Assembly (NCBI GenBank): GCA_001777575.1
Contig: MFEL01000018.1
Coordinates: forward strand, 72,264-136,263
From: Candidatus Doudnabacteria bacterium RIFCSPHIGHO2_01_FULL_46_24
GTDB taxonomy: Bacteria > Patescibacteriota > Doudnabacteria > UBA920 > O2-02-FULL-48-8
Reading direction: 5' to 3'
DNA length: 64,000 nt
In this document: positions 1-64,000 of the stretch, piece by piece
Layout of the letters: each line of letters begins with the position of its first letter
Position numbering within the stretch: the stretch's first letter is position 1
Notes under the pieces: model-generated
Databases searched by the model: none
What the model saw: the letters and a program-made list of their open reading frames with translations, nothing else
Told to the model about the DNA's origin: nothing
Program-made: the position numbers and the translations under genes

Positions 1-346
1 TACGATATAAAAATTCGCCAATTGGCGTCTTAAACTTCTCCGTCTTCTTGCTGGTGGCGGAAGTTATGGCATACACTCCTTCCGGAATTAAGCCATAATA
101 GGACAAGGCCATTTGAAACGAAACATAAGAAGGCGCATAGAGCTTGTTGGCGATCAGGAAAAGCTTTTCCTCATTCAACTGCACATCCACAAACATATAA
201 TAACCGCGGCGCAGCTTCCTGAGATAACCCTTGTCCTGCCATTCGTTCAAACGCCGACGATGAAATTGTGGCTCAATCTTGCGAATGTCCATCAAGGAAA
301 ATACGAAAAAATCCTTTAATTGTGCTTGAAGTTGATTATATTGCAT
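1..346 (-). CDS. partial CDS (N-terminal about 115 aa, runs off the window start): AbiEi-like antitoxin / transcriptional-regulator N-terminal domain protein
   Basis: Manual translation of the minus strand from the ATG at 346 gives MQYNQLQAQLKDFFVFSLMDIRKIEPQFHRRRLNEWQDKGYLRKLRRGYYMF... with no stop before position 1. The W..KG.L.KLRRG.Y motif resembles AbiEi-type N-terminal domains. It is absent from the supplied ORF track, presumably because it is truncated by the window edge. Confidence 0.4.
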   Translation of the reverse strand, partial: MQYNQLQAQLKDFFVFSLMDIRKIEPQFHRRRLNEWQDKGYLRKLRRGYYMFVDVQLNEEKLFLIANKLYAPSYVSFQMALSYYGLIPEGVYAITSATSKKTEKFKTPIGEFLYR

Positions 347-429
347 ATATCCCTAAAGAATGCTATTATCCACACCCTTTAGAAACAAAATAACATATAA
401 TCTAAAAAAAGACAAATCCCCACAATAAA

Positions 430-1269
430 TTACCTGGCAGCATTAATCACAGTATTTTCAAGCAATTTAGCCACCGTAATCGGCCCCACTCCGCCGGGAG
501 TAGGAGTGATTAGGCTGGCTTTTTTTGAAACCGAAGCGAAATCCAAATCCCCCTTCAACTTCCTACCTTCGAAAGAGACTCCGGCGTCAATCGCCACTAC
601 GCCTTGCTTGACCATACTGCCTTTAATCATTCCGGGCTTGCCCACGCCGGAAATCAAAATATCGGCCATTCTGGTAAATTTCGGCAAATTTTTGGTGTCC
701 TTGTTGCAGACGGTTAGGGTCAAGGGCAGTTTGACTAGAATGTTCTTGAGCGGCTTGCCGATCAAATCCCCAGAACCCACCAGCACCACGTGCTTGGCCT
801 TAAAAATAATTCGATGGTGCTCCAGAATTTCCATCACCGCGGCTGCGGCTGGCGGCAACATTTGATTCTCTCCAATCAATAATTTACCCAAAGAAACCCA
901 AGTCAAAAAATCCACGTCAATCTCCGGCCTGATCCGGTTGAGTATGGCTTTCTTGTCCAAACCCTTGGGCAGAGGCAGTTGGACTATAATTCCATCCAAA
1001 GGATCTTCTTGAATGGCATCCATTTCCACGATCAATTGAGACTGTGAGATATTTTCCGGAAACCGGTATAGCGAAAACTTGACGCCAATAGCTTCGGCAG
1101 CTTCTTGTTTTTTGCGGACATAGGTCAAGGAAGCTGCATCGGACCCAACTAAAACTACGGCAAGGTGCGGCCTGGACCGCCGCCTTGCGATTTCTTTTTT
1201 GAGGCGCTTTAAGATATCGTCGGCAATTTTTTTGCCATCGACTACAATAGGCTTCATAGACTTAAGCAT
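430..1269 (-). CDS. folD: bifunctional methylenetetrahydrofolate dehydrogenase/cyclohydrolase FolD
   Basis: 279-aa ORF with the typical FolD layout (VVLVGSDAAS..YVRKK, GDLIGKP Rossmann motif, TPTPGGVGPITVA C-terminal motif). Confidence 0.9.
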   Translation of the reverse strand: MLKSMKPIVVDGKKIADDILKRLKKEIARRRSRPHLAVVLVGSDAASLTYVRKKQEAAEAIGVKFSLYRFPENISQSQLIVEMDAIQEDPLDGIIVQLPLPKGLDKKAILNRIRPEIDVDFLTWVSLGKLLIGENQMLPPAAAAVMEILEHHRIIFKAKHVVLVGSGDLIGKPLKNILVKLPLTLTVCNKDTKNLPKFTRMADILISGVGKPGMIKGSMVKQGVVAIDAGVSFEGRKLKGDLDFASVSKKASLITPTPGGVGPITVAKLLENTVINAAR

Positions 1270-1306
1270 TTTACCATGTAACCCAATTCCTTGTATAATC
1301 GTTATA

Positions 1307-1855
1307 ATGGTTACAGAAAAACAAATTAAGGCCTTGGTTAGGCAGGCTCAGCAGGGGGATACCGAAGTTTTTTCCGAAATCTATGATTTGTACGCGCCGA
1401 AACTCTACAATTTTCTTTACGCTCGCCTGCGGCATAAAGAAACCGCCGAAGATTTGCTGAGTACGGTGTTCATGAAGGCCTGGGACAACTTGGGTTCCTA
1501 TCAGCCTCGGGCTTCCGCCAAATTTTCGACCTGGCTGTTTCAGATCGCCAACTTCACGCTCATTGACCACTGGCGAACTAAAAAAGACGTCATAGATATG
1601 AGCAAGGTCGAAAATCTTTCCATTTTCGCCCAGGAGGCGAAGCTTTACGAAAATTACGAATTTCTTTTTAGCGAACTGATCAAGCTGCCGTCAGAATACC
1701 AGACAGTGCTGGAGCTGAGATTCAGGCAGGACTTGTCTGTTTCAGAGACGGCAGAGATCATGAACAAAAGTGAAGTCGGAATACGAGTGCTGCAGCATCG
1801 GGCGCTGAAGCTTCTCAAAAAAAACTTAGCCCTGCGGGGAATCACAGAATTATGA
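1307..1855 (+). CDS. ECF-type sigma-70 family RNA polymerase sigma factor
   Basis: Region 2 (FSEIYDLYAPKLYNFLYARLRHKETAEDLLSTVFMKAW) and region 4 HTH (LSVSETAEIMNKSEVGIRVLQHRALKLL). The start was moved to the internal ATG at 1307, which is preceded by TATAAT-like boxes. The track ORF 1199..1855 includes an upstream extension that overlaps folD. Confidence 0.8.
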   Translation: MVTEKQIKALVRQAQQGDTEVFSEIYDLYAPKLYNFLYARLRHKETAEDLLSTVFMKAWDNLGSYQPRASAKFSTWLFQIANFTLIDHWRTKKDVIDMSKVENLSIFAQEAKLYENYEFLFSELIKLPSEYQTVLELRFRQDLSVSETAEIMNKSEVGIRVLQHRALKLLKKNLALRGITEL

Positions 1856-2565
1856 AATTTTTCAGAAACAATGACAAACTGAAAGAGATGCTGAAGCAAT
1901 CGCAGCGCGATTTTTCCTTTGATCAGAAAGCGGTTAAGCAGACGGTTCTGGCGCATGCTGGGACTCATCAGCCCGTTCTGCTCGCGAAAAGTTATCGCTT
2001 GGCTTGGGCTTACACTTTTGCGGCCTTAATGCTGTTTATCGGACTCGGCACGACCTTAACGTATGCCAATACTGCCAAACCCGGGGACCGGCTCTATGCG
2101 ATGGACACCCTGCACGAACAGGCGATCTTGAAGCTGCCCCTGCCAGCGCAGACGAAAGCCAAAATCCAAGCCAACATTGCCGCCGAACGGACAGCGGAGC
2201 TAAACCAAATCAAAATCACCGGCAACAAAGTCGAACTGAAACTGAAAGCCGTCGAAACTTCCCAGCAGTCGCTGACGCAAGCAGTTGACAAAATTACGGA
2301 GAATCGCGCCAAATTCAAATTGCGCGGAAAAGAAAAGAGCGTCCATCAAATGGACGCGGTCCTGCTGAAACTGGAACAGCTGGCCTCGGAACAAGAACAA
2401 AAAGGCATCGAAATAAAACAGGAGCTGTCCGATCCCCTAGACCGGCTCGAGATCGAAAACCGGCTTGAGGAAATCAAAAAGGCGAGAACCAAAGCTCACC
2501 GACACCTGCTCGATCAAGAAGTGGAGATCGAGGGCCCAACCAAATATTTGGACAGTCCTTTGTAA
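1852..2565 (+). CDS. putative membrane-anchored anti-sigma factor (single transmembrane helix, coiled-coil C-terminal region)
   Basis: ATGA start/stop overlap with the upstream ECF sigma gene indicates translational coupling. One hydrophobic helix (WAYTFAALMLFIGLGTTL) follows a short cytoplasmic N-terminus. The assignment rests on gene context; no family motif was recognised. Confidence 0.4.
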   Translation: MKFFRNNDKLKEMLKQSQRDFSFDQKAVKQTVLAHAGTHQPVLLAKSYRLAWAYTFAALMLFIGLGTTLTYANTAKPGDRLYAMDTLHEQAILKLPLPAQTKAKIQANIAAERTAELNQIKITGNKVELKLKAVETSQQSLTQAVDKITENRAKFKLRGKEKSVHQMDAVLLKLEQLASEQEQKGIEIKQELSDPLDRLEIENRLEEIKKARTKAHRHLLDQEVEIEGPTKYLDSPL

Positions 2566-3236
2566 AAATCACGCTGGGTAGCAAGCTGCCCGCTGACCCC
2601 GGCCCAGACCAATTGCTTGTTTTCCAAATCAAACACTATTTTATCCAAGACCCGGGCCGGGACTTGGGGATTTTGGAAAACTTCCAGCTGGGAGGCGGAT
2701 AATTGCAAATTGATGCTTAAAAATTGCGACAACGCGCTGTATTCTTCCGCTCGCAATAACTTATGCGCCGTATACGCTCCGGCCGCGGTCTGCCAATCGG
2801 AATTGGAATAAACATCAGACAGGTAGGCGATATAATTTCTGGTTGCCTCTTTCGGCTCGGCCCGCTTAAATTCTTCATCGGTAATCCCCATGGCCGCAAG
2901 CAATTTAAGCCATAGTTCGCGGTCATGGCCAAGCTCGTCGCTGCGGCTCTGCTCCAACAGTGAGAGCGATGTTTCAGCCAAGGGGTCGTTTGACTCCGAG
3001 AGGTTGCCTATGGCGAAGCCCAAAAATCCCGGGTCGCCGGAGGGGCTGCCCCAAAACGCTTCTTCTGCCAGGAACCGCTGGAGCATAAACTTGCGCATTT
3101 TTTCAATCCGCGGCTTAGCGCCTCGAAGCAGCTGCAATTCGGTCCAGGCTTTGACCTCTGTGCCAATAAAGGCAAACAGCCACTCGATAAATTGTTCGCC
3201 CAATAAATTTTGGATTGCTTCTTCGGGTTTCTGCAT
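2514..3236 (-). CDS. hypothetical protein, possibly heme-oxygenase-like fold (TenA/PqqC superfamily)
   Basis: Track ORF 2514..3272, with the start trimmed to the internal ATG at 3236. The helical sequence has spaced E/H/D/W residues, but the family call is weak. Its 3-prime end overlaps the anti-sigma gene convergently by about 50 nt. Confidence 0.3.
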   Translation of the reverse strand: MQKPEEAIQNLLGEQFIEWLFAFIGTEVKAWTELQLLRGAKPRIEKMRKFMLQRFLAEEAFWGSPSGDPGFLGFAIGNLSESNDPLAETSLSLLEQSRSDELGHDRELWLKLLAAMGITDEEFKRAEPKEATRNYIAYLSDVYSNSDWQTAAGAYTAHKLLRAEEYSALSQFLSINLQLSASQLEVFQNPQVPARVLDKIVFDLENKQLVWAGVSGQLATQRDFYKGLSKYLVGPSISTS

Positions 3237-3278
3237 GATTCTATTGTAAGCTGGCTTACGCCTTTTGTGCAACTGTGC

Positions 3279-3284
3279 TAAAAT
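3279..3284 (+). promoter_or_regulatory. extended -10 element TGcTAAAAT (plus strand)
   Basis: The TG dinucleotide lies one nt upstream of the TAAAAT hexamer at about 3276-3284. About 190 nt downstream lies the 3448-3478 hairpin. Confidence 0.3.
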
Positions 3285-3445
3285 GGCCTTATTAACATGC
3301 CTTTCCCGGACTCTGCTCCAGGATCTAATCCCAAACCCAATGCAAGCTCAAAATTTCAAAGAAATAGCCCAGGGTATTTACAATATCATCGCCAGTGGCT
3401 TAATCGTCTTGCTTGAATGGGTTCGAAAAAAATCCCCTCGTTAAA

Positions 3446-3478
3446 AAACCCCGCTGCTCGCGAGCTGCGGGGTTTTTT
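3446..3478. terminator. bidirectional rho-independent terminator (ccccgctgctcg / cgagctgcgggg stem flanked by A-run and T-run)
   Basis: A 12-bp stem with one mismatch, followed by TTTTTT on the plus strand and by a T-run on the minus strand. It lies immediately downstream of the stop of the antiporter gene at 3477. Confidence 0.7.
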
Positions 3479-4433
3479 AACCTCTCATTATAATCACGGT
3501 TAAATAAAAAATATAAAACGCCACGAAAACTCCGCCTTCCCAACGCTCCAGCCGGTGGTGCTTACCAATAAACATCCAGCCGAACAGCAGCACTGCGGCG
3601 GCGGCGGCGATCATAATATCGAAGTTCAGATCGGAATTGAGGGGCAGCGGCCGGATGACCGAACTTAACCCCAGAATCAAAAAGACGTTGAAGATATTCG
3701 AACCCACGACATTGCCCACGGCTATATCCGGGCTTTTTTTGTATGCGGCAACCAGAGAGGTGGCCAGTTCCGGCAAGGATGTGCCCACGGCGACGATGGT
3801 CAAACCAATCAGGGCCTCGGATAGACCAAAGCTCTGGGCAATGCTAATCGCCCCGTTGACAATCCACTGGCCTCCGACCACCAACCCGAACAGGCCAAGT
3901 GCAATCATCCCGATGGAACGGAATAACGAATACTGCTTGGGATGAGCCAAAAACTCCTCGCCTTGGGCCTTGGCAATGCCAAAAGTGTAGTAAAGGAAAA
4001 TGATAAAGAAGGCCAATAAGGACAATCCATCGCTGCGCGTCAATAAATCAAAATCCATCCGGTCAACCAATCGGTCGTTGGCCATAAAAAACACCAAGGC
4101 AACGGCCAGCAAAGACAATGGAATCTCCTTCCAAACCGTGCCCTTGGTGACTTTCAGCGGGTAAATCACCGCTGCCAAGCCCAAGATAAATAACATGTTG
4201 ACGATATTGCTGCCAATGATATTGCCAACGGCGATGTCGGTATTGCCCTGCATGCTGGCAAAAATATTCACGAACAGTTCGGGTGCCGAAGTCCCGAATG
4301 CCACAATGGTCAATCCGATGACCAGATCTGAGACTCGCAGCCGCCGGGCAATGGAGGAAGCTCCGTCCACCAAAAGATCCGCGCCTTTGATCAGGACTGC
4401 AAAGCCTAGCAAAAACAAAGCGTAAGTAAGCAT
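3477..4433 (-). CDS. Ca2+/Na+ antiporter (CaCA family, YrbG-like)
   Basis: Duplicated alpha-repeat motifs GTSAPEL and GTSLPEL, and a multi-transmembrane 318-aa protein. Confidence 0.85.
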   Translation of the reverse strand: MLTYALFLLGFAVLIKGADLLVDGASSIARRLRVSDLVIGLTIVAFGTSAPELFVNIFASMQGNTDIAVGNIIGSNIVNMLFILGLAAVIYPLKVTKGTVWKEIPLSLLAVALVFFMANDRLVDRMDFDLLTRSDGLSLLAFFIIFLYYTFGIAKAQGEEFLAHPKQYSLFRSIGMIALGLFGLVVGGQWIVNGAISIAQSFGLSEALIGLTIVAVGTSLPELATSLVAAYKKSPDIAVGNVVGSNIFNVFLILGLSSVIRPLPLNSDLNFDIMIAAAAAVLLFGWMFIGKHHRLERWEGGVFVAFYIFYLTVIIMRG

Positions 4434-4461
4434 GTAAATATTTTACACTTTTATCCGGGTG

Positions 4462-4490
4462 TTGACAAAACCGCCTTTTTCAGGTATACT
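4462..4490 (+). promoter_or_regulatory. sigma-70-type promoter: TTGACA, 17-bp spacer, TATACT
   Basis: Perfect -35 at 4462-4467, a 17-bp spacer, then -10 TATACT at 4485-4490. AAAGGA lies upstream of the ATG at 4520. Confidence 0.6.
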
Positions 4491-4519
4491 ATACTGTTTA
4501 ATAAGCGAAAGGATCAGAC

Positions 4520-5194
4520 ATGTCGAAGCTGGTGACACTTTCAATCCTGATCGCTATTGTCTATTCCTGGGAAGACCTCAAACGCTTCCTCTGGATGATT
4601 ATTCGCTCTAAAGCTCGAAACAAAAACACAACTCGCAGTTTGCATCTCGATCAATTCGTCGCAACTGTCTTGATGTTTGTCAGCTTGCCAATAAGCCTGA
4701 TGTATTTTTTGACCAGCGAAATAGACTTAGGTCACAAACTAATCTTTATCGCAGTAGAGCTTTTGCTCATATCTATTTTGGCCTGGAGTTTGGGCATTTT
4801 TCTCAATCGCCTGCGGTTGCTCAAATTCGCCTCCGGCGCGGAAAAAATCGGCGTAGTCGCCTACTCTGTCATGGGTTTGGTCAGCCCGGGCCTAAGGTGG
4901 GTTGATCCTTGGAACATTGAACGAAGGCTCATCGCCAAATTTACTTTATTCCTGAGTATTCCCGCTCTGGTTGGCTTGGCGTTAAAACAGCTGGTCAATT
5001 GGAGCCCGACAACCGAAGCTTTGCCCAACCTCGATTTCTTGATCCAAATAGCAGTGGCCGGCCTGATGATCAACGTGACAGTCGAATTCCTTGAGCGGCA
5101 CATGAGACGCCATCGCTGGGTCTACCTGTCTGCTTATCTTCGGATTGTGCTTGGGATAGCGATTGGTTTTGCCCTCATCCGCGGCCTAAACTAA
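4520..5194 (+). CDS. hypothetical polytopic membrane protein
   Basis: 224-aa ORF with about 6 hydrophobic helices and a good promoter upstream. No family motif recognised. Confidence 0.5.
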   Translation: MSKLVTLSILIAIVYSWEDLKRFLWMIIRSKARNKNTTRSLHLDQFVATVLMFVSLPISLMYFLTSEIDLGHKLIFIAVELLLISILAWSLGIFLNRLRLLKFASGAEKIGVVAYSVMGLVSPGLRWVDPWNIERRLIAKFTLFLSIPALVGLALKQLVNWSPTTEALPNLDFLIQIAVAGLMINVTVEFLERHMRRHRWVYLSAYLRIVLGIAIGFALIRGLN

Positions 5195-5195
5195 A

Positions 5196-5228
5196 ACAGC
5201 CCGGTCGACTGACCAGGCTGTTTTTTTA
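5196..5228. terminator. bidirectional hairpin terminator between convergent genes
   Basis: acagcccggtc-gact-gaccaggctgt stem, followed by TTTTTTT. Confidence 0.6.
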
Positions 5229-7394
5229 ATTTAGTCCAAGGACAAAGAACAAGGACTTAAGCAAATCGAATTGATATTGGATCGAGATGCCACGAACTTC
5301 TCCAGAGGCGGATGGCGGTTCCAAACTTGGAGCAGTTGATTCCACAGGCGGTTTGAAATCAAAGGTTGGCGGCTGAAAGCTGCCTGTGGGCGGCTGTGAC
5401 ATCTCTGGTTTTTGCAATGAATCGGAAGGCCTGTCAAATACTCTGTCCTCGGAGCGCTTTTGGCAGAATCGGCCGTTCCAGCTGCCACCCTCCTGGATAC
5501 ACTGCCTCTGCGGATTGAATTCTTCCCTTTTTGGAACAGGAAGATTACCGTCCTCTTCCGGCCTGCGCTTAGATGCTTCATCCGATCCGCCAGCTGGAAG
5601 ATCACCTTCGCGCCGCGGCTCCTCAATCCCTCGGCCCGGAAACTGCTGCTGGCCTGGAAATCCTTCGCCGATCTTTTCCTGAAAAAATGCATTTCTCTCT
5701 TCCGCCCGCTCTTCAAACTTTCGGTACTGGTCTTCAAACTTAAATTCATACCGGCTCTCGAACCGCTGCTTCAAATCCTGCGGGATTTCCCGCTCAAAAT
5801 GCTGCTCAAATTTACGAACCTTATCAGGATCGTCTTGCACATCAAGTAGTTTTCGGAAATTGGCCGCTTGTTGGCGTTCAATCTCGCGAAACTTCGATTC
5901 AAAATTCGCGACTTCGCCCTGCAACTCGCCCTTAAGCTTTTCCAGGTATTCGATATCAGCGGGATTGAATGAGCCTAAGCGCTGGGCAAAATTGCCGTCC
6001 TGCTTCATCCGCTCAGCCATTTCCCGCTTGCCCACCTCCTCCATTTCGGCAACAAACTTTTGCTGCTGGGGCGAAAGCCTGGTTTTCAAATCTTCCATGG
6101 TTTTGAAAAAATTGGCGTCCGGCACAACCTCACCGCTCTCAACTCTGCGGTTTAAGGCCTGAAACTCTTCAGTCAGCGCCTGGGCATTTTGGTCATCGCC
6201 AAACCGGTTCAAAAATTTATCAACGCTCTCCTCATGCTTCTGCTGAACGTGCCGACGGATTTCTTCACTCGGCACAATATCTTTAATTTCATTCATGAGC
6301 TTGAGGTCCTCAACTTTGCCTTCTTTGAACTGAAACATGGCTTCGGTGATGGCTTGGCGGACCGCCTCCGAAGGGCCTGTCTCGATTCGCTTGCTGATAT
6401 GCTCGGCAATTTTGGCTTTCATTTCCGTCATCTTTTCAATCATTTCCGGCGGCAAATCGGCCCGGCTTCGGAATTGTTCCACCACTTTCATGCGCGAAAG
6501 GCCGGAACCGGGCAGTTGCTCGACATATCTTTGAAAAGTTTCAGCCTTGCGGGTGTCAGAACCAGAAAGCGTTTGGAGGTTGTTCTCGACATTGTCCAAA
6601 GACGCTTTGATGGCTTCATCCAGCGCCTCGTACCCATCTGGCAAATGTTCTTTGGCCAGTACCAGCGCCTCGGCCGCCGCAATGCCGGAAAACGGCGTCT
6701 TGAAATGTTTAAACGCCGCAGTCTTAAAAGCCTCGGCGGCTTCGGCGGAATCATCAGACGCTTTCAGCACCGCTTCGGAAGCCACAGCCAGTGCCTCTCC
6801 TTTGGTCCTTATAAAATCCGGGATCACCTCCGGATGATGCGCAAAAAGATTTTCTTGAATACTCGACAATACTCTAGGCGCGACAAATAAATTATCTTCC
6901 GCGACTCTGGCCGCCAACTCCTTGGCAAAATCCCCGTCTTTGTCTTTGATTTTTTCAATTTTATCCCGCACCGCGCCGAGCCTTGATTGGTAATCATCCA
7001 AAATTCCGACAACTTTTTCATTGCCGGGATCCAAGCTTTGCAACTTCACGGCTTCGGCTAAAGTTTTGTCTGATTGCCTCTTGAGCAGCGCTGCTGCTTT
7101 TTGGTCAGAAGCAAATGCCGAATATGCGGCTTTCTGGACATTGCGGCCGAATTTTTTGAAGCTGTAGCGAACTGAATTGAAAAAATTATTCGGCACGACC
7201 GGATCAAAATCAGCCGGCAGGCCAAATTCGGCTTTGATATCAACTTCGCCATCTGCAACCGCTTCGGCCGAAGTGGTTAACTCCTGTTCAACTTCAGCTC
7301 TGATCTCTTCCGATACCTCCTGAGCAAACGAGGCTTGAGGCAAAACTATTAATGACAAAGCCAAAAATCCTGACACGATAATTAACTTGCGCAT
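5226..7394 (-). CDS. large secreted coiled-coil-rich hypothetical protein with a Pro-rich C-terminus
   Basis: N-terminal signal peptide (MRKLIIVSGFLALSLIVLPQASFAQE), about 600 aa of E/K/R-rich predicted helices, and a PPTFDFKPP low-complexity tail. Confidence 0.5.
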   Translation of the reverse strand: MRKLIIVSGFLALSLIVLPQASFAQEVSEEIRAEVEQELTTSAEAVADGEVDIKAEFGLPADFDPVVPNNFFNSVRYSFKKFGRNVQKAAYSAFASDQKAAALLKRQSDKTLAEAVKLQSLDPGNEKVVGILDDYQSRLGAVRDKIEKIKDKDGDFAKELAARVAEDNLFVAPRVLSSIQENLFAHHPEVIPDFIRTKGEALAVASEAVLKASDDSAEAAEAFKTAAFKHFKTPFSGIAAAEALVLAKEHLPDGYEALDEAIKASLDNVENNLQTLSGSDTRKAETFQRYVEQLPGSGLSRMKVVEQFRSRADLPPEMIEKMTEMKAKIAEHISKRIETGPSEAVRQAITEAMFQFKEGKVEDLKLMNEIKDIVPSEEIRRHVQQKHEESVDKFLNRFGDDQNAQALTEEFQALNRRVESGEVVPDANFFKTMEDLKTRLSPQQQKFVAEMEEVGKREMAERMKQDGNFAQRLGSFNPADIEYLEKLKGELQGEVANFESKFREIERQQAANFRKLLDVQDDPDKVRKFEQHFEREIPQDLKQRFESRYEFKFEDQYRKFEERAEERNAFFQEKIGEGFPGQQQFPGRGIEEPRREGDLPAGGSDEASKRRPEEDGNLPVPKREEFNPQRQCIQEGGSWNGRFCQKRSEDRVFDRPSDSLQKPEMSQPPTGSFQPPTFDFKPPVESTAPSLEPPSASGEVRGISIQYQFDLLKSLFFVLGLN

Positions 7395-7478
7395 AATTTT
7401 TGTTTTATTTTTTGTTTCTGAGAGCTTTTTTCTCTTATATATAATTATAGCATATTTTCAAATTTTATGCAACATCCC

Positions 7479-7518
7479 AAAAACCGCAATCCTTAGCGGT
7501 TGCGGTTTTCCCTTTTTT
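7479..7518 (-). terminator. rho-independent terminator downstream of the DUF378 gene
   Basis: aaaaaccgcaa / ttgcggtttt 10-bp stem with a 10-nt loop and flanking A-runs and T-runs. Confidence 0.55.
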
Positions 7519-7525
7519 AGAACAT

Positions 7526-7753
7526 TTACATTTGCTGTCCGGCGCTGTCGTTTTTGCACATCTTGCAGTGCTTGCTATGCATAATCAATTCATAAAGCGC
7601 GGAAAGGCCGACTAACACGTAAACCACTTTCGATACGGCCGATTCCATGCCGCCAAAGATCTGGCCCACATCCCAGCCGGTTAACGCCCAAACGCCCCAG
7701 TTGAGTCCGCCGATGGCCAGCAGGATAAAAGTGACCATGTGTAATGCTTTCAA
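7526..7753 (-). CDS. DUF378-family small membrane protein
   Basis: FILLAIGGLNWGVWAL..VYVLVGLSALYEL matches the DUF378 two-helix pattern. Confidence 0.6.
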   Translation of the reverse strand: MKALHMVTFILLAIGGLNWGVWALTGWDVGQIFGGMESAVSKVVYVLVGLSALYELIMHSKHCKMCKNDSAGQQM

Positions 7754-7944
7754 GTTTGTCTCACCCCCTTTTATATAGGCTAGTTATTAACTTAAGCAAT
7801 ATCACTATAGCACAAATTAAATTATCCCTCGCCAACCAGCCCGGGTTTAGTTATTAGTTAATGGTTAACTCCGATTGTTCGCTTTACTGGCGTAATCGTG
7901 ATACGATTAATTAAGAATCAAGGATGGACAGTTGAATAAAAAAT

Positions 7945-8220
7945 ATGCCAGAAGCAAGGCGGTTCGAACCCAACAATCGGGACTTAGAGATTGAACAACT
8001 CAAGAGAGACTTAAGCAGTTTTGGCATTCAACTTGAAGCCGCGACTGAACAATCGGAAACGAATTATGAACAGATGTCGCCGGATGAAATCATTACGCGG
8101 TTAGTAGAACAGGGAGCCGAGTTTGGTCCGGATTTAAGAAAAGCGTTGAAACGAGCGCTGGCGGGCTTGGGAGGCGCGATGGTCAATGTCAGCAACAAAT
8201 CTATCCGTGTCTTGCTTTGA
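7945..8220 (+). CDS. hypothetical protein
   Basis: First gene of a five-ORF plus-strand block. Acidic; no recognisable motif. Confidence 0.35.
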   Translation: MPEARRFEPNNRDLEIEQLKRDLSSFGIQLEAATEQSETNYEQMSPDEIITRLVEQGAEFGPDLRKALKRALAGLGGAMVNVSNKSIRVLL

Positions 8221-8356
8221 ACAAAGCGCCAGCCATGGACAAAATCCGAAAAATTTACTATAATATAAGAAAGTAAATCAAGAGGCCGCAAAAAAACCTC
8301 TTTAGTAATATATACTGAAACAAAATCAGGCTAGAATCTAATTACATGTTAATTAC

Positions 8357-8809
8357 ATGAATGAACAAACAGAAAAGAATCGCGAGGCTGCCCGGGGAGA
8401 TTTATTGCAAAAAATCGAAGACGCTATTGATCGGGTGGTTGATTTAGGCGAGGAGGCCATGGACCTGGGCATGGACGCGCTGGAAAAAGTCGGTGATAAG
8501 CTGGAGCAAAGCTGGCTTGCGCATCAGATAATAAAGCGGTACGACCGTAGAGGATTTATTGATCCCCGGTTGATTAGTGGCTCTTCCGATGAGTATCTGT
8601 TATCTGTGCACCAAAGGATGAAAGCATTTACCGGGCTTTTAGAGGAGGAAAAAAAATTCATAGCCGCTAGCCCAACCGGTAACGAAGTTCAGGATCGCCG
8701 TGTTCTTGATGAGCAAAACGCTTTAATCGAAGGCAATGCCAGGGATTTGGAAATTTTGCTGACAGAAATAAAAAAGAGAGGACTTGAAAATGCTGCCGAA
8801 ATTGGATAA
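8357..8809 (+). CDS. hypothetical acidic protein
   Basis: 150-aa ORF with no recognisable motif. Confidence 0.4.
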   Translation: MNEQTEKNREAARGDLLQKIEDAIDRVVDLGEEAMDLGMDALEKVGDKLEQSWLAHQIIKRYDRRGFIDPRLISGSSDEYLLSVHQRMKAFTGLLEEEKKFIAASPTGNEVQDRRVLDEQNALIEGNARDLEILLTEIKKRGLENAAEIG

Positions 8810-8919
8810 TTTATTTTAAATTTATTGTCTTGCTCGTTCCAAATAATCACTACTCCTGAAACAAAAAATAATTAAAATAAAAAAATATAAATAGAGCCAG
8901 GGGCGATATTCCTCCGAGA

Positions 8920-9180
8920 ATGGATTCATCGGATCCTTACTATAATCCTGATGCCGAAAGTTTAAGGCAGGGAATAATTGAAAAACATCAGGCTAGAATG
9001 GAATCTGAGCTCGCAGATGCGCTTTGCCCGCACGGCAATATAAAATGGCAATGCCGCAAATGCCACGAACAAAACGAAGCCAAAAGAGACGCAGAAATAG
9101 AAAAGATGAGAGCCGACGCGGTTGAGGAAGCAGAGCATTTAGCAGAAAATAAGAATAATATTTATGAGCCAAGACATTGA
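8920..9180 (+). CDS. hypothetical protein with a Cys-cluster (CPHGNIKWQCRKCHEQ)
   Basis: 86-aa ORF overlapping the next ORF by 17 nt. Possible zinc-ribbon. Confidence 0.35.
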   Translation: MDSSDPYYNPDAESLRQGIIEKHQARMESELADALCPHGNIKWQCRKCHEQNEAKRDAEIEKMRADAVEEAEHLAENKNNIYEPRH

Positions 9181-10327
9181 TCCAAAAAATTTAGGAATCA
9201 ACCCCGAAGAAATGCTGACGGATGAAATTCGGGAGAGTTCGCTGGTGTCAACCCGCCCGTCGCAAACCGGAGAATTGGTCTCGGAAGAAAAAGCTATAAG
9301 TTACCAGGAGAGGAGAGAGCTGAAATTTCAGGAAAAAATAGCGATTTCGCTGGAAAAACTTGCCGGGTATGAGGATTCCCAGTTGCTGGCCGTCTATCCG
9401 GAGTACGCTTTTAACGGTCAAACCACGGAATCCGGCGGGCCTTTGGAGGTTTTAACTGTTGCTGAAATCAGGGAAAAAATAATCCAGATGAGAGACCCGC
9501 AAAAAAATTTTTCCGGCGCCAGACCCGGCATTGGAGCGGGACCGGAACAGATTATTATTGTCTATGATGACTTGCCGCCTTTGACTCAAACAGAGGATGC
9601 AAAAGCCCGCTGGCGCGATTTTTATTCGCGGACCAGGGAGGGTAAAGAACTATTTACCCCTGAAGGAGATCGGAGATATATCGAACGGCTTAAGTTTGAG
9701 GCTCTGAACGAATTGCGCGGCCTGCGCGACGACCGGAGGATAGCGATCCGGAGTATATACGATGAAGAACTGCACATTATTGCCGTGGGCGAGCTTCGCG
9801 AACTTGTTTTGGACATGGAGAACCCAGAAAACAAACTGACTCACGGCCAGGCGTTTGATTTTTGGATTGAAGAGTATTATGAACCGGAACAATATGTACA
9901 GCGAGAGAGGGCTGATCTGGCCTTGCGAGACATCCGGCAGCGTGAACACTTGCTGGCGGAGTTGGCCGAATATAGTGACGACAAGCTGTTAACCTGGGTT
10001 TATCCAAATGAATCTCGTAATTTTTCAACTGGTCAACACGTGATTATGCAAGACTTGGCAGGCGATTTAAGGAAGAGGATAAATCAGGCTGATCATGACG
10101 AATTAGATTGGTTCAGCCACGCCGGAGGAATTAGAGTGATTGCCGTGGGTGAGGTTGACCTGGGTTTAATCGAGCAAAAAATCAGGCAAGCCGAGCAAAA
10201 TTTCCAGGTATTGCTGCAGCAAGTCATCAGGGAAGCTAATCAACGCCAAGTTAAACCCAGAAAAGACAGCGGGATAATTGACATAATCCCGGTTGACCGC
10301 AAATCCTTGCCAGGGGATGAAACATGA
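9164..10327 (+). CDS. hypothetical acidic protein
   Basis: 387-aa ORF sharing an ATGA overlap with the next ORF. Confidence 0.45.
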   Translation: MSQDIDPKNLGINPEEMLTDEIRESSLVSTRPSQTGELVSEEKAISYQERRELKFQEKIAISLEKLAGYEDSQLLAVYPEYAFNGQTTESGGPLEVLTVAEIREKIIQMRDPQKNFSGARPGIGAGPEQIIIVYDDLPPLTQTEDAKARWRDFYSRTREGKELFTPEGDRRYIERLKFEALNELRGLRDDRRIAIRSIYDEELHIIAVGELRELVLDMENPENKLTHGQAFDFWIEEYYEPEQYVQRERADLALRDIRQREHLLAELAEYSDDKLLTWVYPNESRNFSTGQHVIMQDLAGDLRKRINQADHDELDWFSHAGGIRVIAVGEVDLGLIEQKIRQAEQNFQVLLQQVIREANQRQVKPRKDSGIIDIIPVDRKSLPGDET

Positions 10328-11196
10328 AATATCTTTGTGGTATTTGCGGCAGTGTAAGCCACCCTACCGAGGAACATATAAGCCTGATTGAGGAAGAAGC
10401 ACAGGCCAAACGAAAAGCCCCGCTGTCACACGCCCTGGATGTACTTGCCCGTTTGGATACGTCTCCTTCAACCCAGGAGACGATAGATTTCGTAAACCAG
10501 CCAGTGGAGGAATGGCTGAAGCAGACGAAAAACGCCTGGTTAAAAAAGACGATTTTGGCCGAAAGGAAGAAACACGAGTCACGGCGATTAGATACTTTAT
10601 ATTCTGAAGCTATATTGAAGTCAATGTACGGCAGATTGCATGATGCCGCAGAATCAAGGCCGAGAGGCATGACACACAAAGAATTTACAGCTTATCTCGT
10701 CAAAAAAATGAGAGAGTTAGAGCTTTTTCGCGGTTTCCATAGAATCTGGGCTAAAAATCTTAGCCGTTCAGAAATAGAAACCATATATTTCTATGCGCTT
10801 AAAGATGCCGAGGATTTGTTGAAAATGCTGGAAGTCGGGCCGGGGCCTAGCCGGGACGCTGCTAGCATAATAAGGCTGCTTCACCGGCGGGACGATTTGG
10901 ACGGCGTACAAATGATTTTACTTGATTGGGAGCAGGTCAACGATACAAATTTAGACGAATCTCACGCCAATAATAATTTATCAGCATTGATAAAAAAGAT
11001 AGATGAAGCTGGAGATAAAATAATGAGAGATTTGTCCGGCACCACAATGTCTTTCGCTGACGAAAGACTGGAGAGGATCGTGCGGCTTGATGCCTGGCAA
11101 GCGGAAGACAATGATTGGTGGCTGAGGCCGGCAAGTAAGAAAATAGACGAGGAAAATGAGCGGTTCTTGAAAGAATTTAATGATGAAACTCCCTAA
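10324..11196 (+). CDS. hypothetical protein
   Basis: 290-aa ORF, translationally coupled to the previous ORF. Confidence 0.45.
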   Translation: MKYLCGICGSVSHPTEEHISLIEEEAQAKRKAPLSHALDVLARLDTSPSTQETIDFVNQPVEEWLKQTKNAWLKKTILAERKKHESRRLDTLYSEAILKSMYGRLHDAAESRPRGMTHKEFTAYLVKKMRELELFRGFHRIWAKNLSRSEIETIYFYALKDAEDLLKMLEVGPGPSRDAASIIRLLHRRDDLDGVQMILLDWEQVNDTNLDESHANNNLSALIKKIDEAGDKIMRDLSGTTMSFADERLERIVRLDAWQAEDNDWWLRPASKKIDEENERFLKEFNDETP

Positions 11197-11232
11197 TTAT
11201 AAGACAGTAACCTGGCAGCTGCTGCCGAACTC

Positions 11233-11261
11233 TTGAAAATCTTGACTTTTTTTTGTATACT
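11233..11261 (+). promoter_or_regulatory. promoter for tRNA-Glu: TTGAAA, 17-bp spacer, TATACT
   Basis: -35 at 11233-11238 and -10 at 11256-11261. The tRNA starts about 15 nt downstream. Confidence 0.5.
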
Positions 11262-11276
11262 ATCTGGGCTTATCAG

Positions 11277-11351
11277 GGCCTCATCGTCTAATGGTCAGGA
11301 CACCACGCTTTCAATGTGGTAATCCGGGTTCGATTCCCGGTGGGGCTGCCA
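11277..11351 (+). tRNA. tRNA-Glu (anticodon UUC)
   Basis: The cloverleaf was folded by hand. Acceptor stem GGCCUCA pairs with UGGGGCU, with two G-U pairs. D-arm is CGUCUAAUGGUCAGGACA. Anticodon stem CCACG/UGUGG with loop CUUUCAA gives anticodon UUC. T-arm is CCGGG-UUCGAUU-CCCGG. Discriminator G and an encoded CCA follow. The architecture parallels E. coli tRNA-Glu. Confidence 0.8.
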
Positions 11352-11399
11352 CAAATCTAATTCTCGTATAATAAAATCAAACTAAGTAAACATGAGCAC

Positions 11400-12146
11400 A
11401 TGGAATCCGAAGAATCAAGGCAAAAAGAATGGGAGATCAGGACAGCCGAGCTGAAACCAATCGTGGACAGGACGAGAGACTTAGAAACTCTAGGAATCGA
11501 CGCTGTTTCGGAATATCAGGTCATGATTGCTGAATTTGGCAATGCGCTTCTGGCCAAATACCCCGATGCCCCTAAGTTTATGCTTTGGCATATTCTCGCA
11601 GGCAGCAGTCCTGACCCAAATAGCCCAACCTCTGACTTTGACACGCCAGAAGGATCAATAGAAAAATTTATTCGCAACAAACTTGGCGGACAGCAAGGCT
11701 TCATCATTGGCAAACTACTGAGTCTAATTGGATTGGCGCTGATACTTATGGTTCTTTTGTTTCTCTCGCGATTCGCGCAAGAAGGAGAAAACTTTTATCC
11801 CATGCGCGTTTTGGGCGAACAAATCGAATACTCGCTCATTCCGACTGAGAGTGGGAAGATCAATTACAAAATCGAACAGCTGGATGACAGCGCTTTCTCT
11901 TCGCGGAAATCCGCAGCACTTGACGATTTTGACAAAGTCAGACGAAACTCCGAAAAGTTCGTGGAAGAACGCCAAGAACTTCAAAAACGAGCCGAGAGCG
12001 TCCCCGATGAAAAAACCAAACAGGAACTCCAGGCCGGCCTTAATGCCGCGGTGGAAAACCAAATCTGCGCGTTAAACGATGCAATTGCCAAGGCTCCTGA
12101 GGAAGAACGGCAAAAGCTTCTGGAAATCCTGGCAAAATCGCAGTAA
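11400..12146 (+). CDS. hypothetical protein with one transmembrane helix
   Basis: 248-aa ORF with a hydrophobic segment (FIIGKLLSLIGLALILMVLLFL). Confidence 0.45.
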   Translation: MESEESRQKEWEIRTAELKPIVDRTRDLETLGIDAVSEYQVMIAEFGNALLAKYPDAPKFMLWHILAGSSPDPNSPTSDFDTPEGSIEKFIRNKLGGQQGFIIGKLLSLIGLALILMVLLFLSRFAQEGENFYPMRVLGEQIEYSLIPTESGKINYKIEQLDDSAFSSRKSAALDDFDKVRRNSEKFVEERQELQKRAESVPDEKTKQELQAGLNAAVENQICALNDAIAKAPEEERQKLLEILAKSQ

Positions 12147-12159
12147 ATGCGAAATTCCT

Positions 12160-12192
12160 AAAAGCCCGGCCATAATTGGACGGGCTTTTAGC
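12160..12192 (+). terminator. rho-independent terminator (agcccg...cgggct stem followed by TTTTAG)
   Basis: Hairpin immediately after the stop at 12146. Confidence 0.55.
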
Positions 12193-12290
12193 AAAAGTGT
12201 GATTCTGCCATTTTGTTTCGAACGTTATTTTTGTTGTTTTTGCAGGCTTAACCGCCTGTGAGTTTACGTTAGAATCAGCAGAATTCACAC

Positions 12291-12319
12291 TTGCGCGGCA
12301 ACTGATTCATCCGTATAAT
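12291..12319 (+). promoter_or_regulatory. promoter TTGCGC, 17-bp spacer, TATAAT upstream of the leader uORF of the PEBP gene
   Basis: -35 at 12291-12296 and -10 at 12314-12319. A second TATAAT lies at 12347-12352. Confidence 0.45.
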
Positions 12320-12362
12320 CCTTTCATATTAACTCTAGCCCTTCCATATAATTTGTCAAGCA

Positions 12363-12489
12363 ATGAATCCCGTTAGAAATTGGTTGCGCTTAATCGGTAA
12401 TAGGGCGCAATGATAATAATTTTAGTTAAGTCTAGATAGAGCATATTGCATATATTAAAGCCGGAGGTTAATCTATTTCTAACAGGATG
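12363..12489 (+). promoter_or_regulatory. leader module copy 1: uORF start ATGAATCCCGTTAGAAAT (MNPVRN...) plus its inverted complement ATTTCTAACAGGATG overlapping the main start codon
   Basis: The 5-prime arm is at 12363-12380 and the 3-prime arm at 12475-12489. The uORF 12363..12413 encodes 16 aa. The motif AATTTGTCAAG precedes it. A near-identical module lies at 46820-46946. Confidence 0.5.
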
Positions 12490-12945
12490 AAAATCACAAG
12501 CCCCGCGTTTGAGCACGGCGATATTATCCCCCAAACTTACACTTGCGACGGAATGGACATCAGCCCCCCGCTGTTGTTTATTGACGTCCCGAAAGAAGCC
12601 CAAAGCCTGGCCTTGATTATGGAAGACCCGGACGTGCCCAAGACCATCCGGCCGGACGGCTTGTGGGTGCATTGGCTGGTCTGGGACATGCCGTCGGACG
12701 TCGCGGAAATTCCGGAAGGAGTAGAAGCGCCAGGGGTGATTGGGCAGAATACTTCAGGCGAAGCGCGCTACCATGGCCCTTGTCCGCCCCAGGCCGAGCA
12801 TCGCTATTTCTTCAAGTTGTTCGCGCTGGATATAAATTTAACCGAAGCCCGCATCGCCAGCCGCGAGGATTTTTTCGCCGCCATGGCAGGACATATCTTG
12901 GCTGAAACGGAACTGATGGGCAAATACAACCGACAAAAAACATGA
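12487..12945 (+). CDS. YbhB/YbcL family protein (PEBP / Raf-kinase-inhibitor-like)
   Basis: 152-aa ORF with MEDPD(V)P...GLWVHWLVWDMP...YHGPCPP...HRYFFKLFALD, matching the bacterial PEBP family signature. Confidence 0.8.
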   Translation: MKITSPAFEHGDIIPQTYTCDGMDISPPLLFIDVPKEAQSLALIMEDPDVPKTIRPDGLWVHWLVWDMPSDVAEIPEGVEAPGVIGQNTSGEARYHGPCPPQAEHRYFFKLFALDINLTEARIASREDFFAAMAGHILAETELMGKYNRQKT

Positions 12946-13664
12946 AACCGAAATATTTTTTAGTCGTTGTTGCCTTTATCACAGCAGGCTTGTTGGCGAC
13001 TATAAACCAGGAGCCTCCTGCGCAAAACCTACCCGACGCAATCAGTTATGAGCAAACTGCTCAACCGGTAGCCACAGGAATCCAAATTGAGCAACTGCCG
13101 GATGAGGTCAACCTGGCAGTGCCGTTTACCAGCCAGGCGCCTCATAAAATTTGGGATGAAGAGCATAATGAATTCTGCGAAGAGGCTTCAGTGCTCATGG
13201 CCGCCCACTACATTCAAGGACTGCTCATTGCCAATGCTGACTACGCAGAGGAGCAGCTGCAAAAAATCAAGAACTGGGAAATCATAACGCTTGGATTTCA
13301 CAAAGACACGACCGCGCAAGAAACTTCCAGAATATTGACCGAATATTTTGACATCGAAAATGTCAAACTGCTCCGAGACCCAGATTTGGATCAAATCAGG
13401 AAATTCTTGGCCGAGGGTAAACTGATCGTCACACCGGCCGCTGGCCGCCTGCTCGGCAATCCCAATTTTCACAGTCCAGGACCCTTGTACCACATGCTGG
13501 TCATCAAAGGCTATACCCAAGACGGCAAGTTGATCACCAATGACCCAGGTACCCGCAAAGGAGCTGACTATATTTACGACCCGGAAGTCATCATGAACGC
13601 CATGCATGATTGGAATGACGGCGACGTATACAATGGACAAAAAATCGTGATTATTATTGGGTAA
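12942..13664 (+). CDS. C39-like (papain-fold) peptidase family protein, secreted or membrane-anchored
   Basis: N-terminal hydrophobic anchor, a Cys in the FCEEASVLMA context, and a His in the YHMLVIKGY context. ATGA overlap with the PEBP gene. Confidence 0.45.
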   Translation: MKPKYFLVVVAFITAGLLATINQEPPAQNLPDAISYEQTAQPVATGIQIEQLPDEVNLAVPFTSQAPHKIWDEEHNEFCEEASVLMAAHYIQGLLIANADYAEEQLQKIKNWEIITLGFHKDTTAQETSRILTEYFDIENVKLLRDPDLDQIRKFLAEGKLIVTPAAGRLLGNPNFHSPGPLYHMLVIKGYTQDGKLITNDPGTRKGADYIYDPEVIMNAMHDWNDGDVYNGQKIVIIIG

Positions 13665-13669
13665 CAAAC

Positions 13670-14689
13670 ATGAGAATCCTAGCGATCGAAACCAGTTGTG
13701 ATGAAACCGCCGCTGCGGTCATTGAAAACGGCAGGGTCAAATCCAATATCATCGCTTCCCAAGCCAAGCTCCACGGCAAGTATGGCGGCGTGGTGCCGGA
13801 GGTGGCTGCTCGCGAGCATGTGCCCGCCATAATCCCCACGATCAAGCTGGCTTTGAAAGATGCCAAACTCAGCTTAAAACAAATTGATGCAATTGCGGTT
13901 ACGCAGGGACCGGGACTTATGACGTCGCTCATGGTCGGAGTGGATACTGCCAGGGCTTTGGGGGTGGCTTTGGGCAAACCTGTGATTCCGGTCAATCATT
14001 TGGAAGGGCATATCTACGCGAACTTCACGTATCACGTATCACGTAACACATATCATATCTTTCCCGCGCTCATCCTCATCGTCTCTGGAGGACACACGCT
14101 TCTTGTCCTCATGAAAAATCACGGCAAGCTAAAAATCGTCGGCGAAACCGTGGATGACGCGGCGGGCGAGGCCTTTGACAAAACCGCCAAGCTTCTGGGC
14201 CTCGGTTATCCTGGAGGTCCGGCGCTTGCCAAGCTGGCAAAACAGGGCAACCCTCAAGCTTTTAATTTTCCCCGCCCCATGATCAATTCCAAAAATCTAG
14301 ATTTCAGTTTCTCTGGCCTTAAAACCGCCGTGCTTTATAAAATCACGAAACATGTACCACGCAACATGTATCATAAAACTAATCTTGCCGCCTCTATCCA
14401 GCAAGCCATTATAGACGTCCTGATTGCCAAAACCGAACAGGCTATCAAAAAATACCGCCCGAAAACCATCATGCTCGGCGGCGGCGTGGCGGCAAATAAT
14501 CTTTTGCGCCAGCGCTATCAACTATTATCTATCAACTACCAACTAAACGTAACCATCCCGGCTTTGGAATACTGCACCGACAACGCCGCCATGATCGGCT
14601 TGGTTGCTTACTATAAGATCAAAGGTCAAAGATCAAAGGTCAAAAAATACGGACCATTCTCCGCAGACCCGCACCTTATGTTAAAATAA
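13670..14689 (+). CDS. tsaD: tRNA N6-adenosine threonylcarbamoyltransferase TsaD (Kae1/Gcp)
   Basis: MRILAIETSCDETAAAV... HLEGHIYA... SGGHT... EYCTDNAAMIG motifs. Confidence 0.9.
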   Translation: MRILAIETSCDETAAAVIENGRVKSNIIASQAKLHGKYGGVVPEVAAREHVPAIIPTIKLALKDAKLSLKQIDAIAVTQGPGLMTSLMVGVDTARALGVALGKPVIPVNHLEGHIYANFTYHVSRNTYHIFPALILIVSGGHTLLVLMKNHGKLKIVGETVDDAAGEAFDKTAKLLGLGYPGGPALAKLAKQGNPQAFNFPRPMINSKNLDFSFSGLKTAVLYKITKHVPRNMYHKTNLAASIQQAIIDVLIAKTEQAIKKYRPKTIMLGGGVAANNLLRQRYQLLSINYQLNVTIPALEYCTDNAAMIGLVAYYKIKGQRSKVKKYGPFSADPHLMLK

Positions 14690-14693
14690 AATC

Positions 14694-16865
<2,172 letters not shown>

Positions 16866-16887
16866 AGAGCTAACCCTAGGCCGGTTC

Positions 16888-16926
16888 AACGCCTCACATG
16901 GTATGTGAGGCGTTAACTTTTTTATC
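16888..16926 (+). terminator. rho-independent terminator after valS (aacgcctcacat / atgtgaggcgtt stem followed by a T-run)
   Basis: 12-bp stem with a 3-nt loop, followed by TTTTTT. Confidence 0.7.
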
Positions 16927-16937
16927 AAGGCTAAACA

Positions 16938-16980
16938 ACATTCTACCTTTTTGCCCGTACGGGCAAAAAGGTAGAATGTC
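16938..16980. terminator. long perfect hairpin (18-bp stem, cattctacctttttgccc-gta-gggcaaaaaggtagaatg), a candidate terminator for the convergent minus-strand gene
   Basis: Perfect inverted repeat with internal A and T tracts. It lies downstream (minus sense) of the stop at 17112. Confidence 0.5.
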
Positions 16981-17111
16981 AAATATGGTCGACTCTGGCG
17001 GAAAGGGTGGTGATAAATTGGCTGATGCCTAATTCGTTCGCCATTCCGGATCCCGCCGACGCCAAAGCTTTGGCGGGCAGGCAAGTCCGGGGTGATTTTG
17101 CCAAGGCAAAA

Positions 17112-17594
17112 TCATCTAAATTTAACCGGGATGGCGAACGAGGCATCATGCTCCGGCAATCCGGAGGGGTTGTCTTTTTCGATGATGAGGCGACCAAATT
17201 CGGTTTCCGGCTGGGTAAATTCCAAGACATCCTCAAAAGGCACGTACTCTTCAGTCATCCAGCCTGCCCCGTACCCAGACGAAGTCTGTGGTTCGGGGTC
17301 TCCCTTTGCCTGGAAACCCTTCTGGGCTAAGATTTTTCCATCCTGGTCTTCCAAGCGCGCCGGCAAATTGGCTTCAAAATACCAAGTGCCCCGCGCCTTG
17401 CCCGAAACCTGCATGGGGCTAGTCACCAGCTGGCCCCAAGTCGGAGTGTCAATAATCACTTCCGGGTTTTCCTGCCCCTCTGGAGTGACTTCCGGCTCCT
17501 GCTTACTGGGGGCAAAATACAGCACAGCTAGGGCCAACGCGACCAATAAGAACACTTTGACGATATTTCTCATGGCACCATTATAACCCTGCAA
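17112..17594 (-). CDS. Gmad2 immunoglobulin-like domain protein (GerM-related), membrane-anchored
   Basis: N-terminal transmembrane anchor, then V.SP..V.G.ARG.WYFEA...L.D.DG..L...PFEDVLEF...G.L.....NPSG, the pattern typical of Gmad2 domains. Confidence 0.5.
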   Translation of the reverse strand: MQGYNGAMRNIVKVFLLVALALAVLYFAPSKQEPEVTPEGQENPEVIIDTPTWGQLVTSPMQVSGKARGTWYFEANLPARLEDQDGKILAQKGFQAKGDPEPQTSSGYGAGWMTEEYVPFEDVLEFTQPETEFGRLIIEKDNPSGLPEHDASFAIPVKFR

Positions 17595-17597
17595 AAA

Positions 17598-17632
17598 AAT
17601 AAAGCAACCCGAGTATTTCCCCGGGTTGTTAC
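17598..17632 (-). terminator. rho-independent terminator after rpoC (caacccg...cgggttg stem followed by a T-run on the minus strand)
   Basis: 7-bp stem with a 10-nt loop, followed on the minus strand by CTTTATTTTTTT. Confidence 0.6.
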
Positions 17633-17654
17633 ATGATACGTGTTACGACGTGGC

Positions 17655-20600
17655 CTACGCGTTATCCGCAGCTTCTGCCGCCTCTTTTTCGCCCAAAGCC
17701 TCCGGCCGATAGCCTGTGCCGGCTGGGATCAGCTTGCCGATGATGACGTTTTCTTTCAAGCCCCGTAAGTAATCGGTCTTGGCCGTGATGGCCGCTTCAA
17801 TCAAAACGCGGGTGGTTTCCTGGAACGACGCGGCGGCCAGAAACGATTCAGTATTTAGCGATGACTTGGTGATGCCCATCAGCAGCTGCTCTATCTGCGC
17901 TCCCTTACTCTTGCCGACTTTTTGGTTAGCCAAAGCCAGCCTGGATTTATCAATAATGTCCCCGATAGTCAATTCGGTACTGCCCGCATCAGCTACCCGG
18001 ACCTTGGAAAACATCTGTCTGACAATAATTTCAATATGTTTTTCATTGACATTCTGCCCCTGCGACGCGTAAATTTGTTGGACTTCTTTAATAATGTAAT
18101 CTTGGCAGGCTTCAATGCCTTTGAGGTGAAACAACTGGTGCAGGTTGAGGTTGCCTTCGGAAAGCGGCTGGCCTTGGGCCACCAGATCCCCTTCCTTCAC
18201 AATCAAGCCTAGGCCGGTTGGGACAGTGTACTCCTTAAAGCTTTCTGATTCGCGCACCACAGTCAGTTTGCCCTCAGACAACTTAACCACGCCCGATGCC
18301 GTGGCTTTTTCCATGCTCCCGGAGGCGCTGGTAAACAACGGATCGCCTTCCGACACGCTCTCTCCATCCTTGAGCTGCAGCTTGCTGTGGGCAGGGAGCG
18401 GATATTCGTCTTTGGCCACTTCTTTAGCATCGATCTTGATAACCGATTCTTTGCTCGAGGATTTGACCGACGAGACGAATCCATCAATTTCTGAAATGGC
18501 GGCTTGCCCTTTGGGCTCGCGCGCTTCCAATAACTCTTCCACGCGTGGCAAGCCCTGGGTGATGTCCAAGCCGGCCACGCCGCCGGTATGGAATGTTCTC
18601 ATGGTCAGCTGGGTGCCCGGCTCGCCAATGGCTTGGGCCGCCACAATGCCTACGGCCGCGCCCAAAGACACGGGCTTGTTGAACCCCAGGTCAAAGCCAT
18701 AGCATTTGCCGCACACGCCGCGAGTGAGGTGGCAGCGCAGCACCGTGCGCACTTCCACTTCCGAAGCGGAAGATTTATCAATCATTTCCGCGGTCTTGTC
18801 ATCAATGAAGCCACCAGCTTCCAAAAGCACTTTGCCGGAGGCGTCCAGAACATCTGAGGCTGCCACGCGGCCAAAAATCCGGCGATGCAACGGCCGGCCA
18901 AGGGCTTCGGACTGGGCACGCGTGATTATCCGGCCCTCTTTCGTCCCGCAATCTTCACCGTTAACCACAATATCCTGCGCCACATCCACCAAACGACGGG
19001 TAAGATAACCTGCGTCAGCGGTGCGGAGCGCCGTATCAGTCATCCCTTTTCTTGAACCATGAGTGGAAATGAAATATTCCAAAATATTCAAACCTTCCTT
19101 AAACGAATCTCGGGCCGGCAGCTCGATAACCTCGCCCGCCGGGTTAGTCACCAAGCCCTTCATGCCGGCCATCTGGGCAATCTGCGAAACCGATCCTCTA
19201 GCCCCGGAATTGACCATGGAATATACCGAACCGAATTCATCCAGCGTGCTGGTAATCGCTTCCGTCACCCTATCCCGCACCTCGGCCCAGATTTCTATGA
19301 CGCGGTTGTAGCGCTCCGAAGCGGTCAGCAAGCCTTGCTGGTACTGCTCGAAGGTTTTGAGCACTTCTTCGTCGGCTTTCCTAAGCAGCTCGGCTTTGAT
19401 TTGCGGCACGCGCAAATCATCCATGCCCCAGGAAATTCCAGATTTGGTGACATAATGGAAACCCAAACGCTTGATATCGTCCAAAAGCTCGCTGGTCCGC
19501 TCAATCCCATAGTCCCGGTAGCAGACTGCCACTGCCTGCTGCAGCCGTTTCTTATCCATGACATCGTTTAGGAAGCGCATGCTTTGCGGCAGAACTTCGT
19601 TAAACATCACTCTCCCGACACAAGTCTCAATTATGCCCTTGGCTCCCCATTGGCCGCCAAGCCTGATTTTAACTTTGGCCTTGAGACTGATGACATCCGA
19701 TCGGTAGGCCAGAATTGCTTCTTCGGCCGAGGCGAAAATTTTGCCTTCGCCCCGCTCGCCGGGCCTGATCTTCGTCAGCCAGTAACAGCCCAAGACCATA
19801 TCCTGGTTTGGTCCCATGATCGGCTCGCCCGAAGCTGGCTTCAACAAATTCTTAGACGAAAGCATGATATTGCGCGCTTCATCCTGGGCCGCGGTAGTCA
19901 AGGAAACGTGCACGGCCATCTGATCGCCGTCGAAATCCGCGTTAAATGCCGGACAAACCAAGGGGTGGATTTGGATGGCTTTGCCCTCAATCAAAACCGG
20001 CAGAAAGGCCTGGAAGCCCAGGCGGTGCAGAGTCGGCGCGCGGTTAAGCAAGACATAGTGGTCTTTGGTCACCTCTTCCAAGATGTCATAAACCTCGGTC
20101 CGGCCCTGTTCGATCAGGCGGTTGGCCGAACGGACATTGTGGGCATATTCGCGTTGGATGAGTTTGGAAATCACGAACGGTTTGAACAGTTCCAAAGCCA
20201 TTTTCTTGGGCAGTCCACACTGGTGCAGTTTAAGGCTGGGGCCGCCGACGATGACGCTGCGGCCGGAATAATCCACGCGCTTGCCCAAAAGATTCTGGCG
20301 AAAACGCCCCTGTTTGCCCTTGAGCATGTCGGCTAACGAGCGGAGTTTGCGTTTCTGGCCGGTCGAGGCCGTGACTTCTTTGCCGTGGCGGATGGAGTTG
20401 TCAATCAGCGCGTCCACCGCTTCCTGCAGCATGCGCTTTTCGTTGCGGGTAATAACTTCAGGTGCGCCGATTTCCAAAAGTTTTTTGAGGCGGTTGTTGC
20501 GGTTAATGACGCGGCGGTACAAGTCGTTTAGGTCAGAGGCAGCGAACCGGCCGCCGTCGAGCTGAACCATCGGCCGCAAATCCGGCGGAATCACCGGCAG

Positions 20601-21518
20601 GTTTTGAATAATCATCCATTCGGGACGAATCCCGGCTTTGATCATGGATTTCACCAGCTTGAGCCGACGAGTCAATTTTCGATAACTAACCCCCTCGGCT
20701 GTGGCGGTCTCCTCTTGCAGTTGCAAAAATAGTTTCTCTAAATCGATCTCTTCTAAAAGCTGGGAGACGGCAGAAGCCCCAATCCCGGCTTGAAACACGG
20801 GCCCATATTTCAGTGACAAGTCCCGGTATTCCAGTTCGGAGATAATTTGATACTTCTTGATCGATTTCAACTCTGAGCGGGCCAACTCGCGGATGGATTC
20901 CAAATGCTCCGATTCGTGAGCGAGCATATCAGTCAGCCTCACAACTTCCGCGTTCTCCGTCTCTTTTTCTCCCGATTTGCTTTTTGACCTGGCTTGGTTG
21001 ATCAAAACCTCATACCTAGTCTCGATTTCTTTTTTCTTGCCCTTAAACTCCCGCTCAATCTGCTCGGCGATTTGCGCGCGGGCATCCTCGTCGACGTTGG
21101 TTATGACATAAGAGGCAAAGTAGACGACTTTCTCCAACTCCTGCACCGACAGATCCAAAATTAACCCGATGCGCGAGGGCACGCCGCGCAAAAACCAGAT
21201 GTGCGTAACCGGGGAGGCCAGCTTGATGTGCCCCATCCGCTCGCGCCGCACGGCCGAGCGCGTCACCTCCACCCCGCACTTGTCACAAATTATCCCTTTG
21301 TAGCGGATGCGCTTATACTTGCCGCAATAGCATTCCCAATCCTTGATTGGTCCAAAAATTTTCTCGTCAAACAAGCCGTCCTTCTCCGGACGCTGGGTGC
21401 GATAGTTGATCGTCTCCGGCTTCGTGACTTCCCCGTAAGACCAATTGAGAATATCCTGAGGAGAGGCCAATTTGAGCCTGACGGCTTTGAATTCTTCTGT
21501 TGCTTGGATAGCGCTCAT
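17655..21518 (-). CDS. rpoC: DNA-directed RNA polymerase subunit beta-prime
   Basis: 1287-aa ORF with a zinc-binding CxxC...CxxC segment, the NADFDGDQMAVH catalytic motif, and trigger-loop and bridge-helix regions. Confidence 0.95.
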   Translation of the reverse strand: MSAIQATEEFKAVRLKLASPQDILNWSYGEVTKPETINYRTQRPEKDGLFDEKIFGPIKDWECYCGKYKRIRYKGIICDKCGVEVTRSAVRRERMGHIKLASPVTHIWFLRGVPSRIGLILDLSVQELEKVVYFASYVITNVDEDARAQIAEQIEREFKGKKKEIETRYEVLINQARSKSKSGEKETENAEVVRLTDMLAHESEHLESIRELARSELKSIKKYQIISELEYRDLSLKYGPVFQAGIGASAVSQLLEEIDLEKLFLQLQEETATAEGVSYRKLTRRLKLVKSMIKAGIRPEWMIIQNLPVIPPDLRPMVQLDGGRFAASDLNDLYRRVINRNNRLKKLLEIGAPEVITRNEKRMLQEAVDALIDNSIRHGKEVTASTGQKRKLRSLADMLKGKQGRFRQNLLGKRVDYSGRSVIVGGPSLKLHQCGLPKKMALELFKPFVISKLIQREYAHNVRSANRLIEQGRTEVYDILEEVTKDHYVLLNRAPTLHRLGFQAFLPVLIEGKAIQIHPLVCPAFNADFDGDQMAVHVSLTTAAQDEARNIMLSSKNLLKPASGEPIMGPNQDMVLGCYWLTKIRPGERGEGKIFASAEEAILAYRSDVISLKAKVKIRLGGQWGAKGIIETCVGRVMFNEVLPQSMRFLNDVMDKKRLQQAVAVCYRDYGIERTSELLDDIKRLGFHYVTKSGISWGMDDLRVPQIKAELLRKADEEVLKTFEQYQQGLLTASERYNRVIEIWAEVRDRVTEAITSTLDEFGSVYSMVNSGARGSVSQIAQMAGMKGLVTNPAGEVIELPARDSFKEGLNILEYFISTHGSRKGMTDTALRTADAGYLTRRLVDVAQDIVVNGEDCGTKEGRIITRAQSEALGRPLHRRIFGRVAASDVLDASGKVLLEAGGFIDDKTAEMIDKSSASEVEVRTVLRCHLTRGVCGKCYGFDLGFNKPVSLGAAVGIVAAQAIGEPGTQLTMRTFHTGGVAGLDITQGLPRVEELLEAREPKGQAAISEIDGFVSSVKSSSKESVIKIDAKEVAKDEYPLPAHSKLQLKDGESVSEGDPLFTSASGSMEKATASGVVKLSEGKLTVVRESESFKEYTVPTGLGLIVKEGDLVAQGQPLSEGNLNLHQLFHLKGIEACQDYIIKEVQQIYASQGQNVNEKHIEIIVRQMFSKVRVADAGSTELTIGDIIDKSRLALANQKVGKSKGAQIEQLLMGITKSSLNTESFLAAASFQETTRVLIEAAITAKTDYLRGLKENVIIGKLIPAGTGYRPEALGEKEAAEAADNA

Positions 21519-21531
21519 GGAGATTGATTAA

Positions 21532-21589
21532 TTACGGATTAACGAATTACGAATTGGCAATTCGTTAATTCGCAATCCGCAATTGAATT

Positions 21590-21590
<1 letters not shown>
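21532..21590. repeat. tandem 7-8-nt repeat array (ACGGATT AACGAATT ACGAATT GGCAATT CGTTAATT CGCAATC CGCAATT) in the rpoB-rpoC intergenic spacer
   Basis: Read directly. It contains the palindrome CGAATTG-G-CAATTCG. Similar CGAATT-type arrays occur at 55981-56020. Confidence 0.6.
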
Positions 21591-24940
<3,350 letters not shown>

Positions 24941-25000
24941 AAAAGAATGTAAAATATTGACAGAAAAAAGGGCTAACTTTAGCCATTTTTCGCGATATGA

Positions 25001-25040
25001 GACACAAAAATAACCTCTTTTTGCGCATATGCAAAAAGAG
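25001..25040 (-). terminator. rho-independent terminator after the MFS gene, upstream of the rpoB promoter region
   Basis: ctctttttgc / gcaaaaagag 10-bp stem with a 6-nt loop, followed on the minus strand by TTATTTTTG. Confidence 0.55.
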
Positions 25041-25091
25041 CCGCGGAGGCTTTAATTTCTTATTAAATTATAAGTCACATCTATATATTAC

Positions 25092-26312
25092 TCACGCGCT
25101 CGATTTTGTCAAGGAGGTACGGTAAAAGCCATAGGCAAACAGCAACATGAGCAGGCCAAGGCTTAAAAAAATCACTTTCAAAGATACGGCGTCGGCCCAA
25201 GCTCCCACCAGCACCGTCGGCAATGTTGCCGAGGCCTGGAGAAAAACGTACAAAGCTCCGTAAATACGCCCCCGGGCGGTTTCGTTGGCATAGGTCTGAA
25301 GCAGCGCATGGGCTGGGGCAAAAATATGGGCATTGAAAAATCCGGCTAGCAGCCCGGCGGCAAAATAATAAGCGAAGCGGAAAGGCAAGTCGTTGAGCAA
25401 TCCAAAACTGGCAATCATCAAACCCATGCCGGCAAACCCGATCGCCACCAGCCGGTGGCGGCTGAAGAACCGATTCTGAAAACCCAAACTCAATGCCCCA
25501 AGCAAAATACCCAACCCCAAGGGTGCGATGACCAAAAACGAACCGCTCTCTAAATTCAACCCAAGCCACCTGTCCACAAACACGGGTGCTAACATAATCA
25601 AAATTCCGTTAATCAGCTGACCTAAGATCAGCGCAATCAAAGGGAAATGCAAAAACTGATCATTCCAAAAATACCTGACACCGCCCTTGAATTCGTGCCA
25701 GACGTTCTCCAAAAATTCAAACTTAGGTAAGTTTGGCTTCAAGGCTGGAAGCGAGAGCGTAGCTATGCCGGCGATCCCCAACAGCACCATGCCGATGAAA
25801 AAAATCGCCTGGAAGCCGAAATACGAAACGATCGGGCCGGCGGCGGCAAAACCCAAAACCATGGAACCGTTGGCCGTGAAAGAAAAGTAACTGTTGGCAA
25901 TCAGCACTTGCTCCTTCTTAACCAAATTGGGTATGGACGGCGCTTCTGACGGCAGATAAAACTGGTTAAGGGAAGAATACAAAAACGTAACTCCGGCCAG
26001 AGCCCAAAAATTATTTTCAGACAACAGGAAGAGCCCCAAGACCGCAGCCTGCGCAAAATTGACAATGGTCATGATCCATTTCCGGTCAAAACGATCCGCA
26101 TACACCCCGGCAAATGCGCCAAAGACCAAAGTTGCGGCCCCAAACGACAAAATGATCAAAGAGACAGCCAACGAAGACTCAGTCAGACGAAACACCTTAA
26201 TCAGCACCGCGTAACTGAGTAAGAAATTGGTCAATTGGGAGCAAAGCTGGGAAACCCAGAGCTTGGTAAAATCAGTATTCTTCAATACGGATAAATAGGC
26301 GACAAGCGTCAT
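25092..26312 (-). CDS. MFS transporter
   Basis: 406-aa ORF with 12 predicted helices, a DRFGRK-like loop (ADRFDRKW), and major-facilitator topology. Confidence 0.75.
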   Translation of the reverse strand: MTLVAYLSVLKNTDFTKLWVSQLCSQLTNFLLSYAVLIKVFRLTESSLAVSLIILSFGAATLVFGAFAGVYADRFDRKWIMTIVNFAQAAVLGLFLLSENNFWALAGVTFLYSSLNQFYLPSEAPSIPNLVKKEQVLIANSYFSFTANGSMVLGFAAAGPIVSYFGFQAIFFIGMVLLGIAGIATLSLPALKPNLPKFEFLENVWHEFKGGVRYFWNDQFLHFPLIALILGQLINGILIMLAPVFVDRWLGLNLESGSFLVIAPLGLGILLGALSLGFQNRFFSRHRLVAIGFAGMGLMIASFGLLNDLPFRFAYYFAAGLLAGFFNAHIFAPAHALLQTYANETARGRIYGALYVFLQASATLPTVLVGAWADAVSLKVIFLSLGLLMLLFAYGFYRTSLTKSSA

Positions 26313-26668
26313 CTTTTAGACTTGGTTATATTTGGCGGTTTTTGATAAAAAGGCAAAACCAGCCGGCTAAACTTCTTTTCCTTCTGGCCAACCTCAACTC
26401 CGGCAACCCGAATGTTCAGCCCATACGCCAAGGCATTGGCAGTGGCAACGCCGGTCCTCACCCGGCTAAAAAAACCTGGCCCTCTGACCACTATAATTTT
26501 TTTTAAGTCTGAAATTTTTTTCTTGTTCTTTTCAATAAGCGCGGAAATTTGCGGCATCAAAGTTTCGGACAATCGCCTCGTCCGCCATTGTTTGGAAAAC
26601 TTTTTGTCCTTCACGAGCAGTGTGATTTTGACCAAATCATTGTCCGTGGTGTCAATAAACAATGTCAT
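26309..26668 (-). CDS. tsaB: tRNA threonylcarbamoyladenosine biosynthesis protein TsaB (short form, YeaZ N-terminal domain only)
   Basis: MTLFIDTT...RRLSE.LMP.I..L......DL..I.VVRGPGFFSRVRTGVATANALA. Confidence 0.65.
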   Translation of the reverse strand: MTLFIDTTDNDLVKITLLVKDKKFSKQWRTRRLSETLMPQISALIEKNKKKISDLKKIIVVRGPGFFSRVRTGVATANALAYGLNIRVAGVEVGQKEKKFSRLVLPFYQKPPNITKSKR

Positions 26669-27930
26669 GAAATTTTAGCAAGCTCCTCTCTGATCAACTT
26701 TCGATCGTCCCATTGAATATAACCGCCCCTGACAGCCATCTTCTGTTCCGCGCCTTTTCCAGTGACAATCACCAAGTCCCCCGCTCTGGCTAAACTTAGC
26801 GCTTTGGCAATCGCTTCTCGCCGGTCGAGAATCTTGATGGCTTTCAGGCTGCCCGCTGCAACATCATCAATAATTTGCTGGGGGTCATCATCGTACGGGT
26901 CTTCGTTGGTGACAATGACAACATCCGCAAACTGATCGGCGATCTGGCCCAGGATTTTTCGACGCGACACGTCTCTGCCGCCGCCAGTCGAGCCCAAAAT
27001 ATGAATAATCCGATTCTTAGGCCATTGAACAATCGAGGCATACATCTGGCGCAAGGATTCCGGCTCCGGCGCATAGTCAACCAGCACTTTGAAATTTGGA
27101 CCGTCAATGATTTCCATGCGGCCAGGAATATTCTGCACTTTTTCCAATGCCTGTCTGCAAACAGCCAAATCTATACCCAATGCTTTGGCCGTGGCGATCG
27201 CGGCCAAAGCATTATAAAAATCGAAGCGCCCTTTCAAGTGCAGATTGAAACTCTGATTGCCCACTTCGAAGCTGATTCCCTGCTCCGCAACAGTCAGCCT
27301 CTGTCCACGAATGTCTGCATTCGAGTTTTGGCCGAAGCTAATCACTTGAGGAACTCTGAAATTCGTAAACTCAGCATAATATGGATCGTCCACGTTGGCC
27401 ACGATGGCTTTTTTTGCCTGGGCAAATAATTTCAACTTAGCCCGTTTATAGTTCTCAAATCCGCCATGAGCTTCGAGATGCTCCGGTGTGAGGTTGGTAA
27501 ACACGCAAACATCAAAATGAACGCCGCGGTGGCGGTGGTGCTCAATGCCTTCGGAAGAAACTTCAAGAACAGCATGAGTGCAGCCAACCTTAACTCCCCT
27601 GGCCAGAATGCTCTGCAAGAAAAACCGTCCCGGCATAGTCATCTTCAAATCATTCAGTTTTTCATCTGAACCGATTTTGAAATTCACAGTTGATGTTGCC
27701 ACCACTTTTCCGCCAGCTGGCGGACCCGCCTCTTCAAGAATCTTAGCAATCAGGTTGACTGTAGTGGATTTGCCATTAGTGCCGGTAACACCAATCACGA
27801 CCAGCTTTTCCGAAGGGTTGCCATAAACCACTGCCGCCAGCCACGACAAAAACCGGTGATACCCGCTCACCACACGTCTGCCCACCAATTTTTTAATCAA
27901 ATTCTTGATTGCGTGCACGCCTACTATCAT
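26665..27930 (-). CDS. Mur ligase family protein, MurE-like (UDP-MurNAc-tripeptide synthetase), short form
   Basis: GVTGTNGKSTT P-loop, TPEH motif, and a C-terminal LGSTGGGRDVSRRKILGQIADQFADVVIVTNEDP segment that resembles the MurE C-terminal domain. It lacks the usual N-terminal domain. Confidence 0.6.
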   Translation of the reverse strand: MIVGVHAIKNLIKKLVGRRVVSGYHRFLSWLAAVVYGNPSEKLVVIGVTGTNGKSTTVNLIAKILEEAGPPAGGKVVATSTVNFKIGSDEKLNDLKMTMPGRFFLQSILARGVKVGCTHAVLEVSSEGIEHHRHRGVHFDVCVFTNLTPEHLEAHGGFENYKRAKLKLFAQAKKAIVANVDDPYYAEFTNFRVPQVISFGQNSNADIRGQRLTVAEQGISFEVGNQSFNLHLKGRFDFYNALAAIATAKALGIDLAVCRQALEKVQNIPGRMEIIDGPNFKVLVDYAPEPESLRQMYASIVQWPKNRIIHILGSTGGGRDVSRRKILGQIADQFADVVIVTNEDPYDDDPQQIIDDVAAGSLKAIKILDRREAIAKALSLARAGDLVIVTGKGAEQKMAVRGGYIQWDDRKLIREELAKIS

Positions 27931-27954
27931 AACAAAAAATCGCCCTCAGGGCGA

Positions 27955-28530
27955 TTATGCCACCTCTCTGTGCCGTTCCACTTCCTTTTTGTGGCGCTGG
28001 TGGAAGCGGACCAATTTGATGACTTTTTTCACCAATTTTTTGGGATCGGAATCAAACACGATATTCCGCCGGCCGCGTTTGGCGGCTTTAAGAATATGGT
28101 CAATCTCCGTTTCCGTGCCCCCGGTACCGGTAAGTACTCCGATCACTCGTTTTTCCTCAAAGGCCGTGGTGAATTCGTTGATCGTCCCGATGCGGCCGCA
28201 GATGACAATCACGGCATCCGCCGCCCGGGTCATGAGCATGTTGCGCCCCGAATAATCAAAACCGGTATAGATAATCAAGTCCATGTAACCTGTAGGTAAA
28301 TGGTACGTGTTTACGTGAGCGCTGCGGGAAATTGCCGGAGAGAGGCCAATGGAAATGCCGCCGGCCGACTTGGCTCCCCTCGTCGCCCACTGTGGCACGC
28401 CAATGGTCGCGCCGGTTAACAGCACCGCACCCTGCAGGGCAATCTGCCGGCCAACCTCATAGGCTTTTTTGAAGGCGCCGCGGGCGCAATTGTTTTCGGC
28501 GGAACCTGAGACGGCGATTTTATACTGCAT
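27955..28530 (-). CDS. LOG-family / TIGR00725-like Rossmann-fold nucleotide-binding protein
   Basis: Start trimmed from the track ORF 27955..28614 to the ATG at 28530. The motifs are IAVSGSA, GAVLLTGATIGV, and GGxGTxxE-like (LTGTGGTETEI). Confidence 0.5.
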   Translation of the reverse strand: MQYKIAVSGSAENNCARGAFKKAYEVGRQIALQGAVLLTGATIGVPQWATRGAKSAGGISIGLSPAISRSAHVNTYHLPTGYMDLIIYTGFDYSGRNMLMTRAADAVIVICGRIGTINEFTTAFEEKRVIGVLTGTGGTETEIDHILKAAKRGRRNIVFDSDPKKLVKKVIKLVRFHQRHKKEVERHREVA

Positions 28531-28537
28531 AAATGTG

Positions 28538-28637
28538 ATGCGAATAATACAAATTTTATGCGAATCTACGGATATGCAAATCTCGGAGAATTGGCATATT
28601 TGCCAGATCCGCATTACATTCCTAGATCCGCATCACA
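28538..28637. promoter_or_regulatory. promoter region of the LOG-family gene with direct repeats (three ATGCGAAT/ATGCAAAT copies; two AGATCCGCAT(T/C)ACA copies 19 bp apart)
   Basis: Repeats read directly at about 28538-45, 28558-65 and 28574-81, and at 28605-18 and 28624-37. Confidence 0.4.
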
Positions 28638-28642
28638 CTAAA

Positions 28643-29614
28643 CTATTGCCTCAACAGCTTTCGGACAAGCCGGGCTTGCTTATAGACATTATACCAGACC
28701 GGGGAAAAAACTAAATCAAAGCTGCCCGGATAGACCACTTCGAACCCGCCAAAAGATTTTTTGAAGCGTGTAATTCCCGCCCAGGAGCCGGTTGGTTCCC
28801 GCCCATCTTTGATGGGCGAGGCTCGCCCAGACTGTGTCTGGACGGCTATGCCACCAAAATCGTAAGTTGCAAGTCCCAGTCTTTTTGCCAATCGTATGGC
28901 TTCCCAGTGCAGCAAGTAAGGCGCCATGGCATCTTTCATCTGCCACGATGAACCGCCGTGCACATACGCGGCCGTTGAGCCAAACAAAGTCAGGAGCATG
29001 GCAGCCAAAGGTTGTCCTTTATATTCCGCCACCTGGAGTTTCAAAAATTTCGGGGAAAGATGCTCATGCATCTGCCAATAATAATTCTGCGGATGCAGTT
29101 GAAACTTGTTCCGACCAGCGGTTTCCAGAAATAACCGGTAAGCCACGATTAAATCTTGTTTGCTTCCTTCCCGCACCGTCACTCCCTTACGCTGCGCCAA
29201 ATTGATGTTGTAGCGGGTTTTGGGCTTCATGCGCATCAAAATTTCTTCGTCACTTTTATCCAGACTCAGCATCCAATTATGGCTGGGCTGGGTTTCTTTT
29301 GGTGACGACGGCAAGTTGAGTTTTTCATTCGGTTCCACTCGGCTGAACACGATCGAAGTATCCTCGGACAAACTCTTCAAATCAGCCAAGGCTGCTTGGG
29401 CGTCCCCCAACGGCCCTCGCGGGCAATAAGCATATTTCTTATTCAGCGGCAGGGCGATTTCCAAAGCCTGGGCCATGAATTGATCAGAAGAAAATCTATG
29501 TAATCTATACCCGAAACTTTCCTGAAACTGCCCCCAGGCCCAGGATTGCAAAATCGAGCCTCCGAGCTCGACCACTTTCGCATCCCATTGTTCTTGGGTT
29601 AAGCTTGAGATCAT
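28643..29614 (-). CDS. FemAB-family peptidoglycan interpeptide-bridge aminoacyltransferase
   Basis: 323-aa ORF with the FemAB/Acetyltransf_6 pattern (KTRYNINLAQRKGV, family FGG motif). Its context beside the Mur ligase supports the call. Confidence 0.6.
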   Translation of the reverse strand: MISSLTQEQWDAKVVELGGSILQSWAWGQFQESFGYRLHRFSSDQFMAQALEIALPLNKKYAYCPRGPLGDAQAALADLKSLSEDTSIVFSRVEPNEKLNLPSSPKETQPSHNWMLSLDKSDEEILMRMKPKTRYNINLAQRKGVTVREGSKQDLIVAYRLFLETAGRNKFQLHPQNYYWQMHEHLSPKFLKLQVAEYKGQPLAAMLLTLFGSTAAYVHGGSSWQMKDAMAPYLLHWEAIRLAKRLGLATYDFGGIAVQTQSGRASPIKDGREPTGSWAGITRFKKSFGGFEVVYPGSFDLVFSPVWYNVYKQARLVRKLLRQ

Positions 29615-29722
29615 ATAGTAAAAACGTTGAGAGGTTACGACGCCCGTATCGTGAGAGGGTGACGTTAGACGTTTAACTCTAAACGATACTGGCTTCGTTA
29701 CCGACTAACGCTAAACGACGAG

Positions 29723-30289
29723 CTATTTGCTAAAACTTTTTAACACAAACCTAACCTTGTCCTGAAGTTTTGTTATCTCATTTGGCACGGCCTTTAATGC
29801 CTCCCGCGCTTGCTGTTGGCTGTAGCCCAAAGCCAAAAGCGCATCCACGGCATCCGAATGTTCCCTGGCCACCGGCATTTTATCCGCCTCTCCTTTCAAT
29901 TTGTCCTTCAGCTCAATAATCACCCGTTCCGCGGTTTTTCTCCCGATGCCGGAAACTTTGGTGAATACACTCGGATCTTCAGACACAATGGCGGATTTGA
30001 TCATGTCCACGGAAGCTAGAGACATGATGCCTAAGGCTGATTTCGGTCCAACTCCCGAAACAGTCAAAAGCAGCTCAAAAAATTCGAGCTCGGCAAGCTT
30101 TTCAAAGCCATACAAAGTAATCTGGTCTTCGCGGACATAAGTGTGAATTACCAAGCTTAATTCTTGACCTGTTTTCAGGCTGACATGCAAAACCGGAGTG
30201 ACAAAAACCTTGTAGCCGACTCCTGATGTTTCCAGAATGATGTAGTTGACCGCTTTATGACTAATTTTCCCTTTAATTGAACCGAGCAT
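29723..30289 (-). CDS. ruvA: Holliday junction branch migration protein RuvA
   Basis: MLGSIKGKI...VGYKVFV...SGVGPKSALGIMS, helix-hairpin-helix motifs, and a C-terminal domain III. Confidence 0.9.
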   Translation of the reverse strand: MLGSIKGKISHKAVNYIILETSGVGYKVFVTPVLHVSLKTGQELSLVIHTYVREDQITLYGFEKLAELEFFELLLTVSGVGPKSALGIMSLASVDMIKSAIVSEDPSVFTKVSGIGRKTAERVIIELKDKLKGEADKMPVAREHSDAVDALLALGYSQQQAREALKAVPNEITKLQDKVRFVLKSFSK

Positions 30290-30379
30290 AAGTCTATTAT
30301 AGAACTCCTTGATAAAAATGCCAAAGTATACTATATTAATTTACTGATCTTCTCTGACACTGACTGACGGAGGAAACTC

Positions 30380-30562
30380 ATGAATCTGACCGATTCGCAA
30401 CGCAGATTGTTGAAATCAGCCGACTGTGACGGTCGAGTGTTCGCGAGGCTAAGTCGAGAACTGGAAGAACTAATCCAGGGAGGATACCTCGAAGAGAACG
30501 TATACAACGGCAACTGCTACCGGGTTCGAAAAACTGCTGACGGGAAAAACGTCCCTCCCTGA
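30380..30562 (+). CDS. small hypothetical protein (60 aa)
   Basis: Preceded by GGAGG 7 nt upstream of the ATG. No motif recognised. Confidence 0.3.
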   Translation: MNLTDSQRRLLKSADCDGRVFARLSRELEELIQGGYLEENVYNGNCYRVRKTADGKNVPP

Positions 30563-30704
30563 CGTGCTGGCCGACGGCGTCTATGCGACCGCCAAAAGCG
30601 TCGACTCTCTATAGGGATCGGCGCTTCTTTTTTTTACCTTAGGCCTCTATACAAAAATTTCTTAAATCTGTTAAACTGCAATTTGAGCCCTTTACAACCA
30701 TCAC

Positions 30705-30788
30705 GAGCGACTGCTTTAGATCAAGGTCCAACCTTGATCTAAGAATCATCTTTAGCTAAAGGTTGGACCTTTCGCTAAGAGCAGTCGC
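30705..30788. repeat. about 85-nt imperfect palindrome with mutually exclusive alternative hairpins, immediately upstream of the uvrB promoter
   Basis: Outer GCGACTGCT / AGCAGTCGC arms. Alternative inner stems are agatcaagg/ccttgatct (30718-30740) or aggtccaacctt/aaggttggacct (30724-30770). Confidence 0.5.
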
Positions 30789-30826
30789 AGCCGCCTTGAC
30801 TCGCAATGGGTTACTTTTCTATAACT

Positions 30827-32938
30827 ATGAATTTTAAATTAGTATCACAATTCAAACCCGCCGGGGATCAACCCCAGGCCATTGAAAAACTCGTTAAGGG
30901 TCTGAAAAAAAATTACCTCTACCAAACACTGTTGGGTGTCACGGGCAGTGGTAAGACTTTTACCATGGCCAATGTCATAGAAAAAACCCAGCGGCCGACT
31001 CTGGTCATTTCCCACAACAAGACCCTGGCTGCGCAGTTGGCGAGCGAATTTCAGGATTTTTTCCCGGACAATGCCGTGCATTATTTTGTTTCCTATTATG
31101 ATTACTACCAGCCTGAAGCCTATATTCCCCGCAGTGACACATATATTGAAAAAGAAACCGAGATTAACGAGGAAATTGACAAACTACGCAATGCCGCCAC
31201 GCAAAGTTTGCTTTCGCGCCAGGATGTTCTGATCGTCGCCTCTGTCTCGTGCATTTACGGCCTGGGCAACCCGGGCGACTATCTGGAACTTTCCATTCCG
31301 CTCAAGGTCGGGACGAAAATCAAACGCGACAAGTTCCTGCGACGGCTGACTGATCTGCAGTTTATGCGCAATGACGTGAATTTACAGCGCGGGACTTTCC
31401 GCGTGCGGGGGGATGTGGTGGAAATAATTCCGGCTTCGGAAGACAAAATTTACCGGATAAATTTTTTTGGCGACGAGATTGAGAAAATTACCCTGCATGA
31501 TCCGTTGACCGGGCAAGATTTAACAAATAGGTTAACGTTGGACGGCAGCGCGACGCGTATCGGTAAACGTGAACCGGCAGGCGTCTTGAAGACGTATTAC
31601 GCCACCGAAAAACGAAACGCGCAGCGCCGCCCATCAACGCTTGACGCATTAACTATTTTCCCGGCTAAGCACTTTGTCACGCCGCGGGAAAAAATGCTGG
31701 CAGCCATCAAAAATATCCAAAACGAACTGGCCGAGCGGATCAAGTTTTTCAAAAGCCGGGATAAACTCATAGAAGCCCAAAGGATCGAGCAGCGCACCAA
31801 CTTTGACCTGGAGATGATGGTGGAAACCGGCTTTGTTAACGGCATTGAAAATTATTCCCGGCATCTGGATTTCCGCCGAAGCGGCGAGCCGCCGTCCACG
31901 CTCATTGACTATTTCCCGGACGATTTTTTGCTATTCATTGATGAGTCGCACATCACTTTGCCGCAGATCGGCGGCATGTACGAAGGCGACCACTCTCGCA
32001 AACAAACTTTAGTGGATTTCGGCTTTCGTCTGCCCAGCGCCATGGACAACCGGCCATTGAAGTTCGAGGAGTTTGAGAAAAAAATTGACCAGACAATTTT
32101 TGTCTCGGCCACGCCGAAAGCTGAACGCGAACTCAAAATTTCCAAACAAGTCGCCGAGCAGTTAATCCGCCCGACGGGATTGCTGGATCCAGAAATAGAA
32201 ATCCGGCCGATCAAAAACCAGATTGACGATTTGATGGAAGAAATCCAGACACGCGTCAAAAAGAAACAGCGCGTGCTCGTCACCACTCTGACCAAAAACA
32301 TGGCCGAGGAACTATCAAATTACTTGACCGAATACGGAGTAAAAGTCCATTATCTGCATTCCGACGTGGAAACCTTGGAGCGGCTGGAAATCCTGCGCGA
32401 TCTTCGCCTGGGGGTTTATGACGTGGTCGTGGGCATCAACCTTTTGCGCGAAGGCCTGGATCTGCCGGAAGTTTCCCTGGTCGCAATACTCGACGCGGAC
32501 AAGGAAGGATTTTTGCGAAGCGAAACATCGCTCATCCAAACCATGGGCCGGGCCGCCCGGCATGTCGAGGGGCGCGTGATTATGTATGCTGACCAAGTCA
32601 CGGGGTCAATGGACAGGGCTATGAAAGAAGTCGAACGGCGGCGCAAGATCCAAGAAGCATACAATAACAAACACGACATTACGCCGATGAGCATCCAAAA
32701 AGCCATCAAGGAGTCGCGTCTTGCCGGCATGAAGCAGGAAACAGAAATCAGTAAACAGAAATCAGAACTAGACCTAACCCGGATGGACAAGAAAGAAATC
32801 GCTTACCTGATTGAAGAGCTGCGCGACCAGATGGATCTGGCGTCCCGCAATTTGGATTTTGAAAAGGCCGCCGCTCTACGGGACCAAATCCAAGTCATTC
32901 GCGACAAGAGTCGCATGAAGCGGCATAAGTTTGGTTAG
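30827..32938 (+). CDS. uvrB: excinuclease ABC subunit B
   Basis: N-terminal [21 protein letters not shown] Walker A, helicase motifs, and a C-terminal UVR domain ([11 protein letters not shown]). The track ORF starts at 30806, but the conserved N-terminus begins at the ATG at 30827. TTGACT at 30795 and a TATAAC -10-like box lie upstream. Confidence 0.9.
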
Positions 32939-32978
32939 TAATTAATAACGAGTAACAAATAAAAAGCTCAACGCTTAA

Positions 32979-33007
32979 TTGACCGTCATTGGTTTTTTTG
33001 CTAAACT
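32979..33007 (+). promoter_or_regulatory. promoter TTGACC, 17-bp spacer, TAAACT upstream of rpsT
   Basis: -35 at about 32979-84 and -10 at about 33002-07. Confidence 0.4.
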
Positions 33008-33049
33008 TTTGAAGTTCTCCTTATTACTAATTACTCCTTACTATTTACT

Positions 33050-33289
33050 ATGCCTAACACTAAATCCGCCATCAAGGCCGCCAGGCAAAATATCAAGCGC
33101 CGGGTTGCCAACCTCCTGACCCTGGAGAAAATCAAAAAAGCCGCCAAGCAGGCGCGCAAGCTTAAAACAGCTGAATCGCTGATTGAGGCTTTTTCCGCCC
33201 TGGACAAAGCCGCCAAAAAGCATGTCATCCACAAAAACAAGGCTTCGCGCCTCAAATCCCGGCTGTCGAAACTTTTAGCAAAGAAATAA
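33050..33289 (+). CDS. rpsT: 30S ribosomal protein S20
   Basis: MPNTKSAIKAARQNIKRR...KKHVIHKNKASRLKSRLSK matches the bS20 family pattern. Confidence 0.85.
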   Translation: MPNTKSAIKAARQNIKRRVANLLTLEKIKKAAKQARKLKTAESLIEAFSALDKAAKKHVIHKNKASRLKSRLSKLLAKK

Positions 33290-33420
33290 AGTTGAAACAA
33301 ATTGAAATACAATAGAAACAGGCTCCGTCACTTTCGAGGTCTTGGAATTTAATATAACTATTTCTATTTGTTTCCATATGTTTCTATTTTGTTTCTATCT
33401 GTTTCAATTGTATTTCTACT
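33290..33420. repeat. AT-rich inverted-repeat and tandem TGTTTCTAT-like repeat region between rpsT and ppa
   Basis: gttgaaacaaattgaaatacaatagaaacag (33292-33325) is approximately the reverse complement of ctgtttcaattgtatttctactctgtttc (33386-33420). The interior carries about seven tttctat-like units. Confidence 0.5.
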
Positions 33421-33945
33421 CTGTTTCGCCTTCTGTATTTCCTCAATCGCCTTTCTAATTGCCTCGACTGCCTCGTTTTTATCTCCGAAGCCGGTAATCT
33501 CAACGGTTTTCTGCTTTTGCCTGGCGACTTCGGCGTAAAAATCTCTAAATTTTTGTTTTTCTTCTTCGGTCAGATTTCGTTCCAGTTCATCTGCGGGAAC
33601 GGCAATGATTTTATCATCTTGGACTCCACGATCCAGTTGTTTGATCACGGCAATCGGACGGCAAAGAATAATGCTGCCGGAGAGTAAAATTTTTTCGGTC
33701 AAAATAAAGACGTCAAGAGTGTCGCCGTCGCCTGTGGCTGTTTGAGGGATAAAGCCATAGTTATTTATGAACCGCAAGCCCTTCTTAAAGACAAAATCCA
33801 CAAACATTTTATCTTTGTTTTCGTCATATTCAATTTTATCCACGGAGCCGCGAGGAATTTCTACGATAACATTAAACCGCTCCGGGCTTCCGAGAGGTGT
33901 ATCTTTAAGCGCCATATTTCTCCATGTCTTTCCAGTTTGGGCCAA
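33364..33945 (-). CDS. ppa: inorganic pyrophosphatase (family I)
   Basis: VVEIPRGS..KIEYD, DGDTLDV, and YGFIPQT motifs. The C-terminal 25 aa (..RNTIETDRNKIETYGNK) are encoded by the repeat region and may be a non-native extension. Confidence 0.85.
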   Translation of the reverse strand: MAQTGKTWRNMALKDTPLGSPERFNVIVEIPRGSVDKIEYDENKDKMFVDFVFKKGLRFINNYGFIPQTATGDGDTLDVFILTEKILLSGSIILCRPIAVIKQLDRGVQDDKIIAVPADELERNLTEEEKQKFRDFYAEVARQKQKTVEITGFGDKNEAVEAIRKAIEEIQKAKQSRNTIETDRNKIETYGNK

Positions 33946-36175
33946 GTTTGGCTTCGACCACGATCGGCACCTTCAATTGATAAACCGATTCCATAATTTG
34001 TTTGAGCTTAAGGATAAGCTCATCAACTTTTTCTGGTTTGATTTCGAACACCAGTTCGTCATGCACAGTCAGCAGCATTCGGCAATCTCGTGATTCGTGA
34101 TTCTTGATTCGTGATTCGATTTTTATCATGGCCATTTTCAAAATATCCGCAGCCAGGGATTGCATGGGCATGTTGACGGCCGCGCGCTCGGCAGCAGCCC
34201 GCAGCCCCCAATTCGGCGAGTGAATGTCGGGGAAAAAACGCACCCGGCCCAGCGGATTTTTGACAAACCCGTCTTTGTGCGCCTGCTCAATGACGCTGTC
34301 AATGTATATTTTAAGCTGCTTAAACACTTCATAATATTTTTTGATATGCTCGCCGGCTTCGGCCCGCGTCATTTCCGACCGCTCGGACAGGCCAAAAGCC
34401 GACACGCCATACAACACGCTGAAGTTGATAGTCTTGGCATCGCGCCGCTGCGCAGGGGTGACTTCTGATTCCTTCACGCCGAAAATACGAGCAGCCGTGG
34501 CCGCGTGAAAATCGCCGCCGTTTTGGAAAATTTTAATCATTTCGGGGTCATTGGCAAGCGACGCGGCAATGCGCAATTCAATTTGGGAATAATCAAGCGA
34601 AGCCAGAACGTATCCTTTGTCTGCCACAAACGCCTGGCGGACTTGGTTGCCCAACTCGGTTTTGATCGGGATATTTTGGAGATTCGGCTCGGATGAAGAC
34701 AGCCGTCCAGTAGCCGCAATAGTTTGGCTGTACTGCGTATGCAGTCGGCCGTCTTTGCCCACTAACTTTGGCAGGGCATCCAGATAGGTGGATTTAAGCT
34801 TAGTCAGTTCGCGGTAGTCAAAAATCGAATCAACAATTGGGTGCAAACCCCGCAATTTTTCCAGCTGCCCAGCCGCGGTGGACAAGGCCTTGGTCTTGCC
34901 GGTTTTACGCAGGCCTTCTACGGGAATTTGCAGCTTGTCAAACAAAATTTCGCGCAACTGGATGGGGGAAGCAATATTAAACTCGCCGCCAGCCAACTTG
35001 TGGATTTTTTGAGTCAACTTACCGATCTCGCTCTCCGCGTCTTTCGAAAGCCGGGCCAAATATGCCGTATCGAGCTTGATGCCTCGCTTCTGCATATTTG
35101 CCAAAACCTGCATCAGCGGCAACTCGATCTCTTGATATATCCCAAAAAGCCCATGTTTTTTCAATCGTTCAATCAGCACGGCCAAATCTTGCGGCTCATA
35201 ACTGCGCTGACCGGGATTCAAAAGATACGCCGTAATTAGAGCTTCTGGTTTCTGCTCTAAAGAGGAGTTCTTTTTAGTGTCAAAGATTCCCTTTGACACT
35301 AATCCTGGTAAGCGATTAATTAAAGCCTTAATCCCCAGTTCATTCAATAATTTTATAACTTTCTGCCTATCATAATCTCCGATTTTTGTTTTCTCAAAAT
35401 CGAAATCGAGATGATTTTTTTGATCAATGTACGCAAGTTTTTTTGACAAATGTGCCTTATCTTTTCCGTCAACAAGTTTTTTCAGAATTCCCGGCTTGAT
35501 TTTTTTGTCTTGTTTTTCTACTGCTTCATATACACCGTCGAGCGAACCGAAGGTTTTGATCAAATCCAACGCGCCTTTTTCGCCAATACCGGGTACACCC
35601 GGAATATTATCCGAAGCGTCCCCGCGGATGGCTTTGTAATCCACCCATTGCGATGGCTTGAGGCCGTAAATTTCCACCATTTTGTCCGCGTCAAAAATTT
35701 GGATATCCGAAAAGCCGATTTTGAACCGGTAAACTTCCGTATGGCTGTCAATCAGCTGCAGCAAATCCAAATCCCCGGTGACAATGATGTTCAAAACATC
35801 TTTCGCCGTTTTGGCAGCAATAATACCCAGCAAATCGTCAGCTTCAAATCCCGCTTTTTCGTAAATGGGAATATCCAGCCCGGCCAAAATCTCTTTGACT
35901 TTCGGCAGCTGCATGGTCAGTTCATCAGGCGGCGCTTTTCTCGTGGCTTTGTAATCCGCGGCCAATTTATCGCGGAACGTCCCCCCGGGCACATCAAAAA
36001 CAACCACGGCATGCGTGGGTTTGATGTCAGCCAGCGCTTTGAAAAACATGGAAAAAAATCCAAAAATCGCCCCGGTGGGGAATCCATCCGAGTTGCTCAT
36101 GGCCGGCAAGGCATGGAAAGCGCGGTGGAACAGCGCATGCCCATCAATCAATAAAAGTTTTTTCTTGAGCTCCAT
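33905..36175 (-). CDS. polA: DNA polymerase I (5-prime to 3-prime exonuclease plus polymerase domains; no obvious 3-prime to 5-prime exonuclease domain)
   Basis: N-terminal FEN domain (LLLIDGHALFHRAFHAL), polymerase motifs A/B/C (DYSQIELR, RRDAKTINFSVLYG, VHDELVFE). The 756-aa length is Taq-like. Confidence 0.9.
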   Translation of the reverse strand: MELKKKLLLIDGHALFHRAFHALPAMSNSDGFPTGAIFGFFSMFFKALADIKPTHAVVVFDVPGGTFRDKLAADYKATRKAPPDELTMQLPKVKEILAGLDIPIYEKAGFEADDLLGIIAAKTAKDVLNIIVTGDLDLLQLIDSHTEVYRFKIGFSDIQIFDADKMVEIYGLKPSQWVDYKAIRGDASDNIPGVPGIGEKGALDLIKTFGSLDGVYEAVEKQDKKIKPGILKKLVDGKDKAHLSKKLAYIDQKNHLDFDFEKTKIGDYDRQKVIKLLNELGIKALINRLPGLVSKGIFDTKKNSSLEQKPEALITAYLLNPGQRSYEPQDLAVLIERLKKHGLFGIYQEIELPLMQVLANMQKRGIKLDTAYLARLSKDAESEIGKLTQKIHKLAGGEFNIASPIQLREILFDKLQIPVEGLRKTGKTKALSTAAGQLEKLRGLHPIVDSIFDYRELTKLKSTYLDALPKLVGKDGRLHTQYSQTIAATGRLSSSEPNLQNIPIKTELGNQVRQAFVADKGYVLASLDYSQIELRIAASLANDPEMIKIFQNGGDFHAATAARIFGVKESEVTPAQRRDAKTINFSVLYGVSAFGLSERSEMTRAEAGEHIKKYYEVFKQLKIYIDSVIEQAHKDGFVKNPLGRVRFFPDIHSPNWGLRAAAERAAVNMPMQSLAADILKMAMIKIESRIKNHESRDCRMLLTVHDELVFEIKPEKVDELILKLKQIMESVYQLKVPIVVEAKLGPNWKDMEKYGA

Positions 36176-36178
36176 AAG

Positions 36179-36217
36179 GATAGAATAACAAAAAAGCCCT
36201 TTCGGGGCTATTCTATC
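36179..36217 (-). terminator. rho-independent terminator after the Pif1-like helicase gene (gatagaata..agcccctttcggggct..tattctatc)
   Basis: Nested stems, followed on the minus strand by TTTTTTG. It overlaps the stop codon. Confidence 0.55.
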
Positions 36218-37779
36218 AGTCCGAGCTTGGCCAGGCGCGATCGGATGGCGCCTGTTTTGCGGCCAAAGATTGCCGCTAATTCCTTGACGGGCAGATTTTG
36301 CCCAAACGATTCCCGCAGCTTTTGATCTTGCTCTTCATCCCACGGCCGGTAAGCGTTTGGGTGAGTCTTCCTGGTCTGTTCAAAAGTCCCCTTAACCTCC
36401 TCGCTTGGCTCATTGACTTGCAAAATTTCTCCGCCGCTTCCGCGGATAAAATTTTCGTGCATCTTTTTTAGTTCCTTGGCCTCGAGCCTGCCAAATACCG
36501 CTACCGCTTCGTCCGAAGCCTGGCGAAACTCCTGGTCAGCCTCCAGGATTTCCGGGTGAACCTCAAACGTTCGCTCATTCCAGCCCAAAAGATGCAAACC
36601 AGCCAATGACCGGACTCTTGATAACGCCACGTAACCTTGCCCAAATTCAAACACGGCTCGTAAATCCATGACCGCCGCGTCCAGGCTCATGCCCTGGCTT
36701 TTGTGAACCGTGATGGCCCAGGCCAGGCGCAAGGGCAGCTGCGTGATGGTGGCCAGCACCCGGCCATTATCTTCCACAGTCCAGTCCATGGGCTCAACGT
36801 GGATTTTCTGGCCGGTGTGAGTTTTAACGATTGGATAACCAGATTGACTGTCGAAGCCTGCGACCAGGCCCAGAGTCCCGTTGACAAACCCCTCGCGCGG
36901 ATTATTCTTGGTAAACATAACCGCGGCCTTGGGCTTGAGTATAAGCCGCTCCGGCGACAAACAGGTTCTCTTCAAGACTTCCACTAATTTCGGCCGGCCT
37001 TTTTGGCGCATGGCAAACGTCCGCGGCTGGCCGGGCAGCTGGTTCAATTTTTCCTCGTTGACGCGATCCACGTCGGCATTGTGCGAAAACAGCTTGGGAA
37101 TGTTTTGCGGATGATTGTCAGCCTGGACGATCCGGCCCTCCAGATGCTGCAAATGGCTGCCGTCATTATTGAATTTATTGCCCCGAATCGCGCTCAAAAT
37201 CGTCAAAAAATCCAAATCTTCCTGCCGATACTGCTCGGTCAGATAGCAAACCGCCAGCTTGGCCGCAGGCCAGGCTTGGGACTTGTAAGCAAACCGGTCG
37301 AAAAGCCCTTGCAGCAGTCTGGGTTGCTGCTCATCCGCGCTTTGCACCGGCGGCAGCTGGAAAAAATCGCCGACCAAAATTATTTGCAAGCCCCCAAACG
37401 GCTCCTGATTTCTTTTAATTTCGCGGCAAACCGCATCCACCAGTGACAAGGTTTGAGCCGAGAGCATGGAGACTTCGTCAATGATCAAAACCTTGGCCCG
37501 GTTGACCCGCTCAAAGACATAGCGATTGCCGCTCAGCCGGTCCAGCTCGTAACGGTCCAAAAAAGTTTTGATGCCAATGCCGCTCCAGGAATGAACAGTC
37601 GTGCCGCCAATGTGCGTGGCCGCAATGCCGGTCGAGGCCGTGATGGCCGGCTCAATCTTGCGCTGGCGCAAATAGGAAACATATTGGTTGACGAGGTAGG
37701 TCTTGCCCGAACCCGGCTCGCCGGTCAAAAACACGTTGGCCCCGGTTTTGAGGATATTAAGCGCTTGTGCTTGAGTCAT
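36208..37779 (-). CDS. PIF1/RecD-like (AAA_30) ATP-dependent DNA helicase with a C-terminal HTH-like extension
   Basis: GEPGSGKT Walker A, IIDEVSML Walker B, and the QLPPV motif. 523 aa. Confidence 0.7.
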   Translation of the reverse strand: MTQAQALNILKTGANVFLTGEPGSGKTYLVNQYVSYLRQRKIEPAITASTGIAATHIGGTTVHSWSGIGIKTFLDRYELDRLSGNRYVFERVNRAKVLIIDEVSMLSAQTLSLVDAVCREIKRNQEPFGGLQIILVGDFFQLPPVQSADEQQPRLLQGLFDRFAYKSQAWPAAKLAVCYLTEQYRQEDLDFLTILSAIRGNKFNNDGSHLQHLEGRIVQADNHPQNIPKLFSHNADVDRVNEEKLNQLPGQPRTFAMRQKGRPKLVEVLKRTCLSPERLILKPKAAVMFTKNNPREGFVNGTLGLVAGFDSQSGYPIVKTHTGQKIHVEPMDWTVEDNGRVLATITQLPLRLAWAITVHKSQGMSLDAAVMDLRAVFEFGQGYVALSRVRSLAGLHLLGWNERTFEVHPEILEADQEFRQASDEAVAVFGRLEAKELKKMHENFIRGSGGEILQVNEPSEEVKGTFEQTRKTHPNAYRPWDEEQDQKLRESFGQNLPVKELAAIFGRKTGAIRSRLAKLGLIE

Positions 37780-37780
37780 A

Positions 37781-37830
37781 AAGTATCGATACCGCTACTA
37801 CGTATACGCAAACCACGTGGTTTCCGCAGT
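37781..37830. promoter_or_regulatory. cluster of three perfect palindromes (GTATCGATAC, CGTATACG, AACCACGTGGTT) upstream of the Pif1-like gene
   Basis: Read directly. Confidence 0.4.
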
Positions 37831-37880
37831 TATTTCTTGTTGATCAAATTCACGATCAATTTGATGATCGTGTCTTTCTG
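37830..37880 (-). pseudogene. remnant of a Fic-gene 3-prime end (encodes ..QKDTIIKLIVNLINKK-stop), a duplicate of the C-terminus of the Fic gene at 38496..39488
   Basis: The 51-nt segment is about 84 percent identical to 38496-38546 and is in frame with the same stop, but has no upstream ORF. Confidence 0.5.
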
Positions 37881-37886
37881 TTCCCG

Positions 37887-38156
37887 CTAAGATATCGATA
37901 CTTTTAGTTTGCTGTCTAATGCTTTGGCCACTCGCCCAAGAAATTTTAGACTCGGGTTGAAGTTTCCTTGCTCCAAGCGGGAAATGACTGGCTGTTTAGT
38001 ACCAATCCTTTTGGCTAGTTGCTTTTGGGTCAAACCTTTTTGCAAACGCTTGGCAATCAACGTTTCTACCAAAGCAAACTCAACGCCTAATTCATCATAG
38101 GCTCTTTTAACCGCTTTGTCTTGCAGTAATTTAGACTTGAACCGTTTATATTCCAT
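37887..38156 (-). CDS. XRE-family HTH antitoxin (HigA-like)
   Basis: 89-aa ORF with an HTH (LTQKQLAKRIGTKQPVISRLE). It lies immediately downstream of the toxin gene with a 14-nt gap. Confidence 0.65.
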   Translation of the reverse strand: MEYKRFKSKLLQDKAVKRAYDELGVEFALVETLIAKRLQKGLTQKQLAKRIGTKQPVISRLEQGNFNPSLKFLGRVAKALDSKLKVSIS

Positions 38157-38170
38157 ATTACCAATATAAC

Positions 38171-38488
38171 TTATAAGTTATAACTTGTCAAGGCCTTAAG
38201 TTTACTCTTGGCTCTGTCTAATTCTTTCCGGGGCGTTTGTTGAGATTTCTTAACGAACCCTGAAAGCAGATAAATTTTACCTTGACAAAAGCAATAAAAT
38301 ATTCTCACTTCCTGTCGGCCTCGAGTTCTTAGCTCAAATAAATTCCCGGTAATTTTTTTGCTATGCGGCATTGGCAGGCGGTAACTAAATCTTTCCAGTA
38401 AATCAACGGTTCGCAAAACTTTGGCAATCGTCTGCTTCTCTAGCGAGAAAATAAATTCTTCTATTTCTGAGTTAGTAATTATATCCAT
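38171..38488 (-). CDS. RelE/ParE-superfamily toxin, HigB / Gp49-like (DUF891)
   Basis: 105-aa ORF with NLFELRTRGRQEVRIFYCF..KIYLLSGFVKKSQQTP, typical of Gp49-like killer proteins. The order (toxin upstream of antitoxin) matches HigBA. Confidence 0.6.
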   Translation of the reverse strand: MDIITNSEIEEFIFSLEKQTIAKVLRTVDLLERFSYRLPMPHSKKITGNLFELRTRGRQEVRIFYCFCQGKIYLLSGFVKKSQQTPRKELDRAKSKLKALTSYNL

Positions 38489-38495
38489 AAAAGGA

Positions 38496-39488
38496 TTATT
38501 TTTTATTGATCAGATTCACGATCAGCTTGATGATTACGTCTTTCTGCGAAGGATCAGACTCCGCCGTCAGCAGCGTCACGGCGGTCAGTGCCGCATCATT
38601 GATCTTGCGCTCGCCGCGCCGGTTGTAAAAAATGTCGTTCTGGATCAGATACTGCAAAAACAGCAAGGATCCGACGCGCTTATTGCCGTCCACGAACGGG
38701 TGCCCCTTGACCACAAAATACAACAAGTGCGCCGCCCGCTCCTCCAAACTTGGGTAAAGCGGCTTGCTGTTAAAAGATTGGTCAATGCTGCCGACGATGG
38801 AAGCCAGCTTGTGGCTGACTTCCACGCCGAACAGATCGCTGGCCTGTTTCGCGTTTTGCAGACGCTGCCGGAAGCGCTTGATGCTTTTGAGCACTTCTTC
38901 ATAGTTAAGCACTCTACCCGGTTTTTCGCTGACATTACTGATCGCCAGTTTCTGCTCATCATACAAATTCAAAACAAACCAGGTGTTGGCGTAGTCGGAA
39001 ATGATTTTCAAAAGTTCGCGTTCGTAGCCCTCGGCCCGATACGATTCCAGCGCCTGCTGGATGAGTTTATGCGCGGTTTCCAGTTCCTTGAGTTTCGCCA
39101 CGTGAGCTTCGGGAAGGCGCTTAGCGTTGACGACAAACCCCTTGATCAGATAGTCGCGCATTTTCTGCGTCGCCCAGATACGAAACTGGGTTGCCCGTTT
39201 GGAATTGACCCTGTATCCCACGGATAAAATAAAATCAAGATTATAAAATTTTACCGGTTTATCAGAATTTGCAATGTGCAAATTTTGCACATTGCTTTTT
39301 TCTGCCAATTCCCCTGATTTTATTATGTTTCTAAGGTGCTTGGCAACAGAACTCCGATCAGTCTGAAAAAGCTCAGAAATGCCAGCTTGGGTCAGCCAGA
39401 CAGTTTCATCATAAAGACTAACCCGCAGTTCCGGGCCGGTTTCGGCCTTATAAATGACAATTTCGCCCTTGTGTTCTTGCTTGTCCAT
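38496..39488 (-). CDS. RhuM-family N-terminal domain fused to a Fic/DOC domain protein
   Basis: The C-terminal region carries the Fic motif HPFVDGNKRVG. The N-terminal two-thirds matches RhuM-like virulence-protein family composition. Confidence 0.65.
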   Translation of the reverse strand: MDKQEHKGEIVIYKAETGPELRVSLYDETVWLTQAGISELFQTDRSSVAKHLRNIIKSGELAEKSNVQNLHIANSDKPVKFYNLDFILSVGYRVNSKRATQFRIWATQKMRDYLIKGFVVNAKRLPEAHVAKLKELETAHKLIQQALESYRAEGYERELLKIISDYANTWFVLNLYDEQKLAISNVSEKPGRVLNYEEVLKSIKRFRQRLQNAKQASDLFGVEVSHKLASIVGSIDQSFNSKPLYPSLEERAAHLLYFVVKGHPFVDGNKRVGSLLFLQYLIQNDIFYNRRGERKINDAALTAVTLLTAESDPSQKDVIIKLIVNLINKK

Positions 39489-39557
39489 ACTTGTCCATAA
39501 TAGAAAAACGGCCTTCGAAACGTCTGACGTTTCTTCCGCCGCCTTTATTATTATACT

Positions 39558-41198
39558 CTATTCCTCGGTCACGCGGAAGACTTCCTCCACATCAGTAATT
39601 CCGGCAAGCACTTTCAAGATGCCGTCTTGGGCCATGGTCAGCATGCCGGAGGCTAGAGCCTGCCGCTTGATTTCCGTATTCGACGCGCCTTGGTTGATCA
39701 GCTTCTCGATTGATTCGTTGACTACAAAAATTTCATAAACCCCGACCCGCCCCTTATAGCCCAATCCTTTGCATTTGCCGCATCCCGGGCTGTGATAAAA
39801 TTTCAAATTTTTCGGCACGTCAACTTTGGCATTCTTGGGAACGGCGGCCAAAATTGTTTCCACGTGCTGAATAAGTCGCGGAGCCGGTTGATACTCAACC
39901 TTGCAGGCTGAGCAGATCTTGCGCACCAATCGCTGTCCGATGATGGCATTGATGGCCGGGGAAAGCGTAAACGGTTTGACGCCCAAATCCAAAAGCCTCG
40001 GAATGGCCCCGGCCGCATCGTTGGTGTGAAGGGTCGACAACACAATATGCCCGGTCAGCGCCGCCTGGCAGCCGATTTCAGCCGTTTCCAAATCGCGCAT
40101 TTCTCCGACCATGACAACATCCGGGTCCTGCCGCAACACCGCGCGCAAGCCTGAGGCAAACGTCATGCCAGCTTGCGCATCAATTGGGGTCTGGGTAATA
40201 CCGGCAATTTTGTATTCCACCGGATCCTCCAGGGTGATGATCTTCACCCCCGGCTCATTGAGTTTGTTCAAAATGGCATAGAGCGTGGTGGTCTTGCCGC
40301 TGCCGGTCGGGCCAGTGGTCAAAATCATGCCATTAGGCTTCTCCATTTCTTTCAGTAGCTGATCATAAGCCAGCCCTTTGATGCCCAATTCTTCAAACTG
40401 AAGCGCGCCCTTGTCCTGCCGCAAAATTCTCATTACCACTGATTCACCGAACGCCGACGGCAGCACGGAAACGCGGACATCCACCTGCTGGCCATCATAT
40501 GTGAGGCTAAATGAGCCGTCCTGGGGCGTGGTCGTGACATTGAGCTTGAGCTTCGACAAAACTTTGATGCGGGAAACCAGCTGGTGCTGGAGCTCGCGGG
40601 ACAGCACCGTGACATCCTGCAGCACCCCGTCGATGCGGAAGCGGACATGCATGTCTTTGGCTGTTGGCTCCACGTGAATGTCCGAGGCGTCCAAATGCAA
40701 CGCGTTGCCCAAAAGCATTTCTATCACTTCCGTGGGCGAAGCATTGGTCAGTTTCTCCCCCATGTCCTTGAGCGTTGCCCCGCTTTGTTGGAAAGATTTG
40801 CTTATTAGGAGAATCTCCTGTGATTTTCTTTTGCCGGACACCAACCGGTCATACATGCTGAGCGCTTTGTTAAAACTGCTTTGAGAAATGATGAACAGCT
40901 CGACATAATAGCTCTGCTCTTTGAGCTGGCCCAAGAACTTGTTAATCTCATCGCTTGGTTCAAGCGCCCCGAGCTTGATATTCCGCCCTTCTTTGTAGAA
41001 TGTAGCGACCTTCAAACGCTCGGCTTCTTCCTTGGGCACGATTGCCAAGGCTGCATGATCAACCGGGAAGCCGTAAAGGTTGATATAAGGCAAACCAAAA
41101 GACTCGGCAGTGCGCTGGGCCTGCTCTTCCTCGTATTTGCGGTCAAGTTCCGAATAGATTTGTTTCAGCCGGATGGCCTTGTCATCGGCGCTAAGCAT
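39558..41198 (-). CDS. type II secretion / type IV pilus assembly ATPase (GspE/PilB family)
   Basis: GPTGSGKTTTL Walker A, DPVEY, Asp and His boxes, and a C-terminal tetracysteine zinc motif (CSACK..CGKCKG). Confidence 0.85.
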   Translation of the reverse strand: MLSADDKAIRLKQIYSELDRKYEEEQAQRTAESFGLPYINLYGFPVDHAALAIVPKEEAERLKVATFYKEGRNIKLGALEPSDEINKFLGQLKEQSYYVELFIISQSSFNKALSMYDRLVSGKRKSQEILLISKSFQQSGATLKDMGEKLTNASPTEVIEMLLGNALHLDASDIHVEPTAKDMHVRFRIDGVLQDVTVLSRELQHQLVSRIKVLSKLKLNVTTTPQDGSFSLTYDGQQVDVRVSVLPSAFGESVVMRILRQDKGALQFEELGIKGLAYDQLLKEMEKPNGMILTTGPTGSGKTTTLYAILNKLNEPGVKIITLEDPVEYKIAGITQTPIDAQAGMTFASGLRAVLRQDPDVVMVGEMRDLETAEIGCQAALTGHIVLSTLHTNDAAGAIPRLLDLGVKPFTLSPAINAIIGQRLVRKICSACKVEYQPAPRLIQHVETILAAVPKNAKVDVPKNLKFYHSPGCGKCKGLGYKGRVGVYEIFVVNESIEKLINQGASNTEIKRQALASGMLTMAQDGILKVLAGITDVEEVFRVTEE

Positions 41199-41219
41199 GC
41201 CATAAGTATAACAAATTTG

Positions 41220-42344
41220 TCAGCTGATTGCTTCGCGCAGCTTGCTCAGCACCAAGCTTTCGGTTTGGTTCAAGTTTTGGAACGATTCAAACCTGATGGC
41301 CGAGCCCTGAATCTGGGGCTTATATTCCAAAAAGGCCTGCGGCAGATTGACCGGTGAAATTGTCTGGCCGAAAATTTCGACCTTGTCCCCCCGTTCCACC
41401 ATAAAAAAGAAAGTCTTGGCAAAAGACAGCTGCAATGTCATTTCCTTGATAACCATGCCCACGTCTTCGGCCGTGGCTTCGGCCTTGTCAACATCAGAGG
41501 CGACAATCATTGAATAGACCAAAGACAGCTGGGGGTCTTGTTTGAGGCGGGCCAACACCCGGCCCCACAACTTCAGGAATCCCATAGACTTGCTTTTGTA
41601 AAGCCGGCTCATGATCTGCGGCTGGTCCGCGCCGAGGCTGATCAAATTCGAAGCTTTCAAAAAAGCCGCCGGAGTCGTGCGGACATGCTGGAAACTGTTG
41701 GTCTCGGCAATAATGCCGGTCAATAGCGCCGTGGCGATGGATTGGTCGAGAAGCGAACTTTCAAACACGGAGATGAGATCAAGCATAATCTCGGAGTTGG
41801 AAGTGGCAGACAGGTCAATTAAATTGTACGAGCCATAGCTTTCATTTTGGGCGCTGCGGTCAATGTTGATGATCGGGGTTTCAAAAAACAAATCCGAATT
41901 CTGGATATAGAACTCGCCTAAATTTTCGAGGCTGAACACACCGATGCTGACGATTAAGTCAAACGGAAAATTGGAGCTGCGGAAACTGACGTCCTTATCG
42001 CTAAACTGCCCCTTTTTCGGTTTGACATAAATCGACAGCCGTTCCGGTTCCTTTTTGTAGCTCAACTCATCAATCTCCGACGCTTTGGTGGACAAATCAA
42101 TGACAAAACTTTTGGCGATGCTGAGGTGGTCTTTGACCTCCTCAAACCCGGTCAAAAAATCGAATTTGGCGTTGGGGGGACCGGGACTGATTAAGACTAC
42201 CTCTTTTTCCAGTTTGCGCAGGAAAGTCCGCAAAGCCAAAGCCGCCGACAGATCATCACCCGAGGCCTGCGGCGGGGTCAAAATCAAAATACTGTTGGCT
42301 TTATTCAGTTTATCCGCGATGGGATTGAGTTCTTCTGCCTGCAT
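41220..42344 (-). CDS. DHH-family phosphoesterase-like protein (NrnA-like, possibly degenerate)
   Basis: Start trimmed from the track ORF 41220..42644 to the ATG at 42344. ILILTPPQASGDDLSAALAL resembles DHH motifs I-II, but the canonical DHH and GGGH residues were not seen. Confidence 0.4.
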   Translation of the reverse strand: MQAEELNPIADKLNKANSILILTPPQASGDDLSAALALRTFLRKLEKEVVLISPGPPNAKFDFLTGFEEVKDHLSIAKSFVIDLSTKASEIDELSYKKEPERLSIYVKPKKGQFSDKDVSFRSSNFPFDLIVSIGVFSLENLGEFYIQNSDLFFETPIINIDRSAQNESYGSYNLIDLSATSNSEIMLDLISVFESSLLDQSIATALLTGIIAETNSFQHVRTTPAAFLKASNLISLGADQPQIMSRLYKSKSMGFLKLWGRVLARLKQDPQLSLVYSMIVASDVDKAEATAEDVGMVIKEMTLQLSFAKTFFFMVERGDKVEIFGQTISPVNLPQAFLEYKPQIQGSAIRFESFQNLNQTESLVLSKLREAIS

Positions 42345-42377
42345 AAATTCATTAAGAAATCTTAATAATATACAGTG

Positions 42378-42406
42378 TTGGCAAGCCAATGTCAAACTGT
42401 TAAAAT
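42378..42406 (+). promoter_or_regulatory. promoter TTGGCA, 17-bp spacer, TAAAAT for tsaE, embedded in the TTGGC-AA-GCCAA inverted repeat
   Basis: The -10 ends 5 nt before the ATG at 42412, giving a near-leaderless transcript. Confidence 0.45.
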
Positions 42407-42411
42407 AAGCT

Positions 42412-42837
42412 ATGGTCCAAAGCTTTGAAAATCTCACGCTGAAGCAGGTGAAAAAACTGGCAGCGGACTTAAGTACGCAGCTTAATAACAGCAGAGCCAA
42501 GATCGGGCTGGTCGGAAGCTTAGGCAGCGGCAAGACAACTTTTGCCAAACAATTTGCCCACCGCTTAGGCCGGATCAGACTGAAAAGCCCGACGTTTACC
42601 GTAATTGACACGCATAAATTCGGAAAAAAAATTCTGCACCACATCGACTTATACCGCCTCCGCCATTATTCAGAGCTGCGGGCCATCGGATTTGAAGAAC
42701 TGCTTCAACCAAACACCGTGATTTTGATCGAGTGGGCGGATAAATTTAGGCAAGTAGCAAAACAGTGCGGCTTGCTGATTGAATTTAAGTTTACCCCACA
42801 ACACAATAGACGCGATGTCAAAATTACTTTTAAGTAG
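42412..42837 (+). CDS. tsaE: tRNA threonylcarbamoyladenosine biosynthesis ATPase TsaE (YjeE)
   Basis: GSLGSGKTTF P-loop, SPTFTVI, HIDLYRL, and IEWADKF motifs. Confidence 0.8.
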   Translation: MVQSFENLTLKQVKKLAADLSTQLNNSRAKIGLVGSLGSGKTTFAKQFAHRLGRIRLKSPTFTVIDTHKFGKKILHHIDLYRLRHYSELRAIGFEELLQPNTVILIEWADKFRQVAKQCGLLIEFKFTPQHNRRDVKITFK

Positions 42838-43909
42838 CATAATATTCGCCAGTCTTTTGCTGACGGCCCACAAAGCCGCAGCGGGGACAAATGACGCCGT
42901 CAGTATGCGCAACTGGGGGGCTGTTCAAACAGCCAAATTGGTTTTGCTAAACCAAGCCCCGCCAGCGCCACCCCTGCTTGACCCTGAGGAATTGAGTCAA
43001 ATTGAGGCGGTGGTGGCAGAAACCAATCAAAAAAGTGCCTCAGCCAAACTGGTCATCGAAAACGGACGCGCGGTGGAATTTGAGCGGGGCCAAAACGGCC
43101 AAAGCGTAGACGTATACGCGCTTTCTCAGCTGCTTATAAAACAAGCAGGTCTCGCCTTCGTCCCCATGTTCGTTTCCCAGCCAGCAGTTAACCTTGCCGA
43201 CACCAACAGCCTGGGCATTGCGGAACTCGTGGCCGTGGGCGAATCGGATTTTTCCGGCTCGCCCAAAAATCGGATTCACAACATCAAGGTCGGCAGCGCT
43301 AAATACAACGGCATTATCATCCAGCCAAGTCAAGAATTTTCTTTTAATAAATTCCTGGGCGACGTGGATGCGGAAAACGGCTTTTTGCCCGAGCTGGTGA
43401 TTAAGCGCACGGGTGTCGTGCCGGAATTCGGCGGTGGGCTCTGCCAGGTTTCCTCCACCGCGTTCCGGGCCGCCATGAATGCCGGCCTGCCGATTGTGGA
43501 ACGGCGGAACCATTCCTTTGCCGTTAAGTACTATGCCCCGCAAGGCACGGACGCCACTATTTATCCGGGTTCCACCGACCTGCGCTTCACCAATAATCTC
43601 TCCTCCCACCTTCTGATTTGGACACGAATCGAAGGCTATAAATTATACTATGATTTTTACGGAACCAAAGACGACCGGCTGGTTGAATTTGACGGCCCGA
43701 CCCAGTATGATAAAAAGGCGGACGGCTCCATGAAGGCGATCTGGACGAGGCACGTCAGCTTAAACGGCCAACAGAGCGAGCAAATCTTCAAAAGCACTTA
43801 TCTGCCGCCGGCCCTGTTCCATCCGGAAGAGCAGGCCACTACCCCAAACCCGCAAACGCCGCCGGAGCCTGCCGAAACTACACAACCCACACCAAACGAA
43901 CAGCCATGA
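42815..43909 (+). CDS. VanW-family protein with an N-terminal membrane anchor and a Pro/Thr-rich C-terminal tail
   Basis: GGGLCQVSSTAFRAA matches the VanW core. The start was set at the ATG at 42815 (MSKLLLSS...). The track ORF begins at 42779 and overlaps tsaE. Confidence 0.65.
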   Translation: MSKLLLSSIIFASLLLTAHKAAAGTNDAVSMRNWGAVQTAKLVLLNQAPPAPPLLDPEELSQIEAVVAETNQKSASAKLVIENGRAVEFERGQNGQSVDVYALSQLLIKQAGLAFVPMFVSQPAVNLADTNSLGIAELVAVGESDFSGSPKNRIHNIKVGSAKYNGIIIQPSQEFSFNKFLGDVDAENGFLPELVIKRTGVVPEFGGGLCQVSSTAFRAAMNAGLPIVERRNHSFAVKYYAPQGTDATIYPGSTDLRFTNNLSSHLLIWTRIEGYKLYYDFYGTKDDRLVEFDGPTQYDKKADGSMKAIWTRHVSLNGQQSEQIFKSTYLPPALFHPEEQATTPNPQTPPEPAETTQPTPNEQP

Positions 43910-43915
43910 CATTAA

Positions 43916-44989
43916 CTATCGCTCTGGTATGACAGCCGTGCCCGTTCTTTCAAAATACTCCCTATCAAAAACCAACTGAAGCAAATCTTGCTCCAAGCCA
44001 TGGCCATTGCAGTGCGTGAGCATACCCAAATACGATTGGATTGTCTGGATAAAAGATCCTTGACTTAATTGCCCGGCTTCAAATTTATTGCGGGCCAGTG
44101 CTATTTTTCTAAACATCCGCCTTTTAGTCTTATTTCTCAAGACTATATGATGGGGCAGAATTATATAGCCCAGAGAATCAATTCCTTGCCCAAATTTTCT
44201 GATCGATACTTTATCGGGGTGCAACGATAGCTGCAGTTCTTGCTGCAAAAGATGTTGAATGGTAGCGCACTGGTTTATCAGCTCGTGTTTATTCGACGAT
44301 AAAATTATAAAATCGTCAGCGTACCGAAAATAATGCCTGGCATGCAGCCGATGTTTAATAAACTGATCTAGTTCATTCAAATATATGTTGGCAAAAATCT
44401 GCGAGCTTAAATTCCCAATCGGAAGTCCTGTAACTCTCTCTCTCTCTCTTGAAAAATTATCCACAACAAAACTTTTAACAACCTCTTCAATTAGCCACAA
44501 AAAGTGTTTGTCGCTGATTTTATTTTTAATTATCTGCAACAGCTTCTGGTGAGAAACGCTGTAGAAAAACTTGTAGATGTCGCATTTGAGCGCAAATACA
44601 TTCCTGCTATTGTTGCGGCTTACCTTTCTTAAAGCGATTGCCAAATTATTAACAGCCAAATGCGTTCCCTTATCCAAACGGGAAGCATAGGAGTGGTAAA
44701 TAAATTTGGGGTCAAATATCCGATACAGTTCATTAAAAATCAGATGATGAACCAGGCGATCACGAACAGTCGCCTTGCTAATAACCCGGTGTTTCGGATC
44801 CCAAATATGGAAAGTAATATAAGGTCCGTGCCGATAAGTCTGATTCTCAAGTTGTCGGTGAAGTTCAAAAATATTATCTTCCAAGTGCCGCTCAAATTCC
44901 AAGACATCCCTCTTCTTTTGTTTCTCTTTCCTAAATTCGTCCCAGCATAAAAATAAATTATCAATATGCAAGAATTGCCTATTCTCCAT
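43916..44989 (-). CDS. DGR-type reverse transcriptase
   Basis: RT motifs are present, including LPIGNLSSQ (the DGR-specific I/LGxxxSQ form of motif 4) and YADDFIIL (motif 5). The N-terminus (CWDEFRKEKQKKRDV..TYRHGPYITFHIWDPKHRVISKATVRDRLVHH) matches the general DGR RT pattern. Confidence 0.85.
   Translation of the reverse strand: MENRQFLHIDNLFLCWDEFRKEKQKKRDVLEFERHLEDNIFELHRQLENQTYRHGPYITFHIWDPKHRVISKATVRDRLVHHLIFNELYRIFDPKFIYHSYASRLDKGTHLAVNNLAIALRKVSRNNSRNVFALKCDIYKFFYSVSHQKLLQIIKNKISDKHFLWLIEEVVKSFVVDNFSRERERVTGLPIGNLSSQIFANIYLNELDQFIKHRLHARHYFRYADDFIILSSNKHELINQCATIQHLLQQELQLSLHPDKVSIRKFGQGIDSLGYIILPHHIVLRNKTKRRMFRKIALARNKFEAGQLSQGSFIQTIQSYLGMLTHCNGHGLEQDLLQLVFDREYFERTGTAVIPER
44434..44449. 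repeat. (CT)8 dinucleotide simple-sequence repeat inside the RT coding sequence (encodes R-E-R-E-R on the minus strand)
   Basis: Read directly and cross-checked against the protein FSRERERVTG. Confidence 0.8.
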
Positions 44990-45304
44990 AAATTAACCGA
45001 ATTTTATAAAACATTTTATCTCTATCTCGCCTCTTTTCCTCAAAAGGATAAATATGCCCTTGGCGCCAAATGCGAAGGCTATATTATTTCAACTCTTGAA
45101 TTATTATTGGCAGCGGAATACGCCAGCAAAAATCAAAGGCTGCAACTAATACAGCAGGCTTCCGTCAAATTCGATATGCTTAAGTCTTTTATCCGTATCG
45201 CCAAGGAGCTGAAAATTCTGGATCAGAAAAAATACATCCGCCTGGAAGCGGAATTACAAGAGATCGGCCGCCAGCTGGGAGGCTGGCAGCGATCTTTGAG
45301 CTAA
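44966..45304 (+). CDS. Avd-like accessory variability determinant (four-helix-bundle protein)
   Basis: 112-aa ORF. Its C-terminus (..EIGRQLGGWQRSL) and the SFPQKDKYALGAK..ASKNQ segment resemble the general Avd/four-helix-bundle family pattern. The first 24 nt are shared with the RT start on the other strand. Confidence 0.75.
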   Translation: MQELPILHKLTEFYKTFYLYLASFPQKDKYALGAKCEGYIISTLELLLAAEYASKNQRLQLIQQASVKFDMLKSFIRIAKELKILDQKKYIRLEAELQEIGRQLGGWQRSLS

Positions 45305-45315
45305 AGCATAGACGC

Positions 45316-45437
45316 AACCCGAGGAGGCACACGCCGCCGGAGTAGTTGTCGTTGGCATTCAGATTCCTGTTGTCGAACTTCAACTTGTCGTCGTTGGCCT
45401 TGAAGTAGAGCGAGTGCTGCTTCGACTGCCAGAATTT
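45316..45437 (-). repeat. DGR template repeat (TR)
   Basis: Aligns with 45706-45827 at an offset of 390 nt. Plus-strand T (minus-strand A) in the TR corresponds to A, C or G in the VR at about 23 positions. There is one non-A difference (TR 45396, G versus A). Confidence 0.85.
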
Positions 45438-45621
45438 GTCTTTTTCCTTCCACTAGCACCGGAGAATAATTACTTATCCTCCTGAATTTCATTTCGTCCG
45501 CAATGGACGTTGAAAAAAGACAAGTAGTGTCTATACTTTTTGCATGTATAGGATTTCAGCGGCTTAAGTCCGTAAACTTAAGCGCATTAACCTACTTTCA
45601 AGAATAATTTTATAACAAAAG

Positions 45622-45672
45622 AAAAACGGGAGCAATCAAGGACTGCTCCCGTCCGGACTCCTCCGAGAGTCC
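45622..45672 (-). terminator. two hairpins downstream of the target gene and VR: GGACTC-ctccga-GAGTCC, and GGGAGCA-atcaaggac-TGCTCCC followed by a T-run on the minus strand
   Basis: Read directly. The second has terminator character. Hairpins immediately 3-prime of the VR are a known DGR feature. Confidence 0.5.
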
Positions 45673-45704
45673 AAAACCCAAAACCCGAGAAACCGACGAA
45701 TGCA

Positions 45705-46646
45705 CTACCCGAGGAGGCACACGCCGCCGGAGTAGTTGTCGTAGGCACACAGATCCCCGCAGCCGAACCACAACCGGTCGCCGAAAGCCCTGAAGTAGAG
45801 CGAGTGCTGCCCCGACTGCCAGAGCACTGCGGCACAGTCCAAACCCGGCGTCTGGTAATCGCGCGCCAGCACGTCTGGGTAGGTGGTCAGCGCTGCTGCC
45901 GGCTCGATGACCCCGCACAGCAACACGTCCGCAGGCAGCGTAGCCATCTGCTCCCGATCTGCCGGGATCGAAAATCCCTGCAGGCAGTTCGGGGAATAGC
46001 CCAGCACAACCGAACCTTCGGCCAGCTTGCGCAGCAGGCGGTTGTGGCTTTGGGCCACGACCTTGACCTGCTTGGCCAGTTCCCCTTCGCGGTAGTTCTT
46101 GAAGCTGCGCCCGGGAAATTGCTGCTCGTAAGCCCGCTTGACCCCGGCCAGCAGCTTGTCGTCGGTAAACTGGCCTAGATCGCCAATCTGCATTTTCGGC
46201 AACGCCAACGGCAACACCATGCCATGAGTAGGCAGGTTGGCCATGAGCGGATCAGTCGCGAGACGGCAGAGAATCGCCGCGAACCGCGCTTCGAACTCGT
46301 CAGCTGACATGAACGCGCTGCCGCCGAAGTGCTCCACGAACCGCTCGAGACGCGCCGCAAAGTCCACTTTCGGCTGGTCGAGGTAGAACGACCGGTTCGC
46401 ATCCACAGCCTTGGCCTTCATGCCTTGGGGTGGGATGCGACGGCCGTTGCTGTCGAACAGCGGTTTGATCGGCTCTTCCAGCACGAACTCGCCCGATTCG
46501 TTTTCCGTGTCTGGCTTGGTAATCTTGAAAACGAGCCTGCCGCTCTTCACGGCTAACGCGTTCTCATTACCGCCAAGGTTGCTGATGAGCGAGCGGTAGT
46601 CGTTCCCGCTCCAAGGCCCCAACGTTTCCCATTCTATGAGTTTCAT
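45705..46646 (-). CDS. DGR target (variable) protein; the VR occupies the last 40 codons or so
   Basis: 313-aa ORF. The C-terminus (..AYDNYSGGVCLLG) is encoded by the VR. The TR-encoded equivalent reads ..NANDNYSGGVCLLG, with Asn (AAC) codons at the varied positions. GGAGGA lies upstream of the ATG. No signal peptide is evident. Confidence 0.75.
   Translation of the reverse strand: MKLIEWETLGPWSGNDYRSLISNLGGNENALAVKSGRLVFKITKPDTENESGEFVLEEPIKPLFDSNGRRIPPQGMKAKAVDANRSFYLDQPKVDFAARLERFVEHFGGSAFMSADEFEARFAAILCRLATDPLMANLPTHGMVLPLALPKMQIGDLGQFTDDKLLAGVKRAYEQQFPGRSFKNYREGELAKQVKVVAQSHNRLLRKLAEGSVVLGYSPNCLQGFSIPADREQMATLPADVLLCGVIEPAAALTTYPDVLARDYQTPGLDCAAVLWQSGQHSLYFRAFGDRLWFGCGDLCAYDNYSGGVCLLG
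45706..45827 (-). repeat. DGR variable repeat (VR) at the 3-prime end of the target gene
   Basis: See the TR entry. Confidence 0.85.
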
Positions 46647-46768
46647 ATTTCCTCCTTCAGGCTAACTTGCCCGAAGAACATTTGCCCCTTATCCCGAGGC
46701 CCAGGGTCCGAGTTCTGTCGGAGCCGCAGTTGTCCCCCTGATTGCAGGACATCGTATCCTAGCCATTT

Positions 46769-46798
46769 TTGACGAATTTGTCAAGGCTGGGTTACAAT
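46769..46798 (+). promoter_or_regulatory. promoter TTGACG, 18-bp spacer, TACAAT overlapping the palindrome TTGACGAATTTGTCAA, upstream of leader module copy 2
   Basis: -35 at 46769-74 and -10 at 46793-98. The motif AATTTGTCAAG is shared with copy 1. Confidence 0.45.
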
Positions 46799-46819
46799 AC
46801 CAATAAGTATTCATCAACC

Positions 46820-46946
46820 ATGAATCCCGTTAGAAATAGGCCAACCTCTTCCTTTAATATAAGCTCGTTGTTTTATCAAAATTTAAGCAAAATTAATTAT
46901 CATCGCGCTTTGTTTCCGTTAAGCGCGGCTGATTTCTAACGGGATG
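46820..46946 (+). promoter_or_regulatory. leader module copy 2: uORF ATGAATCCCGTTAGAAAT... (39 aa, stop TAA inside the 3-prime arm) plus the inverted complement ATTTCTAACGGGATG overlapping the aminopeptidase start codon
   Basis: 5-prime arm at 46820-46837, 3-prime arm at 46932-46946, with a 14-nt perfect inverted repeat ATCCCGTTAGAAAT. Confidence 0.5.
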
Positions 46947-48188
46947 AAAAAAAATTACCAACCGCCCCAAATCATTCTTGACCGCTACGCCAAAGTTTTG
47001 GTGCGGTTTGCGCTGGGCGGCGGCAAGGGTATCAAAAAAGGCGATGTCGTGCGCGTTTCCAGCAGCGAATCCGGGCGCCAGCTGTATTTAGCCGTGTGCA
47101 ACGCCGTGATTGACGAAGGCGGCCACGTCCTGCCGCATTATTCGCCGGATGACGAACAAGGCGATAAGCGCCGCAACGAAAGCTTTACCCGATACTTCTA
47201 TGAACACGCGCAGGACCACCAGATGGATCACTTCCCGCATAAATATCTCAAGGGCTTGGTCGAGCAGATGGATCATTCAATTTTTATTCTGGCTGATGCC
47301 GACCCGCATGCGCTCAAAGGAGTCAATCCTAAAAAAATTATGCGCCGCGGCGTGGCCTTAAAGCCGTTCATGGACTGGCGGCACAAAAAAGAGTGGCAGG
47401 GCAGATTTACCTGGACCATTGCGCTTTATGGCACGCCGGCCATGGCCGCCGAAGCCGGCCTTTCCCCGAAAGCGTATTGGAACCAAATAATCAAGGCCTG
47501 CTTTCTTGACCAGAAAGATCCAATTGCGAAATGGAAAGATGTTTACCGGAAATTGGAACACTATCGCCGAGCGTTAAATCGGCTCTCGCCCCGAATTGAC
47601 CGGCTCCATGTTGTCGGGCCGGATGTCAATCTTTGGATCAAACCGGGCGAGAAAAGGCTGTGGCTGGGCGGCAGCGGCCGCAACATTCCCAGTTTTGAAC
47701 TGTTCACTTCTCCAGACTGGCGCGGCACTAAAGGTTGGATTCGGTTCAACCAGCCGCTTTATCGTTACGGCAGTAAGGTCACCGGCATTCAACTTTGGTT
47801 TGAAAACGGCCAGGTTATCAAAAGCCAGGCCAGAACAGGCGAAAAGCTGCTGAAAGAAATGATTGCCACGCCTGGCGCCAATAAGGTTGGAGAGTTCTCC
47901 TTAACCGACCGCCGCTTCAGCCGCATCACCAAGTTCATGGCCGAAACGCTGTTTGACGAAAACATGGGCGGGCCCCACGGCAACACCCACATCGCCCTGG
48001 GCATGTCTTACCGCGATACGTTCGACGGCAACGCCGCCAAACTTTCCAAAAAACAAGCCGAGGCCCTGGGGTTCAACGACTCGTCTGTCCATACCGACAT
48101 CATCTCCACCGCGCCCCGCACGGTCACGGCGCATCTGAAAAACGGCCAAGAAAAAATCATCTACAACCGCGGTCAGTTTGTCATCTAA
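46944..48188 (+). CDS. aminopeptidase, M29 family (AmpS/PepS-like)
   Basis: 414-aa ORF. Its length and conserved segments (GANKVGEFSLTD, HGNTHIALG, VHTDII) fit the M29 thermophilic metalloprotease family. Confidence 0.7.
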   Translation: MKKNYQPPQIILDRYAKVLVRFALGGGKGIKKGDVVRVSSSESGRQLYLAVCNAVIDEGGHVLPHYSPDDEQGDKRRNESFTRYFYEHAQDHQMDHFPHKYLKGLVEQMDHSIFILADADPHALKGVNPKKIMRRGVALKPFMDWRHKKEWQGRFTWTIALYGTPAMAAEAGLSPKAYWNQIIKACFLDQKDPIAKWKDVYRKLEHYRRALNRLSPRIDRLHVVGPDVNLWIKPGEKRLWLGGSGRNIPSFELFTSPDWRGTKGWIRFNQPLYRYGSKVTGIQLWFENGQVIKSQARTGEKLLKEMIATPGANKVGEFSLTDRRFSRITKFMAETLFDENMGGPHGNTHIALGMSYRDTFDGNAAKLSKKQAEALGFNDSSVHTDIISTAPRTVTAHLKNGQEKIIYNRGQFVI

Positions 48189-48220
48189 GCCGCATGCGAT
48201 GGTCATGCTATACTTAAGAC

Positions 48221-49258
48221 ATGATTCAGACCAACGCGGATGAAATAGACATTGTCAATCCATCACCCAAAAAAAACGAGGGGTTTTTCGAAGCAACCCT
48301 CCGGCCCCAAACCCTCGGAGAGTATGTCGGCCAGGGCAAAATCAAAGACAATCTGAAAATTTTCATTGACGCGGCGCAAAAAAGAAAAGAGGTCCTGGAG
48401 CATATCCTGCTCTACGGCCCGCCGGGCTTGGGCAAAACCACGCTCGCCCACATCATTGCCCGCGAAAGCGGAGTCTCGATCAAGGTCACTTCCGGCCCGG
48501 CCATCGAAAAAAGCGGCGACTTGGCTTCCCTGCTGACCGCGCTGGAGCCCAATGACGTTTTGTTCATTGACGAAATCCACCGCCTGCCCAAAGCGGTGGA
48601 GGAAATTCTCTACCCGGCCATGGAAGATTATTGCCTGGATATTGTCTTGGGCAAAGGCGCCGGAGCCAAAGCCTTGCGCTTGGATTTGCCGAAATTCACT
48701 TTAATCGGCGCCACCACGCGCATCGGGCTGATTTCCGCACCCCTTCGCGACCGTTTCGGTTCCACTTACCGGCTCGACTATTATGAAGAAAATGAAATCG
48801 AGCAAATCATCGAACGGGCCGCGCACATTCTGAAAATCAAGATTGACCGCGGCGGCAAACAAGAAATCGCCAAGCGCAGCCGCCGCACCCCCCGCATCGC
48901 CAACCGGCTCTTAAAGCGCGTGCGCGACTTTGCCCAAGTCAAGGCGTCGGGCAAAATCACTGGCGACATTGCCCATGACGCGCTCAACATGCTGGAAGTG
49001 GACAGTCTGGGCTTGGATGCCAATGACCGCCGCCTCCTTTCCGCTTTGATCGAAAAATTCAGCGGGGGGCCAGTCGGGCTTTCCTCCCTAGCCGCAGCCA
49101 CCTCAGAGGAGCAGGAGACTTTAGAAGACGTCTATGAGCCATTCTTGATCCGCATCGGATTTCTAGCCCGCACGCCCAAAGGGCGCATCGCCACCCCTGC
49201 GGCCTACGAGCATCTGAGGGTATCTATGAAACAAGCCAAAGGGCAAACACTACTATAA
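48221..49258 (+). CDS. ruvB: Holliday junction DNA helicase RuvB
   Basis: [11 protein letters not shown] Walker [11 protein letters not shown], sensor motifs, and a winged-helix C-terminus. Confidence 0.95.
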
Positions 49259-49269
49259 TTTGCAATTAT

Positions 49270-49340
49270 CAATGGTCAATAGAAAACTGAAAATTAGAAA
49301 ATTAATTGAAATTTGAAATTTGTAAATTGATAATTCTCCC
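49270..49340. repeat. GAAAATT-type heptamer tandem array (about 7 units) upstream of the small membrane-protein gene
   Basis: gaaaactgaaaattagaaaattaattgaaatttgaaatttgtaaattgataatt. Confidence 0.5.
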
Positions 49341-49342
49341 AT

Positions 49343-49567
49343 ATGCTCAACGTCTACCAACCCACTAACCTTCTGCACACCGGCATTGCGCTGGTTTTTT
49401 ACCTGCTCATGGCCGGCTTTGTAGTCTATAGTTTTTTGGCGCTGTATGCCCTCAACCGCTTTGGCCATTCCAAACTTTTAGCTACGGTCATTTCGCTGAT
49501 TTACATTGTCATCATCGCCAGCCTGTTTGCCGCGGCCCAGACGAATCTGAATAGCATTAAATTTTGA
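49343..49567 (+). CDS. small hypothetical membrane protein (74 aa, two helices)
   Basis: Hydrophobic ORF immediately upstream of, and abutting, the next gene. Confidence 0.35.
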   Translation: MLNVYQPTNLLHTGIALVFYLLMAGFVVYSFLALYALNRFGHSKLLATVISLIYIVIIASLFAAAQTNLNSIKF

Positions 49568-49568
49568 C

Positions 49569-50144
49569 ATGTATCTACCAAGTCTCAAAAAAATCCTCGG
49601 CGAAAGCCAGTTTCCCGGCCAGCAGGAAAACGAGGAAGTCTGCCTGGTCATCCGCCAGCACTGGTTCGTGTTTTTCATGCGCCTTACGCTTTGGCTCCTG
49701 TTCGCCGCCATTTTGCTCGCCACGGACTGGTACATCGGCCGCTACGCGCCGGTCCTAGCAAATTCACCCTATGCCGAAATCGTCTCGCTCATCAAAAGCA
49801 TTTACCTCATGTTTTTGATGTTGGGACTGCTCATGCTTTGGACCATTTATTATTTGAACATGCAGATTGTCACCAACGAACGGCTGGTGGACATTGATCA
49901 GCATTCGCTTTTGCACCACAAAATTTCCGAGCTCTACCTCTCGCGCATGCAGGACGTCACGGCCGAAGTCAAGGGCTTGTTTCCGACTTTTTTCAACTAC
50001 GGCAACGTCTACATCCAGTCCGCGGCTGAAGTTGAGCGGTTTGTGTTCACCAACATCCCCAACCCCACAGCCGTGGCCAAGCTCATCTCCGACCTCTACG
50101 AAAAACTCCCGGTTGATGAAAAACAAAAAGGCCGGACAGAATAA
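49569..50144 (+). CDS. membrane protein with a bacterial PH-like (bPH_2/YdbT-like) domain
   Basis: Two N-terminal transmembrane helices, then NERLVDIDQHSLLHHKISELYLSRMQDVTAE...YGNVYIQSA, matching bPH_2 architecture. Confidence 0.4.
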   Translation: MYLPSLKKILGESQFPGQQENEEVCLVIRQHWFVFFMRLTLWLLFAAILLATDWYIGRYAPVLANSPYAEIVSLIKSIYLMFLMLGLLMLWTIYYLNMQIVTNERLVDIDQHSLLHHKISELYLSRMQDVTAEVKGLFPTFFNYGNVYIQSAAEVERFVFTNIPNPTAVAKLISDLYEKLPVDEKQKGRTE

Positions 50145-50170
50145 CTATAGTGCAATATCTTTGTTTTAAA

Positions 50171-50200
50171 GGCTCAACCGTCGGTTGAGCCTTTGCGGTA
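50171..50200 (+). terminator. hairpin ggctcaacc-gtc-ggttgagcc followed by TTTG (weak terminator after 49569..50144)
   Basis: 9-bp stem with a 3-nt loop and a short T-run. Confidence 0.4.
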
Positions 50201-50240
50201 CCTAAAATAGGCATGGCACAAATAGGTACCAGTGATTATA

Positions 50241-50280
50241 AAAAGAAAAAAGCTTGGGCAACCGTGGCGGTCGCCCAAGC
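50241..50280 (-). terminator. rho-independent terminator after the GC-rich hydrolase gene (gcttgggc...gcccaagc followed by a T-run on the minus strand)
   Basis: 8-bp stem with a 13-nt loop. The plus strand has an A-run just upstream, which is a T-run on the minus strand. Confidence 0.5.
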
Positions 50281-50288
50281 GAGAATGC

Positions 50289-51833
50289 TCACCGCGAGGC
50301 GGTGGCTTTTTGATAGACAACTGTGAAGAACTGCTCCCACTCGGGGTGGACCACGACGTGAATCGTGTCCTGCGACCCTTCGGGGATGAACGCCAACATG
50401 CCCACACTCTCAAGGTCCGAGAGTATGAACAACAGATCGCGGCGGTAGGCCGAGGACTTGCCTTTGAGGGGCAAATCGAACGCCTTGCCGATGGTGTGAG
50501 TCGGGAGTGCCGTGCGGGCGTTGGGGTTGCTTCCCTGCAGCCGCCCCTGGTATTCCTCGCTGCGCACCAGACTGTTGACTTCGATTGCCTGGAAGTTGCG
50601 GCCGGCAAGCAGCCGCGCCTCATTGGCGATGTAGATCAGCAGCCCGACCGTGGCCGGCTCCGAAGCGACGTACGCCTGCCGATTTTTCGGATCCCTCTCC
50701 GCAATCGGTGACTTACCAGCCAACCGCGGCGACAGTCCGTACTGAGCGTACGGGACCGGCAGGGGTACCAATCGCCGCTCTGCGGTGACAGAGCCAGTCG
50801 CTTGGCGCGTGGCCTCCTGGATCGCCGCCAAGTCCTCAAACTTGAGCTGTTCAACCTGCTCGGGCGTGAAGAAGGTCCACATGCGGCTGGGGGCCACCCG
50901 GTCGTCAAAGCGGTTGCGGTGAAGCGCAAACCGCTTGGCGTACGAACTGGGGTCCTTGCGGAAGTTGGCCAGCAGCTCCCACGCCTTGATGACGCGGGGA
51001 TAGTAGGTCTTGCCGAAGTCCGGCAGACGTTGGAGAGCCGAATACACCCCGGTTCGATAGTAGGGAGTGTTGCCGAAGTACACCGAGGCGTAGCTCAAAC
51101 CGTGACGCTTGATTGCCGCCGCAGCCGTACTACTGTTCACCGAGCCACCGGCTGCCGCAGACAACACCCGCAACACTCGACCCATGCCGTCGTGGTATTC
51201 CTGGACGGCAAAATCTCCGCGGTTGCCGAACAGTCGGATGGTGCGGCTAAACCTGCGCGCCATAGCCGGAATGATTTTCTCCGGCATGAGCCGCTCGTCA
51301 TAAACCACCACGTCCCCATAAACCGGCTTTGTCACTGCCGGAATCAGGCGGCGGTTTTTGCCAGTCCCAACCCAGCGCGCCTTGCGCGTGACGCGCGTGC
51401 CAATCTGCCTCCGCTCGGTCTTGATAACCAGGCCTTCCTCTTTGGCCGAGGCGCGGGAGAATTGTCCAAGGCCACGAGGTCCGGTCGGCGATTGTGCATC
51501 TGCCTCGCAGTAGCTTTCGACGAAAGCTACGGACGCGAGCAGGAACGGATCGATTCGCGGAGTGACTGAAGTACTGCCAGACTCGAAGAGCGGCCAGTAC
51601 TTCATGCACCTCGCCGGCGCGCCTTCAGCCTTGGGGTGCCGCAGCAGCCAGAACTCTTGGGCGTCTTGCAGCAGCCTCATCCGCGCCTCGAGCAATTGAG
51701 GCGTGAGCTTCTCCCGATCCTTGCCCACTCCGACAATGCGATCGAAGGAGGAGGCGTGCAGTGCAACGATGCCGGCAAGCATAACTATTGCCAGTATCAG
51801 CAGTTTCTTCATTGTCTCCTCCTCTGGAAACAA
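50289..51833 (-). CDS. secreted cell-wall hydrolase: lytic transglycosylase (SLT) domain plus a C-terminal M15/VanY-like (LAS) peptidase motif
   Basis: Signal peptide, an SLT core (ASVAFVESYCEADAQSPTGPRGLGQF, the E-S...GLxQ pattern), and C-terminal THTIGKAFDL (SxHxxGxAxD-like) and DTIHVVVHPEWE. GC content is much higher than the flanks. Confidence 0.45.
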   Translation of the reverse strand: MFPEEETMKKLLILAIVMLAGIVALHASSFDRIVGVGKDREKLTPQLLEARMRLLQDAQEFWLLRHPKAEGAPARCMKYWPLFESGSTSVTPRIDPFLLASVAFVESYCEADAQSPTGPRGLGQFSRASAKEEGLVIKTERRQIGTRVTRKARWVGTGKNRRLIPAVTKPVYGDVVVYDERLMPEKIIPAMARRFSRTIRLFGNRGDFAVQEYHDGMGRVLRVLSAAAGGSVNSSTAAAAIKRHGLSYASVYFGNTPYYRTGVYSALQRLPDFGKTYYPRVIKAWELLANFRKDPSSYAKRFALHRNRFDDRVAPSRMWTFFTPEQVEQLKFEDLAAIQEATRQATGSVTAERRLVPLPVPYAQYGLSPRLAGKSPIAERDPKNRQAYVASEPATVGLLIYIANEARLLAGRNFQAIEVNSLVRSEEYQGRLQGSNPNARTALPTHTIGKAFDLPLKGKSSAYRRDLLFILSDLESVGMLAFIPEGSQDTIHVVVHPEWEQFFTVVYQKATASR

Positions 51834-52005
51834 AAAGGTGCCCGGACCTATTCCGGAACACCAAATCCTAGCATTTTAGGCCTCTTTCGTCAAGCACTGC
51901 TCTTGACAAATTGGCCAGAAAGGAGTATACTTAGGGGTTTCAAGCTGCCCATGCAACAGGAGAGCTTGGAACAGCAGATTTCAATATAGAAGGGGGGGAT
52001 ATTTT

Positions 52006-52269
52006 TTGAAGGCAAGAGGGCGACCGGCGTGCGCCGGGTATGTCGTGGGCTTTGAAGTTTCCAAGCATGATCCAACGCGGGTCAATTGGAAAGTCAAAGT
52101 CCAGGCCGGCCCTCGAGCGCTCGTCGGCAAGAAGTTCTGCATTGAGTCGCACCACGTGCCCAAGAACATTCACGAGGGCATGGACGTGTTGTTCGATGTG
52201 GACGACCACGGGGTAGGGAAACCGGTGGCGATCAACGTGTTCCGCGTGGTGATCGTCGCCAACCGTTAA
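52006..52269 (+). CDS. small hypothetical protein in the GC-rich island (TTG start)
   Basis: A G-rich Shine-Dalgarno-like tract precedes the TTG start. No motif recognised. Confidence 0.25.
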   Translation: MKARGRPACAGYVVGFEVSKHDPTRVNWKVKVQAGPRALVGKKFCIESHHVPKNIHEGMDVLFDVDDHGVGKPVAINVFRVVIVANR

Positions 52270-52312
52270 CCGCTCGGGTAGTCCCGCACAAGGCGGGACA
52301 AGGAGAGCAGAG

Positions 52313-53194
52313 ATGAAGCGATTCACGTCGTTCCTCGTCGTCCTGGCCGTGCTGTGCATGGCCAACCTCGCGTTCGCGCAGGCCAACCCGGCAGGGCTGC
52401 CGACCGGTCCCTCGACCGGCGGCGTGAACCCCGCGCAGACGCCGCCCACCGCGACCTCGCCGGACGCCGTGCGCCAGGCCATGGCTGACAAGGCCAAGGC
52501 CGACGCGACCGAGAAGGCGACCAAGGACAAGGCGGCCATCGATGCGCGTCTCTCGATCGCAACGGCGCAGGCCGAGGCGGACAAGGCTGCGGTCGATTCG
52601 CGACTCGCGGTTCTCAACGCGCAGATTGACGGGCAGCTCAGCACGAACGCCCCGATCAATGTGGCCGGCGTGAACCTCACGACGACCATGACAGCGGCCG
52701 TCCCGAGCGAGAGCGACCCGCTGTTCCGGTCGTTCCTCCGCGGCATGGCCGAGGAGTACGGGGTCAACTACAACGACCTCGTTAAACTCCTGCAGTCCCG
52801 GAAGGCCGGCACGTCGAAGCAGGCCGTTGAGACGCTCTTCGCCGCGCGGGAGAAGAGCTTCAGCGACCGCATCGAGCAGCGGCTCGCCGAGCTCGCGACC
52901 AAGGCCGAGGTCAATACCCTCGGCTCGCGCATCAACGGCGCGGCAACGGAAGCCGCAACGGCCATCGCCGCGGCGGACACAGCTTCCAACGACGCCGCAT
53001 TCGCCCTCGAGGGTGTCGGCGTCATCACCAACGCCCTCAACCGGGCGACGGTGACGGAGCGGAGACCGACGCCGGTGCTGTCGATTTTCGGCCACAGTAA
53101 GGCTGTGGAGCGGCCGTTGTTCGAGGATCCCCTCGTCATCGACCGCGTCGTCGCGCGAATCGCCGCGCTCAGGAAGACGGGCGTCATCAAGTAG
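52313..53194 (+). CDS. secreted Ala/Thr-rich hypothetical protein (GC-rich island)
   Basis: Signal peptide (MKRFTSFLVVLAVLCMANLAFAQA), a low-complexity Ala-rich N-terminal half, and a strong terminator downstream. Confidence 0.45.
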   Translation: MKRFTSFLVVLAVLCMANLAFAQANPAGLPTGPSTGGVNPAQTPPTATSPDAVRQAMADKAKADATEKATKDKAAIDARLSIATAQAEADKAAVDSRLAVLNAQIDGQLSTNAPINVAGVNLTTTMTAAVPSESDPLFRSFLRGMAEEYGVNYNDLVKLLQSRKAGTSKQAVETLFAAREKSFSDRIEQRLAELATKAEVNTLGSRINGAATEAATAIAAADTASNDAAFALEGVGVITNALNRATVTERRPTPVLSIFGHSKAVERPLFEDPLVIDRVVARIAALRKTGVIK

Positions 53195-53242
53195 TAGGCC
53201 TAATCGCGGACTCTATATCCGCGAACAGGTCTCGAAGTGTGA

Positions 53243-53283
53243 CAGAAGGCAATCCCACAGTGGATTGCCTTCTTCTTTTTGTG
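53243..53283 (+). terminator. rho-independent terminator (gaaggcaatcc-acagt-ggattgccttc followed by TTCTTTTTG)
   Basis: 11-bp perfect stem, 5-nt loop, and a T-run. Confidence 0.75.
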
Positions 53284-53291
53284 CGCGGAAA

Positions 53292-53495
53292 TTAATGCTT
53301 AAATTTCCGGCAGGTGTTTATGAGAACTTCATAAACCCCTTCACGATTTTCGAGTAAATCATTATTCCAAAACCTAAATTCTGTTATTTTATAAGCACTC
53401 AAAATGCTCCAAAGAATTCGCTCGCAATCAGTTTGGGTTTTCCTTAACTGCCGACGGCGGTCCTTGAAATTGGCTTTGTTATATACTACTCCCAT
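53292..53495 (-). pseudogene. truncated DUF559-family (endonuclease-domain) gene fragment
   Basis: The 67-aa ORF carries the DUF559 N-terminal signature (LRKTQTDCERILWSIL) but is about half the normal length. Confidence 0.4.
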
Positions 53496-53565
53496 TTATT
53501 TGCTTTAAACACAACTCCCCCGCTAGGGTTTTGGCTTTAGTGCCTAAGGCATTGCGGCGGAGTTC

Positions 53566-54771
53566 TTACTTTATTTGATTCTCTTCCACCTTCAAGACCT
53601 GCGCATCCTCGGCCAATTTCGGCAAGTGATGTTCTTCCGTGGAGGTGATGAAGATCTGGTGCCCGCTTAAATTTTCCAAAAGCTTGGCCCGCCGGGTTTC
53701 ATCCAATTCCGAGAAAACATCGTCAAGTAAAATGATCGGCGGCTTTCGGTGCTGGTCCAAAAACCTGGCTTCCAGAAGTTTCAGGGCCAGGACTTGCGCG
53801 CGCAATTCGCCCTGCGAAGAATTATTGAGGTTATGCTCACCGTCTTTTTTGAACATGAAATCTTCGCGGTGCGGACCCGCAAGGTTTTGCCCCAGCCGAA
53901 TTTCCTGCGGGCGCAATTTTCTTAACTGCCCCAAAAACTCTTCCTTACTCGGGGCTGCAGGCGCATACTCGATCTCAAACTTATTCTCAAACCCGGTCAG
54001 GTTCTTAAGAATTCCAGGCAGGCCCTGCTTAAGAAACTCCGCCAGAACGGATCTGGCCGCGTCAATCTTCACTGATATCTCAGCCAGTTGCTCGTCCCAC
54101 AGTCCCAGTTCGCTCTCTTGAGCGCGGCGCTCGAACAATTGCTCCAAAAGCGCTTTGCGCTGTTTGAGCACGTAATCCAAAGACACCAAGTCAGCCGCGT
54201 ACTCGCTGAAGGTTTGGGCCAGGGTTTCGTCCAGGAATCTTCTTCTGAGGCTGGGCCCGAGGCTGAATAAGTTTAAGTCCGGCGGAATAAACAGCACCGC
54301 GGCAAACGAGCGCCAGAGCTGGCGGGAAACTTTCTGCCCGTTAATTTTGAACGCGCGCCTAAGGACGGGCTTGGTTTGGACTATGGCTTCAAGTTCCAGG
54401 CCATCCCGGACTTGACGTGTCCCAGACCCCGATCCGGGATCCGGGATCCTATCATGACCCCTGTCAAGATCCCCGATTTCTCCCCAAGTCCTCGCCTCGG
54501 GGATGGACATAAAGGGAGAGCCTGTTCCTTGCGTCGGGGGTGGGGCGCTGTGCATGCGGGCTCCAACCCTAAAAAAATCCTCTCCTTTTTTGACCAATAC
54601 CTGGTCCGCCGCGCGAAAGGATCTAAGCGCGGAAAGATAATAAATGCTTTCCAGAAAATTGGTTTTACCCGAAGCGTTCTCCCCCAAAATCAAAACGAGA
54701 TCGGAGTTTATCGCGACCTCAGCTTTTGAGTAATTTCTAAAATTATCTAAGGTAATTTGAGTTAATCGCAT
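53566..54771 (-). CDS. recF: DNA replication and repair protein RecF (with an internal insertion of about 40 aa)
   Basis: GENASGKTNFLE Walker A, ABC signature-like and Walker B/D-loop regions (ILLDDVFSELD). Extra Pro/Gly-rich segment at about aa 70-135. Confidence 0.8.
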   Translation of the reverse strand: MRLTQITLDNFRNYSKAEVAINSDLVLILGENASGKTNFLESIYYLSALRSFRAADQVLVKKGEDFFRVGARMHSAPPPTQGTGSPFMSIPEARTWGEIGDLDRGHDRIPDPGSGSGTRQVRDGLELEAIVQTKPVLRRAFKINGQKVSRQLWRSFAAVLFIPPDLNLFSLGPSLRRRFLDETLAQTFSEYAADLVSLDYVLKQRKALLEQLFERRAQESELGLWDEQLAEISVKIDAARSVLAEFLKQGLPGILKNLTGFENKFEIEYAPAAPSKEEFLGQLRKLRPQEIRLGQNLAGPHREDFMFKKDGEHNLNNSSQGELRAQVLALKLLEARFLDQHRKPPIILLDDVFSELDETRRAKLLENLSGHQIFITSTEEHHLPKLAEDAQVLKVEENQIK

Positions 54772-54835
54772 AATATCCTAGTATCTTGATATCCCAATAT
54801 CGATATTAGGATACTGAGATATTTAGATATTGACT

Positions 54836-55930
54836 CTAGAGTTTAATCGGCATGACGATGTAGAGGTAATTGTCGCGGCCCTCGGGGACAATTTGAGCAG
54901 GCGACGCGTCATTGATCATCCGAAACACCACTTTCGGCTCAGCCAGATTGTTCAGGCAGTCAAGCATGTACCGGAAATTAAACGTTGCCGTATTTTTCTC
55001 GCCCGTAACCTTAGCTGAAACCTTGGTCACGTTTTCACCGGCTTGCGCGGAAGAGGCATTAACCGTTACCCCGTCTTTATCCACGCTGATTTGGACATTG
55101 TTCGATTCTGGCGCAAATAAACTGGCGGCCTTAAGCGCATGTGTCAAATCATCTTTGGACAACCCCGCCTCGGTCTTAAACTCTTTGGGGATGATTTGGC
55201 GGTAATCCGGATAATTTCCGTCAATCAGGCGCGAGATTATTTCGGTTTCGTCGAATTTGAACAGAACTTGGGTTTCTGAAAAATAAATCTCAACCATGCC
55301 CTTGCTGCTGCCGAGGATTTTGTAAAGCTCCATGACAGTGCGGGACGGCACAATGGCTTCGCGGGAAGCGCTGACTGGTTGGTCCAAAACCACCATTCTT
55401 TCAGCCAACCGGTAGCGGTCAGTGGCGGCAAGCCTAAGTTTACCCTCTTCGAACGCCATAAAAATTCCGGAAATTTCCGGCTGGGTTTCGTTTTGAGAGG
55501 AGGCCCAGACGGTTTCAGAAAGCGCTTTCCTCAACTCTTCGCTGTCGATTTTGGTGTAAGCTTCATCTAAAACTTGGGGGATAAGCGGGAAGTCTTCGGA
55601 CGAAAGCCCGCGAATATTGGTATGGTAATTCTCCGATTCCAGGCTTAGGGTGGTGTCTTTAACACTCATAGTCACCTTGTCCGTTGGCAGGTTAGTGATA
55701 TATTCATTTATCAGCCGCGCTGGAACCGTCAGCGCCCCCTCCTCCTCCACCTTGCCGCCGATCCACGTGTTGACCCCAATTTCTAAATTAGTAGAGGAAA
55801 GTTTAAGCCGCCCTTGGTCGGTTTTGAGTAAAATATTATTAAGTACGGCCAGAGAGTTGCCGCTGCCCACCACCCGGCTGACCGCAAACAGACCTTTTTT
55901 TAAGTTATCCTTAGTGCATACTAACTTCAT
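54836..55930 (-). CDS. dnaN: DNA polymerase III beta sliding clamp
   Basis: 364-aa ORF with a three-domain clamp pattern (MKLVCTKDNLKKGL...). Confidence 0.9.
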   Translation of the reverse strand: MKLVCTKDNLKKGLFAVSRVVGSGNSLAVLNNILLKTDQGRLKLSSTNLEIGVNTWIGGKVEEEGALTVPARLINEYITNLPTDKVTMSVKDTTLSLESENYHTNIRGLSSEDFPLIPQVLDEAYTKIDSEELRKALSETVWASSQNETQPEISGIFMAFEEGKLRLAATDRYRLAERMVVLDQPVSASREAIVPSRTVMELYKILGSSKGMVEIYFSETQVLFKFDETEIISRLIDGNYPDYRQIIPKEFKTEAGLSKDDLTHALKAASLFAPESNNVQISVDKDGVTVNASSAQAGENVTKVSAKVTGEKNTATFNFRYMLDCLNNLAEPKVVFRMINDASPAQIVPEGRDNYLYIVMPIKL

Positions 55931-56108
55931 AAATTTATAAAATGATAATGATAATAGAAACTGTTAATTTGTGTATTTGTTAAAATTATCTATTGACGAA
56001 TTGCGAATTAACGAATTAATTATTTGAATTACTGTTTTTATTTTGGGTGTAAGTTGGGTATAAAAAACCGAAATCCGAAACCCGAAATTTTTAATTCACA
56101 ATTTATCC
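55931..56108. promoter_or_regulatory. AT-rich dnaA-dnaN intergenic region with CGAATT and CCGAAAT tandem repeats; candidate DNA unwinding element and oriC component
   Basis: The 178-bp spacer is strongly AT-rich and contains cgaattgcgaattaacgaattaatt and ccgaaatccgaaacccgaaat. A DnaA-box-like aatttatccc is also present. Confidence 0.4.
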
Positions 56109-57443
56109 CTATGGCATATACAACCTATCCTTAATCAAATCAATCTCCTGTTTGAGGCTGTTGCGCTCTTTCATGTGCCGCTCGATCTTGTCGACGGCGT
56201 GGATGACTGTGGTGTGATCGCGGCCGCCAAAGAATTCGCCGATGGACGGCAGGGACGTTTCCAATTCGCGGCGGATGATGAACATGGCGATTTGTCTTGG
56301 ATTGACGTACTCCTTCTTTCTTGACTGTTTGAGCAGGTCTTCCACGGAAACATTGTAGAAATCCGCCACCACCTCAATGATTTTTTTGGCGGAAATCCCG
56401 CGTTTTTTGGGTGGGGTGATGACGTTAACTAGGATACTTTTGACCTGTTCGATGGTCGGGTTGGTGTTGTTGAGTTGGCAGTAAACCATGAGCCGGTTTA
56501 AGGCCCCCTCCAGTTCGCGGATGTTGCTCTGGATGGTTTCCGCGATGTAAGTTAGGATTTCCGGCTCAATGTTATAATTTTTTTCCCGGGCTTTGGTTCT
56601 TAAAATTGCCAAGCGGGTTTCCAGATCCGGCGCTTGGATATCCGCCACCATCCCCCATTCAAATCGGGACACCAGCCGCTCTTCAATGGCTGGAATTTCC
56701 TTCGGCAGCCGATCCGAAGTCATGACCACCTGCTTGTTGTTTTGGTGCAGCGCGTTGAAAGTGTGAAAAAATTCTTCTTGTGTGCCTTCGCGGCCGGCCA
56801 GAAACTGGATATCATCCACCAACAACACATCGACGTTGCGGTAAAGGGATTTGAAAGTGTTGGTTTTGCCTGCAGAAACGGCAGTCACGAATTCATTGGT
56901 GAATCTTTCCGAGGTTACGTATAAAACCTTGGCTTCCGGGGTTTTTTTAAGCACCTCTGCCCCGACAGCTTGCATTAAATGGGTTTTGCCCAACCCCACG
57001 CCCCCATAGATGAACAGCGGGTTGTAGATTTGCCCGGGCTTTTTGCTGACTGCCTGGGAGGCGGCGTGCGCCAATTGGTTGTTGGAGCCGACGACAAAAC
57101 TGGTAAAGGTGTATTTGGGGTTGAGGTTTTGGTTTTCCGCTCGTTTGGCAGATTGGGGCCTGACCACCTCTTTGGTTGCGGGCAGCGGCATGGCTGAGGG
57201 GCTGACAATCTGATACTTAACCTCTTTGATTTCCGGAGAAATGGTTTTGAGCGCTTTCAGGATCTCTTGGTGATACTTGTTCTGCAGCCACTCTTTGGAA
57301 AATGCGCTCGGCACGCCAACCGCAATTCCGATTTCACTCTTTTCAATAATTGAGGTGTGCTTAAACCATGTGGTGAAATTAGCTTTGCTTAAAGTTAACT
57401 CCAAATTTCCCAGTATTGCCTGCCAAAGTTGCTGATTAGTCAT
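56109..57443 (-). CDS. dnaA: chromosomal replication initiator protein DnaA
   Basis: AAA+ motifs (GGVGLGKTHLMQAVG, LLVDDIQF), and a C-terminal domain IV DNA-binding signature. Confidence 0.95.
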   Translation of the reverse strand: MTNQQLWQAILGNLELTLSKANFTTWFKHTSIIEKSEIGIAVGVPSAFSKEWLQNKYHQEILKALKTISPEIKEVKYQIVSPSAMPLPATKEVVRPQSAKRAENQNLNPKYTFTSFVVGSNNQLAHAASQAVSKKPGQIYNPLFIYGGVGLGKTHLMQAVGAEVLKKTPEAKVLYVTSERFTNEFVTAVSAGKTNTFKSLYRNVDVLLVDDIQFLAGREGTQEEFFHTFNALHQNNKQVVMTSDRLPKEIPAIEERLVSRFEWGMVADIQAPDLETRLAILRTKAREKNYNIEPEILTYIAETIQSNIRELEGALNRLMVYCQLNNTNPTIEQVKSILVNVITPPKKRGISAKKIIEVVADFYNVSVEDLLKQSRKKEYVNPRQIAMFIIRRELETSLPSIGEFFGGRDHTTVIHAVDKIERHMKERNSLKQEIDLIKDRLYMP

Positions 57444-57621
57444 AAGTTAGGTCAACCGTCATTTTAGCAGATTAGTTATCAACATGTAAATCCTGAAATT
57501 TTGGCTAATCTTAGCCTAAATTATTTTAGAGTGTTAATAAAGTGTGGAATGCTGGTTGAAAGCTTGTGTGAGCGGCAGCCTAGGTGACAAAAACGAGAAA
57601 ATTTAGTATAATCATCTGGCT
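57444..57621. promoter_or_regulatory. dnaA-rpmH divergent intergenic region with DnaA-box-like sequences (GTTATCAACA; GTGTGGAAT) and the rpmH promoter GTGACA, 17-bp spacer, TATAAT (57584-57612)
   Basis: Read directly. rpmH and dnaA diverge here, and gene orientation switches from predominantly minus to plus. Confidence 0.45.
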
Positions 57622-57756
57622 ATGCAACCGACATATAGGCCGAAAAAATTGAGAAGAAAGCGTGTGCATGGGTTCCGAGCTCGCATGAAAAGCCGAGCCG
57701 GCCGCTTGGTTTTGTCGCGCCGACGCGCCAAGGGCCGGAAGCGGCTGACAGTTTGA
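57622..57756 (+). CDS. rpmH: 50S ribosomal protein L34
   Basis: The 44-aa [47 protein letters not shown] was found by hand; it is below the 60-aa cutoff of the track. It matches the universal bL34 pattern and shares an ATGA-type overlap with rnpA. Confidence 0.85.
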
Positions 57757-58085
57757 TGAAGCCAATATTTCTTACAAGTAAAGCGGATTTCGAGAAATTC
57801 CGCACCAGCAAAGCGTTTTACAGCGAAGGCATGAAACTGCGGGTGGCTTGGTCGAACCAAAACTTTCCTCGTTTTGGTTTTATTATTCCAAAAAAAGTCC
57901 TGCCTAAAGTTTCCGACCGCAATAAGCTCAAGCGCCGCTTGCGCGCGATCATCCGCGCAAATTTGAGCCGGGTTGCCAGCAAAGACCTGCTCATTTTCCC
58001 GAAATCGGGCGCCATCAGAAAAACTTACAAGCAGTTAAATGCTGAATTTATTTCCCTTTTAACCCAAGCGAGATTATGGAAATGA
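57753..58085 (+). CDS. rnpA: ribonuclease P protein component
   Basis: 110-aa basic protein with RNR-like motif context ([11 protein letters not shown]), located downstream of rpmH. Confidence 0.8.
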
Positions 58086-58339
58086 ACACGGTTCAAGTAT
58101 TGAATAAAACACTGGCCCTGCCTATGGTTGGGGTGATTTATCTTTACCAAAAAACCCTCTCGCCTGATCATGGAATTTTTCGAAGCCGCTACCCCTATGG
58201 TTTTTGCAAGCATTACCCCAGCTGCTCCATGTATGCCAAACAGATTTTTATTAAGCGGGGCGTGCTGGGTTTGCCTCGCGTAATGCGCCGAATTATCTCG
58301 TGCAACCCCTGGAGCTTGGGAGGAATTGATTTGCCATGA
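58076..58339 (+). CDS. yidD: membrane protein insertion efficiency factor YidD
   Basis: C.HYPSCSMYA...GGIDL pattern, as in YidD. Confidence 0.8.
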   Translation: MEMNTVQVLNKTLALPMVGVIYLYQKTLSPDHGIFRSRYPYGFCKHYPSCSMYAKQIFIKRGVLGLPRVMRRIISCNPWSLGGIDLP

Positions 58340-59040
58340 TCAGTCAGATTTTTAATCAAGCTTTGGTTTATCCCCTGCTGAACCTGCTGGTGTTTTTTTA
58401 TAATTATATTCCGGACATCGGCGCGGTAATTATTATTTTGACCGTGATTGTCCGGCTGATTTTGTATCCGTCCTTCCACCGCTCACTTAAGCACCAGCGC
58501 GCGCTTTCCGCCCTGCAGCCCAAGATGAATGAGATCAAGGAGAAATACAAGGACAATAAAGAACAGCAGGCCAAGGCCATGATGGAACTGTACAGTGCCC
58601 ACAAAGTCAACCCGTTAAGCTCCTGTCTGCCGCTTTTGGTCCAACTGCCCATTTTGATTGCGCTTTATCAGGTGTTTATTCAAAGCCTCAACGGCGCTGG
58701 CTTGCAGGGCATTTACAATTTTATCCCAACGCCCGATAAGATTGATCCCATGTTTCTCAATTTTATTAACCTTAAGGACCGCAATGTCTGGATGCCGGCC
58801 ATTGCCGCCATCCTTCAGTACTTCCAAAGCAAGCTGACCCTGCCCAAGGCTTCCGGCGGAGACACCATGAGCAAAATGATGGCCATGCAAACCTTGTATA
58901 TGTTTCCAGTTTTGACTTTCTTCATCGGCTTGCAGTTCCCGGCCGGCCTTACGCTGTATTGGATAGTCACCACTCTTTTTGGCATCGGCCAGCAGTATTA
59001 CATTTTGCGTAAAGAAGCCAAGGAGGCATTGACATCATGA
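58336..59040 (+). CDS. yidC: membrane protein insertase YidC (short Gram-positive/CPR-type form)
   Basis: 234-aa ORF with 5 transmembrane helices and the YidC/Oxa1 core. ATGA overlap with yidD. Confidence 0.8.
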   Translation: MISQIFNQALVYPLLNLLVFFYNYIPDIGAVIIILTVIVRLILYPSFHRSLKHQRALSALQPKMNEIKEKYKDNKEQQAKAMMELYSAHKVNPLSSCLPLLVQLPILIALYQVFIQSLNGAGLQGIYNFIPTPDKIDPMFLNFINLKDRNVWMPAIAAILQYFQSKLTLPKASGGDTMSKMMAMQTLYMFPVLTFFIGLQFPAGLTLYWIVTTLFGIGQQYYILRKEAKEALTS

Positions 59041-59537
59041 ATGAGAAAGAGTTGATAAAACAACAGCTCCTGGACCTGCTCAAACACATGGGGTTTGATG
59101 CGGACATCCTGGAGCGACAGGAAGAGGGGCGGATGGTGTTTAACATCAAAACGCAAGATGCTCAGCTTTTGATTGGCAAGCAGGGGGCCAATCTTGAGGC
59201 GCTGCAGTACATCATTCGCGCCTTCAGCCGCAAAAATCCGGAGTCCGAGCGGTTCCCGTTCGCACTGGATGTGGATGATTACAAAGACAAGCGCGTGATT
59301 TATCTGAAAGAACTGGCGCGCCGCGCTGCGCACCAAGCGCGCAGCAGCAAGCGCAGCGTCGGCCTGCCGCTGATGCCGGCCTTTGAGCGCAAAGTCGTGC
59401 ATGACTACCTTTCACTATTTGCCGATATTTCCTCTGAAAGCCAGGGAATGGAGCCCAACCGCCGCGTGGTCATCCGAAACAAAAAATCTACCCCCCAGCA
59501 ACCCTCAGACGACTTCGTGTTTATAGAAAATTCCTAA
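59037..59537 (+). CDS. jag: Jag/KhpB-like RNA-binding protein (KH plus R3H domains)
   Basis: N-terminal Jag_N, a KH-like LIGKQGANLEALQYI segment, and a C-terminal R3H (RKVVHDYL). Confidence 0.75.
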   Translation: MNEKELIKQQLLDLLKHMGFDADILERQEEGRMVFNIKTQDAQLLIGKQGANLEALQYIIRAFSRKNPESERFPFALDVDDYKDKRVIYLKELARRAAHQARSSKRSVGLPLMPAFERKVVHDYLSLFADISSESQGMEPNRRVVIRNKKSTPQQPSDDFVFIENS

Positions 59538-59613
59538 ACCCGAGATTGACAAAATGATTGCTGGCGGTTAGCATTTAAATATACAAGGCGGCGGAAAGGC
59601 CGTTTTTGTATTT

Positions 59614-60024
59614 ATGAACAATAACTTCTCAAAGACAATCCAGCGCTTTGCTGATTGGGCCAAGCTGAAGCTTGGTATCCACTTAAATCGAAAGCCTTAT
59701 GCGATTTATTTCAAACCGCGCCAAATCTGGTGGGTAAACTTAGGACAAAATATTGGTAGTGAACAAAACGGCAAGCATAAAAATTTTGAACGGCCGGTTT
59801 TAATTCTTAAAAAATTTAATGCTGAAATATTTTTGGCAGTTCCACTGTCAAGCCAGGTTAAGTCCGGAGCTTTCAGGGTTGTGTTTCAGAAGGGCAATAA
59901 TAATTTCACGGCCAATCTTTCTCAAATTAGAGTTTTGAGCAGTAAACGCCTGCTTCGTCAGATTGGTAAAATGGACAAACAGGCATATGAAACGATTAAG
60001 CAGGTGTTCCACAAACTGGCGTGA
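59614..60024 (+). CDS. MazF/PemK-family endoribonuclease toxin (orphan, with no adjacent antitoxin)
   Basis: IWWVNLG...GSEQNGKHKNFERPVLIL...AVPLSSQVK...SQIRVLSSKRL matches the PemK/MazF fold signature. Confidence 0.55.
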   Translation: MNNNFSKTIQRFADWAKLKLGIHLNRKPYAIYFKPRQIWWVNLGQNIGSEQNGKHKNFERPVLILKKFNAEIFLAVPLSSQVKSGAFRVVFQKGNNNFTANLSQIRVLSSKRLLRQIGKMDKQAYETIKQVFHKLA

Positions 60025-60043
60025 ATCTTAAATAATAAACGGC

Positions 60044-60075
60044 TCCCTATTTCTAGGGAGCCTCGGAACTCCTTG
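60044..60075. terminator. hairpin ggctcccta-tttc-tagggagcc (possible bidirectional terminator)
   Basis: 9-bp perfect stem, T-rich on the minus-strand side only. Confidence 0.35.
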
Positions 60076-60268
60076 CGGAGTCAAAATGTATTTATACATT
60101 ATCAGCTATCTGAACTTTTGTCAATAGCGCTGCCATAAGAAAATTATTTGGACCTGTTCTTAAATAGTGGTTATAGAGTTCCCTTGTTAAAGCCTCAAAA
60201 GTTTTCCACCTGTCTCGACCACAGTACCAGAAGCTTCGCTTCGGTACGTGGCATGCTTGGTCGGGCAA

Positions 60269-61423
60269 TTAGTTTTTGATATAAAACAAAGAAATCATAA
60301 ACCAAAACAGGATCGAGAGATCGTTTTTGAAGTAAGGGACATCAACCAACCCATGAACAACTATCGTAACCAGGAACATGGCTGCGGCCAAGCGGAGGGG
60401 GGTTGGTTTTAGTTTGTGTTGCTTAAGGCAAACAAGGATCAGAAAGAAAAAACTTAAGAGCCCGAGCATGCCAAGTTCCAGCCAGAAGTTAAGGAAAATA
60501 TTGTGGGGGTAATTAAGAACTTCCTGCTTGAATTGCATGCTTTCCAGAGTATGGCGAAAGCCGGAGAGACCGTTGCCCAGGATCGGACTTTGCAGAACTG
60601 CCCGCGCGGAATATTTGTAGAGCTCAAGCCGCGCTGAAGCAGACGGGTCGGTTAATATTTGTTTTCCCGGATACAATAAGGCCGCGGCTGTGATGGCCAG
60701 TGCCAAAAACGGCACGACAATTTTCCAAGGGATTTTTTTTGCAGCCAAAATAGCCAAGACAACCAACACAGCTAGCCAAGCACCGCGGGAGAAGGTTAGA
60801 ATTAAGGCGATCAATCCCAGTCCCGTTGTCCAAAACAATAGCTTGCGGTTGATTAATGTGCTTTTGGAATAGATTAATGCAAGAAAAAAGGCAAGCAGAG
60901 GCCCAAGATATAAAGCCAAAGCATTTGGATATTCGAACACGCTGACAATTCTTTTGACGCCTTCCCCAAACCCCCAGAACCGCAGAGGCAAACCCAAAAG
61001 CGTGACGTACTGAATAAGCCCGAACAGACTAATGACTAATATCGATAACGATAACAGCGTCAGCGGCAGCTTGAGGTCGCTTTCTTTTCTAAGGATCAAC
61101 ACGCAGGCATAAAAAAACAACACAGGTTCGATAATAAAGGCTTTCAGCTGGCCCAGGGCCTTGATCGGCTCCGGTGAAATAATCGTGGAAATTATTCCCG
61201 CCAAAACAAAGGCTATTATGGCCAGGTTTGCCGGGCCGAGTTTTTTTAGTTCCGCAACCAGGCTCCGCGGGTGAGTGAAAAAAACAGCCAACAAAAAAAT
61301 CGCCAAAATAATTTCCAGCAGAGTGGTGGGCAAGCCAAAAATTGTAAACCGAACCAGGTATGTCGGCAGCAGGGCCAAGACCAGCCCCAATAACCACCTA
61401 TTGATTTGCGTTAGCCGTGACAT
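60269..61423 (-). CDS. O-antigen ligase / Wzy_C-family polytopic membrane protein
   Basis: 384-aa ORF with about 10 helices and the SRG-containing loop (LTFSRGAWLAV) typical of the Wzy_C family. Confidence 0.55.
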   Translation of the reverse strand: MSRLTQINRWLLGLVLALLPTYLVRFTIFGLPTTLLEIILAIFLLAVFFTHPRSLVAELKKLGPANLAIIAFVLAGIISTIISPEPIKALGQLKAFIIEPVLFFYACVLILRKESDLKLPLTLLSLSILVISLFGLIQYVTLLGLPLRFWGFGEGVKRIVSVFEYPNALALYLGPLLAFFLALIYSKSTLINRKLLFWTTGLGLIALILTFSRGAWLAVLVVLAILAAKKIPWKIVVPFLALAITAAALLYPGKQILTDPSASARLELYKYSARAVLQSPILGNGLSGFRHTLESMQFKQEVLNYPHNIFLNFWLELGMLGLLSFFFLILVCLKQHKLKPTPLRLAAAMFLVTIVVHGLVDVPYFKNDLSILFWFMISLFYIKN

Positions 61424-63968
61424 TGATTCGAATGCTGTTTTGGATGACTTCGCCGTTTTGGAGTTTGACCACAGCTGTCAGCGTCTGCCAGCCTTTTTTT
61501 GCACTCTCAACCGTGAAGCTGTAGGGCGGCGAAATTTTGGAGCCAAGATATTCCCCTTCCAAAATCAGATCCAGACCTGCCACACTGCTGCCGCTGATGT
61601 TGACCTGGACATTGAAGGGCGCGATCACTTCCTGGTCATTGACCGGAGTTAAGAAACTAACTTGGTTTGGGAGCAATTCCGGGCTGATACTGCCGTCATC
61701 CTCTTCGGTCGGAGGAAAAGAGTAGCCAGCCGCCTCCGCCCAGGCCCGGACCGGCCCTTCCCAATCGGGATTGTCCGGCATTTCGGAATGAATAACAGTA
61801 TAAATTCTGGTTTCAACAAGCTCTTGAGGAGTTTGCGCATTTGCGCGTTTGCCGTTTTGTTTGTTGATTTTGACCGCTATGTGTACGTCATCGAATTGCT
61901 GCGGCAGAGCGAACTCAGCAAAGACCTCAGTTTTGGTGGACTGGGTGTATTGCGTGGGCAGTTTGCCGGAAATGGCATCCACCACTACGTGCTGAATCCC
62001 GGCCGGCTCGGTGAACTGTTCCGGCGGCGTATCTGTCAAAGCCGCGCGCATGAATTGGTTCCAAATCGGGGCTGCGACGATGACGCCGTCCGCCCCGGCT
62101 CGCATTTCTTCCCCGCGGCTGTTGCCGCGCCACACGCCGGCTACGAGCGAAGGCGTGAACCCGATGGTCCAGCCGTCTTTCCAGGCCTGAGTGGTGCCGG
62201 TTTTGGCAGCCACGACGCGGTCAGGCAAGACCAAGGGGGAACGGGACCCAAAGATGAAACTGCGCGCGTCGTTGTCTGACATGATACTCACAACCTGGTA
62301 GGCGATTTGCGGGTCCAAAACTTCTTCGGCGTTATCCTCGTATTTTTCCAAAACATTTCCCTTGCTGTCCAGTACTTCCAGGATCGGGGTTTTTTCATGA
62401 CGCACGCCTCCGGCGGCAAATACGCCCATGGCCGAGACATGGTCTATAAGCTTGAGTTCGCAGCCGCCCAAAACCAAGGCCAACCCGCAGCGCTCGGCGC
62501 TGATGTTGGAAGTAATCCCCAAATCTTTGGCCAGGCTAATGGCTTTATCCACGCCGGTTAGAGCCAGAGTTTTGACTGCCGGCACGTTTAGCGAACCGGC
62601 CAGCGCTTTGCGCATGGAGAGAATGCCGTGGTTTTGCCCGTCATAATTTTGCGGGATGTATTCATCGTTGCCGTAAGTGCCGAATGAGGTTTTGACATCC
62701 ACCAGCATGGTGGCTGGCGAATAGCCTTCTTTGAACGCGGCCGCGTAAATATACGGCTTGATTGACGAACCAGGCTGGCGGTCGCGCAAGGCGACATTGA
62801 CCTGGCCGTCATGCTCCTCATCAAAGAAATCGCGGGAGCCGACCATAGCCAGAATTTGCCCGGTTTTCGGGTCAATGGCCACCAAGGCGGCGTTGTGTGC
62901 CTTGTTCCGGTTTTCGTCTTTGGCCACCCCTTCGGCAACAGTTTTTTCCGCAATTTCCTGCAGGCGATAATCCAAGGTGGTAATGATTTTTAAGCCGCCT
63001 TCCTCCAAAGTTTTCTCGCCGTATTTTTCAGCCAGCAGATCCTGGACGTAGAGCACAAAGTGTGGAGCGATGATGGCATCTTTGATTTTGCTGAAAGTCA
63101 CTTTTTCGGCTTTGGCTGTATCATGCGCAGTCTGAGTGATGTATCCCTGGTCCAGCATTGCCGCCAGCACGAGATTTTTGCGGTTTTCCAGCCGGTCGCG
63201 GTTGGGACCGGAGGGCGAGTAGAAGGTCGGAGCCTGGGGCAGGGCGGCAAGGTAAGCCGATTCGGCCAGAGTCAGATCGCGGGCGCGCTTGCCAAAATAT
63301 GTTTGGGACGCAGCCTCGATGCCGTAAGCGTTTTGGCCGTAAGGAATTTCATTGAGGTACAATTTGAGGATCTCGTCCTTGGTGAATTTTTGCTGGATTT
63401 CAATGGCCAGGACTATCTCCTTGATTTTGCGCGTAAAAGTTTTTTCGCGCGTGAGTATGGCGTTGCGGACAAACTGCTGCGTGATGGTCGAACCGCCCTG
63501 GCCAGTCAGTTCTCCGCGCGTGATGTTGCGGAATACCGCCCGCAGAATCCCCCGCCAATCAACACCCGGGTTGTTGTAATAATTTTTGTCCTCAATGGCG
63601 ATGGTAGCCTCTTTCGCATAATCGGGAATTTCAGCAAGCTCAATCAATGTTCGTTTAGCCTCCCCGTGAATTTCATAAAGCAGGGTCGTCCCGTCCCGGG
63701 CGTAAATTTTGGTTGATTGGGGGACTATGCGCGCATTAATTTTGTTGGGGTCAGGCAGTGAGAGTGAGACCACAGCGAAAGTCAGGCTGACCAGGATCAA
63801 AAATGCCGCGGCCAAATACAAAGCCAGCTTGAAGATTCTCCTGCGCAATTTTTTTTCCTGTTTCAATCTTAACCATAGGCCTCGTGGCAGGCTCCAGACC
63901 GATTTCAAAACCTTTTTGAAAGAAGGCGAGCGATGGTTGCGGTTCCAATTGGAGTGATAATGTTGCAT
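61398..63968 (-). CDS. class A penicillin-binding protein (PBP1A-type; transglycosylase plus transpeptidase) with a C-terminal extension
   Basis: GT51 motifs (EDKNYYNNPGVD, GGSTITQQ), transpeptidase SxxK/SxN/KTG motifs, and an N-terminal membrane anchor. Confidence 0.9.
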   Translation of the reverse strand: MQHYHSNWNRNHRSPSFKKVLKSVWSLPRGLWLRLKQEKKLRRRIFKLALYLAAAFLILVSLTFAVVSLSLPDPNKINARIVPQSTKIYARDGTTLLYEIHGEAKRTLIELAEIPDYAKEATIAIEDKNYYNNPGVDWRGILRAVFRNITRGELTGQGGSTITQQFVRNAILTREKTFTRKIKEIVLAIEIQQKFTKDEILKLYLNEIPYGQNAYGIEAASQTYFGKRARDLTLAESAYLAALPQAPTFYSPSGPNRDRLENRKNLVLAAMLDQGYITQTAHDTAKAEKVTFSKIKDAIIAPHFVLYVQDLLAEKYGEKTLEEGGLKIITTLDYRLQEIAEKTVAEGVAKDENRNKAHNAALVAIDPKTGQILAMVGSRDFFDEEHDGQVNVALRDRQPGSSIKPYIYAAAFKEGYSPATMLVDVKTSFGTYGNDEYIPQNYDGQNHGILSMRKALAGSLNVPAVKTLALTGVDKAISLAKDLGITSNISAERCGLALVLGGCELKLIDHVSAMGVFAAGGVRHEKTPILEVLDSKGNVLEKYEDNAEEVLDPQIAYQVVSIMSDNDARSFIFGSRSPLVLPDRVVAAKTGTTQAWKDGWTIGFTPSLVAGVWRGNSRGEEMRAGADGVIVAAPIWNQFMRAALTDTPPEQFTEPAGIQHVVVDAISGKLPTQYTQSTKTEVFAEFALPQQFDDVHIAVKINKQNGKRANAQTPQELVETRIYTVIHSEMPDNPDWEGPVRAWAEAAGYSFPPTEEDDGSISPELLPNQVSFLTPVNDQEVIAPFNVQVNISGSSVAGLDLILEGEYLGSKISPPYSFTVESAKKGWQTLTAVVKLQNGEVIQNSIRINVTANANQ

Positions 63969-64000
63969 ATATGCTTGGTTATTGTATCAAAAAGTTGCTA

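What the first reader, a model, noticed from the sequence alone, without database searches (positions are those of the whole stretch)
50170..53290. Compositionally foreign GC-rich island bounded by terminators
Between about 50.2 and 53.3 kb, GC content jumps to a level far above the rest of the window. Protein composition there is Ala/Arg/Gly-rich. The three ORFs are each flanked by good terminators on the AT-rich side. This pattern suggests horizontal transfer from a high-GC donor or a chimeric assembly joint.
Basis: seen in the sequence. Interest (0 to 1): 0.55.

Follow-up and report, generated by a model that had tools for sequence, protein, structure and literature searches.

The report
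GC-rich cell-wall hydrolase cassette, Doudnabacteria
The GC-rich stretch is real and correctly assembled: it is a small accessory gene cassette in an ultra-small (Candidate Phyla Radiation, CPR) bacterium that encodes a secreted cell-wall-cutting enzyme and two partner proteins, and related bacteria swap it, so it is a fairly ordinary genomic islet whose composition is oddly persistent.

Summary
Window 50289-53194 has 62% GC against 49% for the rest. GC3 is 0.75-0.89 against 0.59±0.08, and the tetranucleotide signature is far outside the host range (z about -10).

The window is from a Candidatus Doudnabacteria (CPR) chromosome near dnaA-dnaN-recF. The island is a 3.4-kb insertion between two convergent genes, a PH-domain membrane protein gene ("PH191") and recF. 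It contains:
- a secreted lytic transglycosylase (SLT) with a C-terminal zinc-peptidase-like domain, on the minus strand;
- a divergent operon, p87 plus a secreted alanine-rich protein p293, on the plus strand;
- a shared AT-rich promoter spacer, and intrinsic terminators at both outer ends.

A chimeric assembly is refuted, because three independent assemblies span the junctions. One other public contig (L012) is itself chimeric inside the SLT gene.

Horizontal origin is supported. One relative has an empty site and one has two unrelated small low-GC ORFs there. Two others carry an island at the same site, with mosaic partner genes and one clear SLT allele replacement.

"Recent transfer from a high-GC donor" is not supported. 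The closest homologues are all from CPR bacteria. The gene is GC-richer than its surroundings in all 11 lower-GC contigs examined, even where synonymous sites are saturated. Acidobacteria-type homologues, whose GC matches their own genomes, are only about 36% identical.

Verdict: a new member of a known kind, of modest interest.

The parts
50145..53565 (.). Whole inserted segment relative to the empty site of a relative. It runs from the stop of the PH-domain membrane protein gene to the stop of recF.
   Evidence: In L007 (Doudnabacteria JACQPC01) the PH191 homologue ends at 10070 and recF ends at 10079, with nothing between them. L008 has two unrelated low-GC small ORFs there.
50168..50194 (+). 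Perfect 13-bp hairpin after the host gene PH191 (49569-50144). It is probably that gene's terminator, at the left edge of the island.
   Evidence: Inverted repeat I6, 100% complementary with a 1-nt loop; sequence read.
50252..50280 (-). Intrinsic terminator of the hydrolase gene.
   Evidence: 13-bp stem with 9 GC pairs, followed by TTTTTTCTTT. It begins 9 nt after the stop codon.
50289..51812 (-). Gene for a secreted 507-aa bifunctional-type peptidoglycan hydrolase. It has an N-terminal signal peptide, a family-1 lytic transglycosylase (SLT/GH23) domain, and a C-terminal DUF5715 / LAS-like zinc-binding domain.
   Evidence: Pfam SLT 29.8 bits (cut-off 21.3); DUF5715 22.6 bits, below its cut-off of 26.8. 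AGGAGG lies 4-10 nt before the ATG at 51812. AlphaFold model pLDDT 91, and Foldseek top hits are MltD, MltE, MltF, MltC and Slt70. E99-S100 and Q117 are invariant in 48 sequences.
50292..50795 (-). C-terminal domain (residues 340-507) carrying the invariant H439-x6-D446 ... H485 triad (codons at 50496-50498, 50475-50477 and 50358-50360).
   Evidence: The residues are invariant in alignments A1 and A3. The domain model has pLDDT 86. The best fold matches are VanY 5hnm (E 0.11) and LdcB 4oxd (E 0.13, prob 0.51), which are weak and mixed with noise.
51834..52005 (.). AT-rich divergent promoter spacer (GC about 0.48). On the + strand, -35 TTGACA 51903-51908 and -10 TATACT 51926-51931. On the - strand, -35 TTGACG 51893-51888 and extended -10 TAGGAT 51870-51865.
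   Evidence: Promoter scan scores of 11/12 and 9/12, with 8 sites found against 2.3±1.8 in shuffles. GC dip.
52006..52269 (+). p87, a small conserved protein of unknown function with no signal peptide. It is the first gene of the plus-strand operon.
   Evidence: GC3 0.75. It has a homologue (p78) at the same position beside the SLT gene in L044, 48% identical over 66 aa with E 1e-17. It was called as a gene in ENA contig L040. No Pfam, NCBIfam or PHROG hit.
52313..53194 (+). p293, a secreted alanine-rich, largely helical protein. It has a signal peptide ending AFA|QA, then a Pro/Thr/Ala linker, then A(D/E)KA-type repeats.
   Evidence: AAGGAG lies 7 nt before the ATG. GC 0.68, GC3 0.89. The only database match is itself. 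It shares this architecture and weak similarity (27% and 20%) with L001 p365 and L024 p278, which also sit beside an SLT gene.
53244..53273 (+). Intrinsic terminator of the p87-p293 operon.
   Evidence: 12-bp perfect stem with a 6-nt loop, followed by TCTTTTTGTG.
53292..53495 (-). AT-rich remnant of a DUF559 endonuclease-like gene. It lies between the island terminator and recF, is inside the inserted segment, and is not GC-rich.
   Evidence: Pfam DUF559 E 7.5e-6, matching only profile positions 3-35 of 109. GC 0.37-0.40.

Best explanation
The region is a genuine, correctly assembled accessory cassette in a Candidatus Doudnabacteria (Patescibacteria/CPR) chromosome. It is inserted between the convergent genes PH191 and recF, a few kb from dnaA.

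What it encodes. Two back-to-back sigma-70-like promoters in an AT-rich spacer drive two units. One is a Sec-exported muralytic enzyme: a family-1 lytic transglycosylase domain that cuts glycan strands, fused to a C-terminal LAS/M15-like zinc-binding domain that cuts or binds the peptide stems. The other is an operon of a small cytoplasmic protein (p87) and a Sec-exported alanine-rich helical protein (p293). Each unit ends at a strong intrinsic terminator.

How it evolves. The cassette is one allele of a hypervariable locus. Patescibacteria exchange this locus horizontally, probably by recombination in the conserved flanks. Its GC-rich codon usage is a trait of this gene family in all 11 lower-GC (mostly CPR-like) contexts examined, not the fading imprint of a recent high-GC donor.

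What is shown and what is inferred. Shown: the anatomy, the assembly support, the presence/absence polymorphism, the allele replacement, the SLT fold and the catalytic motif. Inferred: export, enzyme activities, the role of the partner proteins, and the biological target (the cell's own wall or a host cell's wall).
For: Organism and context:
- P0010 is named Candidatus Doudnabacteria.
- The neighbours are ruvB, recF, dnaN and dnaA.

Assembly:
- Independent contigs L038, L012, L039 and L040 are 99.8-100% identical across both junctions.

Insertion:
- The site is empty in L007 and holds unrelated small ORFs in L008.
- An island is present at the identical site in L001 and L044.

Exchange and mosaicism:
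- L001 and L044 have RuvB 91% and PH191 86% identical, but SLT only 40%.
- Window and L001 have RuvB 82% and SLT 61% identical.
- Window p87 matches L044 p78. L001 p365 matches L044 p608 at 58% over 158 aa. p87 and L001 p303 are unrelated.

Enzyme:
- Pfam SLT scores above its cut-off.
- PDB profile hits are T7 gp16, EmtA and MltF.
- AlphaFold pLDDT is 91, with Foldseek hits to MltD, MltE, MltF and Slt70.
- E99, S100, Q117, H439, D446 and H485 are invariant.

Composition as a family trait:
- GC3 observed minus expected is +0.10 to +0.31 in L001, L002, L004, L024 and L032, but about 0 in Acidobacteria-type L017 and L016.
- L041, L042, L043 and L044 are also GC-elevated.
- 4-fold sites are near saturation between window and L001 and among the groESL-linked copies.

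Literature:
- Genomic islands and horizontal transfer in Patescibacteria are documented (PMC12455944).
Against: - No integrase, tRNA, flanking direct repeat or terminal inverted repeat marks a mobilisation mechanism.
- Recombination in the flanks is inferred, not shown.
- The peptidase assignment of the C-terminal domain is weak. DUF5715 scores below its cut-off. The fold matches have E about 0.1 and TM about 0.3. The E-x-x-H catalytic glutamate of VanY/LdcB is not conserved.
- Only five Doudnabacteria loci were available for the gain/loss inference, and their branching order rests on small identity differences (0.71 against 0.68).
- Why the GC-rich codon usage persists is unexplained.
- There are no expression or coverage data.
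Confidence: 0.6

Rival explanations
1. Recent horizontal transfer of the three genes from a high-GC donor such as a soil Acidobacterium, not yet ameliorated.
For: - GC, GC3 and tetranucleotide signature are strongly atypical.
- Homologues sit in 0.61-0.67 GC contigs of free-living bacteria, where gene GC equals flank GC. One is named Acidobacteria bacterium. Contigs reach 2.5 Mb.
- The island's tetranucleotide profile correlates better with those contigs (0.53-0.69) than with its own host (0.48).
Against: - Those homologues are only 34-37% identical. The closest relatives (40-61%) are all in Doudnabacteria/Patescibacteria or CPR-like contigs.
- An island occupies the same site in L001 and L044 with near-saturated synonymous divergence and the same GC excess.
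- The Acidobacteria-like signature is reproduced simply by recoding host genes with the island's codon usage, so it is not donor-specific.
- In a crude NJ tree the Acidobacteria-type clade is shallow and nested among CPR lineages.
- p293 and p87 have no high-GC homologues.
Confidence: 0.12
2. Native, vertically inherited genes. On this reading the locus is ancestral to Doudnabacteria and was lost in some lineages. Its GC-richness comes from amino-acid composition plus selection or a local mutational bias on these genes, with no horizontal transfer.
For: - The GC excess appears in all 11 lower-GC contigs examined, including four lineages that keep the gene beside groESL with GroEL only 66-73% identical and 4-fold sites saturated.
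- Half of the GC excess is explained by the Ala/Arg/Gly/Pro-rich protein composition.
- The promoters, ribosome-binding sites and spacer look host-like.
Against: - SLT identity contradicts host relatedness: L001 and L044 have RuvB 91% but SLT 40%.
- The partner genes are mosaic or unrelated between islands.
- The site is empty in L007.
- The gene occupies at least three different genomic positions across CPR lineages.
- Adjacent, highly expressed GroEL shows no GC3 elevation, so a general expression-linked codon bias is unlikely.
Confidence: 0.2
3. Chimeric assembly joint: high-GC DNA from another organism was spliced into the Doudnabacteria scaffold.
For: - Metagenome origin.
- Sharp composition breaks at both ends.
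- One public contig (L012) really is chimeric inside this island, at window 51308/51309.
- The NCBI contig MFFG01000016 ends inside the island.
Against: - Four independent assemblies agree with the window across one or both junctions at 99.8-100% identity.
- The breaks coincide with terminators and gene ends, not with mid-gene positions.
- The SLT gene is intact and colinear with its family.
- L001 and L044 have the same architecture at the same site.
- At the L012 join both the SLT gene and a POR domain are truncated, which shows that L012 is the faulty contig, not the window.
Confidence: 0.02

Closest known systems
Family-1 lytic transglycosylases (Pfam SLT PF01464 / GH23: E. coli MltE/EmtA, Slt70, MltC; P. 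aeruginosa MltD, MltF; phage T7 gp16)
   Same: Same catalytic fold and the Glu-Ser catalytic motif (E99-S100). Pfam scores above its cut-off. PDB profile and Foldseek hits match these proteins.
   Different: Only about 15% sequence identity. The domain carries a long beta-hairpin insertion (residues 130-172 in the model) and is fused to a C-terminal H-x6-D...H domain that those enzymes lack. The organism is a CPR bacterium with no outer membrane expected.
Two-domain muralytic enzymes that pair a lysozyme/SLT-like glycosidase with a peptidase (from my own knowledge, not tested here: phage phi29 gp13 lysozyme+M23; ICEBs1 CwlT; pIP501 TraG and pCF10 PrgK, SLT+CHAP, the latter two cited in PMC12102498)
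   Same: An N-terminal glycan-cleaving domain and a C-terminal peptide-directed domain in one exported protein.
   Different: - The C-terminal domain here is DUF5715/LAS-like, not CHAP, NlpC/P60 or M23.
- No type IV secretion, conjugation or phage genes are adjacent.
- No plasmid or phage homologue was found.
LAS / peptidase M15 family (VanY, LdcB)
   Same: Conserved His-x6-Asp and a distal His, as in the zinc triad. The top (weak) structural matches are VanY 5hnm and LdcB 4oxd.
   Different: Fold match is not significant (E about 0.1, TM about 0.3). The catalytic Glu of the E-x-x-H motif is not conserved. There is no PDB sequence hit. Pfam DUF5715 scores below its gathering score.
Hypervariable accessory loci at a fixed chromosomal site, exchanged through conserved flanks (for example O-antigen or capsule loci; from my own knowledge)
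   Same: Fixed position between conserved genes, atypical composition, deeply diverged alleles that do not follow the host tree, mosaic gene content, and no integrase.
   Different: - Those loci are usually AT-richer than the genome and encode polysaccharide synthesis.
- This one is GC-richer and encodes a secreted hydrolase plus secreted structural-looking proteins.
- It is only about 3-6 kb.
Acidobacteria-type SLT-DUF5715 homologues (P0165, P0222 and about 186 clusters)
   Same: Same full-length architecture and the same invariant residues.
   Different: They are 34-37% identical. Their GC equals that of their 0.61-0.67 GC genomes. They have different neighbours and no p87- or p293-like partners.

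Membership tests
Family-1 lytic transglycosylase (SLT, PF01464) | Profile match above the curated cut-off. | tested here: met
   29.8 bits against a cut-off of 21.3, residues 91-142. The PDB profile search hits T7 gp16, EmtA and MltF at E 3e-8 to 1e-3.
Family-1 lytic transglycosylase (SLT, PF01464) | Catalytic Glu followed by Ser (the E-S motif), conserved across the family. | tested here: met
   E99, S100 and Q117 are invariant in 9 and in 48 aligned sequences.
Family-1 lytic transglycosylase (SLT, PF01464) | Goose-lysozyme-like alpha-helical fold. | tested here: met
   Model pLDDT 91. Foldseek prob 1.00 to MltD, MltE, MltF, MltC and Slt70, with target-normalised TM 0.62-0.67 to MltE.
Family-1 lytic transglycosylase (SLT, PF01464) | Produces 1,6-anhydro-MurNAc products from peptidoglycan. 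| not testable with these tools
   Requires a biochemical assay.
LAS / M15 zinc peptidase (VanY, LdcB; DUF5715) | His-x6-Asp plus distal His zinc triad. | tested here: met
   H439, D446 and H485 are invariant in 48 sequences.
LAS / M15 zinc peptidase (VanY, LdcB; DUF5715) | Profile match above the curated cut-off. | tested here: not met
   DUF5715 scores 22.6 bits against a cut-off of 26.8. There is no PDB sequence hit for the domain.
LAS / M15 zinc peptidase (VanY, LdcB; DUF5715) | LAS fold. | tested here: inconclusive
LAS / M15 zinc peptidase (VanY, LdcB; DUF5715) | Catalytic Glu three residues before the distal His (E-x-x-H). | tested here: not met
   The position is D, P, E, R or F among the close homologues. 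The invariant D466 might substitute, but that is untested.
Horizontally acquired DNA | Composition atypical for the genome. | tested here: met
   GC 0.62 against 0.49; GC3 z 2.2-4.3; tetranucleotide z -10.4.
Horizontally acquired DNA | Presence/absence polymorphism at a conserved syntenic site. | tested here: met
   Empty in L007, different content in L008, L009 and L010, island present in L001 and L044.
Horizontally acquired DNA | Gene tree incongruent with the host tree. | tested here: met
   L001 and L044 have RuvB 91% but SLT 40%. Window and L001 have RuvB 82% but SLT 61%.
Horizontally acquired DNA | An identifiable donor lineage with close homologues. | tested here: not met
   The closest homologues are CPR. 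The high-GC ones are 34-37% identical.
Classical integrase-type genomic island / prophage | Integrase or transposase, tRNA target, flanking direct repeats, phage genes. | tested here: not met
   There is no tRNA nearby; the only one is at 11277. No convincing flanking repeats. PHROGs hit only the generic SLT motif, and tblastn against phages and plasmids found nothing.
Assembly chimera | Junctions not supported by independent data. | tested here: not met
   Both junctions are spanned by independent assemblies. Read-level support was not testable.

The most novel reading that the evidence does not exclude
The recF-adjacent cassette may be a host-interaction (host-wall attack or attachment) determinant of episymbiotic Doudnabacteria. 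On this reading it is kept as deeply diverged, mosaic alleles at a fixed site near the replication origin and is exchanged across Patescibacteria. Its GC-rich codon usage would be actively maintained by selection or a gene-specific bias rather than being a relic. That would make it a counter-example to the rule that atypical composition means recent transfer.
Probability: 0.2. Interest if true: 0.55.

Novelty: new member of a known kind. Interest (0 to 1): 0.3.

Why it matters
For curation:
- The scaffold is sound at this point.
- The public contig Ga0209343_10028917 is the chimeric one.
- The 507-aa protein can be annotated as a secreted lytic transglycosylase with a C-terminal DUF5715/LAS-like domain.
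- p87 is a real gene.

For biology:
- CPR bacteria are thought to live on other cells, and secreted muralytic enzymes are candidate tools for breaching the host wall (PMC11665869).
- A variable, exchanged hydrolase cassette is a reasonable candidate for host-range studies once Doudnabacteria can be cultivated.

For method:
- The gene is GC-richer than its surroundings in all 11 lower-GC contigs examined, despite saturated synonymous divergence.
- Composition-based detection of "recent" transfer can therefore mislead in these genomes.

Tried and rejected
- Prophage or lysis-cassette reading: PHROGs hit only the generic SLT motif, and tblastn of the SLT protein against 50,697 phage records found nothing.
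- Plasmid origin: no match in 72,556 plasmids.
- Mobile-element signatures: no meaningful flanking direct or inverted repeats and no tRNA nearby.
- Link to the neighbouring diversity-generating retroelement (DGR): the template repeat with A→N matches only its known variable repeat and nothing in the island.
- Tetranucleotide similarity to Acidobacteria-type contigs as donor evidence: rejected, because host genes recoded with the island's codon usage give the same similarity.
- Expression-linked codon bias as the cause of high GC3: not supported, because GroEL next to SLT homologues has ordinary GC4 and rpoB/rpoC are only +0.04 and +0.06.
- Function of p293 and p87: no Pfam, NCBIfam, PHROG or database homologues.
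- Taxon names for the high-GC homologues: only one named record was found, an Acidobacteria bacterium.
- Direction of transfer: the midpoint-rooted NJ tree, which has no support values, cannot settle it.

Full report
**Observation**

- The 1-kb windows at 50-53 kb have GC 0.587, 0.577 and 0.653. Nothing else in the 64 kb exceeds 0.567.
- At 200-bp resolution GC climbs from about 50.3 kb and peaks at 0.725 near 52.5 kb. It dips to 0.475 in the 51.8-52.0 kb intergenic spacer and collapses to 0.37-0.40 after 53.2 kb.
- The three ORFs are 50289-51833(-), 52006-52269(+) and 52313-53194(+).
- Their GC3 values are 0.75, 0.75 and 0.89, against 0.586±0.077 for 42 other genes. They are enriched in Ala/Arg/Gly/Pro (0.30-0.35 against 0.24).
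- I split the excess into its sources. For the largest gene, GC is 0.613 observed. It would be 0.558 if its protein were written in host codons, and the host mean is about 0.50. So amino-acid composition and codon choice contribute about equally.
- GC3 observed minus expected is +0.14, +0.15 and +0.28 (z 2.2, 2.4 and 4.3).
- The GC-normalised tetranucleotide profile correlates at 0.48 with the rest of the window. Host segments of the same length give 0.857±0.037, so the island is at z = -10.4.
- Strong intrinsic terminators lie at 50280-50252(-) and 53244-53273(+). A perfect hairpin at 50168-50194 follows the upstream host gene.
- One correction: p87 has no terminator of its own. The inner ends of the two transcription units share an AT-rich spacer with back-to-back promoter-like sites.

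**Organism and context**

- The 293-aa protein matches only itself in the 5.8-billion-protein collection. That record is named Candidatus Doudnabacteria bacterium RIFCSPLOWO2_02_FULL.
- The surrounding genes are a typical Patescibacteria origin-proximal region. They are M29 aminopeptidase, ruvB, a 74-aa membrane protein, a 191-aa bPH_2 membrane protein (PH191), the island, a DUF559 remnant, recF, dnaN, dnaA, and then rnpA-yidD-yidC-jag.

**Is it an assembly artefact? No.**

- ENA contig k141_450430 (107 kb, L038) is 99.995% identical over window 42358-63194.
- ENA contig L040 covers 50266-52534.
- NCBI contig MFFG01000016 (L039) covers 52162-60480.
- JGI contig Ga0209343_10028917 (L012) covers 48478-51308 at 100% identity.
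- L012 then departs from the window at 51308/51309, inside the hydrolase gene. Its other half is unrelated GC 0.59 DNA.
- The L012 join truncates both the SLT gene (at about residue 166) and a pyruvate:ferredoxin oxidoreductase domain (Pfam POR positions 2-85 of 173).
- The window's gene is intact and colinear with 47 homologues, with invariant residues on both sides of that point. L012 is therefore the chimera, not the window.

**Is it an insertion? Yes.**

I used PH191 as an anchor in species-representative genomes.
- Doudnabacteria L007 has ruvB-p74-PH191 followed directly by recF-dnaN, with 8 bp between the convergent stops.
- L008 has two unrelated low-GC small ORFs at that spot. L009 and L010 have other genes.
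- Two further Doudnabacteria-type contigs carry an island at exactly this site. L001 reads dnaN-recF-[p365, p303, SLT]-PH191. L044 (GCA_016182875.1) reads dnaN-recF-[p577, p608, p78, SLT]-PH191.
- In both, the island genes are GC-rich (0.58-0.65) against flanks of 0.42-0.53.

**Is it exchanged? Yes, at least once.**

- L001 and L044 are close by their flanks (RuvB 91%, PH191 86%), yet their SLT proteins are only 40% identical.
- The window and L001 are more distant (RuvB 82%) but share SLT at 61%.
- The partner genes are mosaic. Window p87 is homologous to L044 p78 (48%, E 1e-17), which also shows that p87 is a real gene. L001 p365 shares a 158-aa block with L044 p608 (58%). p87 and L001 p303 are unrelated.
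- No integrase, tRNA or flanking repeats are present. Replacement through the conserved flanks is therefore the likely route, but that is an inference.

**Where does the family live?**

- A profile search of 1.84 billion representatives finds 171 relatives at E<1e-30.
- The closest ones with names are Doudnabacteria and Patescibacteria.
- In four CPR-like lineages the gene sits beside groESL: L002, L004, L032 and the P0006 contig.
- A large, shallow clade at 34-37% identity sits in 0.61-0.67 GC contigs of free-living soil bacteria that carry KdpA, MgtE and histidine kinases. One record is named Acidobacteria bacterium, and contigs reach 2.5 Mb. There the gene's GC equals its flanks.
- In a crude NJ tree that clade is nested among CPR lineages, so the direction of any transfer is unresolved.

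**The persistent composition**

- In all 11 lower-GC contigs examined the gene is GC-richer than its flanks: the window, L001, L002, L004, L024, L032, L033, L041, L042, L043 and L044.
- GC3 exceeds the host-codon expectation by +0.10 to +0.31 wherever enough host sequence is available to compute it.
- This holds although 4-fold sites are near saturation between window and L001, and fully saturated among the groESL-linked copies, whose GroEL is only 66-73% identical.
- Simple amelioration would have erased a donor imprint. Either the cassette is replaced repeatedly from a GC-rich pool, or the composition is maintained.
- It is not a general high-expression bias, because adjacent GroEL has ordinary GC4.
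- The island's resemblance to Acidobacteria-type contigs in tetranucleotide space is reproduced by recoding host genes with the island's codon usage. It is therefore not donor-specific evidence.
- The neighbouring DGR cassette mixes an AT-rich reverse transcriptase (GC 0.40) with a GC-rich target gene (GC 0.61). Gene-specific composition therefore occurs elsewhere in this genome.

**What the genes do**

The 507-aa protein:
- It starts at the ATG at 51812, which is preceded by AGGAGG, and begins with a hydrophobic signal-like helix.
- Its N-terminal half is a family-1 lytic transglycosylase. Pfam SLT scores above its cut-off. PDB profile hits are T7 gp16, EmtA and MltF.
- The AlphaFold model has pLDDT 91. 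Foldseek prob is 1.00 to MltD, MltE, MltF, MltC and Slt70. E99-S100 is invariant.
- The C-terminal 170 residues carry an invariant H439-x6-D446...H485 triad and a sub-threshold DUF5715 match.
- The domain model (pLDDT 86) finds VanY and LdcB first, but only at E about 0.1, and the E-x-x-H glutamate is not conserved. "LAS-like zinc domain, peptidase or peptide-stem binder" is as far as the evidence goes.

The partner proteins:
- p293 has a signal peptide (AFA|QA), a Pro/Thr/Ala linker and alanine-rich repeats. Proteins of like design sit beside the SLT gene in L001 and L024.
- p87 is small, conserved and has no signal peptide. Its role is unknown.

The most likely working model is a secreted wall-cutting enzyme with accessory secreted proteins, used on the cell's own wall or, as proposed for Patescibacteria in general (PMC11665869), on a host cell's wall. 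Export, activity and target are all inferred.

**Comparison and verdict**

- The enzyme is a member of the SLT family by every feature I could test. Its membership of the LAS/M15 peptidases is not established.
- Two-domain glycosidase-plus-peptidase muralytic enzymes are well known. Examples are phi29 gp13, CwlT, TraG and PrgK, the last two cited in PMC12102498.
- Genomic islands and horizontal transfer in Patescibacteria are documented (PMC12455944).
- The finding is therefore a new member of a known kind: a small, integrase-less, hypervariable accessory cassette.
- The one unusual aspect is that the GC-rich composition persists across CPR lineages, and I could not explain it.
- Interest is modest (0.3).

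Noticed in passing
window 43916-46646: A complete diversity-generating retroelement (DGR). The reverse transcriptase is at 43916-44989(-), the bAvd accessory gene at 44966-45304(+), the template repeat at 45317-45433 and the variable repeat at 45707-45823. The repeats are 117 bp with 19 mismatches, 18 of them at adenines of the coding strand. The variable repeat forms the 3' end of a 313-aa target gene (45705-46646, -) that has no Pfam or PDB match. The target gene is GC-rich (0.61, GC3 0.79) while the RT is AT-rich (0.40). The whole cassette is absent in L007, where the VanW and M29 peptidase genes are adjacent.
   Followed up: partly
L012 1-2768 / window 51308-51309: Public JGI contig Ga0209343_10028917 is identical to window 48478-51308 and then switches to unrelated GC 0.59 DNA. 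The join truncates both the SLT gene and a POR (pyruvate:ferredoxin oxidoreductase) domain, so that contig is probably chimeric.
   Followed up: yes
window 53292-53495: An AT-rich 67-aa remnant of a DUF559 endonuclease-like gene (profile positions 3-35 of 109) sits between the island terminator and recF. It is absent from L001.
   Followed up: no
window 51841-51857 (- strand): A terminator-like hairpin plus T-run lies in the predicted 5' leader of the hydrolase gene, between the -10 box (51870-51865) and the ATG (51812). It could be a leader hairpin or attenuator, or chance.
   Followed up: no
window 54300-54500 (recF): recF is 401 aa here against 354-379 aa in relatives. It carries a GC-rich (0.58-0.59), Pro/Gly/Ser-rich insert of about 45 aa.
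   Followed up: no
L039 1583-1590: NCBI contig MFFG01000016 (GCA_001777815.1) starts inside the island (window 52162) and has an 8-N scaffold gap replacing 117 bp of recF, so recF is not called there.
   Followed up: yes
window 38496-39488 and 59614-60024: Other accessory genes in the window are AT-rich rather than GC-rich. These are a RhuM/Fic-domain protein and a PemK/MazF toxin (GC 0.40, GC3 0.44).
   Followed up: no
L002, L004, L032 and the P0006 contig: In four CPR-like lineages the SLT-DUF5715 gene is the convergent neighbour of groEL-groES. Three of them (L002, L004, L032) share a further conserved block (312-aa and 115-aa unknowns, fpg); L002 and L004 also share ndk, ppiase and comEC.
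   Followed up: partly
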